Source: Fibrobacteria bacterium (lineage in GTDB: Bacteria; Fibrobacterota; Fibrobacteria; UBA11236). Taken from it: a stretch of 64,000 nt of DNA. Both the position numbers and the translations under genes were made by a program. The stretch is taken from positions 1 through 64,000 of the forward strand of contig JAYTHY010000042.1 in NCBI GenBank assembly GCA_043732185.1, written 5' to 3'. Below the pieces are notes generated by a model, which saw only the letters and a list, made by a program, of their open reading frames with translations, had not been told where the DNA came from and searched no databases. Within the stretch, counting starts at the first letter, position 1. Each line of letters begins with the position of its first letter. This document shows, one piece after another, positions 1 through 64,000 of this stretch.

Positions 1-60
1 GAAGAATTGAAGTCGGAAAAGACGCTTGATTTTGTGATCGGCTTTAAACGCGAGGCATGA
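1..60 (+). CDS. tig: Trigger factor, C-terminal end (partial, runs off the window start)
   Basis: Frame 1 reads EELKSEKTLDFVIGFKREA*, resembling the TF C-terminal 'EK.LDF' ending; sits in the canonical tig-clpP-clpX-lon position. Confidence 0.6.
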   Translation, partial: EELKSEKTLDFVIGFKREA

Positions 61-241
61 AATCAGCCGAGTCCTGCTAAACGGTTACTTTATGGAAACT
101 CCCGGCGCATCGCCGGGCGTCTTTCTAATCTGCCAATGGACACTGGAAATAAAGAACTGGTATCTTTCTCTGACGACAGGTAAAATGGAGATATGTATAT
201 TTTCTTCAACTCATCTCTAATATCGGGAAGATAGGTCGCGC

Positions 242-832
242 ATGTATATACCTACAGTCATTGAAACCACGGGCCGCTCCGAGCGCGTCTACGACATTTA
301 TTCGCGCTTGCTTAAGGAGCGGATTGTATTTATCGGTTATGAGATCAACGATGTGGTAGCGAATACCATCGTGGCTCAAATGCTTTTCTTGGAATATGAA
401 GATCCGGACAAGGACATCCTGCTGTATATCAACAGTCCTGGTGGCGTGGTGACTTCCGGGTTGGCCATTTATGATGTGATCAAATATGTGAAACCGGATG
501 TGCAAACCATTTGCGTCGGTTCCGCGTATAGCATGGGAGCGCTGCTGCTCGCCGCCGGCACCAAAGGCAAGCGCTATATCCTGCCTCATGGTAAAGTGAT
601 GCTGCATCAGCCCAGTGGAGGCGCTACGGGCCAATCTTCGGACATACAGATCCACGCCAAAGAAATTATTAAGACCAAGACGGAGTTGAACAAGATTCTC
701 TCCGAAGCGACGGGAAAAACCGAAGAGCAGATCGCTAAGGATACCGATCGGGATCATTACATGAGCGCGGAAGAAGCCGTTGCATATGGCGTGGTAGACG
801 AAATCTTCACCCGCAAGCGGAAGGTTCCTTAA
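242..832 (+). CDS. clpP: ATP-dependent Clp protease proteolytic subunit
   Basis: [21 protein letters not shown], catalytic Ser (AYSMG), His (MLHQP), Asp (DRDHYM). Confidence 0.97.
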
Positions 833-836
833 AGTC

Positions 837-2093
837 ATGGCTCGAACAGGCAACGGCTACGGTTTAATCCGCTGTTCGTTCTGCGGTAAGAACGCGGAGC
901 AGGTGGAAAAAATAATCACTGGACCCTCGGTGCATATTTGCAACGAATGCGTGGCCATGTGCAATGATATTCTCACGGAAGCGAGCCAAAAGGAAGCACT
1001 GGTAACCCAGGGCGCGAATCCTACCGCCAGCCCCATGGATATCAAGCAGCATCTGGACGAGCATATCATCGGTCAGAAAGATGCCAAAGTTGCTTTAGCC
1101 GTGGCGGTATATAACCATTACAAGCGCATCGGGGCCCGCATGGGTGCGGATGGCGTCGAGGTGGAGAAGTCCAATATTCTTTTTCTGGGTCCCACCGGTT
1201 CTGGAAAAACCCTGCTCGCGCAAACTATAGCCAAATTCCTCAAAGTGCCGTTTACCATTGTCGATGCCACCATTTTAACCGAAGCGGGTTATGTGGGCGA
1301 GGACGTAGAAAACATCATCGTTAGGCTATTGCAGGCCGCTGATTATGATGTGGAGCTCACCCAACGCGGCATCGTCTATATCGATGAAATAGACAAGATC
1401 TCGCGCAAGAGCGCCAACCCTTCCATCACTCGCGACGTGTCTGGTGAAGGGGTACAACAGGGGCTCCTCAAGTTGTTGGAAGGCACGGTGGCGGCGGTTC
1501 CCCCCAAGGGCGGACGCAAACATCCTGAGCAGAACCTCATTCAGATCAACACCCGCAACATCCTATTTATCTGCGGCGGGGCATTTGAATCTTTGGATAA
1601 AATCATTGAACGGCGCACCCGTGCAAATGGGTTGGGCTTTGGCGCACCCATTGAATCCAAGGCGGATAAACGCATTGGCGAAGTGCTCAAGCAAGTGGAG
1701 CCCGATGACCTCATTCAGTTCGGGTTGATTCCGGAGTTGGTGGGACGGTTGCCCGTTATTACCGCATTGGAAGAGTTGCCCCGTGAAGCCCTGCTGGAAA
1801 TCTTGACCAAGCCTAAAAACGCCCTGGTCAAACAGTACTGTAAGCTTTTTGAGATGGATGATGTCCGTCTCAAGTTTCAGCCCGATGCCCTCGAAGCCAT
1901 TGTGGATCGCGCTATTAAGCGCAAAACCGGCGCTCGTGGCCTACGCTCTGTAATGGAAAACGTACTGATGAACATCATGTTCGAATTGCCCTCGCGTAGC
2001 GACGTTGCCGAATGCGTAGTGACGCGTGAAGTGGTCGAGCATGCCAAAGAACCTGTTTTCATCCTCAAAAAGAGCAAGAAAAAGTTAGCATAG
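837..2093 (+). CDS. clpX: Clp protease ATP-binding subunit ClpX
   Basis: N-terminal C4 zinc finger (CSFC...CNEC), Walker A GPTGSGKT, Walker [27 protein letters not shown] loop. Confidence 0.98.
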
Positions 2094-2136
2094 ACGGATC
2101 TTTTTACTTTTCCAGGCGAACCCCCGGAGGATCTCC

Positions 2137-4680
2137 TTGGCAAAGCCCATTTCCCGCTCCAAAGCACCCGACCTGTTGAAGAAATCAGGTTCTAAAGAAG
2201 CGGCCCAAGCTACTCCGCCCGCAGAACCTGAAGTCCATTCCGAGGAAACCGCCAGCCAAGAATATCTCGAAACCTTGGCAAAAGGTTTGCCGGTTATTCC
2301 CTTGCGCGACATCATTCTCTTTCCCGGCACCGTAACACCCATATTACTGGGTAGACCCCAATCCTTAACCGCCATGATGCGGGCTTTGGAAAGTCCCACG
2401 CAACTGGCTTTTTTCGTCTTACAAAGGACGGCCTCGGAAGACGAAGTGGCGCCGGACTCGTTGCATAAAATCGGTGTGGTGGGTCGCATCGCTTCCTCAT
2501 TATCGCTCCCGAATAATCTTTCCAAAATCCTGGTGGAGTCTTTGGGCACGGCTGAAGTCACCGAGTGGCAAGGCCTTCAGGCAATGATCGTGGCGGCTTT
2601 AGTTCCGCGCAAAGCCACAGTCACGGAGGGTGAGTCACTTAAGCGTAGACTCGAATCTTTGCGGGTCATGTTCGCGGAGTACATTTCCCAAAATCCGGAT
2701 ATGCCGCGCGGCATCGGGGATTTGATCGACGGCCTTCCTGGACCGGAGGAGAAGATCTACGGAATGGCCAGCCACCTTAAAATCGCCGTGGAGCTAAAGC
2801 AGACGTTGATTGAAGAGGAGACGCTGGACGCCAAGCTGAATAGGATTCAGGAGTTCTTGCGCAATGAAGTGGACACGACCATGCTGGGCCGCCGACTGGA
2901 GCATGAAGTGAGGGCCGGAATTGCCCAGAGCCAACGCGAATATTTTTTAACGGAGCAGCTCCGTAAAATCCAATTGGAACTCGGTGCATTTTCCCCCCCA
3001 CTGAACCATGAACTGAAACAATTGGACGAGTCGGTAAAGTCTAAGGCCATGCCGGAAAAAATTCAATTGAGGGTTTTGGCTGAGCTCAAGAGATTGGAAT
3101 ATTTGAACCCGGCTTCGCCCGAGTACTCGGTGGTCCGCAACTATGTGGACTGGTTTTTAGCGCTGCCTTGGAATAAATATGCGGAAGACAATCCCGACTT
3201 GGCCAAGGTCAAACGTCAGCTGGACAAGGATCACTTTGGGCTGAAAGCCATTAAGGAACGCATCCTGGAGCATGTGGCGGTTTACAAACTGTCCAAGCAC
3301 AACAGCACGCCCATCCTGTGTCTTGTGGGCCCTCCCGGCGTAGGCAAAACATCGCTGGGCAAATCCATTGCCGCAGCCTTGGGCCGGGAATTTGTGCGCA
3401 TCTCCTTAGGTGGCGTGCGCGATGAGGCGGAAATTCGCGGGCATCGTCGAACCTATATCGGATCCATGCCGGGCCGCATTGTGCAAGCGCTCAAGAAATC
3501 CCAAAGCATGAATCCGGTCATCCTGCTGGATGAAGTCGACAAGATGGGCAGCGACTTTAGAGGCGATCCGGCTTCGGCCTTGCTTGAAGTGCTGGACCCG
3601 GAACAGAACCATGAATTCATCGATCATTTTATGGAAGTGGGCATCGATCTTTCAAAGGTCTTTTTTGTGACTACGGCCAATGTTGAGGAGCAAATCCCCG
3701 CGCCCTTACACGATCGGCTGGAAGTCATCCGTATTTCCGGGTATTTCGATTCCGAAAAACTGCAAATCGCCAAGGGTTATTTGGTACCTAAAATCCAGTT
3801 GGCATCCGGCCTCGTGGACAGCCAGTTCCGTCTCGAAGATTCGGTTCTCTCCATGCTCATCCGGCGCTACACGCGCGAAGCGGGCGTCCGGCAATTGTCC
3901 CGGCAAATCGCAAAAATAGCGCGCAAGCGGGCGCGGCAGGTGGTGGACGCGGAGGCCCGCACCAAAGGCAAGCCCAAAAAATCCGTGCTACTGCCCATTG
4001 GCAAGGACTCGCTGCTCGATTATCTCGGTGTACCTATTCGTCAGGAACGTATCGTGCCGGATACCTGTGGCCCTGGCGTGGTGACGGGTTTGGCGTGGAC
4101 ACCGGTGGGTGGAGAAATTTTGCGCGTTGAGTGCACGTTACTGTCTGGAAAAGGCCGTCTCAATCTGACCGGTCACTTGGGTGAAGTGATGAAGGAGTCG
4201 GCGCAAATTGCCTTGACCTTGGTGCGGGAACGCGCTAGCCGCTATGGTGTCGATCCCGCTATTTTTCATAAGACGGACATCCATCTGCATGTACCGGAAG
4301 GATCCATTCCCAAAGACGGGCCTTCAGCTGGTTTGGCCATAACCTTAGCGCTGATATCCGCCATGACTCGGCAAAAGGTGGACCCGAAGATTGCCTTTAC
4401 CGGAGAGGTTTCTTTGGTGGGAAAGGTGCACGCTATCGGTGGATTGCCGGAAAAAGCCCTTGCCGCACTTCAGGCCGGGGTAAATCGGATCATGGTGCCG
4501 GAGGAAAACAATCCGGAAATTCGTGAACTTCCACCTGAAGCCAAAAAGGGCCTTAAAATCCAAACCGTGGATCATATCGACAAAGTACTGGCGGTATTGT
4601 TTAAACAAAAGACTATGCCCAAAGGCTTACCGTCACAGGCTAAGGACAACACTGCCCGGGCCAATGCCACTGAGTCGTGA
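2137..4680 (+). CDS. lon: Lon protease (endopeptidase La)
   Basis: TTG start after GGAGG; Walker A GPPGVGKT, RGHRRTYIG, catalytic PKDGPSAG and IGGLPEK. Confidence 0.97.
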   Translation: MAKPISRSKAPDLLKKSGSKEAAQATPPAEPEVHSEETASQEYLETLAKGLPVIPLRDIILFPGTVTPILLGRPQSLTAMMRALESPTQLAFFVLQRTASEDEVAPDSLHKIGVVGRIASSLSLPNNLSKILVESLGTAEVTEWQGLQAMIVAALVPRKATVTEGESLKRRLESLRVMFAEYISQNPDMPRGIGDLIDGLPGPEEKIYGMASHLKIAVELKQTLIEEETLDAKLNRIQEFLRNEVDTTMLGRRLEHEVRAGIAQSQREYFLTEQLRKIQLELGAFSPPLNHELKQLDESVKSKAMPEKIQLRVLAELKRLEYLNPASPEYSVVRNYVDWFLALPWNKYAEDNPDLAKVKRQLDKDHFGLKAIKERILEHVAVYKLSKHNSTPILCLVGPPGVGKTSLGKSIAAALGREFVRISLGGVRDEAEIRGHRRTYIGSMPGRIVQALKKSQSMNPVILLDEVDKMGSDFRGDPASALLEVLDPEQNHEFIDHFMEVGIDLSKVFFVTTANVEEQIPAPLHDRLEVIRISGYFDSEKLQIAKGYLVPKIQLASGLVDSQFRLEDSVLSMLIRRYTREAGVRQLSRQIAKIARKRARQVVDAEARTKGKPKKSVLLPIGKDSLLDYLGVPIRQERIVPDTCGPGVVTGLAWTPVGGEILRVECTLLSGKGRLNLTGHLGEVMKESAQIALTLVRERASRYGVDPAIFHKTDIHLHVPEGSIPKDGPSAGLAITLALISAMTRQKVDPKIAFTGEVSLVGKVHAIGGLPEKALAALQAGVNRIMVPEENNPEIRELPPEAKKGLKIQTVDHIDKVLAVLFKQKTMPKGLPSQAKDNTARANATES

Positions 4681-5408
4681 GCGTGTCCGCGAGTTTAAAA
4701 GACAATTTTCACTCCGTGGAACAGCGCATTCATGCGGCCTGTGCCCGCGCCGGTCGCGATCCGGCTGAAGTGCGCCTTATCTGGGTGAGCAAGAATCATC
4801 CTCAATCCCGTGTCCTGGATGCAATAGCGCTTGGCGCACGCTTTTTTGGTGAGAATCGGCTGCCAGAAATTCTGGAAAAGTTTCCCTTGCCCGGCGTTCA
4901 AGAGCTGCACTTTATCGGTCGGTTGCAAACAAACAAAATCCGTAAGCTGCTGCCATTGGTATCGGCCATTCACTCCGTCGATTCCTTGGATCTCCTGCTG
5001 GCGGTGAATCGTATTGCCGGTGAACTGGGGTTGTGCCCGGACATTTTTCTCCAAGTCAATACCTCGCGTGAGGCGGCAAAAGGGGGCTTTGAACCGGACG
5101 CACTTCCTGGAGTGCTGGCGGCCCTGCCCACCCTTCCCCATCTGCATCTGGTTGGGCTTATGACCATGGGACCTGTTGGTACGATGGAGCCTAGCCCAGA
5201 AGCCCTCACAGGTGATGAAGCTGCCCGCCTCTGCTTCCGGGAGTTGGCAAACCTGCTAAAAGCCTGTCGAAGGCCAAGCGGTCCGTTAAAAGATCTCGCA
5301 TGGTTGTCTATGGGCATGTCCGGTGATTTTGAGGTGGCGATTGCCGAGGGTGCCCATTTTATCCGCATTGGAACGGGTCTTTTTGGAGAGCGGGAACTGG
5401 TAAAGTAA
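4677..5408 (+). CDS. yggS: PLP homeostasis protein YggS/PROSC family
   Basis: VSK (PLP Lys), FGEN, HFIGRLQTNK, LSMGMSGDF, IRIGTGLFG; start overlaps lon stop. Confidence 0.92.
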   Translation: MSVSASLKDNFHSVEQRIHAACARAGRDPAEVRLIWVSKNHPQSRVLDAIALGARFFGENRLPEILEKFPLPGVQELHFIGRLQTNKIRKLLPLVSAIHSVDSLDLLLAVNRIAGELGLCPDIFLQVNTSREAAKGGFEPDALPGVLAALPTLPHLHLVGLMTMGPVGTMEPSPEALTGDEAARLCFRELANLLKACRRPSGPLKDLAWLSMGMSGDFEVAIAEGAHFIRIGTGLFGERELVK

Positions 5409-5487
5409 CCGGATTCAATACCCCACGCTGGTTTGTATGACTATTTTTAAGCCATAGTTAGAATTAGAAAGTCAATCTGGAGCCGGC

Positions 5488-6063
5488 ATGATTACACCCT
5501 TGGATATCAAAAAACATGAGTTTTCTACTCGTTTCAAGGGCGTGGATCCGGATGAAGTCCGAGCGTTGCTTGAAACCATCGCCAAGGATTTTGAGGAATT
5601 GACCCGGCAGAACACGCAGCTTTCCGAACGCCTTAAAATCGCCGAGGAGCGTTTGAATCATTATCGCCTCATTGAGAAAACCCTACAAGATGCTGTGATT
5701 ACAATTCAAACCACTTTGGAGGAAAAGCGCAAGGTTGCCCATCAAGAAGCGGAAGCCATCATCACCGATGCCCGCCTTAAGGCTAATGGCGATCTTTTAG
5801 CCTCACGCGAACAAGTGGCGACGTTACGCAGCGATATCCATATTCTGGAAAACCAGAAGATGCAGTTCTTTGCCCGTTTCCGCAGCCTATTGCGCAGCCA
5901 AGCCCAAATTTTAGATGCCATGATGGAAACGGAAGAGCGTGAAATGTCGCCACAACCAAATGTAACGCCAGTCACGACACCACCTTCAATCCCAACAGAA
6001 ATACCGGGAATTCCGCGCATCCCCGCATCCGAAGCGGTGGATACTCGCTGGGCCCGTAAATAG
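5488..6063 (+). CDS. divIVA: DivIVA domain protein
   Basis: ITPLDIKKHEFSTRFKGVDPDEVRALL N-terminus followed by coiled coil; typical yggS neighbour. Confidence 0.85.
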   Translation: MITPLDIKKHEFSTRFKGVDPDEVRALLETIAKDFEELTRQNTQLSERLKIAEERLNHYRLIEKTLQDAVITIQTTLEEKRKVAHQEAEAIITDARLKANGDLLASREQVATLRSDIHILENQKMQFFARFRSLLRSQAQILDAMMETEEREMSPQPNVTPVTTPPSIPTEIPGIPRIPASEAVDTRWARK

Positions 6064-6093
6064 TCCAATCAATCCCTTTTAGAAAGGAAAATA

Positions 6094-6246
6094 ATGTCAT
6101 TGCCCGGTTCAAGTACAGGTTCAAAAATTTTCAAAACCCTGGGATTTCTAGCCATCATTGGAGTTGTTTTTACTCTGGCTCGCTTGGTGATCAAGGGAAT
6201 TCGCAGTGCAGATCAAACACCTGATGGAGATCAAGACGGGGTATAA
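6094..6246 (+). CDS. Small single-TM membrane protein, 50 aa (below the ORF-track cutoff)
   Basis: SD-like AGAAAGGA upstream; MSLPGSSTGSKIFKTLGFLAIIGVVFTLARLVIKGIRSADQTPDGDQDGV*. Confidence 0.6.
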   Translation: MSLPGSSTGSKIFKTLGFLAIIGVVFTLARLVIKGIRSADQTPDGDQDGV

Positions 6247-6360
6247 TTTCCTTAGTAGAGCGTTTTATTTTACCTATCCGCATTTTTCCTTCCAAACCAA
6301 ACAAACTGGATTGAGTGTTCAATACCGATATTGAACGAGTACGAGTAGGAATGCGAATAG

Positions 6361-6392
6361 GAAAAATAGCGGGTAAGCAAGGCCTTACCCGC
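6361..6392 (-). terminator. Rho-independent terminator of the minus-strand isomerase gene
   Basis: Stem GCGGGTAAG/CTTACCCGC (6369-6392) followed on the minus strand by TATTTTTC, just after the stop at 6401. Confidence 0.65.
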
Positions 6393-6400
6393 AGCGGGGT

Positions 6401-7435
6401 TTAGTTCCAGCCGTGCTTTTCGCGCACCTGCGACATCGCTCCTAAAATATTGTTCCACGTGCTCGGCAATTCCATAACCGCATTCGGGAACATGCAGCCG
6501 TCCCAGCACATATGCGCGATGTCAATATGTTTGCCCGCTTCATCTCTAAGCCAGAAACCGGCGTGGTAGGGGATGTCCAGTTTGCCGTTTTTATCATCGG
6601 CTAAACAGTGGCGGCCGGTTTTGTCATGGGAACCGGATCCGAATACGGAGGCGTCGTTTTGAGCCACGTGGAAGTCCTTGACCCAGGGCCTAAGCTTGTT
6701 GGTCAAGTCTTTATAACCCTTGTCATAAGCGGATTTTTCCCAATTAAAACCCTTGGGAACCAGGGAGTCTTCTTCTGCGTTATAGCCGAGCATGAACAAC
6801 AACGTATGCGCCATGTCCGCCTGAATGCCAATCGTCTTTTGCATATCCACGCCGTTCAATAATTCCAGCAGGGATTTCCATCCATGCATTCCACCCCAGC
6901 AGATTTCGCCTTCGATGGCCAATTTTTCGCCGAAGCTTTCGGCAATTTTCCCGGCTTCTTTTATCGTGGCAATGTTTCTTTTTTGGTTTTCGATCGGGTC
7001 CTTGGCGAAGTTGGACGGGCTGTTGGCCGTATCGATACGGATTACACCATATTTACGGATGCCGATGTCCTTCAGCTTTTTACCGATAGCGCAGGATTTC
7101 TTAATCACGTCCAAATAGTTTTTTCGATCTTCGTCGGAGCCGAAAGCACCGCCGCCGCCCCAAATAGGCGCAACCAGCGAGCCGATGGCCAGATTGTGGG
7201 CAGAAAATTTGTCGGCCAATTTTTTAAGATCATCATCGGAAGACGCCAAATCAACATGCGGGGCGGCCAGAAACAAATCCATGCCGTCAAATTTGACGCC
7301 GTTTACATCGGCTTTGGCCGTGAGCTCCATCATTTTATCTTGGGAAATGATCGGGTCTGCGCCGGGTTCTTTGCCCCCTTTGCCGACGAGTCCAGGCCAT
7401 GCTGCGTTATGTAATTTCGGATATGCGTTTGCCAT
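6401..7435 (-). CDS. Sugar phosphate isomerase/epimerase, xylose-isomerase-like TIM barrel
   Basis: Likely start MANAYPKLHN at 7435; metal-ligand pattern AIEGEIC, ADMAH, DFHVAQND, CWDGC. Confidence 0.8.
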   Translation of the reverse strand: MANAYPKLHNAAWPGLVGKGGKEPGADPIISQDKMMELTAKADVNGVKFDGMDLFLAAPHVDLASSDDDLKKLADKFSAHNLAIGSLVAPIWGGGGAFGSDEDRKNYLDVIKKSCAIGKKLKDIGIRKYGVIRIDTANSPSNFAKDPIENQKRNIATIKEAGKIAESFGEKLAIEGEICWGGMHGWKSLLELLNGVDMQKTIGIQADMAHTLLFMLGYNAEEDSLVPKGFNWEKSAYDKGYKDLTNKLRPWVKDFHVAQNDASVFGSGSHDKTGRHCLADDKNGKLDIPYHAGFWLRDEAGKHIDIAHMCWDGCMFPNAVMELPSTWNNILGAMSQVREKHGWN

Positions 7436-7757
7436 AATAATTCCAATCTTTTTTTGTGATGGATTTTCGAGCCAGAAAAAATAGTAATGAAAAAGTCGAA
7501 ATTGAAAATAAGCAATTCCAATATTTTTGCCCACTCTAAACACGCCGGAAAATCGTTGAAACATAGAGATAAAACGCCTCGCGTTTATATTGCTTAACGG
7601 GTTTGAACTGCCACCTTGGCCAAAAGTGTGGCATTGGGGCTGCAAAACTCAAAACCGTTGTACTTTTGAAGTCCACCAATGCGTCCCCTACCTTTATCCT
7701 TGACGTGCCGACCGTATCGTTGATAGAGTCGATTTCTAGCAGAGAAGGTGGCTTGGC

Positions 7758-9698
7758 GTGAATTTCAGGACCAAACTCTTCTTAACCCTTTCAGCATTCC
7801 TATTGCTTGTGGGCATTGCGATGGTTTTTGTCGTTCAATTCCCCATCACCGGCCTATTATCGGAAAAAATATTGGATTTGCCCGCGCTTCTGGCTTTGCA
7901 TGTCAATGTTGAAAAAGTTGACGCCACCGCTTCTGGCAAAGTGACCTTGCACGGTCTGTCCGTTATGGGCAAGGAAGTTCTGTATATCCCCACTGTGACA
8001 CTTATGGTAAATCGCCAGCAATTGATCCACGGACGCATTTCCATAGAATCCCTGCACGCGGACACTTTGAAAACAAGTCTGTTCGGGGTTGAGAAAATAA
8101 AAGATAGGATGACTGCGGATCAGGCCACCTGGTTCCACTCCAAGCTGATTCACTTACAGAAAACGCCCGTGTCGGTAACCGCGCTTCGGAATATTTCTGG
8201 CGCGCCATGGTCTGCGGGAGAAATTAAAATCCGTTTCGACAGTGTCTTCACAGGTGGTGTGGTGGGACGGGTTCAGTTACAGCGTGCCTCGGTCGGCAAT
8301 TATCCCGCTGTAACTGCTCTGGAGCTAAAATTCCATTCTAACTCCACCGCATTGGCTCTCGACTTTGTCCGGGGTCAATGGGCTGGCGGGTTCATTCGAG
8401 GGGATTTGGACGTGAATTGGAGCGATGCTGTGAATCCATTTCAATGCCAGATGGCCTTTCGTCAAATAAATCTCGCACGCTTCAAAACTTTGCCCCTTAT
8501 TGCTAGGTCCAACATAGAAGGAATCGCTCAAGGAAAAGTGAATCTCAAAGGGAGCCTGAATCGACTGGACGATATTCAAGCAGACGGGAGTTTGAAAGTC
8601 CTCACAGTTAGCCTGAAAGACTTGCCCTTTCAGCGCGGAGCGCTTGTCGAAAAGTATTTACCCGAAATCACAGAGTTGCGATTACAAGCGCTGGAGTTTT
8701 CGGGGATTTCCATAAGAGAAAACAGAATCGAAGTGGCCAATCTAAAGGGACAGGGAGATTTATTTTCTTTTTCCGGTCATGCCAGTCTGGACGAGCATGG
8801 AATCCACTCCGTTTCACTGGACTGTAATTTGGATCAAAAATATTTTCAGCGATGGAGTCCATTTCTCAGCGACGTGGGAATGCTGAAGATTCAAATCGAT
8901 AGGTCGCGTTCGGGAGGCCTATCGGGGCGGGTTAAGGCGCCTCGCCTCGGCTTGAATGGTTTGCCGGACGCGGAGGGTCTGGACCTTAAATTCACTTTGG
9001 ATTCCAAATCCCTGATTGTTGAAAATGCGCGGTGTAAATGGGCGGACGGTACTATCCAAGGCAGCTTTGGCGTCGATCACAGCGACAGCGATTTTCCCTT
9101 CCATGGTCGTATCGATCTCCAAAAAATAAATTTACGTCGACTTACCGCACTGGGGTTTTTTGGACATGCGAGCGTAGATGGGATTTTGCTGGGAAAAGTG
9201 AGCGTTGCAGGTAAGTTGACCCGTATGCAGGACGCTCAAGTCGCAGGGAATATTAAAATAGCCAAAGCAAGGCTGAAAAAATTTCCCGTTCAGCAGGACA
9301 AGTTGATACTCAATTATTTGCCGGACTTGAAGGATATACGATTAAACTCGCTGGAAGTTTCAGACTTTTCTTGGAAGGAAAACCAGATACTATTGACCAG
9401 TCTGCGCGGACAAGGAAATCCGTTATCCTTCACGGGACATGGCCGTGTGGGACTTCATGGCCTGCATTCACTTCGCCTCAATTGCGCCTTTAATCCAAAA
9501 TATTGCCGGAAATTAAACCCCATCATTCGCGGAGCTTTTGTGGTGAATGGTAGAACGCTTCCCCGCATTCCTTGTGCCATCAAAGGCGATTTGCATGAGC
9601 AAACCTTGGTTGTGGACAAGGCTTTCAGCCGGGTGGTTGGAGCGATTATGAGGAGTGTAGGAAAGGGTATTCTCGACGAGTTTGATCTAACGGACTAG
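7758..9698 (+). CDS. AsmA/TamB-like beta-rich envelope protein with N-terminal TM anchor and internal duplication
   Basis: N-terminal TM helix; amphipathic beta-strand pattern; two ~220-aa similar repeats. Confidence 0.55.
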   Translation: MNFRTKLFLTLSAFLLLVGIAMVFVVQFPITGLLSEKILDLPALLALHVNVEKVDATASGKVTLHGLSVMGKEVLYIPTVTLMVNRQQLIHGRISIESLHADTLKTSLFGVEKIKDRMTADQATWFHSKLIHLQKTPVSVTALRNISGAPWSAGEIKIRFDSVFTGGVVGRVQLQRASVGNYPAVTALELKFHSNSTALALDFVRGQWAGGFIRGDLDVNWSDAVNPFQCQMAFRQINLARFKTLPLIARSNIEGIAQGKVNLKGSLNRLDDIQADGSLKVLTVSLKDLPFQRGALVEKYLPEITELRLQALEFSGISIRENRIEVANLKGQGDLFSFSGHASLDEHGIHSVSLDCNLDQKYFQRWSPFLSDVGMLKIQIDRSRSGGLSGRVKAPRLGLNGLPDAEGLDLKFTLDSKSLIVENARCKWADGTIQGSFGVDHSDSDFPFHGRIDLQKINLRRLTALGFFGHASVDGILLGKVSVAGKLTRMQDAQVAGNIKIAKARLKKFPVQQDKLILNYLPDLKDIRLNSLEVSDFSWKENQILLTSLRGQGNPLSFTGHGRVGLHGLHSLRLNCAFNPKYCRKLNPIIRGAFVVNGRTLPRIPCAIKGDLHEQTLVVDKAFSRVVGAIMRSVGKGILDEFDLTD

Positions 9699-9764
9699 CC
9701 CTGACGCTACGCCTTGTTTTTTACCTTTTCGGCTTTAGAATTTCACCCTCAGCAAGGAGCTTTT

Positions 9765-10313
9765 ATCTCAAACGTATTACCAGACGGCGTCTACGCAGAG
9801 TTCGATACAACCAAAGGCATCATTACCGTGGCGCTTGAATTTGAAAAGACCCCAATTACCGTTTCCAATTTTGTCGGTTTAGCGGAAGGAACAAAAAAAT
9901 CCAATAAGCCAGCCGGTGAACCTTTTTATGATGGACTTAAATTTCATCGGGTCATCGCCAATTTCATGATTCAGGGCGGCGATCCTAAAGGCAATGGCAC
10001 TGGGGGACCCGGTTATGAATTCCAGGATGAGTTCCATCCCAGTTTAAAGCATGATAAGGCCGGCACGCTTTCCATGGCCAATGCAGGACCAGGCACCAAT
10101 GGCAGCCAGTTCTTCATCACTCATGGACCTACACCGCATCTGGATGGCAAGCATAGCGTTTTCGGCTATGTGGTGTCCGGGCAGGATATCGTAGATGCCA
10201 TCAGCATGAAGGATTGCATCGATAGCCTCCGCATCATTCGCGTTGGGGCCAAGGCTAAGAAGTTCAAAGGGGATGAGGAAAGCTTTATCGCGGCCGTCAA
10301 GAACGCGTCCTAG
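9765..10313 (+). CDS. Cyclophilin-type peptidyl-prolyl cis-trans isomerase
   Basis: [43 protein letters not shown]; start uncertain (ATC at 9765 after AAGGAG, or TTG at 9714). Confidence 0.92.
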
Positions 10314-10451
10314 ACTCCTGATGATGGGCCTTGCAGGTTGTTTTTTGCCTGCTTGGCTTGTCTGAAATAGCCTGATTCCGAACGGCAATCGCACAGAAAT
10401 ATCCGCCTACCCAGGGTAGATTTTTCTGTATCAGGAAATGAGGCAGCGGTT

Positions 10452-12908
10452 ATGCTAAAACACTGTAAAAACGTGCTTAAAATGATGGGCTGCATCGGAG
10501 GCGTATTCGGTGCGGCGTATTCTGCACTTCCCGTAGAGAAATACTCCAACATTTGGACTTCGGCTCCGACGCTCATGCCGTCGAACAAAGCCATGGACGC
10601 GCCCTTTATTGCCAACGGAGATATGGCGGTCAGTGTAGGCGGGACTCCCGCTGCTACTCGGTTTTATTTCGCCAAAAGCGATTTTTGGAAATTCAAGAGC
10701 CGGGAAGAAGGCGGCGTAGGGCCGCAGGTGCTCGGCGGAATCGATATAGCCGCACCGTCTCTGGTAGGCGGTAGCTTTTCGGCAAAAGTGCCCTATTACG
10801 TGCCGGAGTTGAATCTTCACTATGCTCAAGGGGTATCAGCCCTTAATATGCATGCTTGGATTGCGGATGATGAAAATCTGTTTGTATGCGAGCTGACCGG
10901 CGGCACAGTGGCGGTGGATGTAGTGATTAAATATTGGATTGCATCCGGTAACGGTTCTTTGGATTCTACAGGAAAAGACACGGACATCAACTGGATGTCG
11001 AGAAGTTTTGTTCCTGCTAGCTCGGGCGTTGATTTTGCATCCGGTGTGTCGTTCGCGGCAAAAAAATTCGGAGGCGGTTCGGACACCCTGACCTTGCAGC
11101 CCGGACAAAAAATAACTTTTGTCGCCACCATGCACAGCAGTTTCGAAATTCCGGCTTACAAAACCGCGTCCGTGAACCGGGTGCGCACATTGGCGATTAC
11201 GGACCTGGCAGCGTCGTATCAGAAGCATCAAACCTGGTGGCAAAATTATTGGAACTTGTCCATGGTGTCGCTGGGGGATACGGTGCTGGAAAAAAATTAT
11301 TATGTCGGCCTATACGCGCTGGGAAGTGGAAGTCGGAATCCAAGTTTTCCACCGGGGTTGTTTGGCCTTTGGGTCAGCTCCAACACACCCAATTGGAAAG
11401 GCGACTATCATCTTAATTACAACTACCAGGCTGCATTCTACGGATTGTACTCGGCGAATCGACTTCAAACCGCAGCAACGTATGAGGCGCCGCTGCTTGA
11501 TTTTATGGACCGTGGAAAATACTACGCCACTTCCATACTACATATTCGCGGCATCTACTATCCCGTTGGGATTGGACCCAAAGGGGTGGAAACATCCCGC
11601 CATTCCAGCTACTGCAACCCGCAGGCGTTGGAAGGCAATTTTGCCGGTCAAAAAAGCGATGCCAATTATGGAGCAGTCAATATGGTGCAGCGGTATTATT
11701 CCACCATGGATACGGCATACGCGCGCAAGGTATATCCGTACTTTATCGAACTCGCCAATTTTTGGGAAGACTATCTCAAATTTGAAAATGGCCGTTATGT
11801 GATTTATGAAGATGCCATACATGAATGCACGTATGGGGATTTCAATCCGATTCTCGAATTGGCCTTTGTCAAAATGGTTTTCAAAACAATTCTGGACATG
11901 AGCCAGGATCTCAATGTAGACGCGTCCCGGAAAGCCAAGTGGCAGGATATACTGGCAAAAATCAGCGCCTTCCCGACTCAGCAAATGAGCGGAAAAACCG
12001 TCTTTCGTTACGCGGAAACCGGGACGGCATGGTGGCCGGACAACACCTTGGGCATTCAACATATCTACCCCGCAGGTGCTATTGGACTCGGTAGCGACAC
12101 CGCCCAATTAAGCCTCGCCCAATCGACCATGCAAGTGATGAATCGTTTCAAGGATGGCAATGGGATGAACAGCTTTTTTCCGGCAGCGGCACGAACCGGA
12201 TCCTTTCCACCGGATACGATTCTTGCCCAACTCAAATTGTTGGCCGCCAATTGTTACCCGAATTTGGTGCCCAAGGGCCAGCCGCATGGCATGGAGAATT
12301 ACAGCATCTTTCACGCTACGCTCGATGAAATGCTGATGCAAAGCCATCAAGGATTGATCAGGATTTTCCCCATGTGGCCGATGAACAAAGATGCGCAATT
12401 TTCGACCTTGCGCGCGTACGGTGCATTCCTGGTTTCAAGTTCTTTAGTCGGTGGGACGGTGCAAAGCGTCACGTTGAAAAGCGAAAAAGGGAAATCCGCT
12501 TCGGTGCTCAATCCCTGGAAAGGAAGCCGAGTAACCTTGTACAGAAACGGTAGGAAGGACTCGACCCTCGCTGCTGATACGGTCCGGTTCGCCACATCAC
12601 CAGGTGAGGTTGTGCTTCTGGTCAAAGAGGGCACGGTTTCCATCTCGGATATGGGTAAAAATGATTTTTCAAAATCGATGCGTATAGCGTTGCATGCCCA
12701 TGAAATCCGGGTAACGGGCAATAGTTTCCAACCGTTATCGGTAAGCGTCTTTGACGTTCATGGAAAATTGGTGACGGCAATTCAACAAGGGCAACAAGCA
12801 AGCGGCAATCCAGTTGTGATCCAAATTAATCCCAGTTCACATGGCCTTTATTTAGTCCAAGTCATCAACGGCAGAAACAGGATTGCCGAAAAAATTATGC
12901 TCCAATAA
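10452..12908 (+). CDS. Secreted glycoside hydrolase, GH95-like (alpha/alpha)6 barrel, with C-terminal T9SS-type sorting-like domain
   Basis: Signal peptide; IANGDMAV, WKGDYHLNYNYQ, EMLMQS..LIRIFP, LRAYGAFLVS; C-terminus VSVFDVHGKLV...GLYLVQV. Confidence 0.75.
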   Translation: MLKHCKNVLKMMGCIGGVFGAAYSALPVEKYSNIWTSAPTLMPSNKAMDAPFIANGDMAVSVGGTPAATRFYFAKSDFWKFKSREEGGVGPQVLGGIDIAAPSLVGGSFSAKVPYYVPELNLHYAQGVSALNMHAWIADDENLFVCELTGGTVAVDVVIKYWIASGNGSLDSTGKDTDINWMSRSFVPASSGVDFASGVSFAAKKFGGGSDTLTLQPGQKITFVATMHSSFEIPAYKTASVNRVRTLAITDLAASYQKHQTWWQNYWNLSMVSLGDTVLEKNYYVGLYALGSGSRNPSFPPGLFGLWVSSNTPNWKGDYHLNYNYQAAFYGLYSANRLQTAATYEAPLLDFMDRGKYYATSILHIRGIYYPVGIGPKGVETSRHSSYCNPQALEGNFAGQKSDANYGAVNMVQRYYSTMDTAYARKVYPYFIELANFWEDYLKFENGRYVIYEDAIHECTYGDFNPILELAFVKMVFKTILDMSQDLNVDASRKAKWQDILAKISAFPTQQMSGKTVFRYAETGTAWWPDNTLGIQHIYPAGAIGLGSDTAQLSLAQSTMQVMNRFKDGNGMNSFFPAAARTGSFPPDTILAQLKLLAANCYPNLVPKGQPHGMENYSIFHATLDEMLMQSHQGLIRIFPMWPMNKDAQFSTLRAYGAFLVSSSLVGGTVQSVTLKSEKGKSASVLNPWKGSRVTLYRNGRKDSTLAADTVRFATSPGEVVLLVKEGTVSISDMGKNDFSKSMRIALHAHEIRVTGNSFQPLSVSVFDVHGKLVTAIQQGQQASGNPVVIQINPSSHGLYLVQVINGRNRIAEKIMLQ

Positions 12909-12965
12909 AGCACAAAATCTTCAACCGGGAACAGCGAAGTGTTGCGATCCATGGCTGTTTGCTAC

Positions 12966-13007
12966 TTGCACAGTCATACCAAAATGCATATACTGTATAT
13001 ACATTTT
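12966..13007 (+). promoter_or_regulatory. Sigma70 promoter with overlapping palindromic operator of the TA operon
   Basis: TTGCAC-17 bp-TATACT; palindrome AAAATGcATATAC-T-GTATATaCATTTT at 12981-13007 covers the -10 box. Confidence 0.75.
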
Positions 13008-13017
13008 AGGAGGCACC

Positions 13018-13257
13018 ATGGACGCGTCCATCCTCGATCTTCGCTATAAAATGAAGGAAGTCCTCAAGGCTCTTTCCAGACGGGAACGGGTGCGGATTTT
13101 GTTTCATGGGCAGGAAAAGGGAGTCATTATTCCCGTAGACAAGCAGGCTGGGCAAAGCGTCAAGGCGCATCCTTTTTTCGGGATGGATCGCAAATCCAAA
13201 CATTCCGTAGAGGAAGTCTTGGAGGGACTGCGCGGCGGAAGGTACAATGCTCTTTGA
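13018..13257 (+). CDS. Type II antitoxin, Phd/YefM-like
   Basis: AGGAGG SD; MDASILDLRYKMKEVLKALSRRERVRILFHGQEKGVIIP; overlaps the PIN toxin start. Confidence 0.8.
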   Translation: MDASILDLRYKMKEVLKALSRRERVRILFHGQEKGVIIPVDKQAGQSVKAHPFFGMDRKSKHSVEEVLEGLRGGRYNAL

Positions 13258-13624
13258 TACGGATATGTTCATCTGGATTCAAAGAGGCAATGACGCTGCC
13301 GCCGAGCTTGTGGATCGCGCTGAAAAACGATTCCTCTCAATACAAACCTATATGGAATTGTTTCAGTGCGCGCAGAACAAGAAGCAGCAGAAGGATACAC
13401 AGGGTTTTCTGTCAGACTTTAATTTCATTATCCTTCCTTTGACCGAAAACATCGGCCACCGGGCCTCCATCTATATTGAGGAATATTCTCTAGGCCATGG
13501 CATTAGAGCTGGTGATGCCATAATTGCGGCGACAGCTACGGAAAACCATCTGACTCTTGTCAGCTCGAACGGCAAGCATTTCAAGCCGATTAAAGATCTT
13601 GATCTGAAAATTTTTCGACCTTGA
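13247..13624 (+). CDS. vapC: PIN-domain toxin, VapC family
   Basis: LFDTDMFI, TYMEL, GDAIIAATA, LVSSNGKHF acidic PIN motifs. Confidence 0.88.
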   Translation: MLFDTDMFIWIQRGNDAAAELVDRAEKRFLSIQTYMELFQCAQNKKQQKDTQGFLSDFNFIILPLTENIGHRASIYIEEYSLGHGIRAGDAIIAATATENHLTLVSSNGKHFKPIKDLDLKIFRP

Positions 13625-13634
13625 TTTGAACAAG

Positions 13635-13711
13635 TGGTGCACCCTGAGGGATTCGAACCCCCAACCCACGGCTTCGAAGGCCGGTACTCTATCCAGTTGA
13701 GCTAAGGGTGC
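13635..13711 (-). tRNA. tRNA-Arg (anticodon TCG)
   Basis: Minus strand GCACCCTTAGCTCAACTGGATAGAG...CT-TCG-AA...GGGGGTTCGAATCCC TCAGGGTGCA CCA; complete cloverleaf with encoded CCA. Confidence 0.93.
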
Positions 13712-13743
13712 AAGCCGATAAATCTAATTAAGTGCGCGCTCTA

Positions 13744-14943
13744 TCACCTAGCAATGCTGGCGGGAATTTTCCCCTCGGCCGGGTACCCGTGTTCATAACG
13801 CATCTTGCGCATCAGCTTGCCCTGGGAATCGTAAAAAAGCTGATCCCCATGCAATACCCCCGCTTGGTATTGAGAGGACTCCAGGAGTTTGCCATTGGTT
13901 CCATATTCCAGCCAGTCTCCCGTGCGCTGGCCTTCTAGATAAAGACCCGTCAACATCACCTTTCCATTGGGGTGCCATTTCTGTAGGGACGCGGGTTGAC
14001 CCTGTTTATACAGCATCAACGAGCGCTTGCTGCCAGATGGATAATACACCCATGCTTCCCCTTCCGGATGGGACTCGGCAAAATGTTGCCGCTCTATCAA
14101 ATGGTTCAGCGAATCGTACCGCACTCGTTCCCCGGTGCCGGAAACAAAGGAGCCCCGTTCCAACAGGCGTCCCGCAGCGTCCCAGCTGTAGGAGCTGTCG
14201 TTTTCCATTCCAGCTTGGTAGTGTTTGAGGGAGGCGCGTTTGCCATCGGCACCGAAGGTTTCCCAAATACCCGTTTTCTTGCCGTCGGGGTTAAATTCGC
14301 CTTTCTCTATTATCAACCCGTCAGGGTCTTTACGCGTATACGCGCCGACGGGCACGCCTTTCTGGCAAGCATAGTCCTCTTTCACCGTCTGGTTGGCGTG
14401 GAAGGTTCGGTAGTGACCCCGTTCATTGGATTCGAAACATGAATTTTCCACCAGTTGTTGACCCTTTGCATCCCATTCTTTTAAGGTATCGACTTCCTTA
14501 CCAGCCTTAAACGATCCGATGGCTTTGGCATCGCCATTTTCCCAGAATTGCCGCCAGACGCCCTCCTTTTGATTCGCCTTGAATTCGCCTTTAGCCGATA
14601 TCGTGAACTGATTGTAAAAAAAGGTCCAAGTACCCACCTTTTGACCTTTTGCAAAACGACCTTCCGACTTTTTTTGGCCATTGTGCCAATAATCGAAATA
14701 GGCCCCATGACGCAGTCCCTTTGAGAAGTAGGTATCCTTTTCCTTATGGCCGTTGAAGGAGAAAATCTGTTCGCGTTTTAGATTTTCCGGTGACGTTGCG
14801 CCCCATAGTCCGTAGGTGCGAATGACCTTGGGCTTATTATTAGGAAAGGTCTCGGTCACCTTTTCCCGCCCACAGCCCATCAATAAGCAGGGAAGTACAA
14901 TGCAGGCCAGTAAAAAGCACGCGCGCCATTGGCTGGCAGGCAT
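13744..14943 (-). CDS. MORN-variant repeat (YwqK-like) putative lipoprotein
   Basis: Repeats of the type G.W..(Y/F)..NG....G.(F/Y)..G; lipobox-like LLMGC after a hydrophobic stretch; start uncertain (ORF open to 15030). Confidence 0.7.
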   Translation of the reverse strand: MPASQWRACFLLACIVLPCLLMGCGREKVTETFPNNKPKVIRTYGLWGATSPENLKREQIFSFNGHKEKDTYFSKGLRHGAYFDYWHNGQKKSEGRFAKGQKVGTWTFFYNQFTISAKGEFKANQKEGVWRQFWENGDAKAIGSFKAGKEVDTLKEWDAKGQQLVENSCFESNERGHYRTFHANQTVKEDYACQKGVPVGAYTRKDPDGLIIEKGEFNPDGKKTGIWETFGADGKRASLKHYQAGMENDSSYSWDAAGRLLERGSFVSGTGERVRYDSLNHLIERQHFAESHPEGEAWVYYPSGSKRSLMLYKQGQPASLQKWHPNGKVMLTGLYLEGQRTGDWLEYGTNGKLLESSQYQAGVLHGDQLFYDSQGKLMRKMRYEHGYPAEGKIPASIAR

Positions 14944-15069
14944 GGCACAGGCATTTCTGTCGGTGGGCGGTAAAGAAAAAGTTCGCATGCTAAGTTTCCA
15001 GAGGGATAATATGCCTTTTTTTGGATTCAACTAGAAGATTTGATCATTTTCTGGTAATTTGAACAGCCT

Positions 15070-16215
15070 ATGCCATCCCTAAATAAAAAAACTCAGAGTA
15101 CATCCGGCCGCAACGGCAAAAACGTCCTTGTCCACGGCGAACCTTCCTTGCCTCTCATCAATAAGGATGTAGAGCTTTACCTCACGCCTCGCAGCGGTCA
15201 TATGGCCCCGGTGCGCTTTCGGATCGGCGAGCGTTGGGTGCAGCCCTATGCTTTGGCACCTTGGGAGCCCGAGGAGCTCGGTAAAGATTTGCCTCCCGTC
15301 CTGCGCGTGTTGCGCGGGGATTATTTCTGCCTGCCCTTCGGTTCCAGCCATGGGATCAAGGACGTGCATGGTGAGACCGCGAATGCAGAGTGGAAGCTTG
15401 TATCAGAAGATGCCGAGCATCTGGTTCTGGAGATGGCGGTTACCGCGCCAAAGTGCCGGGTGCGCAAAACCTTGAGCATTAAAGCCGGCCAACGGGCCGT
15501 GTATCAGGAACATCTGATCGAGGGCTTGCAAGGACGATTCAATTTTGGCCACCACGCCATCTTGCTGTTTCCCGAAAAAGGCGGTCCTTATCACGTCAAC
15601 ACCAGCCCATTCCGATATGGCAGTGTCAAGCCGGATGCTTTTTCCAATCCCTTGGCGCGCGAGTACGGGGCGCTCAAGACAGGCGCACGCTTTACCTCAT
15701 TGGCGAAAGTGCCTTTGGCTCAAGGTGGCTACACCTCTTTGCAGGAATACCCGGCGCGTCAAGGTTTTGAAGATTTGGTAATGATGACCAACAAGCCTGG
15801 TGATTTTGCCTGGACGGCAGCCACGCTGGATGGCTACGTGTGGATATCCCTCAAAGACCCGCGCACCTTGCCGAGCACGATGTTTTGGCTCTCGAATGGA
15901 GGCCGTCATGCTGCTCCTTGGAGCGGCCGGCACTTAAGGCGACTGGGTCTGGAAGAAGTGTGCAGTTATTTTTCCGATGGCCTGGAAACTGCGCGCAAGG
16001 ATCTTTTGAAATCAAAAGGCGTGCCCACCACTTTGGCCTTTAAAGCCAAGGAGAAAAAGTCGATTCGTATGATACACGTGGTCCATCCCGTCCCCCAAAA
16101 ATTCGGCCGGGTGGAGTTGGTGGAAAAAGACGAAAAGGGAACCTCGATCAAAGTAACGGGTTCGGGCGGTCAAACCGTTATCGTGCCCGTGGACTGGTCC
16201 TTCTTGTACGGTTGA
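15070..16215 (+). CDS. Hypothetical protein, probable galactose-mutarotase-like beta-sandwich
   Basis: LRGDYFCLPFG, HGETAN, GHHAIL, LGLEE motifs; heads a sugar gene run. Confidence 0.5.
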   Translation: MPSLNKKTQSTSGRNGKNVLVHGEPSLPLINKDVELYLTPRSGHMAPVRFRIGERWVQPYALAPWEPEELGKDLPPVLRVLRGDYFCLPFGSSHGIKDVHGETANAEWKLVSEDAEHLVLEMAVTAPKCRVRKTLSIKAGQRAVYQEHLIEGLQGRFNFGHHAILLFPEKGGPYHVNTSPFRYGSVKPDAFSNPLAREYGALKTGARFTSLAKVPLAQGGYTSLQEYPARQGFEDLVMMTNKPGDFAWTAATLDGYVWISLKDPRTLPSTMFWLSNGGRHAAPWSGRHLRRLGLEEVCSYFSDGLETARKDLLKSKGVPTTLAFKAKEKKSIRMIHVVHPVPQKFGRVELVEKDEKGTSIKVTGSGGQTVIVPVDWSFLYG

Positions 16216-16276
16216 AGCCCGTTTGCCTATATTTGAACGTCCGGATTTATAAACCGAAAGCCATGAAAGCAGCACC

Positions 16277-17536
16277 ATGACCGATATAATGTCGATACCG
16301 AAAATAAGCAAAAAGCCGAATGTCAAAGCCGCCATTGAATCCGGTGAGGGCATCCTTCGTTTGGCACCCGCTTGGGTTCCACGATCTTTTATGATTCCCG
16401 GCAGGCGTATCAAACTCCATCCGGACGATATTTACGCACTAGGCGCGCATCGCGGTGGTTTATGCGAGCGCTGGTTTGCGTCTACAACTGAAGCCGGCAA
16501 TGAAAACCGGGCCTTGGACGAAGGCCTGAGCTATGTCGTGAACGATGGCGAACGTTTTACTCTGCTTGAGGCCGTAGCCGCGGAAGGCGCCACGCTTATC
16601 GGAAAAGCCATGTGGGACAAGTACAAGCGCTGGCCGGTCTACTCCAAGTATTTCGACAATATGGGACCCATCGCGCATCATATGCATCAAAGCGCGGAAC
16701 AGGCCGAGAAAGTGGGCCGGGAAGGCAAGCCGGAAGGCTATTATTTCCCACCGCAGTTAAACGCCATCGGCAACAATTTTCCGCATACCTACTTTGGATT
16801 GGAGCCCGGTGTCACCAAATCCGACATCCGTCGCTGTTTGGAAAACTGGAATAAGGGCGACAACGGCATCATCGACTTGGCCAAGGCCTATCGCCTCAAG
16901 CCGGGAACCGGTTGGCATGTGCCCGACCGTATTCTGCACGCTCCCGGATCCTTTGTGACCTATGAACCCCAATGGGGCAGCGACGTCTTCGCCTATTTCC
17001 AGAGCATGGTGGAAGGCCGCCGCATTGAGTGGGAACTGTTGTCCAAGGATTTCCCCGTCGAGCACCATCACGATCTCGACTACTTGGTGGATCAATTGGA
17101 CTGGGAAGGAAACCTGGATCCCAACTTCCGCGATCATCATTATCTGGAACCGATTCCTGTGGCCGATACCGCTTCGGAAGGCTATGAGGACAAATGGGTC
17201 GTGTACGGAAATTTTGCCGGCAAGCAGTTGTTCACCTCCAAAGAGCTCACCCTGAATCCTGGTGTCAAAGTCACCTTAAAAGACGGCGGCGCAGCCGGAC
17301 TCATCACCGTGCAAGGTACGGGTCGCATCAACAAGACCCGGGTGCAAAGTCCAGCCATGATCCGTTATGGCCAAATGGTGGAAGATGAAGTGTTCGTGTC
17401 CCATGCTGCCGCCGTGGCCGGGGTGACCTATGAGAATACCGGATCCGAACCACTGGTTTTGTTGCGGTATTTCGGACCCGATTCCTGCCCCGATGCACCG
17501 GACACCGGAGCCTTCAAAAACCTCATCAGAGGCTAA
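16277..17536 (+). CDS. Cupin-fold, class I mannose-6-phosphate-isomerase-like protein (paralog 1)
   Basis: ERW, KYFD..GPIAHHMH, GKPEGYY, ILHAPG..TYEPQWGSD metal-binding pattern. Confidence 0.6.
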   Translation: MTDIMSIPKISKKPNVKAAIESGEGILRLAPAWVPRSFMIPGRRIKLHPDDIYALGAHRGGLCERWFASTTEAGNENRALDEGLSYVVNDGERFTLLEAVAAEGATLIGKAMWDKYKRWPVYSKYFDNMGPIAHHMHQSAEQAEKVGREGKPEGYYFPPQLNAIGNNFPHTYFGLEPGVTKSDIRRCLENWNKGDNGIIDLAKAYRLKPGTGWHVPDRILHAPGSFVTYEPQWGSDVFAYFQSMVEGRRIEWELLSKDFPVEHHHDLDYLVDQLDWEGNLDPNFRDHHYLEPIPVADTASEGYEDKWVVYGNFAGKQLFTSKELTLNPGVKVTLKDGGAAGLITVQGTGRINKTRVQSPAMIRYGQMVEDEVFVSHAAAVAGVTYENTGSEPLVLLRYFGPDSCPDAPDTGAFKNLIRG

Positions 17537-17705
17537 AAAGGTTTAAATATGGGCTATTTCTGGGAAAAAGGAAAATTCCAGAAATACTAAAGAGCTCAAA
17601 GGCGTGAAATCTGAGCGGAGGCTATACCCCTCCGCGTCTCGGCCGGGTTAAATTTACAATCCGGTCGAAATTGTTAAAATTGGTATAAAAATCACGGAGT
17701 GTGAG

Positions 17706-18962
17706 ATGGCAGAAGCAGTAGCAGTACCCAAAACAACCACCAAGCCCAATGTCAAAGCCGCAATAGAGGCGGGAGAAGGCATTCTGCGCTTGGCACCTTG
17801 CTGGGTTCCCAGATCCTTTTTAATGCCTGGCAAACGCCTTAAATTACACCCCGATGATTATTACGCACTCGGCGCCCATCGCGGCGGCATCGACGAGCGT
17901 TGGTTCTCGTCCACCACCGAAGCTGGCAACGACAATCGCGCCATCGATGAAGGTTTGAGCTACGTGCTCCATGACGGTGCGCGCTTTACCCTGCTGGAAG
18001 CTGTAGCTGCCGAAGGCCCGCGCCTTATCGGTCAGAAGATGTGGGACAAGTACAAGCGCTGGCCCATCTACTCCAAATTCTTCGACAACATGGGACCCAT
18101 TCCCCATCACATGCACCATAGCGAAGCACAAGCCAAACTGGTCGGCCAGGAAGGCAAGCCCGAGTGCTATTATTTCCCGCCGCAGCTCAACGCTATCGGC
18201 AATAACTTTCCGCATACCTATTTCGGTCTCGAGCCCGGTGTCACCAAAGCCGATGTCCGTCGCTGCCTGGAAAATTGGAACAAGGGCGACAATGGTATTC
18301 TTGATTTGTCCAAAGCGTACCGCCTGAATCCCGGAACCGGCTGGCATGTGCCATCCTGTATTCTACACGCTCCCGGATCCTTGCTGACCTATGAACCCCA
18401 GTGGGGCAGTGATGTGTTCGCCATGTACCAGAGCATGGTGGAAGGCCGCCGTGTGGATTGGGATTTGTTCGTCAAGGACACACCCGATCAGTACAAACAC
18501 GATTTGGATTACCTGGTCAATCAGCTCGATTGGGAAGGCAACGTGGATCCCAACTTCCGCGACCATCATTATTTGGAACCGATCAACGCAGGTGAAACTT
18601 GGACCGAAGGCTACCAAGACCGCTGGGTGGTGTATGGCCGCTTCGAGGGCAAGGACCTCTTTACCGCCAAGGAATTGACCATCGATCCTGGTGTGACCGT
18701 TACCCTAAAAGATGGTGCCGCTTCCGGCCTCATCACCGTGCAAGGTTCCGGCTGGGCCAACAAACACCGCATCGAATCTCCATCCATGATCCGCTTTGGC
18801 GCCCAAACCGAGGACGAGGTTTTCATATCGCATGAAGCCGCCACCGCGGGCGTCACATTCAAGAACACAGGCTCGGAGCCACTGGTTACGCTGCGTTATT
18901 TTGGTCCGGATTCCAGCCCGACCGCGCCCAATACCGGTGCGTTCAAGAACTTGAAGAAATAA
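17706..18962 (+). CDS. Cupin-fold, class I mannose-6-phosphate-isomerase-like protein (paralog 2)
   Basis: Collinear and highly similar to 16277-17536 over the whole length. Confidence 0.6.
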   Translation: MAEAVAVPKTTTKPNVKAAIEAGEGILRLAPCWVPRSFLMPGKRLKLHPDDYYALGAHRGGIDERWFSSTTEAGNDNRAIDEGLSYVLHDGARFTLLEAVAAEGPRLIGQKMWDKYKRWPIYSKFFDNMGPIPHHMHHSEAQAKLVGQEGKPECYYFPPQLNAIGNNFPHTYFGLEPGVTKADVRRCLENWNKGDNGILDLSKAYRLNPGTGWHVPSCILHAPGSLLTYEPQWGSDVFAMYQSMVEGRRVDWDLFVKDTPDQYKHDLDYLVNQLDWEGNVDPNFRDHHYLEPINAGETWTEGYQDRWVVYGRFEGKDLFTAKELTIDPGVTVTLKDGAASGLITVQGSGWANKHRIESPSMIRFGAQTEDEVFISHEAATAGVTFKNTGSEPLVTLRYFGPDSSPTAPNTGAFKNLKK

Positions 18963-19008
18963 GTCGCGACGCATTTTCAAATTCACCGATTAATTGGAGT
19001 CAGGAATA

Positions 19009-20151
19009 ATGGCTAAGAAAAAAATGAATGTGGGTATGATAGGGTATGGCTTCATGGGCCGTACCCATTCCAACGCCTTTCGCAAGGTCAATAATTTTTT
19101 CAAAACCGAGCATCAACCGGTGCTCAAAACCATTTGCGGCCGCAGCGAGAATGCGGTTAAGGCTTTTGCCGAACAATGGGGCTACGAATCCATCGAAACC
19201 GATTGGCGTAAAATCATCGACGATAAGAATATCGACATTGTCGACATCTGCACGCCCAATGACAGCCATATGGAAATCGCCATCGCTGCCGCGCAGGCTG
19301 GCAAAATCATCATGTGCGAAAAACCGCTAGCCCGAAATGGCGCGGAAGGCGAAAAAATGGTAGCGGCTGTGGAAGCTGCTGGAGTGGCCAACACAGTTTG
19401 GTACAACTATCGCCGCGTACCCGCCGTGACCATGGCCAAACAACTCATCGACGAAGGTCGTCTCGGTAAAATTTTTCACTATCGAGCCAAGTTCCTACAA
19501 GACTGGACCATCTCAGCGGATTTGCCTCAAGGCGGTACTGGTCTTTGGCGTTTAGACGCGGCCGCAGCCGGCTCCGGGGTAACTGGTGATTTGCTCGCGC
19601 ATTGCATCGACACCGCAATCTGGCTGAACGGTTCCATGAGCAGCGTCAGCGCCATGACCGAGACTTTTATCAAAGAGCGCAAGCACAACTTGACCGGCAA
19701 AGTTGAAAAGGTTTCCATTGATGATGCCTGCACGTTCATGGGTCGGTTTGACAATGGCTCGCTCGCCTCATTCGAATCCACCCGCTATGCGCGCGGACAC
19801 AAAGCTTTATACACGCTGGAAATCAACGGCGAACATGCTTCCATCATGTGGGACTTGCATGACTTGCATCGTTTGCAATGGTTCGATCATCGTGACGAGA
19901 GCAAGCTGCGTGGTTGGAAATCTATCCATATCACCGATGGCGATCAGCCGTATATGAAGAACTGGTGGGTTCCGGGCCTACAAATCGGTTACGAGCACAC
20001 CTTTGTGCATCAGGTAGCGGACTTCATGGCCGGATTGGACACGGGAACGCCCGTGAGCCCAACCTTCCGTGAAGCCTTGGAAACCCAATATATCTGCGAT
20101 GCCGTCCTAGATTCCGCCAAATCCGGGCGCTGGACGGACGTTAAGAAATAG
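19009..20151 (+). CDS. Gfo/Idh/MocA family oxidoreductase
   Basis: GMIGYGFMG Rossmann motif, [21 protein letters not shown]. Confidence 0.9.
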
Positions 20152-20157
20152 TCCCCC

Positions 20158-20178
20158 CTGCTCTCACGATGAGAGCAG
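20158..20178 (+). terminator. Hairpin just after the oxidoreductase stop (possible terminator)
   Basis: CTGCTCTCA-CGA-TGAGAGCAG perfect 9-bp stem; no U-tract. Confidence 0.4.
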
Positions 20179-20366
20179 AATCGGATTCCAACCCGTTTCC
20201 GAGTGATGGCTGAAGCATTAGATTCAGTCTAACTGGGAATTCGGGGTCGGGATCCTTCGTGGTCCTGGCTGGGCTTTACCCGAGCTTAGCGCCCCGATTT
20301 CCCTCTCACTGACGCAAATACCGCAGGTGTGTATCACGACTGGCCACTGATTCCCGAGCCAGTTCC

Positions 20367-20492
20367 AGGCCACATGCGTTCGCCCATTTCGAACATTCGC
20401 TTGCCCATAATGTTGGCGCCAAGGCGCTCCGTGGTGTTCCTCAGCATGTCATTGACTGGACCCGCCTCACCACCTGGCCCCAGCTTGAGGTT
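20367..20492 (-). pseudogene. Internal fragment of a dihydrofolate-reductase/RibD C-terminal-like gene
   Basis: Minus strand reads NLKLGPGGEAGPVNDMLRNTTERLGANIMGKRMFEMGERMWP (GA.IMG.RMF signature); the rest of the protein is missing on both sides. Confidence 0.65.
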
Positions 20493-20789
20493 TATCTCAA
20501 TTTTCTAGGCCATCATTTCCACCACCAAAATACTGGTGTGTAACCAAGCCGAAACACTTGCAGACCTTTTTCGGAATGCACTTTATTCCAAACTTTCCTT
20601 TTTTATAGTTGATACAGATTCGTAAGTTTGAATTTTTACGGACATTAATAGGAATGCGCTGGTAACATTTAAGTTACGCCAGTAAAACAAAAAAAAGATC
20701 CATTTTTTTTACAGGCAACAATATTATATTCTCTCCATCGGTCACGAGCTTCCAAATGTTCTTCAGCTCAACTTGTAGGAGAGACGATC

Positions 20790-23195
20790 ATGCCCATTCA
20801 ACCGACCTACCCTGGTGTATATATCCAGGAAGTTTCCAGCGGTGTCAGAACCATCACAGGAGTATCCACTTCCATCGCGGCGTTTTTCGGCCGGACTCTG
20901 AAAGGTCCGCTGAATAAAGCCGTGCGCTGCCTTGGCTATGCCGATTTCCTGCGCGAATTTGGCGGCGGACATCCACTCAATGACACAGGGTTCAGCGTTA
21001 AACAGTTTTTCGATAATGGTGGGACGGATTGCTATGTCGTACGCTTGGCGAAAGGCGCATCGCCTGCCAGCGTAACCCTAAGAAACGGAACGGGCGGGAA
21101 TTCATTCAATGTCCTAACTGCTACTGCGAAAGCCGATGGAGCCTGGGGACAGCAAATTAAACTGAATGTCGATTACAATACCGTCAATCCGGATGATTCT
21201 TTCAATTTGACGGTTAGCCATGAAGCCGATGGCGCCGTTTTAGTTCAAGAAATCCACAGCAACCTTTCGATGAATCCTACTTCACCGCGTTTCGCACCGC
21301 CCTATGTGTCCCAATCCTCCCGGTTGATAAACTTAACCGTGCACGCCGAACTGGGTGATCCGACGCTATCGGGATCGGTTATGAATCTATTCGGTAATAC
21401 ACCTCCGGCGTATAGTCAGAGCAGGAGAATATTTACGGGAGTGGATGCCGATGCACTCCGGAATGCAGTGAAAACCGAGATCGAGAATAAAATAGCCGCT
21501 GGAAAATCCAAATTTGATATCAACGTCAATGGTGTCAGCGCAACAGTCGATCTCGCTGGAATAGGGTTGTTGACTGAGTGGACCACCTTATCGCCCAATA
21601 CCGTGGACGGAATTCTCCCGGCTTTGGAAAAGCATGTGAATCCGCAGCTTCAGGCAGTGGATGCGAGTTTAAAAGTCACTTTCACTTGGGATATTCTGGG
21701 AACCAGGCTGGTGGTGTTGAGGATAACGGCGGCTTCCGCATCCGGAACCAACAGCAATGTCAGTATCCGAAGAAGCAGTGCAAATGATATCAGCGCGGAC
21801 CTTATGCTCGGTGTAGAGCAAGGCGGCATTGAAGTAGGCCGATACAGCAATCTGCGTCCCGTCCCCAATGGTTCTTTTTTCTGGGGCGCCCAGAATTTTG
21901 GAAACTTTACCACCGAACTCGGAAAATTCTCCGTCTTGAATCAAACGGCCATCAACAGTATTACCATTGCATCCAAGGTGATACCACTGAATCTGGTGAC
22001 GGCGGGAACCTTGATGTATCAACAAGCCGCTGGCGGACTTGACGGTGTTCGCGAAAAGCTTCGCATTATCGTGCAAAAAATAAATCAAGAAACAGATTCG
22101 CCCTGCACCGCCGAACTTTGGGGATACCATCTCATCCTCAAAAAAAAGACGGGTACGATTAACGACAGCGTACTCATTTCAACGGGTTTAGTTGCGGATC
22201 TGGCTACGAATTTCGTGAACAATGTCCGACAGTACAGCTTGGGTGGACTTGGAACCGGAGTGTATCAATCACTTGGAACACCGGGCGCGGATGGCGTTGT
22301 TCCGGACAAGAACACCTATGTTGGTGATCCGGTTTTGCACACCGGCTTTTATGCTCTCGACACTGTGGATCTTTTCAACTTGATGGTTATTCCCGGAGAC
22401 CGGGAGGTGACGCCAGCCTTGTACGCAGAATTGATCGCTGAAGCCAGCAATTTTTGCCAGAAAAAACGCGCTTTTTTCCTGGCGGATGCGCCAGCGAATT
22501 GGACCGATGGCGCACAGGTTAAAGCCGATGCGACCACGGTCAACGCAATTCGTGTTGGGGTGGCAAAGAAGAATGCAGCCATATTTTATCCGCGGCTCCA
22601 GTTCAGCGATGGTGGTTTACGGAAATACATCGGCCCTTCCGGCATGATCGCCGGACTCATGGCGCGAACCGATTCCGAACGCGGCATCTGGAAAGCTCCC
22701 GCGGGAATTGACGCAGACCTGCGCAGTGTTCTGGATGTCGAACTGAATATGACGGACAACGAAAACGGAGTGCTCAATAAATTGGGCGTCAACTGCATCC
22801 GCAAGTTCCCGAATGGCATAGTCAATTGGGGTGCGCGCACGCTGGACGGCAGCGATGATTTTGGTTCCGAATGGAAATATATTCCTATCCGCCGATTGGC
22901 TTTGTTTCTGGAAGAGTCGCTCTTCCGTGGAACGAAATGGGTGGTTTTCGAACCCAATGATGAGCCGCTTTGGGCCAAGATTCGACTCAACGTGAACTCT
23001 TTCATGCTAAATCTTTTTAGGCAAGGGGCCTTTCAAGGCAGCACACCGGATAAGGCTTTCTTTGTAAAGTGCGACGGTGAAACAACCACGGCCAACGATC
23101 GGAATTTGGGGATAGTCAATATCCAGGTGGGTTTCGCACCGCTTAAGCCTGCGGAATTCGTGATCATCAGTATCCAACAGATCCCGGACGTCTAA
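20790..23195 (+). CDS. Contractile tail sheath protein (Afp2/3/4-like) with large central insertion
   Basis: TYPGVYIQE N-terminus; GIWKAPAG, WGARTL, WKYIPIRRL, WVVFEPNDEPLW, VGFAPLKPAEFV. Confidence 0.95.
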   Translation: MPIQPTYPGVYIQEVSSGVRTITGVSTSIAAFFGRTLKGPLNKAVRCLGYADFLREFGGGHPLNDTGFSVKQFFDNGGTDCYVVRLAKGASPASVTLRNGTGGNSFNVLTATAKADGAWGQQIKLNVDYNTVNPDDSFNLTVSHEADGAVLVQEIHSNLSMNPTSPRFAPPYVSQSSRLINLTVHAELGDPTLSGSVMNLFGNTPPAYSQSRRIFTGVDADALRNAVKTEIENKIAAGKSKFDINVNGVSATVDLAGIGLLTEWTTLSPNTVDGILPALEKHVNPQLQAVDASLKVTFTWDILGTRLVVLRITAASASGTNSNVSIRRSSANDISADLMLGVEQGGIEVGRYSNLRPVPNGSFFWGAQNFGNFTTELGKFSVLNQTAINSITIASKVIPLNLVTAGTLMYQQAAGGLDGVREKLRIIVQKINQETDSPCTAELWGYHLILKKKTGTINDSVLISTGLVADLATNFVNNVRQYSLGGLGTGVYQSLGTPGADGVVPDKNTYVGDPVLHTGFYALDTVDLFNLMVIPGDREVTPALYAELIAEASNFCQKKRAFFLADAPANWTDGAQVKADATTVNAIRVGVAKKNAAIFYPRLQFSDGGLRKYIGPSGMIAGLMARTDSERGIWKAPAGIDADLRSVLDVELNMTDNENGVLNKLGVNCIRKFPNGIVNWGARTLDGSDDFGSEWKYIPIRRLALFLEESLFRGTKWVVFEPNDEPLWAKIRLNVNSFMLNLFRQGAFQGSTPDKAFFVKCDGETTTANDRNLGIVNIQVGFAPLKPAEFVIISIQQIPDV

Positions 23196-23213
23196 CAGTC
23201 ATAGGAGACAAAG

Positions 23214-23735
23214 ATGGGAAAAGGTTTCGAAAAAAACGCTAAACGACTCGACCCTTACAAGAATTTCAAATTCAGGATTCTTTGGGACGGGAAAACCGTG
23301 CTCGGAGTGAGTAAGGTCAGTGCCTTGAAGCGCACTACCGAAGTGGTCAAACATCGCGATGGCGGACAAAACAGCACCGATAGCAAATCGCCCGGCAGAA
23401 CAACCTACGATGCCATTACTCTCGAACGCGGATTGACCCATGATCCTGAGTTCGAGAAATGGGCCAACAAGGTTCACCCCTATTCCGGTGACGCAGCCAT
23501 GGATTTGGCCAATTACAAAAAGGACCTCGTCCTGGAAATGATGAATGAAAAGGGGCATGTGGTCTACCGGTATTTCCTGTACTACTGCTGGGTCAGTGAG
23601 TTTACGGCCATGCCGGAGCTAAACGCCAATGCTAACGCGGTGGCCATCGAATCGCTCAAGATCGAGCTCGAAGGCTGGAGTAGGGATTTGGATACCAAGG
23701 AGCCTAAGGAAAGCGACGATGTGCCGCAAGGATGA
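23214..23735 (+). CDS. Tail tube protein (T4 gp19/Afp1/5-like)
   Basis: DPYKNFKFR, KSPGRTTYDAITLERG, VAIESLKIELEG. Confidence 0.93.
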   Translation: MGKGFEKNAKRLDPYKNFKFRILWDGKTVLGVSKVSALKRTTEVVKHRDGGQNSTDSKSPGRTTYDAITLERGLTHDPEFEKWANKVHPYSGDAAMDLANYKKDLVLEMMNEKGHVVYRYFLYYCWVSEFTAMPELNANANAVAIESLKIELEGWSRDLDTKEPKESDDVPQG

Positions 23736-23751
23736 GGACGGGATATAACTC

Positions 23752-24537
23752 ATGCATCCCATACCTACAGGGAGTTATCCGGCAAGCGGCATAGCGATGC
23801 GCCGGTTTGGGATATTCGAAAGCGATTTAAACCTGGATTTTTCCAGCAAAAATATTCCTGCGTTGATCACGCGGCTGTTGGAGCAATGCGCCGTGGATTC
23901 ACTAAACCTGCTTCCACCGGATTTTTTTCGCGAGCTTTCCGTCGGTAGGCGGCTGGAATATTTGCTGGCCCTGGCAGCAGGTCAAGGCGAATCGACATTC
24001 GAATTCCCTTTTGCGTGTTCCGGCTGCGCGCTGGAAATCGAACTGGAACTCACGCTGTTTGAAATTGCGGAAAAGCAAAGAGAAGCTGATGCGATTAACA
24101 CCGTTCACTTGGACATCCAAGGTAAGCGGGTTGAGTTTCGCAAACCCTGCGGCCGCGATCAGGAAAACTGGGCGGCGATGGACTTCATCGACCCAAAAGA
24201 AGCTATCGAGGCGATGATTGCCACACTCTCTACGGATCAAGATGTTTTGTCCAACTTGGACCCGGAAACCATTGAGCGTGTCGACCAAATGATGGATGAA
24301 GCAGACCCGCTGGTCAATTTCCTGTGTCAGATAACCTGCGTGGAATGTGGTGCAATGAATCATTTCCCCATCGATTTGTGCCATGCCGCGCTCGCCATGC
24401 TGCGGCGTCAGCAAAAGCAATTAATAATTCTTGTACACAAGCTGGCCTCGCATTATCACTGGAGCGAGCAAGAGGTTTTTGCGATTCCGCACTGGCGCCG
24501 CAAGGAATACCTTTCTCTTATCTCGGCGGAAGGTTAG
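23752..24537 (+). CDS. Tail assembly chaperone/baseplate-hub-like protein with CxxC pairs
   Basis: LSVGRR, CSGC, DPL...CVECG, C-terminal VHKLASHYHWSEQEV..IP..RR..YL; follows the tube gene. Confidence 0.65.
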   Translation: MHPIPTGSYPASGIAMRRFGIFESDLNLDFSSKNIPALITRLLEQCAVDSLNLLPPDFFRELSVGRRLEYLLALAAGQGESTFEFPFACSGCALEIELELTLFEIAEKQREADAINTVHLDIQGKRVEFRKPCGRDQENWAAMDFIDPKEAIEAMIATLSTDQDVLSNLDPETIERVDQMMDEADPLVNFLCQITCVECGAMNHFPIDLCHAALAMLRRQQKQLIILVHKLASHYHWSEQEVFAIPHWRRKEYLSLISAEG

Positions 24538-24543
24538 GCTGGG

Positions 24544-25554
24544 ATGGGATATTTCTCGCGCATCGCTGCCCAAAGTGGGATCCGGCTACCGGAAATAAAC
24601 CATACGCAAGACGTACCGCTGGCCAAACCTGTGTTCGATTCTGCTCCTCTGGGCGATGATGAAAGCGTATTCGTTCCTGCCTCATTGCCCGCTGCCAAGG
24701 TAGAGTCGATTCCCGAAATGGATCAAACAGAACTTGGGCAGGCTCGTGCCAATCTGCTGGATAAAAATCATGACGCAAATGCAAAATCTCCGGAGCTTGA
24801 GAACGACCGCCCTATTTCGATAGCGATGCCAAGACAGGATCCACTGAGCGCAGAAATGCAACCCGCAGCAAAGCCAGGGCGGAACGGTATTGGCCCGCCA
24901 GACTCCGTGTCACTCGAATCAAAACAGCAGGCTACATCTCGTAATGTGCCCGGGCCTGTGGAACTCTCCCTGGCTACTCACCGCGAATCCGGACAAACAG
25001 AAAACCCCCGCAAGCAAGTGAAACTGGTAGCTGAAGAGAATTCCAATCGTGAGAAAGTTGATTCTCAGTTGGAGTCCAACCAGGGTTCACTACAACCGGT
25101 CTCAAGCGCCGTCATCAATTCAAAAACTACGGAATACTTTTCCAGAACCGCCGCAATCCTCGAAATGGGTGGCGCTGCAAAGGAAGACATTGAATCCAAG
25201 GTTTTGCAAGATGTTCAAGAATGGATTGCCGCAGCAAACCAGGCTTCGGAAACGGCTAACGAAAAACCAGTGAGCGAAGAGGCCGTCGCAGTTACGCAAG
25301 CCAGATCTGCGCAAACGCACGCCATGGTCCGCGCACGTGAAGAGATCGCATCTGAAAGGGCGGCGGGTACCAGACCTTTAGAACAAAGTTTCAGTTTATC
25401 CATCGGCACAATTAGCGTCATTCTCGATACCCCGCAAACTCCCAGTCCACCCGCTCCATCTGCCCCACCTGCTATACCCGCCCAGCAAGGCGGCAATGGA
25501 CCTGTTCGGGATCCGGTTAGTCGGTTTTCGCGAATGAACCGGAGCTTCATCTAG
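24544..25554 (+). CDS. eCIS-associated hypothetical protein, largely low-complexity
   Basis: MGYFSRIAA N-terminus, polar/Pro-rich middle, C-terminal LSIGTISV strand; in operon. Confidence 0.55.
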   Translation: MGYFSRIAAQSGIRLPEINHTQDVPLAKPVFDSAPLGDDESVFVPASLPAAKVESIPEMDQTELGQARANLLDKNHDANAKSPELENDRPISIAMPRQDPLSAEMQPAAKPGRNGIGPPDSVSLESKQQATSRNVPGPVELSLATHRESGQTENPRKQVKLVAEENSNREKVDSQLESNQGSLQPVSSAVINSKTTEYFSRTAAILEMGGAAKEDIESKVLQDVQEWIAAANQASETANEKPVSEEAVAVTQARSAQTHAMVRAREEIASERAAGTRPLEQSFSLSIGTISVILDTPQTPSPPAPSAPPAIPAQQGGNGPVRDPVSRFSRMNRSFI

Positions 25555-25568
25555 GAAATCCCGGGACT

Positions 25569-26798
25569 ATGCCGCTAACAGACACTTCAAAAGCCATCGG
25601 AGCCGTTACAGAGGCGCTCAAGGAGCGACTCGAATGGAGTACGCAAGTACCTGTTTCGGTCGGACGGCTTGACAAAACCAGCAGTGCGGGCGGGCACCTC
25701 AATCTCTTCCTGTATGAAATCGCCTTCGATCCGCATTTGAAGAATACGCCGTTGCATGAAGGAGGCAAGCCTCCCATTTGGCTGGTTTTGAAATACCTTC
25801 TGACTGGATTCGAATCCACCGAGGTGAGCGATAGTTCAAAGGCGCATGAAATATTGGGCTCGGGAATAAGGGCCATATACCGGGATGATTTGTTGACTTT
25901 GACCGGCTTGCTGACGAGCACGACCCCCTTGGTGGACAATCCCAGCGCGCTCCATGTTACCTTTGATGAAGCACCAGCGGAATTGGTTGCCAAACTCAGC
26001 CAGGGCACGGATGAAACGCCTCGGCTCTCGGTAGCTTTCCAGGTACGCCCTGTAATGATTGCCCCGGCGGAACCGGGAACCTTTTCGCTTCTGGTGGGAG
26101 TGGACTACACCAAGCCGCCAATAGCCTTGTCGGCCGCCCCTGTTGGCTTGGACATCCTGCCCTCGATGGGCGCGTGGATGGAAAAACTGGAACCTAACGG
26201 GTTTGAAGTCGGTGAGGTGGTCGCTATTCTTGGTACGGATCTCCACTTGGCCAATCTGTCCATTATGCTGGGTCCTGTGGAGCTTCCCGTGACTATGCAG
26301 CAGCCGGATAGGCTTGAATTCCGGATCGATCCCAACCTTATCGGGGCTGGCGGAATCTCTGCTGGAAGCCATCCGGTTCAGATAGCTCAGTGGTTACCGG
26401 GTACCGGAAAAAAACGGAAAAGCAATGCCGTCATCGGCAATCTAGTGCCCACTTTGACCCATGCTGCACTGTCTGCTTTAAGTCTTACGATTATTCCCGC
26501 AATCCCGCCCAACGTGCCGGAAAAGGCTTTCGCCACTCTTGACCTAAGCGGCCTACTCCTTGGTGATAAGAACGATGATGTGATTCTCGCCCTTTATAGC
26601 CAAAGCAGCCAAGGCAAGGTTTACAAAGCGTTCGATGTGTTTACCGTGTTGCCTACTCCACAGCCCGCTCTGCAACCCTCTCGACAATTGGTGATGACCA
26701 TGAGCGATGCCGTACCTGCCGGAGACTACAATGTGATCCTCATTGTAAACGGACAGCAAGCGCCGCAAAGCCCGATAGTCAGATTGCGCCTTCCATGA
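25569..26798 (+). CDS. Pvc16/Afp16 (DUF4255) tail terminator-like protein with C-terminal Ig/IPT-like domains
   Basis: IGAVTEALKERL, LNLFLYEI, LVLKYLLT, RLSVAFQVRPV; directly upstream of the ATPase. Confidence 0.8.
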   Translation: MPLTDTSKAIGAVTEALKERLEWSTQVPVSVGRLDKTSSAGGHLNLFLYEIAFDPHLKNTPLHEGGKPPIWLVLKYLLTGFESTEVSDSSKAHEILGSGIRAIYRDDLLTLTGLLTSTTPLVDNPSALHVTFDEAPAELVAKLSQGTDETPRLSVAFQVRPVMIAPAEPGTFSLLVGVDYTKPPIALSAAPVGLDILPSMGAWMEKLEPNGFEVGEVVAILGTDLHLANLSIMLGPVELPVTMQQPDRLEFRIDPNLIGAGGISAGSHPVQIAQWLPGTGKKRKSNAVIGNLVPTLTHAALSALSLTIIPAIPPNVPEKAFATLDLSGLLLGDKNDDVILALYSQSSQGKVYKAFDVFTVLPTPQPALQPSRQLVMTMSDAVPAGDYNVILIVNGQQAPQSPIVRLRLP

Positions 26799-28954
26799 CG
26801 GTCGCGACGCTACAACCGGAACCAATCGTGTTCTCCCCAGGATTGCGGGCCGATGACGCGCTTGCGAACTATTGGATGCGGCAGGCAACGCTCAGGACGC
26901 GTCGGGAAATTGCATGGATCTGGCGCGAACGGGGTCAGGGTGTACAAGGGCGGCTGGGTGAATTGCCGCCTTACCTGGATAAAGCTTCCGATTCACTGGA
27001 TCTATCGCGCCACTCAGCGGAAAAAAAACAATTCTTTCAGGAGGATGCGGCCGCCAGTTACTTAACCGGAAAATTGGAAGAGGCTAGACCGGAATCAGGC
27101 CGCTGCCGTCGCGGATCATTTGAGTGGGTGGTCGGCGAAATTGGATTGGATGATGTGTCCGCATTTGCGCTGGGGCTCGGATTAGCTGCTTCCATGGATG
27201 CGAGTTTCGGTGCGGTCATTGCCGCCTGCCTCAATGATTCCATGCGCATTCATCCCAACCTTATGCTCATCCAGCGATTATGGGATGCACCAGAAGAGGC
27301 TTTGACGCTTTCTGATCCGATGCATCCTTTGTTCCGGTTTGGCCTCCTGCGCCGGAGCGCAGCGGCACGTAGTGCAAATGCTGAAACATTATGGGAACAG
27401 CCCCTGTCTGTTCCATCCATGGTTGCGCGCGAGTTGCTCACCGCGAATCCGGTGGCGCCTGCCGGGCTCAGCCTGCGCACTCCGGAGACTTCGCCCGACG
27501 GGGAGCTTGGGAAATCGGGCGAGCTCATCGCCTATCGGATCAAATCGGAAAAGCCCAAGCATTTGCGCGTAGTGCCCTTGCTGGGAAATCACCGCTCAGC
27601 ATATCGCCAGGTGGCCGTGGATATTTCCAGAGTCGCGAACCGCACTTTGTGGGAATACCGTGGCGACACAGCTCTATTGGTGGCTGAAGAATACCTGAAC
27701 ATGTTGGCCACGCTTTGCTGGCTGCAGGACAGGGACTTGCTCATCTGTCATGAACTTTTCAATGGGGCCGAAAAACACCGTGAGCGCAACGAGGGACTCC
27801 CGCTTGTTTCCATCCCCGTGACTCTGTATATGGCGATTACCGAACGCCGACAGATCAAACACATCGAAGAAGGGTTTCTGTTGCCCGTGATCAGCATCCC
27901 ACAACTGCCTTATGAACAACGGCTGGCCGTGTGGCGTGCGGAATTCGGAAGCAATGCCTCGGATTTCCAGCCCATCCTGATCGAAATCTCACGTCGATTC
28001 CGTTATGAATCCGAAACGATACGCCAGATTGCCGCAGAAATAAAAGCGCTTCCCCGCAAACCGTCCGAGGACGATTTCCTCGCGGCCTGCCGGGCTGAAC
28101 TCAATTTTGATATCGGGGAGCTGGCCGCTTATGTAGAACCTAGGTTTAGGGAAGAAACGTTGATCCTGCCAAAAAAGCAAGGGATCCAATTCGAAGAGCA
28201 ATTGGCGGCAATGGAATCCTTAACCTCAGTCCATTATGGTTGGGGCACCGCCCAAGCCTGGAATGAGGGCGGAATCACGGTGCTCTTTTCCGGCCCACCG
28301 GGCACGGGTAAAACCATGGCCGCGGAGATTATGTCGCAGCGGCTCAAATTGCCGATGTACCGGATCGATCTTTCCCAAGTAGTCAACAAATACATCGGGG
28401 AAACCGAGAAAAACCTGAAGCGCATTTTCGATGCTGCCGAAATTTCGGACATGGTGCTTTTCTTTGATGAAGCCGACTCGCTCTTTGGGAAGCGCACAGA
28501 AATAGGGGATTCGCGGGACCGCTATGCGAACCTGGAAGTCAGCTACTTGTTGGAGCGTATGGAACGGTTTAAAGGGCTGGCTATTTTGGCGACCAATCGC
28601 AAGCGCGATCTGGACGAAGCGTTTATGCGACGCATCCGCTACATCATTGATTTTCCTGTGCCGGAGGAAGCCCAGCGCGTGGCCATCTGGAACCAGGTGA
28701 TTCCCCGCGGGGTCGCGGCGGATTCAAACCTTGATATCGCCTTTTTGGCGAAGCAGTTTCCCCTTTCGGGTGGACATATCCGCTCGATTGTATTCAACGC
28801 CTGTTTGCAATCGGCGCGGGGGAAGAGTGGAAAGAAGGAGCTGCATATGCAGGACGTGCTGGTCGCCGTCAAGCGCGAATACGACAAGATGAACCGTTCC
28901 CTGAGTCTCGATCAGCTTGGGAAATACGCGCAACATATCGAATCGCTGGGATAG
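26795..28954 (+). CDS. AAA+ ATPase (Afp15/Pvc15-like)
   Basis: GPPGTGKT, IDLSQVVNKYIGETEKNL, FFDEADSLFGKR, DRYANLEVSYLL. Confidence 0.93.
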   Translation: MTVATLQPEPIVFSPGLRADDALANYWMRQATLRTRREIAWIWRERGQGVQGRLGELPPYLDKASDSLDLSRHSAEKKQFFQEDAAASYLTGKLEEARPESGRCRRGSFEWVVGEIGLDDVSAFALGLGLAASMDASFGAVIAACLNDSMRIHPNLMLIQRLWDAPEEALTLSDPMHPLFRFGLLRRSAAARSANAETLWEQPLSVPSMVARELLTANPVAPAGLSLRTPETSPDGELGKSGELIAYRIKSEKPKHLRVVPLLGNHRSAYRQVAVDISRVANRTLWEYRGDTALLVAEEYLNMLATLCWLQDRDLLICHELFNGAEKHRERNEGLPLVSIPVTLYMAITERRQIKHIEEGFLLPVISIPQLPYEQRLAVWRAEFGSNASDFQPILIEISRRFRYESETIRQIAAEIKALPRKPSEDDFLAACRAELNFDIGELAAYVEPRFREETLILPKKQGIQFEEQLAAMESLTSVHYGWGTAQAWNEGGITVLFSGPPGTGKTMAAEIMSQRLKLPMYRIDLSQVVNKYIGETEKNLKRIFDAAEISDMVLFFDEADSLFGKRTEIGDSRDRYANLEVSYLLERMERFKGLAILATNRKRDLDEAFMRRIRYIIDFPVPEEAQRVAIWNQVIPRGVAADSNLDIAFLAKQFPLSGGHIRSIVFNACLQSARGKSGKKELHMQDVLVAVKREYDKMNRSLSLDQLGKYAQHIESLG

Positions 28955-28960
28955 GAAGCC

Positions 28961-29218
28961 ATGCCGAACCGCAACATCCATATTGAAAACCTGAGGATTC
29001 ACTTGCCCTCTGACCAGGCTGGACGGGCCCATGAAATTGCGGATGCCTTCGGCAAGGAAATTCTGCATGCCCTCGCGAAATCGACTGAGGGGAAAATCGG
29101 GGCGCTGAATGTTGGTGCCATAGAAATACATACGCCGGACCTCCAGGCGAATGCACCGGAACGGCAAAAGTGGGCGGCGGGCCGGGTAGCAGATGCGCTT
29201 GTGGATAAAATCGGATAA
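28961..29218 (+). CDS. Small eCIS-associated hypothetical protein
   Basis: AGGA SD; IHIENLRIHL motif; lies between the ATPase and the tube initiator. Confidence 0.6.
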   Translation: MPNRNIHIENLRIHLPSDQAGRAHEIADAFGKEILHALAKSTEGKIGALNVGAIEIHTPDLQANAPERQKWAAGRVADALVDKIG

Positions 29219-29232
29219 AAAGGTAGGGACCG

Positions 29233-29895
29233 ATGGCTGGGCTTTTAATGCGGGGAGCGCTGATAGAATACGGATCGGACTTCATGGGTCCAATTCCCAA
29301 TGTTGTTATTTTCCAGTTCAATCCTGAAACGTTATCGCGTACTGTGCAGATACCGCCCCGACCGGCATCCGCCACCTCGCGTGAAACATCACAGGCCGGT
29401 CAGCCTTCCATCGAAAAAATCACTTTCAAAGCGGCTTTTTCCGCGGCAGACGAACTGGGCAAGAATAATCCATTGGCACGGGCATTCGGCGTAGGAACCC
29501 GGCTGGCTGCACTAGAAAAGATGGTCTATCCGGCCAATGAACTGCTGGCAGCCATTGGCGCCGCCCTGGGATTGGGTGCTGGCCCGAGTACCGGGGATCC
29601 GCGACAGTCTATTCCGCGCCAGAAAATGCCCCGCATCCTTTTCATTTGGGGTCCGTTAAAAGTGTTGCCCGTCCTATTGGAATCCATGACCATTACCGAA
29701 CAGCAGTATGATTTTCTGCTCAATCCAATTCAGGCCGAGGTGTCCATCACCCTGTCTGTCAACGCCGTAGACGCGTGTAGGGACGACATGATAGGAAAAG
29801 GCGCTCTATCCTATTCGAACATGGCGAAAGATGCGCAGGCGATGGCCAATTTGGTGAATACGGTGAGTCAAGTCGCGGAGATGATTCCGTTCTAA
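29233..29895 (+). CDS. CIS tube-initiator protein (Afp7 N-terminal-like)
   Basis: VVIFQFNPETLSR, LFIWGP..VLPV...MTITEQQYD..LNPIQAEV. Confidence 0.8.
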   Translation: MAGLLMRGALIEYGSDFMGPIPNVVIFQFNPETLSRTVQIPPRPASATSRETSQAGQPSIEKITFKAAFSAADELGKNNPLARAFGVGTRLAALEKMVYPANELLAAIGAALGLGAGPSTGDPRQSIPRQKMPRILFIWGPLKVLPVLLESMTITEQQYDFLLNPIQAEVSITLSVNAVDACRDDMIGKGALSYSNMAKDAQAMANLVNTVSQVAEMIPF

Positions 29896-29908
29896 CGGAG
29901 GAACACAT

Positions 29909-30208
29909 ATGTTTGATTCAAATTCACGTTATGCGCAAAGTCCGATTGTGGAAGTCGAGAGCAAAAAAGGAAAAGTAAGCGTCGTGAAGCTACGCCGCCT
30001 TCCGTTTGTTCCCGGAAACTTGACGGAGATAAAAGGCGCGGACCGCCTCGACATCCTTGCCCACCGTCGATTTGCGGACGGCACTAAATTCTGGCATATC
30101 GCAGACAGCAATACGGAGCTGGAGGCCAACGCCCTTGTGACCCAAAAGCCACCAGAGAATCCGCTGGCCAGGCAGGAAACGACTTTCATCCAAGTTTCGG
30201 AAACCTAA
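29909..30208 (+). CDS. LysM-like baseplate protein (Afp7 C-terminal-like)
   Basis: SNSRY; DRLDILAHR..D.TKFWHIADSN. Confidence 0.8.
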   Translation: MFDSNSRYAQSPIVEVESKKGKVSVVKLRRLPFVPGNLTEIKGADRLDILAHRRFADGTKFWHIADSNTELEANALVTQKPPENPLARQETTFIQVSET

Positions 30209-30211
30209 TCC

Positions 30212-31375
30212 ATGCAGGCCGAATTCAAAGTCTTTTACGCCGGTAAAGCCGCCACCAAAGAGCAACTTGACCGCATTGAGGAAATCGTTGTCGAGCAAGA
30301 AATAGACAAGGCTTGGGAAGCGCGCATCAAAATACCTGTTTGTATAGCTGAGGATGGATCTTGGGAAGGCGAAGACGATGCAGCCTACGCGGAATTCGCA
30401 CGCGTCCGGGTGGAGGCGCGGATTGGCGAAGGCGAATTCGTTCCCTTGATCGAAGGCAGCATCTGGGCCCAAGAGCCAGATTACAATGCCGGACCAGGAC
30501 TCAGCGCCGTCACCCTGATTGTCCACGACGATTCTAAAAAGCTCCATCGCAAAACCAAATCCGAATCCTACGCCGGCCAAGACGACGGCAAAGTGGTCCG
30601 ATCCATTTTCAGCGCAGCCGAGTTGGGGGAAGGGCCCGATGTCGACAATCCCCCAGCGGGTCCGGCTGGGCATGCCGTTCTCAATCAACCGGGCACGATG
30701 ATGGAAATGCTGCGCTCCATCGCCGACCGGTATGGAAATTACCATGCATACGTGCTTCCCGGTGCTACCGCAGGTAAGAGCAAAGGGTGCTTCAAGAAGC
30801 TTCCCACCAAACCGGATTCCGGATTGCCGATAGCATACTTAAGTGGACCGGATCGAAATCTCTCTGAGTTTCGGATTCAGAGAAATTCGGGTCGGGCGGC
30901 CAAAGTCGAAGGGGCGCATCTCGATATGAGTGATAAGAAGGTGACGACCGCCAGCGCGGGTCCCAACGACAACCTGTCTCCAAGTAACGAGGGCGCGACA
31001 ACGGGTCAAGCAGACGATTTGCGATTGCGTCGCCTGCAACCCGGAATCGGCGATCACACGGATCTCACCGAAGCCGTCAAAGGGATGGCGGAGGAGTCGG
31101 GCTATACGCTGAGTGCGGAGGGGAGCGTTATCCCGGGAGTTTTTAGCGCAATCCTCAGCCCATACAAGATGCTCGCGGTCCGACTTTCGAATAGCCGATA
31201 CAGCACCGGGTACGTGATCACCAAGGTTGTGCATACCCTGGGTATTTCACAATACAGCCAATCCTTCAATGTGATCGGAAACACAGTTTCAATTAAAAAC
31301 GGAGCAGGCCCGGATGTGCCACAGGCTTCCGCGTCCCTGACCGCATCATTCAACGTCCAAGTGAGCATATTCTGA
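30212..31375 (+). CDS. Baseplate hub protein (phage late control D/gp27-like; VgrG N-terminal part)
   Basis: Position between LysM and gp5-like genes; IEEIVVEQ...YSTGYVITKVVHTL pattern. Confidence 0.7.
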   Translation: MQAEFKVFYAGKAATKEQLDRIEEIVVEQEIDKAWEARIKIPVCIAEDGSWEGEDDAAYAEFARVRVEARIGEGEFVPLIEGSIWAQEPDYNAGPGLSAVTLIVHDDSKKLHRKTKSESYAGQDDGKVVRSIFSAAELGEGPDVDNPPAGPAGHAVLNQPGTMMEMLRSIADRYGNYHAYVLPGATAGKSKGCFKKLPTKPDSGLPIAYLSGPDRNLSEFRIQRNSGRAAKVEGAHLDMSDKKVTTASAGPNDNLSPSNEGATTGQADDLRLRRLQPGIGDHTDLTEAVKGMAEESGYTLSAEGSVIPGVFSAILSPYKMLAVRLSNSRYSTGYVITKVVHTLGISQYSQSFNVIGNTVSIKNGAGPDVPQASASLTASFNVQVSIF

Positions 31376-32016
31376 TGGATTCCGAAATCGAAAATCAATT
31401 GATCCACCTCTCCGAGTGGAGGAACCGCCAGGTTTTCGGAAAGTATCGCGGAACAGTGGAAACCGTCGAAACAGGTGACCTGCTCGGTTATATTTCCGTT
31501 AAGGTTCCGGATCTTTTTGGGGCGGATTTCATAGTCGAGAAAGTGCGACCCTGCTCGCCTTTCGCAGGAAACAAGCATGGCTTCGTCGCAATTCCTGAAC
31601 CGGGCGATGGCGTGTGGGTGGAATTCGAAGCGTGCAAGGCTTCGCTCCCGATTTGGACCGGCTTTTGGTGGGCGGACGATGAAATGCCGGAACCCAAGGG
31701 CCCCCTGGTCCGCAGTTTTATCACTACCAAGGGCCACAAACTGATTTTGAACGACGATGCGAATGAGGTCAAGTTACTGCATGCGGATGGCCCACAAATC
31801 ACCATGACCAATGGTGATATCACCTTAAAAATTGGTGATACAAGCATAAAAATGACATCCAGTGATCTCACCATGCAGGTGGGAGCATCGAAGACATCGC
31901 CTCACATCAAAATCACCTCGACTGAAATCAGCCTTCAGAGCAGCTCGGTCGGATCCGTGAAGCTCACTTCAGGTGGCGTCGACATTGGCAATGGGGCCAT
32001 GAAAGTGGGGGCTTGA
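31375..32016 (+). CDS. Spike protein (baseplate assembly V/gp5 OB-fold plus beta-helix)
   Basis: FGKYRGTV, GFVAIPEPGDGVWVEFE...PIWTGFWW, then short beta repeats; TGATG overlap with the upstream gene. Confidence 0.88.
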   Translation: MDSEIENQLIHLSEWRNRQVFGKYRGTVETVETGDLLGYISVKVPDLFGADFIVEKVRPCSPFAGNKHGFVAIPEPGDGVWVEFEACKASLPIWTGFWWADDEMPEPKGPLVRSFITTKGHKLILNDDANEVKLLHADGPQITMTNGDITLKIGDTSIKMTSSDLTMQVGASKTSPHIKITSTEISLQSSSVGSVKLTSGGVDIGNGAMKVGA

Positions 32017-32020
32017 ACAC

Positions 32021-32356
32021 ATGCCGGGATATATTTTGACTACGACGAGCCAGGTAACTTGTACGCATGGAGCCAAGGCAATGCTGACCACTTCAAATAC
32101 GCAGCTGAAGGTAGGCGGTGCTCCGGCCCTGATGGAATCGGACGTGCATTCGGTTGCCAGCTGCCCGTTCACCTTGCCGGGTCCCAAACTTTCACCGTGC
32201 GTCCGCATTGAATGGACGGCCGGTGCCTTGATGTGTAAGAGCAATGGAACCAAGGTTCTAGTCCAATCCAGCGTGGGCAAATGCATCAGCGATACGGGCT
32301 CGACCCAGGGCGTGGCCATCATCATGCAAACACAAACTAAGGTCCGGGGAATTTAA
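32021..32356 (+). CDS. PAAR-like spike tip protein (DUF4280-like)
   Basis: VTCTHG, CPF...SPCVRIEW, SVGKC, QTKV; directly after the spike gene. Confidence 0.75.
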   Translation: MPGYILTTTSQVTCTHGAKAMLTTSNTQLKVGGAPALMESDVHSVASCPFTLPGPKLSPCVRIEWTAGALMCKSNGTKVLVQSSVGKCISDTGSTQGVAIIMQTQTKVRGI

Positions 32357-32360
32357 GAGC

Positions 32361-32741
32361 ATGAAACTCCAGAACGGAAGACATCTCTCATTCCCTTTCC
32401 GCGTCGGCAACGACGGCAGGATGAAAACAGTCGGCACGTTAGATGAACATGTCCATGACGAACTCATCCAAACCATTCTCACGAATCAAGGTGAGAGGCC
32501 CTTCCTGGTTGATTTCGGGGCGGGCGTCCGCCGTCTCGTATTTGAGCCGGTGGATGAAACGGCCGGCGCCATCGCCAAGGCGACGATCACGCAAGCCATC
32601 AATCGTTGGCTCGGGCATCGGCTGGTCCTGGAATCCCTAAACGTCTCCGTCGAGGACTCCAAAATCATGGTGGATATCAAATACCGATTGGCCGGAACCG
32701 GTGACTCGCGTATGCTGCGCTTCCAACACAAAGGAACTTGA
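32361..32741 (+). CDS. GPW/gp25 baseplate protein (Afp9-like)
   Basis: LSFPFR, ILTNQGERP..DFGAG...LVFEP. Confidence 0.88.
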   Translation: MKLQNGRHLSFPFRVGNDGRMKTVGTLDEHVHDELIQTILTNQGERPFLVDFGAGVRRLVFEPVDETAGAIAKATITQAINRWLGHRLVLESLNVSVEDSKIMVDIKYRLAGTGDSRMLRFQHKGT

Positions 32742-32749
32742 CAGGTAAA

Positions 32750-35419
32750 ATGTTTAGCGAAATCGAAAAACCCCTGCGGGAACTGGCATTAAGTGAGCCG
32801 CTGATGGCGCGTGCCCGGCTGATGACCGGTGTCGTCCCTGCAAATGCGCCCAATGGCATCAAACTTGTGCGCGTCCTTTCGGTTGACAACCTCAAGAATG
32901 AAGCGTTGCTGGAAATGCATTTCTTCAATCTGAATCGACTGGCGGATATCGTTGCGGCCTATGCTGTGGATCGATCCGTGGCGAAAAAGATTTTTCCGAT
33001 TTCGGGAGGATCGCGCATACGTGCCGGAGCGGCCTTAGGGCAGGTACAAGTGGATGCCGCACCTTTACCCGCGCCCGCATCGATCGTCCTACCGTCCCCG
33101 ACTGTGCCTGTGTTGGTCCTGCGAGTGGCACCCATCGGAGATTATTCCACCTACACCATCGGGATAAGTGCGCTGCAAGCCTCCGGATGGGTTTTTGACC
33201 CGCTGTTCGCGGAAATTGGTTTCAAATTCCGGCCAGGCTGCTTCAACACCAATTGCGCACCCGGGTGGGACATGGCCATGCCGCCGTTGTCGGAGCCTTC
33301 CATCGATTATTTGGCAAAGGATTATGGATCCTTTCGTAAGACCATGATCGCTGCCATGATGGAGCGCGTTCCTGGATGGGAGCCAACTAGCGAAGGCGAT
33401 CTCGATATGGTCCTGGCCGAACTGTTCAGTGTGGCAGCCGATGAATTAAGCGACTTTCAAGATCGAGTGATGAACGAAGCCTACCTCGCATCCTCCCGTA
33501 AGCGCGTTTCCATCGCCAGGCATGCGCGATTAATGGATTACCATATTCATCAGGGGAACCAGGCGTCCACCTGGCTCGCGCTTGAGATCCTCCACTTTAC
33601 CGGGCCAACCCAATCGTTCCAGCTCAAGGAAGGACTCAAAGTTTGGGCGGGTGAATCCAATGCCACCACAGGAACGGAAATCGATACCTCTGTGCATTTC
33701 GTTTCCAGGCATGCAACCAAAACCGTTCATCAATATTTGAACAGCCTTGGACTCTACACTTGGAGCAATTCCATCACTACGCTCACAGCGGGGAGCACGC
33801 GGGCGGATGTAAAGGTATTTCAAAAGTATTACCTGGACGACACTGCAGGCGCCATTCCGGATTCCACAGAATCCGCCGCGAAGGCAGTCCAAGATCTGAT
33901 CCGGAACGGCAAAGTCAAGCACCTGCTTATTCAAGAGCACCTAAACCCGGAAACGGGATTTTTTGCCGGTCGCGATCCCAATAAACGACAATTGCTAAAC
34001 CTTATTTCCGGCCATGATTTGGCTACTGCCGCCACCGCGCTCCAAGATCCGGTTACCGGCGAATGGTTCATCCGCGTCCGCTGGGAAAAAAAAGATGCGT
34101 TACGGCGTGATTATTGTTTTCGGGTTGAATGTCCTGCAACGCACGCGGGCACGGCCATAGGGCCGGTCGACAACATTTCTCTTTTCCATGGAAATTTGAT
34201 CGAAGTTTTTCACGGGAAGGAAGGCGCGGCGCTTTTCAAAAACCCCGGCGAAATTCTGGGAGAAACCGAGCCGCTCCAATTTCATTATGAGCGAACCCGC
34301 TGGGGCGCGTTGTGCCGTTTGCCAGATGCGCCTCTGTTGTATCGCTATTCAGAGCCGGGCGGTGATGCCCCTCCGGTTTCCACTTTGGACCTCCAAATCA
34401 AGGACCCGGCACTGGGAACAGCCATACCTTGGTATGAAGTGCCCAGCTTCATTCATAGCGATGATTCCGCCAAGGGAGGGGATCATTTTGTCGTGGAAAC
34501 GGATGAAGCCAAGCGCAGCGTGATCCGTTTTGGGAATGGACGGAATGGCATGGAATTGTCCGACACGGCGGAAGTCACGGTCAAATACCAGTTTGGAGAA
34601 CCCGGAGAAGGCAATGTCGGCGCGGACAGCATCCTCTATTTCGATGCTGCCTCTGTGTCAGTGGATCCAAATATTCCTGTGCTTAACGTGTATAGCTGCT
34701 GGAATCCCTTCGATGTGACTAACGGCCGGGACCGGGAGCCTGTGGTGGAGATTCTCCGCCGGGTTCCGGAGGCCTATCGCCAACGGCAGCTTAGAGCCGT
34801 AACCCTGGCCGATTATGTTGCATGGGCTGAAGGTATAGAAGGTGTTTCTCGCGCGGCCGCTAAATACGCATGGACCGGCAGCTGGCGAACCGTGCGCATC
34901 ACAATAGATCCCATCGGTACCAATGTGCTTTCCGATAGTTTGCGGAAACAAGTCGAGGCGGAGTTAAATGCCATCCGATTGATCGGCGAGGACATCGAAG
35001 TGCGTCCACCTCGATTTGTGCCTCTGGAAATAAAAGTTGCCGTGTGCGCGACTCCTGAGGTTTGGCCGGAGGATATCCAGTTTGTTCTTGAGCAAGAGTT
35101 TTCTGACGGATGGACACCCGATGGCCGCATGGGATTTTTCCATCCCGATTTATGGACGTTTGGGCAGGCGCTGCATGCCAGCCAAATCATTGGTCGGGCG
35201 ATGTTGGTAAGTGGGGTGGAACATTTCCTGGCCAAAAAAGTGGGCCCGACAAGTACCGGACCCTTGATCAGCGTTTCGATCAAGCGTTGGAATTCGCCTT
35301 TTCCGCCGGTAGAATCGCTTACCCAGTTGGATCACAATGAAATCATCATGGTCCAAAACGATCCGGATCATATGGAGTTCGGCACAATCTCCTTCGAAAT
35401 CAAGGGAGGCAGGCGATGA
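32750..35419 (+). CDS. Baseplate J-like wedge protein 1 (Afp11-like)
   Basis: IDYLAKDYGSFR, QDRVMNEAYL.....RVSI.RHARL.DY, IRFGNG, RAVTLADY. Confidence 0.85.
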   Translation: MFSEIEKPLRELALSEPLMARARLMTGVVPANAPNGIKLVRVLSVDNLKNEALLEMHFFNLNRLADIVAAYAVDRSVAKKIFPISGGSRIRAGAALGQVQVDAAPLPAPASIVLPSPTVPVLVLRVAPIGDYSTYTIGISALQASGWVFDPLFAEIGFKFRPGCFNTNCAPGWDMAMPPLSEPSIDYLAKDYGSFRKTMIAAMMERVPGWEPTSEGDLDMVLAELFSVAADELSDFQDRVMNEAYLASSRKRVSIARHARLMDYHIHQGNQASTWLALEILHFTGPTQSFQLKEGLKVWAGESNATTGTEIDTSVHFVSRHATKTVHQYLNSLGLYTWSNSITTLTAGSTRADVKVFQKYYLDDTAGAIPDSTESAAKAVQDLIRNGKVKHLLIQEHLNPETGFFAGRDPNKRQLLNLISGHDLATAATALQDPVTGEWFIRVRWEKKDALRRDYCFRVECPATHAGTAIGPVDNISLFHGNLIEVFHGKEGAALFKNPGEILGETEPLQFHYERTRWGALCRLPDAPLLYRYSEPGGDAPPVSTLDLQIKDPALGTAIPWYEVPSFIHSDDSAKGGDHFVVETDEAKRSVIRFGNGRNGMELSDTAEVTVKYQFGEPGEGNVGADSILYFDAASVSVDPNIPVLNVYSCWNPFDVTNGRDREPVVEILRRVPEAYRQRQLRAVTLADYVAWAEGIEGVSRAAAKYAWTGSWRTVRITIDPIGTNVLSDSLRKQVEAELNAIRLIGEDIEVRPPRFVPLEIKVAVCATPEVWPEDIQFVLEQEFSDGWTPDGRMGFFHPDLWTFGQALHASQIIGRAMLVSGVEHFLAKKVGPTSTGPLISVSIKRWNSPFPPVESLTQLDHNEIIMVQNDPDHMEFGTISFEIKGGRR

Positions 35420-38400
35420 GCGATGTCGATAATGGCTGTGCCAACGAATGCGCGCTGCCCTTGCGGTTTCCGCAGCGGCCCGGGGAAAACCAGTTTGTGG
35501 CGCATGGCGCAGGATGTTCCTGCTGCCAGCCTGGGGCGAGCCTCACTTCCGACAATCGACCCGCCTTGCCGCATTTTAATTACCGTATCGGTACCTATGG
35601 AAGTATTCGCGAATGGCTCCTTCACCAGATAAACCAGGCGCCAAACCTGCGGAGATGGACCCATCGCTCGCCGGATGATCCTGGTATCGCTTTGCTGGAA
35701 GGCGCAGCCATACTGGGTGACATCCTCACATTCTATCAAGACACCTATGCCAACGAGGCTTATTTAAGAACCGCCAAATGGCGGGAAAGCATATCGGATC
35801 TGGTTCGACTGTTTGGATACAGGCTGTCCCCGGCCATTGGTGGTAAGGCTGTATTCGCATTCGAGATCAAAAAAGATGAGCCTGTGACGATACCCGCCGG
35901 GTTTCCTCTCAAGGCGTCTCTGGAAGGAGTGGATGCGCCCGCTGTCTTTGAAACCAACATAGAGTCGATTGCCTATCCCTGGCTCAGTCGCTTCAATTTG
36001 TTCCGGCCATTGGTGGACACGACTTTCGACGCGGAATTCGAAATCGAAATTCCGGAACAGCACCTTTCATTTGTGGAGATCAAGATTGGGGAACGACTGA
36101 TTCTCGGTGAAAGTGAATCTGTCTGGAGCAACCGGTCCTTGGAGCTGGAGAACGCGGACATGTATTTCGTCGAGGCCATTCGCGAATTGCACGGCACAAA
36201 AATATACCGGGTGAAAGGCAAGTTGAAGGATTGGTCGCCAAATAAAAACGTGTTTGCTTTGCGGATCGGTCGCACCTTTCATCATTTTGGACATAACGGC
36301 CCCGCCAAGATTATAAACTCTGCAAAACCCATCAAATCAATTTCCGCGGTGACGGTGGGATCCGGTTCAGGTTCGTCCAAAACCGTGAGCTCTTCGGAAA
36401 TTCCCTACTTAAGTGTTCCTTTCACAAGGCCCGTTACGGATGCGTCCGAGTACTATTCTGATTCCGCTTTGAGTCCCCCGGTGCGATACAGCGACTTTCC
36501 ATTGGAGATGGAAGTCCAGGATCTGATTGCAGGGGGACCGGTAGTCATCCAGGCCCGATTCGCTTTCCCCGGCATCCGCAATGTTTCGGAATATTCTGAA
36601 GCCAAGACACTGGTTCGTACACTGGAAAAAGTCGAACCCATGACCATGACCTGGGGCGGGCTCAGCGAATCGATAACCCGAATTCGCATCGAGGAACGTA
36701 TTTCCGATGCTGGGTTCTTGAATACCATTCCCGCCAATTTGTCCGTGGTGGCCGGGATGGAAGCGAGCCAAGCTGATACAGACGAGGAGAACGCTCGTGG
36801 CCTACTCGAAAGGGCCAATGCAGCGGCGGCTGCCGCCAAAGACGCAGCCGATGCCGCAGCCAAGGACGAGATCAGGGCCAAAGCGGAAGCCGCTGACCTA
36901 GCCGCCCGCGCCGATGCTGCGATCAACAAGGCTGCGGTTTTGACTTTGGCTTATTCGGTTGCGGCCGCTGCGTTGAAAGACGACACAACCGATGCCATGA
37001 CTAAAATAGCCGCCCAAAAAGCGGTTGACGCTTTGAATGCCGCCAATACATCTCAGCGTTCAACGAATGCTGCTGCCCTTGATGCTCAGAACCATCGTAA
37101 CTTTGCGGTTCACGCTAAAGATGTAACGGTAGGGGCTGATATCGCTGCGGCAATTGGTGTTGCGATCTTGGATCCGATTTGTGCTCCAATTGTTGCCGGA
37201 GTATCGATTGTGGCCACAACCCTAGCGGCCAATTCCGCCAATCAGGCAGAGTCCGTTTTGCACAATGTTAATGAGGCAAAAAAGGACGTTGACCTGGCGC
37301 AAATTGCCACGTCTGTTGCAAAAGTTGCAGCTGATAATGCTGCCAGTGCCGCCGCCGCCGATGCAGACGCGACGCGACGCGCAGAAGAGGCGAAGCAGGA
37401 GGCAAATAAAGCTAAGGAAGATGCTGACAAAGCAGTCGAAAAAGCGCTAAAGGCAAAGCAGGCAGCCCATGAAGCTGAGCGGATTGCCGAAGAGAGGGCC
37501 GCGCGGGCACACATTACTGCCAAGGCTGTCGAAGTTGCTGAGGAGGACGTTGCAGCCGCGGTTGATATCGCCCTCGAAAAAAATCGTATCAAGAATACCC
37601 GGATGTACATTGGGGACGCTTTGTTCCACGAAGTGACAAGTCCAAAGTTGCAAGTTAAAGCCGCCCGTTTGGAAACCTCAGAGGTTAAAGGCGCTACACT
37701 CAATTATTTCGGCACCGCGGATCAAGTGAAAGCGCTCTCCGGCCGCCAAATTCTACTGGAAAAAAAAGGTTCTCAGCCCGGTCTTTTAACCGTCGAACCC
37801 GTACTGGAAAATTTTCCCGCCAGCACCAAGGATTTTGCCATCCTGCGGAAGATCAGTCTATCAAGCGCGGTCGCATACGCCGATTTCCCGAACCTAAAAC
37901 CTGTGACTACTGTTTTCGGAAATGTAGTCGAGGCCGATGAAGGCAAAACACAACCTGAAGTGGTGATCGGAAGCGGGGATGCCACGCGCGTATTTCAGAA
38001 TTTTCAGGTTCCCAAAGCTCCGCTTACCTATCACATTGTCACGGAAAACAGCCCATCCGAAACACCAGCAGCGGAGGTCTACGTAGGTGGAAAGCTCTGG
38101 TCTAAGGTGGACAGCTTTTTCGGACACGCGTCAGAGGAGCGAATCTACATCGTCCGGGAGGATGCTGCGGGAAATAGTTGGGTGCAATTCGGTGATGGAA
38201 AAACGGGCGCGCGCCTGCCCAGTGGCTCGGATAACGTGACTGTTATCTATCGAACAGGAGCCGGAGCTTATGGAGCGTTGAAAGACGACTCCAAGGTTCA
38301 GGCTTTGGCCAAGCTCAAAAACTTGGACAAGGTGCAAATGCCTGGTGTAGCTACGGGCGGAGCGCCACCGGAGAACGGGGAGAATGCGCGGGAGGCCGCG

Positions 38401-39039
38401 CCGGGCAAGATTCAAAGCCTTGGCCGTATCGTCAGCCTAAAGGATTTTGAAGCGGAGGCGGCGGCTATTCCCGGCGTGACTTTAGCTTCTGCCGCTTGGG
38501 GGCTCGATGATAATGTTCCCGCCGTTATCGTGACGGTGCTCATGGACACCGGACGTAGCGCCGAAATTCAGGCTGTCCGCGATATTCTTGTTGCCTACAA
38601 TTCTTCGCGTGGTGCAGGACGCACGCCGATTCTCGTGAAGGAAGGCAAGCGAATGTATGTTACCCTCACCATTCGTTATGCGCTTCAAGCGGGCTTCCGC
38701 GCCGATTTAACCGAACCCATAATACGCGGTGCTTTGGGTGGGACTGCCGCATCCCCGGACAAGCAGGAAACTTCGGCGGGACTCTTCGGAATCAAGCGAC
38801 GGCGTTTTGGCGGCCGCGAATACGCCTCGTCCGTCGAAGGAACGATCCAAAATGTTCAGGGTGTTCTTTGGGCAAAGGCCATCACCTTTACAGCTCTAGG
38901 GGAGGCGGACGATCCGGAACCGCTGGCATTGCCGTCTGTAGCCGTCTTCTCCCCCATGGTTCCCTGTGATGCCGGTCACATTCTCAGCCTGTATGACAAG
39001 CATTTGTTCTTGACCGCGGTCAAGTCAAAGGAAAGCTGA
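35416..39039 (+). CDS. Baseplate J-like wedge protein 2 with a ~280-aa Ala-rich coiled-coil/hydrophobic insertion
   Basis: YRIGTY, DILTFYQDTYANEAYLRTA, GNVVEADEG, VQFGDGKTGARLPSG, RIVSLKDFE; insertion at about aa 448-727. Confidence 0.85.
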   Translation: MSDVDNGCANECALPLRFPQRPGENQFVAHGAGCSCCQPGASLTSDNRPALPHFNYRIGTYGSIREWLLHQINQAPNLRRWTHRSPDDPGIALLEGAAILGDILTFYQDTYANEAYLRTAKWRESISDLVRLFGYRLSPAIGGKAVFAFEIKKDEPVTIPAGFPLKASLEGVDAPAVFETNIESIAYPWLSRFNLFRPLVDTTFDAEFEIEIPEQHLSFVEIKIGERLILGESESVWSNRSLELENADMYFVEAIRELHGTKIYRVKGKLKDWSPNKNVFALRIGRTFHHFGHNGPAKIINSAKPIKSISAVTVGSGSGSSKTVSSSEIPYLSVPFTRPVTDASEYYSDSALSPPVRYSDFPLEMEVQDLIAGGPVVIQARFAFPGIRNVSEYSEAKTLVRTLEKVEPMTMTWGGLSESITRIRIEERISDAGFLNTIPANLSVVAGMEASQADTDEENARGLLERANAAAAAAKDAADAAAKDEIRAKAEAADLAARADAAINKAAVLTLAYSVAAAALKDDTTDAMTKIAAQKAVDALNAANTSQRSTNAAALDAQNHRNFAVHAKDVTVGADIAAAIGVAILDPICAPIVAGVSIVATTLAANSANQAESVLHNVNEAKKDVDLAQIATSVAKVAADNAASAAAADADATRRAEEAKQEANKAKEDADKAVEKALKAKQAAHEAERIAEERAARAHITAKAVEVAEEDVAAAVDIALEKNRIKNTRMYIGDALFHEVTSPKLQVKAARLETSEVKGATLNYFGTADQVKALSGRQILLEKKGSQPGLLTVEPVLENFPASTKDFAILRKISLSSAVAYADFPNLKPVTTVFGNVVEADEGKTQPEVVIGSGDATRVFQNFQVPKAPLTYHIVTENSPSETPAAEVYVGGKLWSKVDSFFGHASEERIYIVREDAAGNSWVQFGDGKTGARLPSGSDNVTVIYRTGAGAYGALKDDSKVQALAKLKNLDKVQMPGVATGGAPPENGENAREAAPGKIQSLGRIVSLKDFEAEAAAIPGVTLASAAWGLDDNVPAVIVTVLMDTGRSAEIQAVRDILVAYNSSRGAGRTPILVKEGKRMYVTLTIRYALQAGFRADLTEPIIRGALGGTAASPDKQETSAGLFGIKRRRFGGREYASSVEGTIQNVQGVLWAKAITFTALGEADDPEPLALPSVAVFSPMVPCDAGHILSLYDKHLFLTAVKSKES

Positions 39040-39040
39040 T

Positions 39041-41671
39041 ATGTCGGACGAAAAACGCGTGGAACTTTATCGTCGACTTCCGGAAATCTACCGGATCAAG
39101 GATGAAGGCCTGCCCGAAAAATATCTGCATGACGGAGAGCGAGTGGAGGCGTACCAGCTCCGCAGCTTTCTGGAACCGGTGGAGGGCATGTTTTCCGCCA
39201 TCCACGAAAATATTGAATCGCTCTATCATGATTTCTTCATCGAAACCTGCGATGAGTGGGTGGTTCCCTATATCGCCGATCTTTTAGGCACCACGCACCT
39301 TTCCGGAGATGCATGGACGCTGCGCGCCGATGTCGCCGACACCATTGCGCTACGCCGCCGCAAAGGAACGCTCGGAGCCGTCGAGCTCCTTGCCTTCATT
39401 TTGACAAAATGGGGCGTGCATTGCGTGGAGCTTCTGGAAAATCTGGTCTGGAATCAGCACCTCAACCATCAGCGTCCAGACGAAGGCGGAGCGCCACCTT
39501 ATGGCTTGCTCAAATTGTCTCGTGGGGCGCCCATCCGAGGCGGAACCGTGACGCTGCGCGATCCATCCTTGCTGGCCCAGCTAAACACCCCATTCGATCC
39601 CTTCGCCCATGTAGTTGATGTGCAGCCGCACGCTATCGGCCAGGTCCGCCATAACCTACCCAACCTGGCAGTCTACTTCTGGAGATTGAAAGAGTACCGG
39701 CTGAACGTCGTCAAACCCCGATCGAGATCGGTCATTCCTTCTCCCGGTGCTTCTCCCATCGTTCGCATCCATATCGATCCAGTGCCGATGAATACGCTCT
39801 CCGCGCCCTATGTCAAAAATAACAACCAGCCGGGAGGGCGCCCGGTAACTTTGTTCAATACCAATCGCTTTGACCTTTTTAACAGGAAGCGTACAGGTAT
39901 CGACAAACTCAATCTTTCGGCACTCAAACCACGGATCTCCACCGTGGACCAGGTCCCGGGGCCTATTCCGATGGAGCGATTGTCTGATTTGGAATTCGCC
40001 AAGCAGTATGATGCCTCGCTGGCTTCATCTACGCCGCAACCCTTGGAGACCTTTGCCGCTGCAGCGTTCACTGCGCCGCAAGAATATGTCGCTGTGGAAA
40101 CGTATGACGTGCTGAATCCGAATCTGAATGCGTTGGACATTTCCGATCAGGGTTTGCAATTGCATCTTCCCGACTCCATTTTTCCAGGCGAGGCGTGGCC
40201 CCATACATCCCTTCCGCGTTACTGGACCATTCGTGGAGAAAACCTCTGCGCCTGGGAAAGAGGCCTCAATCCGCCGCTCAAGGTTCGCGAAATCGCCATC
40301 GATCCTGAGCGGGGACGCATGTGCATGGGTGTCGCCGACGATGCCCAGGCTAAGGCGATTGTCGAGGATATGTTGGTGACCTTTACTTATGGTGCGGTCG
40401 GAGACGTCGGTGCACATCCCATTTCATATCCCGCTTTGCCCAAAGCCTTCAATCATGAAATGAACCCCTTGGTGATTTACAAATCCGTGAACCTGCGCCA
40501 AGGGCCGGACTTGCAACAGTCTTTGGAAGCTGCGCTCGTGGCCGCGCAGCAAAAAGTAGCTGCCGATCCGGAACTCTTTGGAAATGTCCCGATTGTTTTA
40601 GAGATAGTCGACAGTCGCACGCATAGGCTGGATATCGGCGCACTCCCAGCATCGGTCTTCGTTACGGAAGGTGGCGTACCCAGTATAAAATTGAATGCAC
40701 CCCTCATCATCCGCGCCGCAGACGGGCAGCGCCCAATACTTGAGCTGGTCCAACCACTCGCCTTTAGGCCTGCCAAATTAATCGGCACGAATGCGGCCCT
40801 TCAGGGTCAACTGGATGCCATGATGGGCAGTCTGTTCGTGCGCTTAGAAGGCCTGTATGTCGCACGGGAATTAAATTATCCAGCTGGTCTGCCGCTCATC
40901 AGTCGCGCTGCGCTGAACAAGTTGGAAATCTTGAATTGCACGCTTGATCCCGGTGGATTCATGCGCTTTAACCATACCCGCGCCCCGCTGTTGCCGGGCA
41001 TTAGGCTTTTTGAACCTTATGGATTTGAGGATCCCGCGGAGAAACTGGCCTTCAAGCAAACTCCAGAACTCATCATCCAGCGATCGGTTTGCGGCGCAGT
41101 TTTCACCGATCCCGGATACCGAATCTGCATCAACGATTCCATTCTCGATTCCGTCCCGGTTACACTTCAAGGTGGGGGTGGACAGCAGGATGTCTTCGCC
41201 CTCTCCGGAGCGACCGATCCGGCAAGCGGGTATGCCGGGCAAACGACTCTGAAAAATGTCACCTGCCTGGGAAGGGTACGGACCGCGAGTATCGACGGGA
41301 GTGGCGGCATTTTCAAGGGGTTTGTCGATGTTTATGATCCACAATCCGGTTGCCTAAAATATTGCTATTTCACGGATGACACGGTTGTTCCCGGTCCAGC
41401 GGACGGTGCGATAAACCGTTTGCCCCAACACTTTGCCTGCGTCAACGGAAAGGAAGCCCGACTGGTCTTTACCAGTGAGTGCTTCGGAAACGCTGCATAC
41501 TGTCAGCTCTCACTCGAATGTGATCCGGATATTCTGGAACGGGGAGTAGGCAACGATCAAATGGGTGCTTTCAATTTTCTGCGGGAAGCCCACAAGTGGG
41601 CCAATTTAAAAATCAGGTTTAGAGAATTCATGCCGGTAGGGATCAAACCGATTTTGATTCCGGTAACTTAG
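39041..41671 (+). CDS. Baseplate/tail protein I-like (Afp12-like) with large C-terminal domains
   Basis: LYRRLPEIYR..D, FIETCDEWVVPYIADL, RRRKGTL, IDPERGR, GAFNFL...REFMPVG. Confidence 0.75.
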   Translation: MSDEKRVELYRRLPEIYRIKDEGLPEKYLHDGERVEAYQLRSFLEPVEGMFSAIHENIESLYHDFFIETCDEWVVPYIADLLGTTHLSGDAWTLRADVADTIALRRRKGTLGAVELLAFILTKWGVHCVELLENLVWNQHLNHQRPDEGGAPPYGLLKLSRGAPIRGGTVTLRDPSLLAQLNTPFDPFAHVVDVQPHAIGQVRHNLPNLAVYFWRLKEYRLNVVKPRSRSVIPSPGASPIVRIHIDPVPMNTLSAPYVKNNNQPGGRPVTLFNTNRFDLFNRKRTGIDKLNLSALKPRISTVDQVPGPIPMERLSDLEFAKQYDASLASSTPQPLETFAAAAFTAPQEYVAVETYDVLNPNLNALDISDQGLQLHLPDSIFPGEAWPHTSLPRYWTIRGENLCAWERGLNPPLKVREIAIDPERGRMCMGVADDAQAKAIVEDMLVTFTYGAVGDVGAHPISYPALPKAFNHEMNPLVIYKSVNLRQGPDLQQSLEAALVAAQQKVAADPELFGNVPIVLEIVDSRTHRLDIGALPASVFVTEGGVPSIKLNAPLIIRAADGQRPILELVQPLAFRPAKLIGTNAALQGQLDAMMGSLFVRLEGLYVARELNYPAGLPLISRAALNKLEILNCTLDPGGFMRFNHTRAPLLPGIRLFEPYGFEDPAEKLAFKQTPELIIQRSVCGAVFTDPGYRICINDSILDSVPVTLQGGGGQQDVFALSGATDPASGYAGQTTLKNVTCLGRVRTASIDGSGGIFKGFVDVYDPQSGCLKYCYFTDDTVVPGPADGAINRLPQHFACVNGKEARLVFTSECFGNAAYCQLSLECDPDILERGVGNDQMGAFNFLREAHKWANLKIRFREFMPVGIKPILIPVT

Positions 41672-41684
41672 AAAGAGGCGACGA

Positions 41685-44600
41685 ATGAGAGGCGATTTTT
41701 CCACTTGGAACAAAGATGGATCTCGAAATTTTAGAGGCACCCTGCATCAACAAGGCCGGGTCCTGATCGATAGGGATTGGAACGCGCAAACCGAGATCAA
41801 CATTGAGTGGCAGCAAACTGCCGGACGCGATGCATTCGGTGCGGGTGTGGCCGCAGTTCCAGCGGAACTTCCGCAGGGCTTTAAGGTCACGGGCGCAAAA
41901 ATAGTTGGCAGTGATGTTTTGGTGGCCGTAAGCAAAGGGCGGGTTTGGGCGGACGGCCTGCTAGTAGAATCTCCCAAGGATATTTCCAATCGCATCGCCA
42001 GTTACCTGAACCTGCCCCCAAAGACATTGCCCAACCCGAATGCCGCTCCACGTGATGCCGTGATTCTGGAGTCCTGGCTGGAGGAGTTGAATCCATTCCA
42101 GGCCACGTCGCTGCTGATTGAACCCGCGCTTGGCGGTGTCGATACTACGGAACGTGTTCAAACCGCTTTTCGTTTTCGACTCTTCCGAATGGAGTCTGGC
42201 GACACGTGCGATTCGATTTTGCCAAAACTTGCGGACGATTTTTCGGCCAAAGGAAAACTTACCGTTAAACTAGATCCCTTCACGGATACCGGCGGTGATT
42301 GCCCGGTGGTGGAAAGCGGCGGGTATACGGGATTCGAGCATCGACTCTACCGCATTGAAATAGCCGAGACCGCCAAAGCCGGCGCCTGGTTCAAATGGTC
42401 TCAGTTCAACGGCGGATTGGTGGGCACAGGGGATTTCGACGCGCCAAGTAGAAAGGTTTCCATTCACGGGAACCTGAATGCGATTCTCCATTGCGGCGTA
42501 AGCGAGTTTTATTTCGAAGCCTTGGATTTGGATGACGCAACCGGCTACTGGCGCGTGGCCTATGCCGCCAAGGCCACTCTGGGACCGGATAACAAGCTCG
42601 CCTTGCCTACCCCGGCGCACCCGGACGAATTTCTAGGTCCCTATCCACCTGCTCCTGTCACGGGCAAGCGCTTTTTCCGACTCTGGAACGGCATTGAACC
42701 CATTGCCGATTATGTCACGGCCGAAAAAGATTTGCCAGACCTGGTTGGAATAAAATTGAAATTCGATACCACAGTAGCTGCAAAGTATACACCATCCGAT
42801 TTCTGGACCTTCCAGGTTCGAGCCGGTGAGATTGGAAATCCCGCAGTGTTGGTAGGCGATCCGGTTACCTTTGTAGGTGCGCCGCCGCAAGGCATTCTTT
42901 ATCACCGCGTGCCATTGGCAGAAATCATGTGGTCTGCCACCGGGGTGGACATCGAAGACTGTCGCCGCATTTTTCTGCCGCTTACCAAACTCAAAACCTG
43001 CTGCACGTATCGCGTAGGTGACGGTGTCCATTCCCACGGAGAATTCACACGGATCCAGGATGCGATCAACGCCCTCCCCAAATCGGAGGGGGGCGAAGTA
43101 TGCATTTTGCCTGGTGTCTACACAGAAAACATCGTCCTGGACGCGCCGCATAATCGCAACATCCTCCTGAAAGGTTGCGGCAAACGCACGGTCCTCCGCT
43201 CCGGCACGAAGGATCCGGTTATCCGCGTCCAATCGGGACAAAACATCCATATCGAATCGCTAGCGGTGGAAGCGAATGAAGATGGAATAGGGATTTTACT
43301 CAACGGCGAAGAAAAAACCGCGAGCAACGGAAACCGCGAAAAATATCTGAAAGATATCACCCTCTCCGAACTCTTCATAACGGCGGCAAAAGGTTCTGCC
43401 ATCAAGGCTTTTGTTGCCCAATGCTTGACTTTAAATGATTCCGTGATCCAGATCAAGGATGCGGAAACGCGGGAGATTGCGGTCTATTTGGCGGGTGATG
43501 ACATGCTCGTAAAAGGCTGCGAAATCCGAGTTGTTACCGAGCAACTGGCCAAACTCGGCGAAGCTACATCCAACGATCTGAATCATCTGTATCCCGCCAA
43601 AGGCGCACCAGGTGGGTTACAGATAGCCGGTGGGTCCGAACGCGTCCGTATTCTCGACAACTTGATCGTCAGTGGTACGCGAAACGGAATTACTTTGGGC
43701 AGCGTGGATCTGATCCGGCAAGGCCATTTGATCCGGAATCACATCCCCATCCACTGGATAGGCGAGCTCGAGGATTGCTGTAAGCCGGACGATGGCTTTG
43801 TGGACGACGGAAACACAACCGAAGATGGCAGCATTCCGGTAGCCGGACCACCGCTTGAAGATATTTTGATTCAGGCCAATCGTATTTTCAATATGGGCCG
43901 CAACGGGATTGGCGTGGTCACGTTCTTCAGTCTCGGCGACAAAACCGATCCGAAAGATGTGTCGGCCATCGGGAAGAATACTGAGAAAGGCGTGGTTTCC
44001 GTTTCCAAGTTGGTCATCTGCGAGAACCGGATCGAGCGCTGCTTGAATTCCAATCTCCAGGAAATTCCGGAAAAGTTCGGATCCCTAATGGGCTACGGCG
44101 GCATTTCCCTGGCGGATACCGAGGCCTTCGTGGTCCGGGATAATTTCATCATCGACAACGGTCCTGATTTTCTGGAACCGATTTGCGGGATTTTTGTGCT
44201 ATCGGGTCAAGGTATCGAGATATCGCGCAATCATATTCTGAACAACGGCATGCGAAACCAAAAGGAGTTGAACGCGAAAACCGTAAAGCGGGGGCCCCGT
44301 GGCGGCATTTACATAGCCATGGCGCGAACCTCGGGAATCGACGTCATTCCTGGTTCGGATCGGAGTATGTATTTCGCCAGCGGGTTTCCAGCGGCCAAGA
44401 TCCATGACAATTGTGTCACCGTTCCGCTGGGTAGAAGCCTGACCCTTATTGCAAATGGACCCGTGTCCGTCATCGGCAATCGGTTCACGAGCTTTGGTCT
44501 ACGCCCCATCAATTTCCTTTCGTTGATCCTATCGGTGGCCACGCAAGGCAGTCTGAAGGCCGAATTGTTATGGGACCTCATTGACTTGATTGCCGGAAAC

Positions 44601-45203
44601 ATCTTCATTTTCAATCAGGGAATGCTGGCTCTCATCCCAGCTATGGATCATGGATTTAAGAATATCCAATCAGGCACAGCTGCAAATGCCCAGGTGGAAA
44701 AAACTCCCGTTACCCTGAACGCTGTATCACTTCCAAAAAACCAGGTCCGTTATTTTGCTACGGGTACCGTTCTATTCACCAACAATCAATGTCACCAGAA
44801 CCTGGCCACACCGGCGCCATCCTTTGCATTATCATCGATATGTATCGCCAGTTTGGATGATGTAGGTTTTCACACGAATCAATGCGATTGCGATCTGGAT
44901 CAGGACTTTTTGATGGTCAATGCCTTTATATTTGGAATGACAGCAAGAATCAGTGATAACCGGTTTCGAGAATCTCTGATGAAAGTATTTTTTTCCGCCG
45001 CGACATTCGGAATGCAAGTTATCACTACAGACAACGAATCCATCCATTGCCTACTTGTACTGGGCACCGCCTACCTAAAACGACACAACCTGGTTCTGCT
45101 TGAAATCGGAACCATCAATGGCGACATAACCAAGGTGGATGGTCCGCATGTTTGCGACAATATTATGAAGTTGTTCAAAAATTTTGGCATCCCTAATAAA
45201 TAA
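41685..45203 (+). CDS. DUF6519-like tail fibre/spike with right-handed parallel beta-helix
   Basis: MRGDFS...QQGRVLIDRDWN, GYTGFEHRLYRIEI, DCRRIFLPL, IQDAINALP..GGEVCILPG, repeated I..N.I beta-helix turns. Confidence 0.75.
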   Translation: MRGDFSTWNKDGSRNFRGTLHQQGRVLIDRDWNAQTEINIEWQQTAGRDAFGAGVAAVPAELPQGFKVTGAKIVGSDVLVAVSKGRVWADGLLVESPKDISNRIASYLNLPPKTLPNPNAAPRDAVILESWLEELNPFQATSLLIEPALGGVDTTERVQTAFRFRLFRMESGDTCDSILPKLADDFSAKGKLTVKLDPFTDTGGDCPVVESGGYTGFEHRLYRIEIAETAKAGAWFKWSQFNGGLVGTGDFDAPSRKVSIHGNLNAILHCGVSEFYFEALDLDDATGYWRVAYAAKATLGPDNKLALPTPAHPDEFLGPYPPAPVTGKRFFRLWNGIEPIADYVTAEKDLPDLVGIKLKFDTTVAAKYTPSDFWTFQVRAGEIGNPAVLVGDPVTFVGAPPQGILYHRVPLAEIMWSATGVDIEDCRRIFLPLTKLKTCCTYRVGDGVHSHGEFTRIQDAINALPKSEGGEVCILPGVYTENIVLDAPHNRNILLKGCGKRTVLRSGTKDPVIRVQSGQNIHIESLAVEANEDGIGILLNGEEKTASNGNREKYLKDITLSELFITAAKGSAIKAFVAQCLTLNDSVIQIKDAETREIAVYLAGDDMLVKGCEIRVVTEQLAKLGEATSNDLNHLYPAKGAPGGLQIAGGSERVRILDNLIVSGTRNGITLGSVDLIRQGHLIRNHIPIHWIGELEDCCKPDDGFVDDGNTTEDGSIPVAGPPLEDILIQANRIFNMGRNGIGVVTFFSLGDKTDPKDVSAIGKNTEKGVVSVSKLVICENRIERCLNSNLQEIPEKFGSLMGYGGISLADTEAFVVRDNFIIDNGPDFLEPICGIFVLSGQGIEISRNHILNNGMRNQKELNAKTVKRGPRGGIYIAMARTSGIDVIPGSDRSMYFASGFPAAKIHDNCVTVPLGRSLTLIANGPVSVIGNRFTSFGLRPINFLSLILSVATQGSLKAELLWDLIDLIAGNIFIFNQGMLALIPAMDHGFKNIQSGTAANAQVEKTPVTLNAVSLPKNQVRYFATGTVLFTNNQCHQNLATPAPSFALSSICIASLDDVGFHTNQCDCDLDQDFLMVNAFIFGMTARISDNRFRESLMKVFFSAATFGMQVITTDNESIHCLLVLGTAYLKRHNLVLLEIGTINGDITKVDGPHVCDNIMKLFKNFGIPNK

Positions 45204-45221
45204 CTTGCGAGACATGAGGAA

Positions 45222-45911
45222 ATGAATATGGAAGCTAGACAAAAAATTACCGTCGAACAGGCTGCTTCGGAACTGGATCGGAGCATGGAGAGCCTGGATG
45301 AATTGCGCGCCGCGCACCTAGGGGAATCGCTCAAAGTAGAAGGCGCCAAAGGGAATGTGTATGTCCGCGAACACGCGCGTTTGCTAGGGAAATACGGTAA
45401 GGGCCATCCTCGCACTTTGGATATAGAGGCGCGAATGAAAGCCAATCAGATGTACCAGGCAGCTATCGTTACAGAATACCACAACGCGTCAACGCCGCGC
45501 CCCCAGCCCAGCAAGGGTTGGGCTTTGGACGGATTCGTCCGCTCAACCGATGGCCGGCCAGTGCATGGGGTGACGGTAGGTTTATACGATCGGGCGAATA
45601 TGTGGCAACAGAGTTTTGGACATGCCTGTACGGATAAGGACGGATATTTTTCCCTACGGGTTGATACGCTTCCGGAAAAACCGACCAGCCCATTATTCGT
45701 GCGGGCCGCCAAGGAAAGGCGGATCCTCCCATCCCGTGATTTGCCCGTGCTCCCCAAAGCCGGTGCCACCAAAAGAGTGGAAATTATTTTGGGGGAACAG
45801 AATGATAAGAAAGAGGATTGCCTGCCGCCGGACGGGCAAATTACTCCGATGTCTACGCCTCCTGAGATCCAAGAAAACGAAAAGCCCGCTACCAAGAAAA
45901 ATCGCAAATGA
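45222..45911 (+). CDS. Hypothetical protein with helical N-terminus and carboxypeptidase-regulatory-like beta-sandwich
   Basis: GAGG SD; LDGFVRSTDGRPVHGVTVGLYD...TDKDGYF. Confidence 0.6.
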   Translation: MNMEARQKITVEQAASELDRSMESLDELRAAHLGESLKVEGAKGNVYVREHARLLGKYGKGHPRTLDIEARMKANQMYQAAIVTEYHNASTPRPQPSKGWALDGFVRSTDGRPVHGVTVGLYDRANMWQQSFGHACTDKDGYFSLRVDTLPEKPTSPLFVRAAKERRILPSRDLPVLPKAGATKRVEIILGEQNDKKEDCLPPDGQITPMSTPPEIQENEKPATKKNRK

Positions 45912-45921
45912 ATCCGGAGCC

Positions 45922-48285
45922 ATGAAGACTTTTACATCGGATATACCGAAAAGAAAATTGCCGGAGACGGTGCATTCGCAGGACTGGACTGCAGAAAAAT
46001 CGAGTGGCGTTCCGGAACCCTTTGGCCAAGGTCCGGTGCCTATCCTTCGCAAAGCTTCTTGTTCCTGCGGGGGCGGTTGTGCCTCCTGCCACGCATCCTC
46101 GAATGGTTTGCAGGTGTCCGAGCTTGGTGGTCCGGCTGAAATGGAAACGAGTAGGCAGAGAAATGAATGGAAGCCGCTGCCACTGGGTGTCGGGGCCTCT
46201 TCACAAAGCCCCGGGCATGTCCTTAAGGCATTGGACTCCGGCGGACAAGCACTCGATTCTCAAACCCGTAATTTTTTTGAACCGCGTCTGGGATACGATC
46301 TTAGCGGCGTTCGTGTACATACGGGCTCAAATGCCGAACACTCGGCGGCTGAGGTTAGTGCCAATGCCTACACCTTGGGCCAAAACATTGTTTTTGGAGC
46401 GGCTCGATTCGAGCCTGATACGCATCAGGGCCGCCTCTTGCTTGGCCACGAGCTGACACATGTTGTCCAGCAAAGCAAAGCTCAGATCCATGCGCATGCA
46501 TTTGAACCTGAAAATTCGCCAGCGGAACGCGAAGCCAGCACGGTAGCGAACGACATCGTTTACGGCGGCGCTCAAAATACTGTGACAGCCATTCCTAAGG
46601 GAATTCCTCGCGACGTGGGTTTTGCTGCACGAGGGCCTATTCCGGATGCGTATGGCCTAGGATACAATGAGATCCTAACTCGTGGCGGTCAGGGTTCGAT
46701 GGCTGCTGTGTTTGACTTAGCATCCCTCGAGACGGCATCGATGGATGCGGATCTGGGGAAATTTGACGCGATGACTCCGGAGAAGAAAAGCGCAATCCTG
46801 GCGCTCGAGCCTTACGCAGTAGGATCCGCATGCGCACGCTGGTTCAATCGGCTGCGCGCGCACGCGAATGTGACAACTGCTTTGTCAACGATGCCGAAGT
46901 TGACGCCCGAACAAGAACGGGAAGGTGAGCTCGCATACTACCAGTCGACACGAGCGTCACAGTTAGATTCCGCTTACAGGCAATTCCTTGTAGAGCTTCC
47001 GCAACTTTCACCGGACCAGATTTATGACCGGTGGAAGTCGGACCGGACGCGTTTTATAAAGATCGCATCGACTCCGAATCATGGCCTCCCTCCGGAGCAG
47101 ATGATCCTAATCTATCGGCTCTACTGGGGCGATTTCCGAGAAAGAGCCGTCGCGAAACAAATTGACCTCAACAACCGCCGACTCGGAGCAACGGATGAAT
47201 TCGATCACGCAGAGAGAGAGGAAGAATTCGCAAATGCAGCTCTTGCTGCGGTTGTCGACGCGCATGAAAACCTTTTGGCAGCGCAGGCAATCGGTAGGAG
47301 CTTGACACTGGACGTACTAACCGAATACGCCCTCAACTCGGTCGGCTTTCGACAGGGGTTGGCACTACTCGCTATGGCCATTGGATCGGTAGGCCAGGTT
47401 CGTGGAACCGGCTCGCCTCGTCCCACAAAATCGAGCGCTACACCCGCAACATCACAGCCCGTTGCAAGTTCCGCGCGCCAGCAAGGGCCACCGAATTTGG
47501 AAGTGATTCAGGGCGGCGGTCAAGGACGCGCCGCGCCGTCGGTTAACACGACACCGGCCGTGAACCAGCCGGTTGCCTATACAGGGCAAGGTGGAGCTGC
47601 TCCTAACCTTGCCCTCGATCCCGTTGTCGCGCCAGTCGTGGCACCACGCCACCTGCAAAGCGTTCCAATGCCTGCGCCAGTTCCAGTCCAAGCTCCCGTG
47701 ATTATGCCCGCACCCAGCCCATTAGCGCCTACTGTTGCACCTATCTCTGCCATTTCGCCCTTTGCAGCCATCGGAATAGGGGTGGCCTCTCGAATCGGCA
47801 CATCACAACTTCCTCGCCCTGATGTGGACACGGATTTGGATGAACCGGTAAAGCGTGGCCAGTGCACGTACCAATCGATTCCCCAGCAATTCGGGAGGTT
47901 CCCGTGCCACGCGGCGTACGCTACAAGTCTTAGTGGTGTTTCGCGAGAAGTTCGAGTCAAAAATCCCATCGAGCAGTCGGTTGATTTCGATGCCATGAAT
48001 CACGGCGGTATGCTCTTCGAAGTGAAAACGGGATACCGATGGTTGCCATTCATGAAGGACGAGAAGCGCAAAAATGAAATCATAACCCGGTTCTGGCTGC
48101 AAGCGGTGAATCAGCTGATGGTGGCTGGAAGTTGCGGCCACCCCTTGAAGTGGTATTTCAACGACCCGTATGCTGCCAGTTTTTTCGGAGCAGTGAATTC
48201 GCCCTATCCTAAATACTTCGGTGCCCCGTTGCCTGTTGAGGTTTGGTACGTTCCTTATGCTTGCGACCAGGATAGTGATGGATAG
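45922..48285 (+). CDS. DUF4157 (eCIS core domain) effector 1 with C-terminal PD-(D/E)xK REase-fold nuclease
   Basis: GGAG SD then ATG at 45922; FFEPRLGYDLSGVRVH...LLGHELTHVVQQ; C-terminal E..V....FDA.......FEVKTG...Q...A..CG..L.WYF. Confidence 0.8.
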   Translation: MKTFTSDIPKRKLPETVHSQDWTAEKSSGVPEPFGQGPVPILRKASCSCGGGCASCHASSNGLQVSELGGPAEMETSRQRNEWKPLPLGVGASSQSPGHVLKALDSGGQALDSQTRNFFEPRLGYDLSGVRVHTGSNAEHSAAEVSANAYTLGQNIVFGAARFEPDTHQGRLLLGHELTHVVQQSKAQIHAHAFEPENSPAEREASTVANDIVYGGAQNTVTAIPKGIPRDVGFAARGPIPDAYGLGYNEILTRGGQGSMAAVFDLASLETASMDADLGKFDAMTPEKKSAILALEPYAVGSACARWFNRLRAHANVTTALSTMPKLTPEQEREGELAYYQSTRASQLDSAYRQFLVELPQLSPDQIYDRWKSDRTRFIKIASTPNHGLPPEQMILIYRLYWGDFRERAVAKQIDLNNRRLGATDEFDHAEREEEFANAALAAVVDAHENLLAAQAIGRSLTLDVLTEYALNSVGFRQGLALLAMAIGSVGQVRGTGSPRPTKSSATPATSQPVASSARQQGPPNLEVIQGGGQGRAAPSVNTTPAVNQPVAYTGQGGAAPNLALDPVVAPVVAPRHLQSVPMPAPVPVQAPVIMPAPSPLAPTVAPISAISPFAAIGIGVASRIGTSQLPRPDVDTDLDEPVKRGQCTYQSIPQQFGRFPCHAAYATSLSGVSREVRVKNPIEQSVDFDAMNHGGMLFEVKTGYRWLPFMKDEKRKNEIITRFWLQAVNQLMVAGSCGHPLKWYFNDPYAASFFGAVNSPYPKYFGAPLPVEVWYVPYACDQDSDG

Positions 48286-48315
48286 GTTCACTTGGAGGGG
48301 AGAGGTAAACGGCCT

Positions 48316-49794
48316 ATGAACGCAAGAGCCATGAACCAGAGAGAGTCTGCAAATTTCGATTTACAAAAGCACCGTCAAGGGGACCGGGCGGAACTTTTCC
48401 GGGAAATTTTCCCCGGGATGGCCGACCAGAATAGGGTTTCGGTCTTTCGCAAAGCCTCATGTTCCTGCGGAGGGGGTTGTCCCTCTTGCCAGGAATCCTC
48501 AAATAATTTGCAACTGTCTCAACCCGGTGATCCGGCAGAAGTGGAAGCCGATCAGGTTGCCGAAAAAATCATGAGGATGCCCAACAACGAAAGCGGGAAA
48601 CTCCGGAGTGAATCCAAACCGGAGGCTTGGCCGATCCAAAATCCGGCATTCGCCAGCCAGGCAGCCGGTTCCGGTGGCGTTCCGCTCGATACCGGACTCC
48701 GTGGTTTTTTTGAACCACGCTTCGGCGCAGATCTCAGCGAAGTTCGGATTCACTCGGGACACACGGCGGCGGAGTCCGCCCAAGCCATCGACGCTAAGGC
48801 TTTCACGATGGGTAGCAATATTTTTTTCAATGCAGGAGAATATCAGCCGGAAACAACTTCGGGAAAACACCTCCTTGCCCATGAACTCGCACATGTCCGC
48901 CAAGGTGGCGGTGGCATCCGGCGCTGCGCCAATCCTGCAGTGAATGACCCAAAATTTGATTGGCAAATCGGTAAAGTCAAAAAGCATCCCAACTATCTGG
49001 CTTTGGCGGATAAAACTGAGGCCGATGATGTATTGGTCGAGTTGAAAAAGCAACCTGCGTGCCTTTGGATGCTGGAAAAGTTTCTGACGCTACTGGATAC
49101 GGCGGAAAAAAGTGAGGCAACCATCACTTTGGAAACCAATGATTCAACTGCAGCTGCGGTAGCGGACGAAAAGACACGCGTAGCGATTCCCGCCCAGGCG
49201 AAAAACCTGACACTTGAAGAGACCCTCTCCGCGGATCCGAAACGGAAATGGGTGAAAGTCACCGGAAAATTTGGGAACGGGAAATACGAGGTTGACAATA
49301 CAGATCCAAAAAATATTGTGGTGCGGGCGAAAATATTCCTGCAGACAGCAGGTACTGGCAAGGTTGCGGATGTGGATAGCGTCAAGGCGATGGAAGACGC
49401 GATTGAAAAAGCGGCATCGACCAAGGGGTTCACGGTGGATCTCACTTTTGTGAACACGGCCGGGAATGATGCGTTTGAAGTGGATGTGAATCCAGGAGCA
49501 TGGGAGGACGCAACGAACTGGGCAGGAGGAGAACCCCTGGGGTTCGCGCATGAATTTTTCCACCTCATGTTCTATGAAGTGGACCGCTACAACTATATCG
49601 ATGCCCATTCCACCAACGCATCGATGATGATACCATCCAGGATCCATTGGTTTTTGCTGCAATTGAAAAAACCGGCAGGCTGGGACAACCCCGCTTCCAT
49701 TGCCGCCGGTGGGCCTCATCCACTCGACGATGATATTTGCAGGGTGGCCGGATTGCCTGAAGCCGATTGCATCCGAAAACGGAGATCTCCTTAA
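48316..49794 (+). CDS. DUF4157 effector 2 with C-terminal zinc-metallopeptidase domain
   Basis: FFEPRFGADLSEVRIH...LLAHELAHVRQ; second motif AHEFFHLMFYEVDRY. Confidence 0.78.
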   Translation: MNARAMNQRESANFDLQKHRQGDRAELFREIFPGMADQNRVSVFRKASCSCGGGCPSCQESSNNLQLSQPGDPAEVEADQVAEKIMRMPNNESGKLRSESKPEAWPIQNPAFASQAAGSGGVPLDTGLRGFFEPRFGADLSEVRIHSGHTAAESAQAIDAKAFTMGSNIFFNAGEYQPETTSGKHLLAHELAHVRQGGGGIRRCANPAVNDPKFDWQIGKVKKHPNYLALADKTEADDVLVELKKQPACLWMLEKFLTLLDTAEKSEATITLETNDSTAAAVADEKTRVAIPAQAKNLTLEETLSADPKRKWVKVTGKFGNGKYEVDNTDPKNIVVRAKIFLQTAGTGKVADVDSVKAMEDAIEKAASTKGFTVDLTFVNTAGNDAFEVDVNPGAWEDATNWAGGEPLGFAHEFFHLMFYEVDRYNYIDAHSTNASMMIPSRIHWFLLQLKKPAGWDNPASIAAGGPHPLDDDICRVAGLPEADCIRKRRSP

Positions 49795-49810
49795 CTGGAG
49801 AGACCCTACA

Positions 49811-52800
49811 ATGGAACGATTGGCGGCATCGAACAAAACGGACCCCGCCCGAAATAAAACGCGTGGTGCTGCGCCTATACCTGAAAATGTAGACACCACT
49901 TATGGATTGGGTGGTTTTCCCGACATTATTTACCGTAAAGCTGCCTGTGCCTGCGGCGGCGGATGTCCAGCTTGCCTGGCAAATTCCGGTAGCCTGAGGG
50001 TTTCCCAACCTGGAGATCAGACAGAAGTAGAGGCGGATAAGGTTGCGGATGAAATCATGCGCGCCCCGACCCTGCATCGAAAGGCTTTATCCACAACAGG
50101 AGATGCGTCTTCCAAAGCCGCAGATCATGTGCAGAAAGCAGTTCAAGCGGGCGGTCGCCCTCTGGAGGATCGAACCCGTCAATTTTTCGAACCGCGCATT
50201 GGATATGATCTAAGTTCGGTTCGGCTGCACACGGGCGAGAGCGCGGCGCAATCCGCACACGCGTTACAAGCAAGAGCGTATACACTAGGCAACGACATCG
50301 TTTTCGGAGAAAATGAATACACGGAAGATTCTGAAAGCGGTAAACGACTGCTCGCGCACGAGCTTGCGCATGTCACCGGAAACCATTCCGGCATCCATCG
50401 GGATCCTAAACCCGATGCTGTGGTGGACCCAGTGGAGGTGAGGCTAGAGGGATTGCCAACCGATGGCCTAAAACTGATGGCCAAGGCTGAACGTACAGGC
50501 GCGAACATCATCGATGCAGAAATGGTGATGAACGGTGACTTGGTGCTTCCCGAATTCGGGGTGCATGACAATGCTGGAAAGGTATGGGCTTGGATAAACG
50601 TACCCGGGAAAAACGCCCTTGACGTTCCCGTCAACAGGGCATTCGCCAAAGCCCGCGGCTTCAATTATCCGATTTTGCACGGGTTCATCGAATTTAAATA
50701 CCTCGGCAACATCACCATTCCGATTACCATTTATGCAAAGCCTCCCGAAAAAGTGGAGCCACCCGCTCCAGTTTCAGTAGAGCCTCCCAAAAGGGACAAG
50801 CCCAGTCCGCCCGAGGCGCAGCCCGCCAAAGATTTGATCAGCCAAGCGACTTCGTGGTCGATTTTGAGTAAAAAAGATCTCGGGAAAAAACTGCTCGATT
50901 ATGCAGATGGTGGAGATTTTTCGACACCGGATTCCGTGCTCGAAGAATTATGGAGCAACAATCGGGACGATGTAAGCTTTGAAATGACCCTAGCCGCCAG
51001 CGACGAACAGCTTGCGGGAATGGCGGAAACTGCGGACGGACGGAAATTTCTGGACCGGCTCTACGATGAATTGACAAGTGGTTCCGCAGATGAAAAAGAG
51101 CAAGCCCAAGCCGAGCGCATACTGATGGCCAAAGCGGGTCGCATCGATCCCAAAAAATTCATGAACGCGGAAAAATCGGCCATGGTTATCCCATTCTCCG
51201 GATCCGGGTTCACTAAATTCAGCTCCGCTTCCCTGTCCGTGCATCGTATGGACAACGGAAACATTTGGGTGCGCAGCCACATGAAAACCGAGCATTGGAA
51301 GGATGCAAAACTTTCACCCGAGCACTATGCCATTATGTACTCCGGGATAGAAATGGATCCGGACACAGTCGTAGGGGTATACCTCTACGACGAAGGCGGA
51401 AAAATCATCTACATGCCGGCGCTTTATCTGCTTCAACTGAGCAATACAGATACCACGAAAGTGGGAATGATGGCGGGAGAAGCTTTCGTTACGGGCCTTA
51501 CTTTTGGACTAGGTGGAGAGGCGGTGGCTGTCGGCGAAACTGCGAACGCTTCACGCGCTGCAATTTGGGGCGCACGTGCAGTCAATTATCTGAAATGGAC
51601 CGACCGGGCTGCCACTGCGGTTGCAGCCGCAAGCACTTTGGTCAACGACCACAGGGGTTGGATTATTGAAAAATTCGGAGATGACGGGCGCTGGATCCTT
51701 AAGGAATGGGCCAAGGTCGATCGGATCTTGATGATCTACGGGTTGGCGAGAGGTGCAGTCGCATTGGGCCAAATGGGGTACGGTTTGCGGGCAAGTTGGA
51801 AAAATTGGCGGACCGCGGCTAGCAAGGTCGACGATTTGGCTGCGGACGAAAAGAAAATAGTCGATGAACTGTCTTCGAACGTGGAGCAGACCCTAGAAGA
51901 AATAGAAACGGCCCAGGCAAAAGCAGGAATGGGAGCGAAAGCACCGACAGCCAATGTCGCAGGGGAAGCAGATGCGGCAGCGGATGAAATAAACGTCCTA
52001 AATAAAAACGATACTGTCTCCACTGCGGGTGAAGTAGAGGGTGCCGGCGCTGAAGTTGTTGATTTGGATCAGTATAGGAAACAGCAAGCTGCCAAAAAGG
52101 CAGCCAAACAATCGGCACCAATCCAGCAATTGAAAAAAACGGGAACCGATGATACCGTGGCGGTTGCCCAGGATTCGACCATTGCGGCGAACGACAATGC
52201 GGAGATTGTAGACGCGCCTTCAACCTCAACCAACACCAGTACCAGCACTCGAAAATCAGCGGGAACCGCCACGGTTACCCCCATTAAGCCACGTGTGGAA
52301 GTCGATCTCTCCGAATTCCCCAATGGCGCCGACCTGACGAAAGACAAATGGATTGGGAAAAAATGGAAACCGGGAGATGATTTACCCAAAGGATATGTGC
52401 CACTAAAGGACGGAGGGATTCGACGGGGCCCCGGTTTTAGAGAGAAAAATTTTGTCCCGCTCGAAGTGAAAGATGGAAAGTTGGCCGTCGGCACTGCAGG
52501 AGAGCGCATCAGCAATCCCTCTGTGATGAACAGAAACTACAAGAGCGCTGTGGGCCAGGAGCTGCGGGCAAAAAACCCTGGTTGGACCGAAGCCAAACTG
52601 GAGGCGGAATTGATCAAAGAAGTGGAAAAGAATTCCGTCCACCATTTGATACCAGATAATGTGGTTCAAGATCATCCGCTTGCCCAAGCCGCGACCAAAG
52701 CGGGGTACAGTCTCGATAACGCCGGTAACCTAAAGGGGTTGCCCAAATCAAAGGTATTGACGGACATCGAGGCCGGCGAGATGGGGCATTGGACCAGTCA

Positions 52801-53032
52801 CCCTCAGTATGATCGGCTCGTCAAAGACGAGCTCGACACGGTCCAAAAAGCGTTGGAAAAGGAGTTCAAGTCGCTCGATAAGGTGCCCAAACAGCGTTTG
52901 CTTGATGCACTGAAAAGCGTCGAAGACAAGCTCCGAAAACTGATCGAGGACGGCAAGGCTCCCATTAAGGACGGCCATCTAGCAGAGGATGAGCCAAGGG
53001 ATTCCAATGATGAATCGGAATCCTATGCTTGA
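49811..53032 (+). CDS. DUF4157 effector 3 with C-terminal AHH (HNH/EndoVII-fold) nuclease
   Basis: GGAG SD; FFEPRIGYDLSSVRLH...LLAHELAHV; C-terminal VHHLIP...LDNAGNLKGLP...GHWTSHPQYD. Confidence 0.85.
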   Translation: MERLAASNKTDPARNKTRGAAPIPENVDTTYGLGGFPDIIYRKAACACGGGCPACLANSGSLRVSQPGDQTEVEADKVADEIMRAPTLHRKALSTTGDASSKAADHVQKAVQAGGRPLEDRTRQFFEPRIGYDLSSVRLHTGESAAQSAHALQARAYTLGNDIVFGENEYTEDSESGKRLLAHELAHVTGNHSGIHRDPKPDAVVDPVEVRLEGLPTDGLKLMAKAERTGANIIDAEMVMNGDLVLPEFGVHDNAGKVWAWINVPGKNALDVPVNRAFAKARGFNYPILHGFIEFKYLGNITIPITIYAKPPEKVEPPAPVSVEPPKRDKPSPPEAQPAKDLISQATSWSILSKKDLGKKLLDYADGGDFSTPDSVLEELWSNNRDDVSFEMTLAASDEQLAGMAETADGRKFLDRLYDELTSGSADEKEQAQAERILMAKAGRIDPKKFMNAEKSAMVIPFSGSGFTKFSSASLSVHRMDNGNIWVRSHMKTEHWKDAKLSPEHYAIMYSGIEMDPDTVVGVYLYDEGGKIIYMPALYLLQLSNTDTTKVGMMAGEAFVTGLTFGLGGEAVAVGETANASRAAIWGARAVNYLKWTDRAATAVAAASTLVNDHRGWIIEKFGDDGRWILKEWAKVDRILMIYGLARGAVALGQMGYGLRASWKNWRTAASKVDDLAADEKKIVDELSSNVEQTLEEIETAQAKAGMGAKAPTANVAGEADAAADEINVLNKNDTVSTAGEVEGAGAEVVDLDQYRKQQAAKKAAKQSAPIQQLKKTGTDDTVAVAQDSTIAANDNAEIVDAPSTSTNTSTSTRKSAGTATVTPIKPRVEVDLSEFPNGADLTKDKWIGKKWKPGDDLPKGYVPLKDGGIRRGPGFREKNFVPLEVKDGKLAVGTAGERISNPSVMNRNYKSAVGQELRAKNPGWTEAKLEAELIKEVEKNSVHHLIPDNVVQDHPLAQAATKAGYSLDNAGNLKGLPKSKVLTDIEAGEMGHWTSHPQYDRLVKDELDTVQKALEKEFKSLDKVPKQRLLDALKSVEDKLRKLIEDGKAPIKDGHLAEDEPRDSNDESESYA

Positions 53033-53092
53033 AGGGCAGAAGAAAATGACTTTGCCCAATTTCGCAACTCAATAGTTTTAATTCGCAGCGGG

Positions 53093-55573
53093 CTAAACCC
53101 CCGCTCTATTCCTCCTTAAAAGTTCTTCCGTAGAACATTCCCGCTTGGGAGTGTACCCTTCCAGCGGCAACATATGCTCATGCACGGCATCCAGAAAATC
53201 ATTCGGCATGGGGAAAAAGGAGTCTTCCACCTCATCGGCCGGAGTAATCCAATTGCGGCTTCCAATCACCACCGGAGGCGCGTCCAAATCGTCAAAAGCA
53301 AAGCGGCTGATGCTGTTAGCCATAGTGTGCAGAAAGCTTCCGCGTTCGCAGGCGTCGGATGCCAACAGGATTTTTCCGGTTTTCTTAACGCTGGCAAGCA
53401 CCAAGTCATAATTGAAAGGGACAATGCTGCGCGCGTCGATGACTTCCACGGAAAGGCCGTATTCCGCTTCCAAAATTTTGGCCGCGTCCAGGGCTCGGTA
53501 GAGAGTGGCGCCCACAGTTAAGATGGTGAGATCTGTACCGGATTTTTTGATATCCGGTTCGCCGAATGCCACACTGTAGGATTCTACGGGCACGCCACCG
53601 GGATGGAAATGCTCGGGCTCGTCATAGATGCGTTGGCTTTCGAAGAAGATGACGGGATCGGTGCCGGTCAAGGCGGCATTCATCAAGCCTTTGGCATCAT
53701 ACGGAGAGGCGGGAAAGGCCACTTTGAGTCCGGGAATATGGGCCACGAGACTGGTCCAATCTTGGGAATGCTGCGCGCCGTATTTAGAGCCCACGGATAC
53801 GCGGAGCACCAAAGGCATGCGCAGCAATCCGCCGGACATGCTCTGCCATTTGGACATTTGATTGAAGATTTCATCGCCCGAGCGGCCCATAAAGTCGCAG
53901 TACATGAGTTCCGCAATCACGCGGCCGCCTTCCAGAGCGTAGCCCACAGCGGTGCCGACGATGGCGGCTTCGCTGATGGGCGAATTGAACAAGCGATGGT
54001 ACGGTAACGCCTCCGTTAACCCGCGGTATACGGCAAACGCGCCGCCCCAATCCCGATTTTCTTCACCATAGGCGATAAGCGTGGGGTCGATATAGAAGCG
54101 GTCGAAAATGGCTTCAAAGAGTGCGTCGCGGATGGCGATGCATTTGATCTTAGGAAGCTTCTGGCCATTTTCATCCAGAGCCGAACGCGAACGGCCGGCA
54201 AGTTGCGCAACGCGGGGATTGTCTGCCTTGGCCAGCAGGGTTTCCGGTGTGCGGGTCGTATCCATGCTTTCCACTGTGCCGTTGGAGAACATGACTTTTT
54301 CAATCGTGCAGCCGATGCTCATTTGGTTTTCGCGCGGGGAAATATTGAGGTCCACCGATTTTTTATAGGCACGCAAAATGCGGTCGTCGATTTTTTGTTT
54401 TATCGCGTCCAAGTCCATGGTAGAACAAATTTTTCCCGCGACCAATCCTTCCGCATACGCGACGAGCGAATCCTGCTGCTGCCACATTTCCACTTCGCTT
54501 TTTTCCCGGTAGCTAGACGCATCCGAAGGCGAGTGGCCCGAGAACCGGTAGGTGATGGTGTCGAGTAGAACAGGGCCATCGCCTTTGATGATGATGTCGC
54601 GTTTGCGCCGGATGCCGTCGATAACGGCCAAGGGATTGTAGCCGTCGATGCGTTCGGCGTGCATTTGCTCTGGATTGACGCCTGCACCCATGCGAGCCAG
54701 GACTTTAAAGCCCATGGTTTCGCCTACGGGTTGGCCGCCCATGCCATAGAAATTGTTGGTGAAGTTGACGATAATAGGCAAGCCACCGCGATGGGCTTCG
54801 TCCCAAAGGGTCTTGAACTGATCCATGGTGGCAAAGCACAAGGCTTCCCAAGTTGGACCGCAGCCCGCGCTGGCGTCGCCGATATTACAGATGACGATAC
54901 CGGGCTTTCCGTTCACCTTTTTGAAAAGTGCCGCACCCACGGCGATATCCGCAGAACCGCCTACAATGGCGTTATTGGGCATGATGCCAAAGGGCGGAAA
55001 GAAGGCGTGCATGGAACCGCCCAGGCCTTTATTGAAACCGTAGTCGCGGGCAAAAATTTCAGCCAGGGATCCGTAGATGAGAAAGTCAACGGCCAAGTCC
55101 TTAACCGTGGTACCGGAGGGATCTTTTTCAACCACCTTCAACGCATGACCACCAAAATAGTTGGTCATGATATCCATCAGCTGTTTGTCGTCCAGCTTGT
55201 GGATGGCGGATAGGCCCTTGGCCAGAATCTCTCCATGGGACCGATGCGATCCAAAGATATGATCGTCCACGCCCAGCAAATATGCTTGACCAACCGCCGA
55301 AGCCTCCTGCCCGATGGAAAGATGCGCGGGGCCGCGATGATTGTAAGCAGTGCCGCCGAAGGTGCCTTTGATTTTGACCTCGTTAAGCATGGTCTCAAAG
55401 GAACGGATCACCTGCATGTCGTGTTGGATGCGGACCAAATCGTCCTTGGTGAAATTTCCGGAAGCGGCTTCTTGCTTCAGCGTTTTGCCGTATTGATTGA
55501 TTGGAATGGGTGAGAATTCGACAAAGCCTTTGGACCGGGCCTCTTTGGGATGGATGACTATACTCTTGGGCAT
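53093..55573 (-). CDS. Fused 2-oxoacid dehydrogenase E1 alpha/beta (ThDP-dependent)
   Basis: HLSIGQE, HRSHG, GDA...NN ThDP motif, [23 protein letters not shown]. Confidence 0.9.
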
Positions 55574-55582
55574 GCAGGACTC

Positions 55583-56377
55583 CTAAGTCGGTTTATCGAT
55601 GTGTTTAAGTGGTTCGGATTCGGGAAAGACTACGGTAATTCTATGGGTTTGGAAAAAAGTCATCCAGGCTTCATCGGGACGGGTGTCGGTGACGATGCTT
55701 GATATGGCCGTCCACTCTACAATTTTGAAAAGGGAGGGCGATAGGAATTTGGTTTGGTCCGCGACCAGTATTGCACGGCGGCTGTTGTGTACGGCTTGGC
55801 GATTGAAATGGGCGGATTCGACATCGCTGGCCGAAGGTCCGAAGTCCGCGCTCAGGCCATCTGCACCTAAAAAACAAATGTAGCCGCGGAGTTGATCGAA
55901 AGTGGCGGCAGCAATAGGACCTACGCAATCCATTCTATCCGGCCGGTATTGGCCGCCTATCAGAATGACATTGGTATTGGGGGCGTCGAGTTCGATAGCC
56001 AATCGGGCAGAGTTGGTGATAATGGATAGTCCGCGTTTTCGTTTGAGAAAGGGAGCCATCATAAAGCAGGTGGTGCCGGAATCCAAAAATATCTGTTCAC
56101 CATCCTGGACCAGAGAAGCCGCCAATCGGCCGATAGACTCTTTGGCTCCTGGACTGCGCTGATGCTTGGATCGAAATGAGAAATCCGAGGACCGGCGAAT
56201 CACCGCCCCCCCATAAACCAAGTCGATTTCGCCTTCTTCCGACAAGGTTTTCAGGTCCCGACGGATAGTAGCCTCGGAAGCACCCATGGCTGTCGCCAAA
56301 TCCACCACGGTGGCGGACCGATGGCCGAATATTTCGTCCAAAATGTGTTGGCGACGATTTTGAGCAGAACTTCCCAT
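55583..56377 (-). CDS. DeoR/GlpR family transcriptional regulator
   Basis: ASEATIRRDL HTH, FLDSGTT, IITNS; start probably MGSS at 56377. Confidence 0.92.
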   Translation of the reverse strand: MGSSAQNRRQHILDEIFGHRSATVVDLATAMGASEATIRRDLKTLSEEGEIDLVYGGAVIRRSSDFSFRSKHQRSPGAKESIGRLAASLVQDGEQIFLDSGTTCFMMAPFLKRKRGLSIITNSARLAIELDAPNTNVILIGGQYRPDRMDCVGPIAAATFDQLRGYICFLGADGLSADFGPSASDVESAHFNRQAVHNSRRAILVADQTKFLSPSLFKIVEWTAISSIVTDTRPDEAWMTFFQTHRITVVFPESEPLKHIDKPT

Positions 56378-56585
56378 TGGCTTGAAAAATATACCGTAAT
56401 GACGTACTTTAGTCAAAGTCTTGATTGAAAAAAGAAAGAATTGATTTAATTAACGAAGAATTATGATGGCTTTACTCCGGTTAGCGGAAGTCGGCAACAT
56501 TGCTACATCGTACGTTCGGCGTAAGAGGCGCGCTGAGTACGGCTAGTATTTGCCGTCCCTAAAAAAGGAAAGTGTCAGAAAAAGT

Positions 56586-57848
56586 ATGCAGATTGTTGAA
56601 TGGCTTAAGTCAATCGGTTCGGTAGAGAAAATGCGCGCAGCCGCTAAAACGGTTTCCGCCATTCCGCTTAAAGTGAATTCGCACGTGCATCTGCCTCCTA
56701 ACTTTTCCGCCTTCACCACGGTGGAACAAGTTTTGGATTTGGCGGTAGCGCAAGATGTCAGAGTGATCGGCGTCACCAATTATTACGACTATCAAGTGTA
56801 TGTGAAATTTGCCGAGCTCGCAAAAAAGGCGCGCGTGTTTCCGATTTTTGGATTGGAGATCATCAGTTTGATCGATCGCTTGGTCAAGGATAAGGTCAAG
56901 ATAAACGATCCCGGCAATCCCGGTCGCATGTACATCTGCGGCAAGGGCGTAACCCGTTTCCTGCCCGTACCGGCGGGACCCGCGTCCATTTTGGAAACCA
57001 TTCGCGCCAACGACACGCAGCGTATGCGGGAGATGGTCGATAAAGTGGCGGCTTTATTTATCGCTGCGGGCTGTGACCTCTCGGTTACGGAACCAGGTGT
57101 CAAAAAGATGATTTCCAACCGGCATAAATGTCCCGAAGATATCGTCTATTTGCAAGAGCGTCACATCGCGCAGGCTTTTCAGGAATCCTTATTCGCCAAA
57201 GTTGCAAGCGACAAGCGCGCTCAAATCCTCACGCAAGTTTACGGCACCGCGCCCAAAGCCGGGGCAGATGATGCTGTGCAGTTTCAGAATGAATTCCGAT
57301 CGCATTTGCTTAAAGCCGGAAAACCAGCTTTTGTGGTCGAAACCTTTGTGGACGAAATCGAAGCCAAAAAAATGATTCTGGGCATGGGAGGGATTCCTTG
57401 CTACCCAACCCTGGCGGATGGTGCGAGCCCCTTGTGTCCGTACGAAGCGACGCCGGAAATACTGATCGAAAACATACTCGGCATGGGTATATATATGGCC
57501 GAGTTCATTCCCATTCGGAATACCCCAGAGGTTTTGCAAACCTATGTCAAAGCCATGCGTGCTGCAGGATTAGTGGTGGTAGGTGGAACGGAACACAATA
57601 CCCTTGAGCTCATTCCGCTGGAACCCACTTGCTTAAAAAGCGCCCCAGTTCCTGAGGATATCAAAGCGATATTCTGGGAAGGCGCGTGTGTCATTGCCGC
57701 CCATCAGTTTTTGTTGGCGCAAGGACAAGCCGGATTCGTGGACGCAGACGGTGCGTTGTGCGCGGGATATGCTTCCGCCGATGCCCGAATTAAAGCTTTT
57801 GCGGCACTAGGAGCCGCTGTCATTCAAACCGACCTCGGAGTGTCATAA
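56586..57848 (+). CDS. PHP-domain-like metal-dependent phosphoesterase
   Basis: NSHVH, FGLE, GTEHN metal-ligand motifs; start uncertain (TTG 56550 or ATG 56586). Confidence 0.65.
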   Translation: MQIVEWLKSIGSVEKMRAAAKTVSAIPLKVNSHVHLPPNFSAFTTVEQVLDLAVAQDVRVIGVTNYYDYQVYVKFAELAKKARVFPIFGLEIISLIDRLVKDKVKINDPGNPGRMYICGKGVTRFLPVPAGPASILETIRANDTQRMREMVDKVAALFIAAGCDLSVTEPGVKKMISNRHKCPEDIVYLQERHIAQAFQESLFAKVASDKRAQILTQVYGTAPKAGADDAVQFQNEFRSHLLKAGKPAFVVETFVDEIEAKKMILGMGGIPCYPTLADGASPLCPYEATPEILIENILGMGIYMAEFIPIRNTPEVLQTYVKAMRAAGLVVVGGTEHNTLELIPLEPTCLKSAPVPEDIKAIFWEGACVIAAHQFLLAQGQAGFVDADGALCAGYASADARIKAFAALGAAVIQTDLGVS

Positions 57849-57850
57849 AG

Positions 57851-59935
57851 ATGGAATGGCCCAAGTTTAGCTCCAGTGACACAACTATGGATCAATTGGT
57901 CAAGCTTTCCCAGTTTTATGGGCACGATTCGGAAATGGTCATTGCCGGAGGTGGAAACACTTCCTGTAAAGTGGCAGACTCAATTTGGGTAAAGGGAAGT
58001 GGAACCTCGCTGGCGACTATTGCTCCAGAGGGTTTTGTGGAAATGAAACGGGCTGCATTGTACAGCCTGTTGGAACAAAATCTCAGCCCCGATCGCATGC
58101 AGCGCGAGGCTGAGTTCAAAGCCCAAGTGTTGGCAGCGCGAATCCATCCGGAACGGGGTCAGCGACCCAGTGTGGAATCGGTTTTACACAATTTGCTGCC
58201 GCGCACTTTCGTCGTGCACACCCATTCGACCCTGGTCAATATGTTTACTTGCGCGTTACAGGGAGAAAGCATCCTGCGCGCCAAATTAGGCAATACGTTT
58301 ATCTGGATAGGCGAGGTGGATCCTGGATTCCAGTTGGCTCGTACGCTATTTGAGGCTTTGCAAAAGTTCAAAAAAGAAACCGGACAGGACTGCCCCAGAG
58401 CCGTGATCATGGAAAACCATGGTCTGGTGGTTTCCGGCAATACCCCGGAAGAAGTCAAAGCCGATACCGATTGGCTGCTTGCGGCCATCCGCCCGCTAAT
58501 TGAAGCCGTATCCTCCAAGACAGCCTTTGGGAGTGCCTCTACTGTTGACGCAATAGAAGCCAGAAAACAAATCAACGTGATCGGGCCTGCCCTACGTGGA
58601 CTTTTAGGCACCGCGGACAGGCTCAAAGTCGCACGCTTCGAGGACTCGCCGGAAGTGATGGAACTGGTTTGCGGCAGTGAAGGCCAAACCGTTGTGGCCG
58701 GAGGCGCACTCTCCCCGGATCAAATCGTGTATTGCAAAAGTTTTCCGCTTTGGTTTGAACCGATTAAAGACGAGGCGGCTCGGGAAACGGTTCTGCGTTT
58801 GCGCCAAGCCATAGAAGCGCATATCGCGGCCACGCGCTTTTCGCCCTTGGTGGTGCTGGTCAAGAATGTCGGCATGTTTGGGATCGGGGAGGATGTCAAG
58901 AGTGCCCAAATCTCGGTATGGGTGTATAAGGACGCGGTGAAAATCATGGCCGGAGCCCGGAGATTGGGTGGCATCCGCTATTTAAAATCTGACTTCCGAA
59001 AATTCATTGAAGATTGGGAAGTAGAAAGCTATCGAAAAAGTGTTTCTGCCGCTAAGGGATCGCAAGGTCGCGTGGCAGGAAAGATCGCCGTGATTACTGG
59101 AGCGGCGCAAGGTTTTGGATTGGAAATCAGCCAGCATTTTGTTTCTGAAGGCGGCGTTGCGGTACTCACCGATATGAATGCCGATGGAGCGTCTAAAGCG
59201 GCTGCGCAGTTGTGTAAGGATAGAGGCGAGCAAAACCTAGGTGCTGCTTCCGCCCAAGGAGGGTCCGCCATAGGGTGGTCCGCAATCGGATTGCCGGTAA
59301 ACGTTACGGATAGCGCTAGCTTGGATGCCATGATTCATGCGGTGATTCGCGCCTTTGGCGGCTTCGATGTTTTCATCTCCAATGCGGGCGTGGTCAAGGC
59401 AGGCAGCGTCAAGACGCAAAGCGAAAAAGACTTCGACTTTGTGACTACAGTGAACTATAAGGGTTTTTTCCTCTGCACGCAAAAAGCCGCGCAAGTGCTG
59501 GCCATACAACATTTGGCCAGACCTGGATATTTGACGGACATCATTCAGATCAATTCTAAAAGTGGATTGGTGGGCTCAAATAAAAACGGAGCCTACGCAG
59601 GCAGCAAATTCGGAGGCATCGGGCTAGTTCAATCCTTTGCCATGGAATTGGTCGAGGATGGCATCAAAGTTAATGCGGTGTGTCCCGGCAACTTTTTTGA
59701 TGGCCCTCTCTGGAGCGATCCCAAAACCGGCCTTTTCATGCAGTACCTGAACTCGGGCAAGGTGCCGGGAGCCAAGACCATTTTGGATGTCAAGAAATTT
59801 TATGAAGCTAAAGTTCCGATGGGGCGCGGCACCACTACTGCGGACGTGATGAAGGCTATTTATTATCTCATCGATCAGAAATATGAAACTGGCCAAGCTG
59901 TTCCCGTGAGCGGCGGGCAAGTGATGCTGAAATAA
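57851..59935 (+). CDS. Bifunctional class II aldolase (RhaD-like)/SDR dehydrogenase (sorbitol-6-phosphate dehydrogenase-like)
   Basis: GGGNTS, PSVE..LH, VVHTH, ENHG; then TGAAQGFG, SNAG, INSKSG, Y..SK. Confidence 0.85.
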   Translation: MEWPKFSSSDTTMDQLVKLSQFYGHDSEMVIAGGGNTSCKVADSIWVKGSGTSLATIAPEGFVEMKRAALYSLLEQNLSPDRMQREAEFKAQVLAARIHPERGQRPSVESVLHNLLPRTFVVHTHSTLVNMFTCALQGESILRAKLGNTFIWIGEVDPGFQLARTLFEALQKFKKETGQDCPRAVIMENHGLVVSGNTPEEVKADTDWLLAAIRPLIEAVSSKTAFGSASTVDAIEARKQINVIGPALRGLLGTADRLKVARFEDSPEVMELVCGSEGQTVVAGGALSPDQIVYCKSFPLWFEPIKDEAARETVLRLRQAIEAHIAATRFSPLVVLVKNVGMFGIGEDVKSAQISVWVYKDAVKIMAGARRLGGIRYLKSDFRKFIEDWEVESYRKSVSAAKGSQGRVAGKIAVITGAAQGFGLEISQHFVSEGGVAVLTDMNADGASKAAAQLCKDRGEQNLGAASAQGGSAIGWSAIGLPVNVTDSASLDAMIHAVIRAFGGFDVFISNAGVVKAGSVKTQSEKDFDFVTTVNYKGFFLCTQKAAQVLAIQHLARPGYLTDIIQINSKSGLVGSNKNGAYAGSKFGGIGLVQSFAMELVEDGIKVNAVCPGNFFDGPLWSDPKTGLFMQYLNSGKVPGAKTILDVKKFYEAKVPMGRGTTTADVMKAIYYLIDQKYETGQAVPVSGGQVMLK

Positions 59936-59955
59936 CCAGAGGAAGGATTGAATCC

Positions 59956-61581
59956 ATGAGCGCCATTCCCGAAACCCAGTTTGCCATCCAACTCGTAGGT
60001 CCCGGCGATCTCAAGTTGAATCCATCCAAAGAAGTCTTCAAGCCAGGGCCCCATCAGATTCTGGTCAAAACCGAGGCCGTGGGCCTGTGTTTTTCCGATC
60101 TGAAATTGCTGAAACATTTTACCGAGCATCCTCGTAAGAATGAAATCCTCAAAGGCATGGATTTGGGCATTCTCAAGGAAATCGCCAGCTATGTCCCTGG
60201 AAACAAGCCCACCGTTCCCGGGCATGAGGTTTCCTGCCGCATCGTGGCCATCGGCTCCGAAGTCAAGCAGCACAAAGTGGGCGAGCGCGTGCTGGTGCAA
60301 ACCGATTACCGCGATTTGCCGACTAATGGATCCACCGCGGCCTTCGGCTACAATTTCGAGGGTGGATTGCAAGAATACGTGCTCATGGACGAGCGGGTTG
60401 TAGTGGATAAAAAAGGCGAGCGTTTCTTAATCCCGGTCAGCGAACATTTGTCGGCCAGCGCCATCGCCATGATCGAGCCTTACGCTTGCGTAGAGGATTC
60501 ATATGTGACCGATGAGCGCGTCACCATCACGGCTGGCGGCAATATGCTGGTTGTCACTGAGGATGCGAATATCAAGCCTGAGAGTTTGAAGCTGCCGTGG
60601 AGCAAACAGGGCATGCCTGCGAAAATCGTGGTCCGCAAAAGCTCTGAGCTCCAGGACTTACCGCATGAAGGTTTCCAGGACATCATTGCCTTTGCACCAA
60701 ACAAAGCCACGGTGGAAATCCTGAACGATAAGCTCTCCCCCAGTGGCACCATCAACTTAGTCATGTGCGGTAAGAAATTTGGCGCGCCGGTCAATATGGG
60801 TGTGGGGCGTCTGCATTATGGCGGCACCCGCTGGGTCGGCTCCACCGGAAGCGATGAAAGCGAAGGGTACCGCTGGGTACCCGCAACCGGTGAGTTACGG
60901 GATGACGATAAAGTCCTGGTCATCGGGGCCGGGGGGCCCATGGGTCAGATGCATGTTATCCGCGCCGTGGCTTCCGGCAAGCGCAATATCAGCGTGGTGG
61001 CAACGGACATGGACGACTCCCGCCTGGAATCCTTGCGGGCCAAAGCCGAGCCATTGGCCAAGGTCGCCAAAGCTGGGCTTCGCATGGTGAATACGGTCAA
61101 GCATCCCTTATCCGAATCCTTCAGTTACGTGGCCTTGATGGCGCCGATTCCTGCCTTGGTGGCGCAAGCAGTCAAAGATTGTACCCCAGGTGGCATCATT
61201 AATATTTTTGCAGGTATCGCCGCTACCGTGAAACATGAGATCGATTTGGATCTGGTGGTTGAGAAAAAAATATTCCTGTTCGGCACCAGCGGGTCCAATA
61301 TCCGTGACATGAAAATCGTGCTTGAAAAAGTCCAGTCTGGACAATTTGACACCAATTGTTCTTTGGATGCGGTGAGCGGCATGGCGGGAGCCAAAGACGG
61401 CCTCGACGCCGTTGAGAATCGGACCTTGGCGGGTAAAATCGTCGTTTACCCCCAGCTTCACAATTTGCCATTGACGCCGCTTTCTGAACTCGGTAAGAAA
61501 TTTCCAACAGTCGCGGCAAAGCTCAATAATGGGCAATGGACCAAGGCCGCTGAAGATGAACTTTTACGCGTAGCCAATTAG
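59956..61581 (+). CDS. Zinc-type alcohol dehydrogenase family (L-sorbose-1-phosphate reductase-like)
   Basis: GLCFSD, PGHE, IEPYACV, GAGGPMG. Confidence 0.8.
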   Translation: MSAIPETQFAIQLVGPGDLKLNPSKEVFKPGPHQILVKTEAVGLCFSDLKLLKHFTEHPRKNEILKGMDLGILKEIASYVPGNKPTVPGHEVSCRIVAIGSEVKQHKVGERVLVQTDYRDLPTNGSTAAFGYNFEGGLQEYVLMDERVVVDKKGERFLIPVSEHLSASAIAMIEPYACVEDSYVTDERVTITAGGNMLVVTEDANIKPESLKLPWSKQGMPAKIVVRKSSELQDLPHEGFQDIIAFAPNKATVEILNDKLSPSGTINLVMCGKKFGAPVNMGVGRLHYGGTRWVGSTGSDESEGYRWVPATGELRDDDKVLVIGAGGPMGQMHVIRAVASGKRNISVVATDMDDSRLESLRAKAEPLAKVAKAGLRMVNTVKHPLSESFSYVALMAPIPALVAQAVKDCTPGGIINIFAGIAATVKHEIDLDLVVEKKIFLFGTSGSNIRDMKIVLEKVQSGQFDTNCSLDAVSGMAGAKDGLDAVENRTLAGKIVVYPQLHNLPLTPLSELGKKFPTVAAKLNNGQWTKAAEDELLRVAN

Positions 61582-61614
61582 TTTTCAAAGCCACTTTCAG
61601 TTCAAGGAAGCAGT

Positions 61615-63099
61615 ATGGACACTCAGAAATTCCACCGATACCTGGCAGTAGATCTTGGGGCCGAAAGCGGCCGGGTCATGTTGGGAACGTTGAGTCCAGG
61701 ACCGGATCAAAAAGTCGAGATTGAAGAAATTTACCGATTCGCCAATGCGGGCGTTTCGATTTGCGGAACGCTGCGTTGGGATCCGCTCCATCTTTTCCAG
61801 GAGATCAAGGCCGGGTTGCGAAAAGCGGCGGCCCTGGGCGAACCCATCGACGGTATCAGCACCGATGCCTGGGGCGTGGACTATGTGCTCTTTCGGGATA
61901 AGGAGCCGATGCTGACCTTGCCCTTCCATTACCGCGATTCGCGTACGGACGGGGCCATGGAAAAAGTGTTCGCAAAAATCTCCGCCGACGTAATTTTTTC
62001 CGAAACCGGAATTCAGTTCATGTCGCTCAACACGTTGTTCCAGTTTTATATGGACTCGCAAGATCGTCCGGAAACGCTGGAGTGGGCGGATAGTTTTCTC
62101 AATATGGGCGATTACTTCAATTATCTGATGTCGGGCGTACCCAAGGGGGAGGTAACCTTGGCGTCAACGACTCAATTGTTCAATCCGGCCACAGGTGAAT
62201 GGGCCTGGAATGTAATCGGTAAGCTGGGCTTGCCCAAAAAGATTTTCCCACCTCTGGTTCCTGCGGGCACCATTCTGGGACCCTTACTTCCCGATATCGC
62301 CGTCCGCACGGGGCTTAAGAATGCGCAAGTCATCGCCACCTGTTCGCATGATACCGCTGCGGCTGTCGCTGCAATTCCAGGCAAGGGCGAACAGTGGGCT
62401 TTTATCAGTTCCGGCACCTGGTCCCTATTGGGAACGGAAGTCAAGTCTCCGGTCATCAATGCCACCAGCCGCAAATACAACTTTACCAATGAAGTCGGCT
62501 ACGGCGGCACCATTATGTTGCGCAAGAATATTGTGGGATTGTGGATTGTGCAAGAGTGTCGGCGAGCCTGGGCGGAACTCGGAAATGAATATGATTATGA
62601 TACGTTGACGGCAATGGCCGAGGCCGCGACCCCGCTGGTCAGCTTGATCAGGCCTGATGATCCTCGTTTTGGAAAGCCCGGTCGCATGGTTGGCAAGATC
62701 GCCGAATACTGCCGTGAATCCTCGCAGCCAGTTCCGACGGATCCCGGATCCATCGTGCGCTGTGCCTTGGAAAGCTTGGCACTCATTTATGCCCAAACCT
62801 TGGCGGAATGCGAAAGCGTGTCGGGGCAAAAGTTTACGAGCATTCATTTGGTCGGCGGAGGCAGTCGCAATCGCTTGCTCAACCAAGTTGCCGCCAATGC
62901 CACGGGACTCCCGGTTTTGGCCGGTCCAGTAGAAGCTACCGCAATCGGTAATATTCTGGTGCAAGCAAAAACCCTGGGCCATCTCCCCGGCGACTTGCGC
63001 GCGGTGGTGCGTGCGTCCTTCCCAGTGCAGACCTTTACTCCAGAAGACGGCGGCATCTGGAAGACAGCTTTGAAACTTTTCGGAACCTTACCGGTATAA
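61615..63099 (+). CDS. Rhamnulokinase-like FGGY sugar kinase
   Basis: AVDLGAESGR, DAWGVD, HYRDSRT, SHDTA, ISSGTWSLLG, GPVEATAIGN. Confidence 0.88.
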   Translation: MDTQKFHRYLAVDLGAESGRVMLGTLSPGPDQKVEIEEIYRFANAGVSICGTLRWDPLHLFQEIKAGLRKAAALGEPIDGISTDAWGVDYVLFRDKEPMLTLPFHYRDSRTDGAMEKVFAKISADVIFSETGIQFMSLNTLFQFYMDSQDRPETLEWADSFLNMGDYFNYLMSGVPKGEVTLASTTQLFNPATGEWAWNVIGKLGLPKKIFPPLVPAGTILGPLLPDIAVRTGLKNAQVIATCSHDTAAAVAAIPGKGEQWAFISSGTWSLLGTEVKSPVINATSRKYNFTNEVGYGGTIMLRKNIVGLWIVQECRRAWAELGNEYDYDTLTAMAEAATPLVSLIRPDDPRFGKPGRMVGKIAEYCRESSQPVPTDPGSIVRCALESLALIYAQTLAECESVSGQKFTSIHLVGGGSRNRLLNQVAANATGLPVLAGPVEATAIGNILVQAKTLGHLPGDLRAVVRASFPVQTFTPEDGGIWKTALKLFGTLPV

Positions 63100-63104
63100 T
63101 AAAC

Positions 63105-64000
63105 TTGCAGCGCGCCCCATTAGCCGTTCAGAAATCTCTTGCCTTTATTCGCGAGGAGATTCAATTGGGAAAATGTGCTTCCGGAGACCGGCTTCCCCCC
63201 ATTCGAATCCTGGCGAAGCAAGCTCAGGTTTCGGCCGCGGCCATGTGTTCGGCACTTGGTGTGTTACGCACCGAAGGACTACTTTCCGTGGTCCGAAATC
63301 GGGGCACTTATTTCGGTAAGCCGCCCAGTCAAAACGGCGGAATGACACCTATCTTTTTCGAATCTCAGCGGTGGCAACGCCTCAAGACTCAGATAGAAAA
63401 GGATATTTTTAACGGTCAATTCACATCCGGAGAAGCCTTGCCTTCTCTTCGGGATCTGCAGAAAACTTACGACGTCTCTTTCAAAACCCTGCGCAAAGCC
63501 ATGGAAGCCATTTCCGCCGAAGGAGTTGTCGTCCCGCATAAAAAAACCTACATGGTCCCGCACCTTACCCGTGCGCATGGCACCTTGGTTTTTGTCGGCG
63601 CTCCGGAAGCCGCATCCAAAATCAGTTTTGGCGGTTATCCGGTTACGGAGTTTCTTTCCGCCCTGCGCCGTGAATGCGGAAAAAGCCTCATTAACGTGGT
63701 GCTTATTTCGTTCGATCCGGATCGGCGCAAAAGTGTTTTTGAAAATCAGCTTTCCGCCCTGCACGATAAACATTCCGTGATCGGTTACATTCTTTGGACC
63801 TCCATGTTACCGGAGTTGAAGCTGGACCAGGCTTTGCAGGCCATACAGGATAAAAGCCGTCCGGCACTCAAAAAGGACAACCTCGAAAAACCCATTGCTG
63901 TAATCGATACCACTTGGGATATGCAGGTAACCAATTCCCTGCGCCGGCAAGCGGATATGGCGGGAATGGCTTTTCGTATTTTCATGGTGGCAGGCCAATT
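63105..64000 (+). CDS. Transcriptional regulator with two tandem GntR winged-HTH domains (partial; runs off the window end, absent from the ORF track)
   Basis: Open frame from TTG at 63105: GDRLPPIRILAKQAQVS...LRTEGLL....RGTY, then GEALPSLRDLQKTYDVSFKTLRKAM...EG. Confidence 0.8.
   Translation, partial: MQRAPLAVQKSLAFIREEIQLGKCASGDRLPPIRILAKQAQVSAAAMCSALGVLRTEGLLSVVRNRGTYFGKPPSQNGGMTPIFFESQRWQRLKTQIEKDIFNGQFTSGEALPSLRDLQKTYDVSFKTLRKAMEAISAEGVVVPHKKTYMVPHLTRAHGTLVFVGAPEAASKISFGGYPVTEFLSALRRECGKSLINVVLISFDPDRRKSVFENQLSALHDKHSVIGYILWTSMLPELKLDQALQAIQDKSRPALKKDNLEKPIAVIDTTWDMQVTNSLRRQADMAGMAFRIFMVAGQ

Follow-up and report, generated by a model that had tools for sequence, protein, structure and literature searches.

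A modular helical hairpin in a baseplate wedge protein of a Fibrobacteria contractile injection system: a candidate contact or anchoring device

The window, that is, the whole 64,000-nucleotide stretch of Fibrobacteria DNA analysed in this work, carries a contractile injection system (CIS) cluster at 20790-53032, and all genes described here lie on its forward strand. The core part upstream of the wedge genes, as assigned by Pfam, is encoded at 20790..32016 and consists of the sheath, the tube, a Pvc16-like cap, an AAA ATPase, a tube-like protein and a VgrG-like spike. Two paralogous wedge subunits follow: Cis11a (32738..35419, 893 aa), which has no insertion and matches Pfam Baseplate_J (E = 4.5e-9) as well as PHROG 6 and 219, and Cis11b (35416..39039, 1207 aa, hereafter also P0001), whose start at 35416 overlaps the Cis11a stop at 35419. 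Only 2 nt past the Cis11b stop begins a gene for a Tail_P2_I-like, Cis12-like wedge subunit (39041..41671), recognised by a weak Pfam match under the curated cut-off (E = 0.0043). The tail-fibre position is occupied by a DUF6519/right-handed beta-helix protein (41685..45203; Pfam DUF6519, 3.3e-9; Beta_helix, 7.6e-6) that gave 0 matches in the PDB sequence search, and the cluster closes with three eCIS_core (DUF4157) cargo-type proteins (45616..53032; PF13699, E = 2e-28 to 5e-31), the last of them with an AHH nuclease domain (1e-11). The combination of a beta-helix fibre-like protein with DUF4157 cargo is as found in extracellular systems. Two antisense open reading frames inside Cis11b, 36453-36929 and 37242-37703, were taken as by-products of GCN-rich coding.

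In this chromosomal contractile injection system, Cis11b takes the part of the second gp6/J-like wedge subunit. It has no Pfam-A match at E ≤ 0.01, Baseplate_J included, whereas its upstream paralogue does match Baseplate_J; nevertheless, aa 824-1029 match the 'baseplate wedge subunit' family PHROG 219 (E = 2.3e-18), and a profile built from 79 homologues matches gp6 9f4a_AX (E = 7e-4). The best Foldseek match of the modelled core (pLDDT 77) is the Streptomyces CIS baseplate 9gtp_1G (E = 7.8e-15), followed by KP1 gp6 (1.1e-13), the P1 baseplate chains 9vzk_T (1.3e-12) and 9ay5_0 (2.8e-11), T4 gp6 (1.7e-11), Anabaena 7b5h_AH (4.6e-10) and TssF (8.3e-5); P1 BplA is also among the matches. In the viral BFVD collection 109 matches were found at E ≤ 0.001, and nearly all of the 50 matches listed were baseplate wedge/J or unnamed proteins. 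The gene occupies the slot usual in CIS and tail operons, between the spike/gp25-like genes and the P2-I/gp7-like gene. The order Cis11a-Cis11b is kept in 9 of 9 related loci (L002-L010), and Cis12 comes next in 7 of the 9, i.e. in all those whose contigs extend that far.

Within Cis11b lies a helical hairpin insertion of about 290 residues (aa 441-727, 36736..37596), delimited by the homologue alignment and the AlphaFold2 helices. The initial annotation had proposed a coiled-coil hairpin inserted into a baseplate wedge protein, with baseplate-like sequence resuming on both sides, and the alignment bears out the insertion: 326 residues separate two conserved anchor columns in P0001, against 35 in homologues of about 913 aa. 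The suspected rarity was borne out as well, given that the hairpin sits at this position in 14 of the 120 best homologues. A further 100 have neither this nor a second, unrelated helical insertion, which occupies a different loop in the remaining 6, is about 415-433 aa long and has an apolar, Gly/Pro-centred middle. In 8 of 10 related genome loci the hairpin is absent and the gene set is otherwise kept as far as the contigs extend. When 1.84 billion cluster representatives were searched by phmmer, aa 440-740 matched a single protein, P0004, which represents the same family; a word-indexed search, limited by the low complexity of the query, returned four proteins, all known carriers, and the ESM Atlas search with the same segment gave no usable match. 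The site itself is one among several variable loops in the middle region. The insertion is an optional module on one surface loop of the beta-rich middle region of P0001. Full-text searches of the literature returned no account of a Cis11/J-like wedge protein with an internal helical hairpin or transmembrane element. The insertion is a variant of the known theme of baseplate extensions, the hairpin form in Cis11b being new; its function we can only infer.

The rod is modular. A proximal N-arm (aa 441-520, 36736..36975) runs up to the junction or hinge motif LKDD (aa 519-522, 36970..36981), which is conserved in carriers and coincides with a break in the model helix at aa 521-523; an exchangeable distal module (approximately aa 523-646, 36981..~37352) comprises the distal halves of both arms and the tip; and the second junction motif, AAAADADA (aa 645-652, 37348..37371), leads into the proximal C-arm (aa 648-727, 37357..37596). 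The proximal stalk is of fixed length, about 79 residues per arm, and the two junction motifs face each other. The spacing from the conserved WGG to LKDD is 102-105 aa in all 13 carriers measured, and that from the Asp of AAAADADA to the TRMY rejoin motif is exactly 79 aa in 14 of 14, whereas the distal module between the motifs varies from 122 to 144 aa. Junction motifs and arm length are kept across proteins with as little as 53-61% identity in the core. Both arms had been described initially as rich in Ala, Glu and Lys. Alanine is indeed abundant in both (36% of aa 448-569, 31% of aa 606-727), and the second arm is rich in Glu (12.3%) and Lys (10.7%), but the first is Asp-rich instead (10.7% Asp, 6.6% Lys, 4.9% Glu). 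The four arm segments (248 aa) hold no Pro and 2 Gly; the tip has 2 Pro and 3 Gly. A weak PHROG 'tail fiber protein' match on the second arm (E = 1.6e-4) was put down to coiled-coil composition.

Two AlphaFold2 runs, in agreement with each other, placed helices at aa 441-520, 524-583 and 591-738. Confidence was high in the proximal arms (pLDDT above 90 over approximately aa 450-500 and aa 670-720) and low at the tip (below 50). In these models two antiparallel helices form a rod about 20 nm long (20-21 nm). An antiparallel rod of about 18 nm had been anticipated; the pairing of the arms holds in both models, and the length is to be corrected upwards. Fold searches with the hairpin returned antiparallel hairpins, such as the chemoreceptor 9a65_A (TMq 0.53). 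A periodicity of 3.5 residues was significant in one of the four arm segments, the proximal C-arm (z = 2.9, p = 0.0055). T3SS translocators and alpha-pore-forming toxins, to which the architecture had been likened, were absent from the results of the Pfam, PHROG, PDB-sequence and fold searches; the nearest were matches to TcA of the generic kind that long helices give.

The tip (aa 570-605, 37123..37230) is rich in Ala, Val and Ile and contains two Asp and a central Asp-Pro turn. It had been noticed as a hydrophobic segment of about 36 aa with a DP turn, and this description stands: its KD19 maximum is 2.15, it is apolar, and the models do not bury it within a soluble fold. Among the 37 open reading frames of the window that were scanned, it is the only segment of the CIS cluster with KD19 above 1.8, a value also exceeded in two unrelated upstream frames. 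On stricter scales (Hessa and Wimley-White, with approximate scale values) the tip is a marginal candidate for a transmembrane segment. Its best 19-mer scores +4.04 kcal/mol on the Hessa scale, compared with -3.57 and +1.47 for membrane segments elsewhere in the window, and aa 588-605 score -1.26 on the WW-octanol scale, compared with -12.9 and -8.3. Its apolar halves, of 16 and 18 residues, contain Asp575, Asp586, Pro587 and Pro591, and the flanks show little positive-inside bias. The 14 carriers show no conservation of this hydrophobicity: P0001 is the extreme, and several have tips with three or four Asp. Every one of the 14 tips contains a 12-aa window of KD 1.67-2.45. In the P0001 allele, we consider an interfacial or re-entrant tip more likely than a stable membrane-spanning hairpin.

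These data bear directly on the possibility that the tip enters the inner membrane of the producer from the cytoplasm, as a hairpin or re-entrant loop, and keeps the baseplate, permanently or for a time, about 20 nm away. With such a tether the wedge would bring its own anchor in place of a separate one such as CisA, and firing would be T6SS-like or lysis-linked without TssJLM. The singular apolarity of the tip within the cluster speaks for it, as do relatives with transmembrane-grade tips (P0010, WW-octanol -12.9; P0074 of group B, Hessa +0.38). The closest solved baseplate belongs to the cytoplasmic Streptomyces CIS, which fits a producer-side tether rather than a target-facing leg, and CisA is predicted there to sit on a peripheral Cis11 (PMC12237407). 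The Anabaena machine is anchored by a helical Cis13 stalk with a terminal transmembrane helix (PMC8894136), and T6SS-iv is attached to the inner membrane via the cage site of the Alg11 homologues (PMC8894135). On the other hand, the short, Asp- and Pro-containing halves, the unfavourable Hessa value, the lack of marked charge bias in the flanks and the variation of hydrophobicity among carriers all weigh against a tether, and so does the distribution of the module, missing from 8 of 10 related loci, with neither helical insertion present in 100 of 120 homologues. We regard the tether as somewhat unlikely. By hydrophobicity, no anchor of the Anabaena type is apparent at the fibre position, where the protein encoded at 41685-45203 peaks at a KD19 of 1.59 and lacks any hydrophobic segment.

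The comparison with a related Fibrobacteria MAG (locus L001, protein P0002) revealed a sharp discontinuity. Outside the distal module, the Cis11b genes are mostly 96-100% identical at the DNA level, with a few 90-nt windows lower (89% and 90-93%), whereas identity drops to 24-64% across 36981-~37352; LKDD marks the 5' breakpoint, and identity recovers at AAAADADA, the 3' breakpoint. At the protein level, the core is 98% identical, the proximal arms 93%, and the distal module 36%. In a second pair, P0007 and P0009, identity is 85% over the core and 39% over the cassette, the closest cassettes being those of P0003 (64%) for P0007 and P0008 (72%) for P0009. Judging by these alignments, the distal module has been exchanged through recombination between otherwise near-identical genes. 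With two clear swap pairs, recombination accounts for the swap, and selection for a new specificity does not follow from it. The insertion as a whole is, on the phylogeny reconstructed here, distributed against the core tree: the carrier distribution needs six changes, and holding the carriers as one clade was rejected (delta lnL 247, p-AU 0.0002, 44 rows). A silent cassette or DGR template was sought by BLAST of 36757-37596 against its own genome (4.46 Mb, 139 contigs, 100% complete by markers), which returned the query itself only (next E = 0.5). A metagenome scan for close relatives yielded 4 loci, none near-identical and with no additional swap pairs.

This exchange is the point at which the readings of the rod part. 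Under a constant anchor, the replacement of the cassette between near-identical strains has no obvious reason, and a role in contact or specificity is favoured over such an anchor because the rod carries a swapped cassette as its distal half. Replacement also bears on a structural role away from any membrane, in which the six rods would converge around or beyond the spike, or along the sheath, and would serve as a spacer, protective cage or stabiliser, with the tips packed together or on another subunit. An invariant length of the proximal stalk is what one expects of a structural element, the insertion site lies among several variable loops, and spike-cage insertions of Cis11 are known in the AlgoCIS, MACs, T6SS-iv, Anabaena and Salmonella systems. 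Packing on a partner is, however, hard to square with wholesale distal replacement and a length range of 122-144 aa, and most of the family dispenses with the module; such a strut or cage is in our opinion unlikely.

Contigs from three further sequencing runs bridge the hairpin, one of them (1813 nt) spanning 35992-37804, and the P0001 allele is therefore not an assembly artefact. In related strains, the tip differs at 37161 and 37170, both synonymous, and at 37163, where Ala583 becomes Val; the allele persists with conservative tip changes and an open frame in runs of at least three studies. RNA runs were absent from those listed as carrying it. A different cassette had been expected in runs sharing about 0.6 of the words; the same cassette was found, with about 3% SNPs. 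Maintenance of the frame and tip in strains from several studies is at odds with the idea that the insertion is a near-neutral, low-complexity expansion, i.e. an Ala-rich helix tolerated in an exposed loop and devoid of specific function. The Ala-rich composition, the many homologues without the insertion, the weak heptad signal in three of the four arm segments and the low-complexity insertions in several other loops of the family would all suit such an origin. The strict conservation of arm length, the retention of the junction motifs in diverged cores and the independent origin of another helical insertion, likewise apolar in its middle, do not, and we find a neutral expansion improbable.

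Taken together, the sequence comparisons suggest that the rod may be a replaceable contact or anchoring device. Our leading reading, held tentatively, is that the insertion is a contact leg with a replaceable end, which most likely points towards the target. One rod would project from every one of the six wedges as a leg or antenna; its exchangeable apex would make contact, most likely by dipping into or binding a bilayer interface or hydrophobic surface of the target; and, by analogy with the second binding step proposed for the AlgoCIS Alg11 cage, the rod may provide a second attachment or set off firing, alongside the beta-helix fibre protein. A bolder form of this reading is possible but doubtful: six swappable, membrane-engaging legs with fusion-loop-like apolar tips would seize a lipid bilayer, either that of the target or the inner membrane of the producer, with no need for a protein receptor or a separate membrane complex, exchange of the cassette of about 125 aa would retune the grip, and this solution would have evolved twice in this wedge family.

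CISs operate free, anchored to a membrane or in the cytoplasm; what sets the mode, and what recognises the target, has so far been traced to tail fibres, Cis12/Cis13 extensions, beta-rich Cis11 cages or separate membrane proteins. A self-contained helical module in a wedge subunit, with a fixed stalk and an exchangeable tip, would be a new route of anchoring or targeting. LKDD and AAAADADA are clean natural junctions suited to domain swaps, in a system that is environmental and non-pathogenic, and the 14 carriers, 100 non-carriers and 6 carriers of the second module type constitute a comparative set.

Of the known systems, colicins E3 and Ia resemble the insertion in having a long antiparallel two-helix hairpin, and the fold match to the colicin E3 R-domain (VIA; Z = 12.8, rmsd 2.0 Å over 139 aa) has a score within the range reached by an arrangement of long helices alone. 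The apex of the colicin hairpin binds a cell-surface receptor, and the R-domains of colicins are modules that recombination exchanges. Unlike the tip described here, colicin tips are polar protein-binding loops, and there is no sequence relationship. A coiled coil with a hydrophobic helical hairpin is also known from phage tape-measure proteins, the TMP-related CIS cargo Sle1, TcA channel helices and alpha-pore-forming toxins. There, long helices bear an apolar hairpin, which enters a membrane after delivery (PMC13277306). These are, however, cargo of the tube lumen or free toxin complexes and not baseplate wedge subunits, and, while TcA chains are among the fold matches of the hairpin, no sequence match or specific fold match to any of the group was obtained.

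Further parallels are found among baseplates. AlgoCIS Alg11 likewise has a large optional mid-chain insertion in a gp6/J-like wedge protein; its domain IV, however, is a spike cage of beta-rich, carbohydrate-binding-module-like domains (residues 278-643), in contrast to the two-helix rod with an apolar apex and exchangeable distal module in Cis11b. For the cage formed by Cis11 insertions, the proposed roles are binding of a secondary receptor, control of firing or attachment to a membrane (PMC8894135, PMC13314943); the insertion is called an evolutionary hot spot, and the cage is reported also for MACs, T6SS-iv, Anabaena Cis11 and SalCIS. The initial annotation had invoked the thylakoid-anchored Anabaena CIS as a machine held by a baseplate extension. 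[quoted passage not shown] Both systems have a helical stalk with a hydrophobic end emanating from the baseplate; the membrane is reached in Anabaena by a trimeric Cis13 with a single terminal helix, whereas an internal hairpin of a J-like wedge subunit is proposed here from sequence and model. A further counterpart is CIS-Sc of Streptomyces, whose baseplate provides the best structural match of the core. Its wedge holds two Cis11 subunits, and firing needs the membrane protein CisA, predicted to dock on a peripheral Cis11 (PMC12237407), making that subunit the proposed membrane or firing dock. Two Cis11-type subunits per wedge are thus common to both systems. CIS-Sc, however, has no tail fibre, uses one cis11 gene twice and relies on a separate bitopic CisA, while the present locus encodes two Cis11 paralogues, with the candidate membrane element fused into one of them.

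Cis11b (P0001), the 1207-aa product of the ORF at 35416..39039 (+), is a baseplate wedge subunit and carries a rod that is rare, optional and modular and has an exchangeable apolar end. A Pfam-A search of P0001 gave no match; the protein matches PHROG 219 'baseplate wedge subunit' (E 2.3e-18), and a profile built from 79 homologues matches phage gp6 (E 7e-4). For an AlphaFold2 model of aa 8-1207 (mean pLDDT 77), the top structural match was the Streptomyces CIS baseplate chain 9gtp_1G (E 7.8e-15), with further matches to KP1 gp6, T4 gp6, P1 BplA, Anabaena 7b5h_AH, AlgoCIS 7aeb_G, PVC and TssF. There were also 109 viral structural matches (E<=0.001), and among the 50 listed nearly all were baseplate wedge/J or unnamed proteins. 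The best of them, BFVD entry A0A6J5L595 (E 1.2e-23, 1446 alignment columns), is a 1168-aa 'Baseplate protein J-like' of an uncultured Caudovirales phage, similar in size to P0001; it is possibly a wedge protein of a phage in which the insertions are comparably large. The presence of two J-like genes and a P2-I-like gene fits the (gp6)2-gp7 wedge stoichiometry; the Streptomyces CIS wedge is reported to consist of two Cis11 and one Cis12 (PMC12237407), and haloarchaeal CIS clusters have two cis11 genes too (PMC11566945).

The initial annotation described a symmetric hairpin with a hydrophobic tip inserted into this protein, and composition, hydropathy and homologue alignment bear out that observation as a whole. 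The insertion (aa 441-727, 36736..37596) is clean: 326 P0001 residues lie between two conserved anchor columns, against 35 in the ~913-aa majority. The arms were said to be rich in Ala, Glu and Lys; Ala indeed makes up 36% and 31% of them, whereas the first arm is rich in Asp rather than Glu/Lys. The four arm segments (248 aa) contain no Pro and two Gly. Within the ~36-aa hydrophobic centre (37123-37230), charge is limited to two Asp, and there is, as annotated, a central DP turn. Minus-strand antisense ORFs at 36453-36929 (158 aa) and 37242-37703 (153 aa) oppose the Ala-rich arms; we rejected them as genes, since GCN-rich coding accounts for them most simply.

Two independent AlphaFold2 runs (aa 401-790 with an alignment of the 14 carriers, i.e. 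the sequences with the hairpin insertion, and aa 8-1207 with a 79-sequence alignment) gave the expected antiparallel hairpin. The first arm is helical over aa ~441-520 and, beyond an interruption at KDD (521-523), again as far as ~583; the chain then turns around ILDPICA and comes back as a single long helix that ends at ~725-738. The pLDDT exceeded 90 in the proximal arms and was below 50 at the tip. Foldseek and VIA-align matches were likewise antiparallel hairpins: chemoreceptor cytoplasmic domains (9a65_A, TMq 0.53, rmsd 5.6 over 311 columns), the colicin E3 receptor-binding hairpin (Z 12.8, rmsd 2.0 A, 139 aa), SMC and MukB arms, MacA and AcrA hairpins, and TcA channel helices. Since long helices can reach such scores by shape alone, these are analogies, not relatives. 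The rod length, first put at about 18 nm, has to be corrected to about 20-21 nm with ~140 residues per arm. In a simple Fourier test, 3.5-residue (heptad) periodicity was significant for a single segment, the C-proximal arm (z 2.9), with z 0.5-1.6 for the remaining three; of the proposed coiled coil, the helical hairpin thus stands in the models, while the heptad signal is confined to one of the four segments, and 'helical hairpin' is a safer label than 'canonical coiled coil'.

The rod is modular. From the motif A-A-x-x-D-A-x-A to TRMY, the point where the baseplate fold resumes, there are exactly 79 residues in 14 of 14 carriers, and from the conserved WGG to LKDD there are 102-105 (13 carriers with a locatable anchor), while the stretch between LKDD and A-A-x-x-D-A-x-A varies from 122 to 144. 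With the apex taken at aa ~587, both junction motifs face each other ~12 nm up the rod, at the modelled helix break. By these spacings the rod divides into a proximal stalk of constant length, a junction or hinge that is conserved, and a distal module that varies; this anatomy is new.

The distal module is replaced between otherwise near-identical genes, an exchange newly found here. The related Fibrobacteria MAG L001, the nearest named record to the window, encodes a product identical to homologue P0002 over its 1017 residues. Its gene is 96-100% identical to that of the window over most of its length and 24-64% identical over 36981 to ~37352, a tract bounded exactly by LKD and AAAADADA; at the protein level, P0001 and P0002 share 98% in the core, 93% in the proximal arms and 36% in the distal module. 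The nearest modules to that of P0001 belong to P0003, P0005 and P0007 (44-46%), proteins with just 57-60% identity to it in the core. For a second swap pair, P0007 and P0009, identity drops from 85% (core) to 39% (module), the nearest modules being those of P0003 (64%) and P0008 (72%), respectively. No second copy of the hairpin region was found in the window's own genome; as the region is single-copy there, a silent-cassette or DGR system was rejected as the source of variation in favour of allelic replacement. The P0001-type module is real, because it is bridged by contigs from runs X3, X5 and X6 (three studies, two besides the likely source study), one of them 1813 nt long with 59 differences. 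The listed differences within the tip are two synonymous ones and Ala583 to Val (codon positions worked out from coordinates). Outside the main cassette, identity to the L001 gene falls below 80% in 30-nt windows at 35812-35853 and 36763-36797, which may be further micro-mosaic tracts.

Such wholesale exchange between near-identical genes is how receptor-binding modules behave, and for this reason we lean, tentatively, towards a contact leg: the exchangeable end of the rod would touch the target side as a leg of the CIS baseplate. A purely structural strut or cage, which is doubtful, and a near-neutral expansion, which is improbable, both fit less well with a fixed stalk, conserved junctions and a swapped end.

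The rarity proposed for the insertion was confirmed: it occurs in 14 of the best 120 of 939 homologues, a share that overstates its frequency because the best-match list favours carriers, and in 2 of 10 genome loci. When phmmer was run with aa 440-740 on 1.84 billion representatives, the only protein found was P0004, which represents the same family. At the same site, P0077 and P0075 have short unrelated insertions (43 and 57 aa). A different helical insertion of 409-433 aa, at P0001 position ~237-239, is present in P0016, P0025, P0060, P0073, P0074 and P0079; it is monophyletic, with 21-27% Ala and, in its middle, apolar stretches centred on Gly/Pro. The remaining homologues among the best 120 of 939 have neither. 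On the core tree (896 columns, from which an occupancy filter removed the insertion columns) it takes 6 changes to explain the carriers and 1 to explain the second type. In a 44-row maximum-likelihood tree, keeping the carriers as one group costs 247 lnL units (p-AU 0.0002); P0010 is nested among short forms with local support of 97-99, and the joining of P0001/P0002 with P0046 is flagged as a long-branch join. Given this scatter, the module has either undergone repeated loss or been carried from gene to gene by recombination. The beta-rich middle region acts like an insertion hot spot; at positions ~312-349 and ~385-390, subsets of homologues have further variable loops with Ser/Gln/Gly-rich or Pro/Thr-rich insertions of 25-82 aa. 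In P0019 (1260 aa), the C-terminal 91 residues resemble the N-terminus of the window's downstream Cis12-like protein, probably through a frameshift or read-through fusion of adjacent genes in the metagenomic record.

The Kyte-Doolittle (KD) maximum of the tip over 19 aa is 2.15, the sole value >1.8 among the CIS cluster proteins; this scale scores Ala highly. On the Hessa translocon and Wimley-White (WW) octanol scales, used with approximate values, the best 19-mer of the tip gives +4.04 kcal/mol and aa 588-605 give -1.26, compared with -3.57 kcal/mol and -12.9 for the membrane or signal segment of in-window ORF 7758 and +1.47 kcal/mol and -8.3 for that of ORF 13744. Over 30 residues the P0001 tip is the most apolar of the 14 carriers (KD 2.01, next best 1.5). 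All 14 tips contain a 12-aa window of KD 1.67-2.45, and most are interrupted by Asp, often within a DP or aromatic-DP motif. The P0010 tip is aromatic and of membrane grade (WW-octanol -12.9), and the apolar stretches of the second insertion reach Hessa +0.38 (P0074), some being of transmembrane grade; both values are from the same approximate scales. What recurs is therefore a helical stalk with an apolar apex rather than a transmembrane hairpin of uniform kind. The wide variation of the tip, and its no more than marginal capacity to span a membrane in the P0001 allele, argue for the contact leg, whereas the truly hydrophobic tips of some relatives speak for a tether linking the baseplate to the producer membrane, an explanation which remains serious, if on the unlikely side.

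The gene neighbourhood also bears on this choice. The window is a bacterial chromosome segment with ClpP, ClpX, Lon and DivIVA genes; a GH95 glycoside hydrolase bearing a Por_Secre_tail (T9SS) sorting domain (10452-12908) fits an FCB-group diderm host. By Pfam matches, the contractile injection system (CIS) operon spans 20790 to 53032 and encodes an 801-aa sheath protein (20790-23195), a gp19-type tube, a Pvc16-like cap, an AAA ATPase, a tube-like protein, a Phage_base_V spike, small PAAR-like and gp25-like ORFs (32016-32738, three-frame reading), the 893-aa Baseplate_J protein Cis11a (32738..35419, +), Cis11b, a Tail_P2_I-like protein (weak match) and, in the tail-fibre position, a DUF6519/beta-helix protein. 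Next come three eCIS_core (DUF4157) proteins in a row (889, 500 and 1110 aa; 45616-53032), the last of which has an AHH (HNH/EndoVII) nuclease domain at its C-terminus; they are the probable cargo toxins. The ORF calls overlap there (45222-45911 with 45616-48285, 48292-49794 with 49700-53032), which leaves their true start sites uncertain. For a sheath protein 801 aa is unusually long, and the confinement of its Pfam sheath domains to the C-terminal ~270 residues implies large extra domains. The gene order is shared with 9 related loci from Betaproteobacteria, Acidobacteriota and Verrucomicrobiota; within the window's own phylum the CIS is sporadic (any match in 6 of 201 sampled genomes, a full-length match only in G000 and G078). 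A beta-helix fibre-like protein together with DUF4157 cargo is found in extracellular systems, which again favours the contact leg.

Known systems support both views. In AlgoCIS, insertions in Cis11 build a cage for which binding of a second receptor and gating of firing have been proposed (PMC8894135, PMC13314943), as would suit a contact leg. In favour of a tether, the best structural relative is the cytoplasmic Streptomyces CIS, whose firing requires the membrane protein CisA, predicted to dock on Cis11 (PMC12237407), and the Anabaena CIS is linked to the membrane by a Cis13 transmembrane helix and a Cis12 extension (PMC8894136); its helical stalk with a terminal transmembrane helix sits on Cis13, however, and the rod described here in Cis11b. 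Other membrane links are a six-helix membrane protein in haloarchaeal CIS (PMC11566945), SalCis19 in Salmonella CIS and the cage site in T6SS-iv (PMC8894135). A coiled coil with a transmembrane helical hairpin occurs in CIS cargo related to tape-measure proteins (PMC13277306), whereas the hairpin of the window is in a wedge subunit. Full-text literature searches turned up no Cis11/J-like wedge protein with an internal helical hairpin or hydrophobic element. Set against these links, the hairpin in Cis11b is a novel form of a known theme, the extension of the baseplate.
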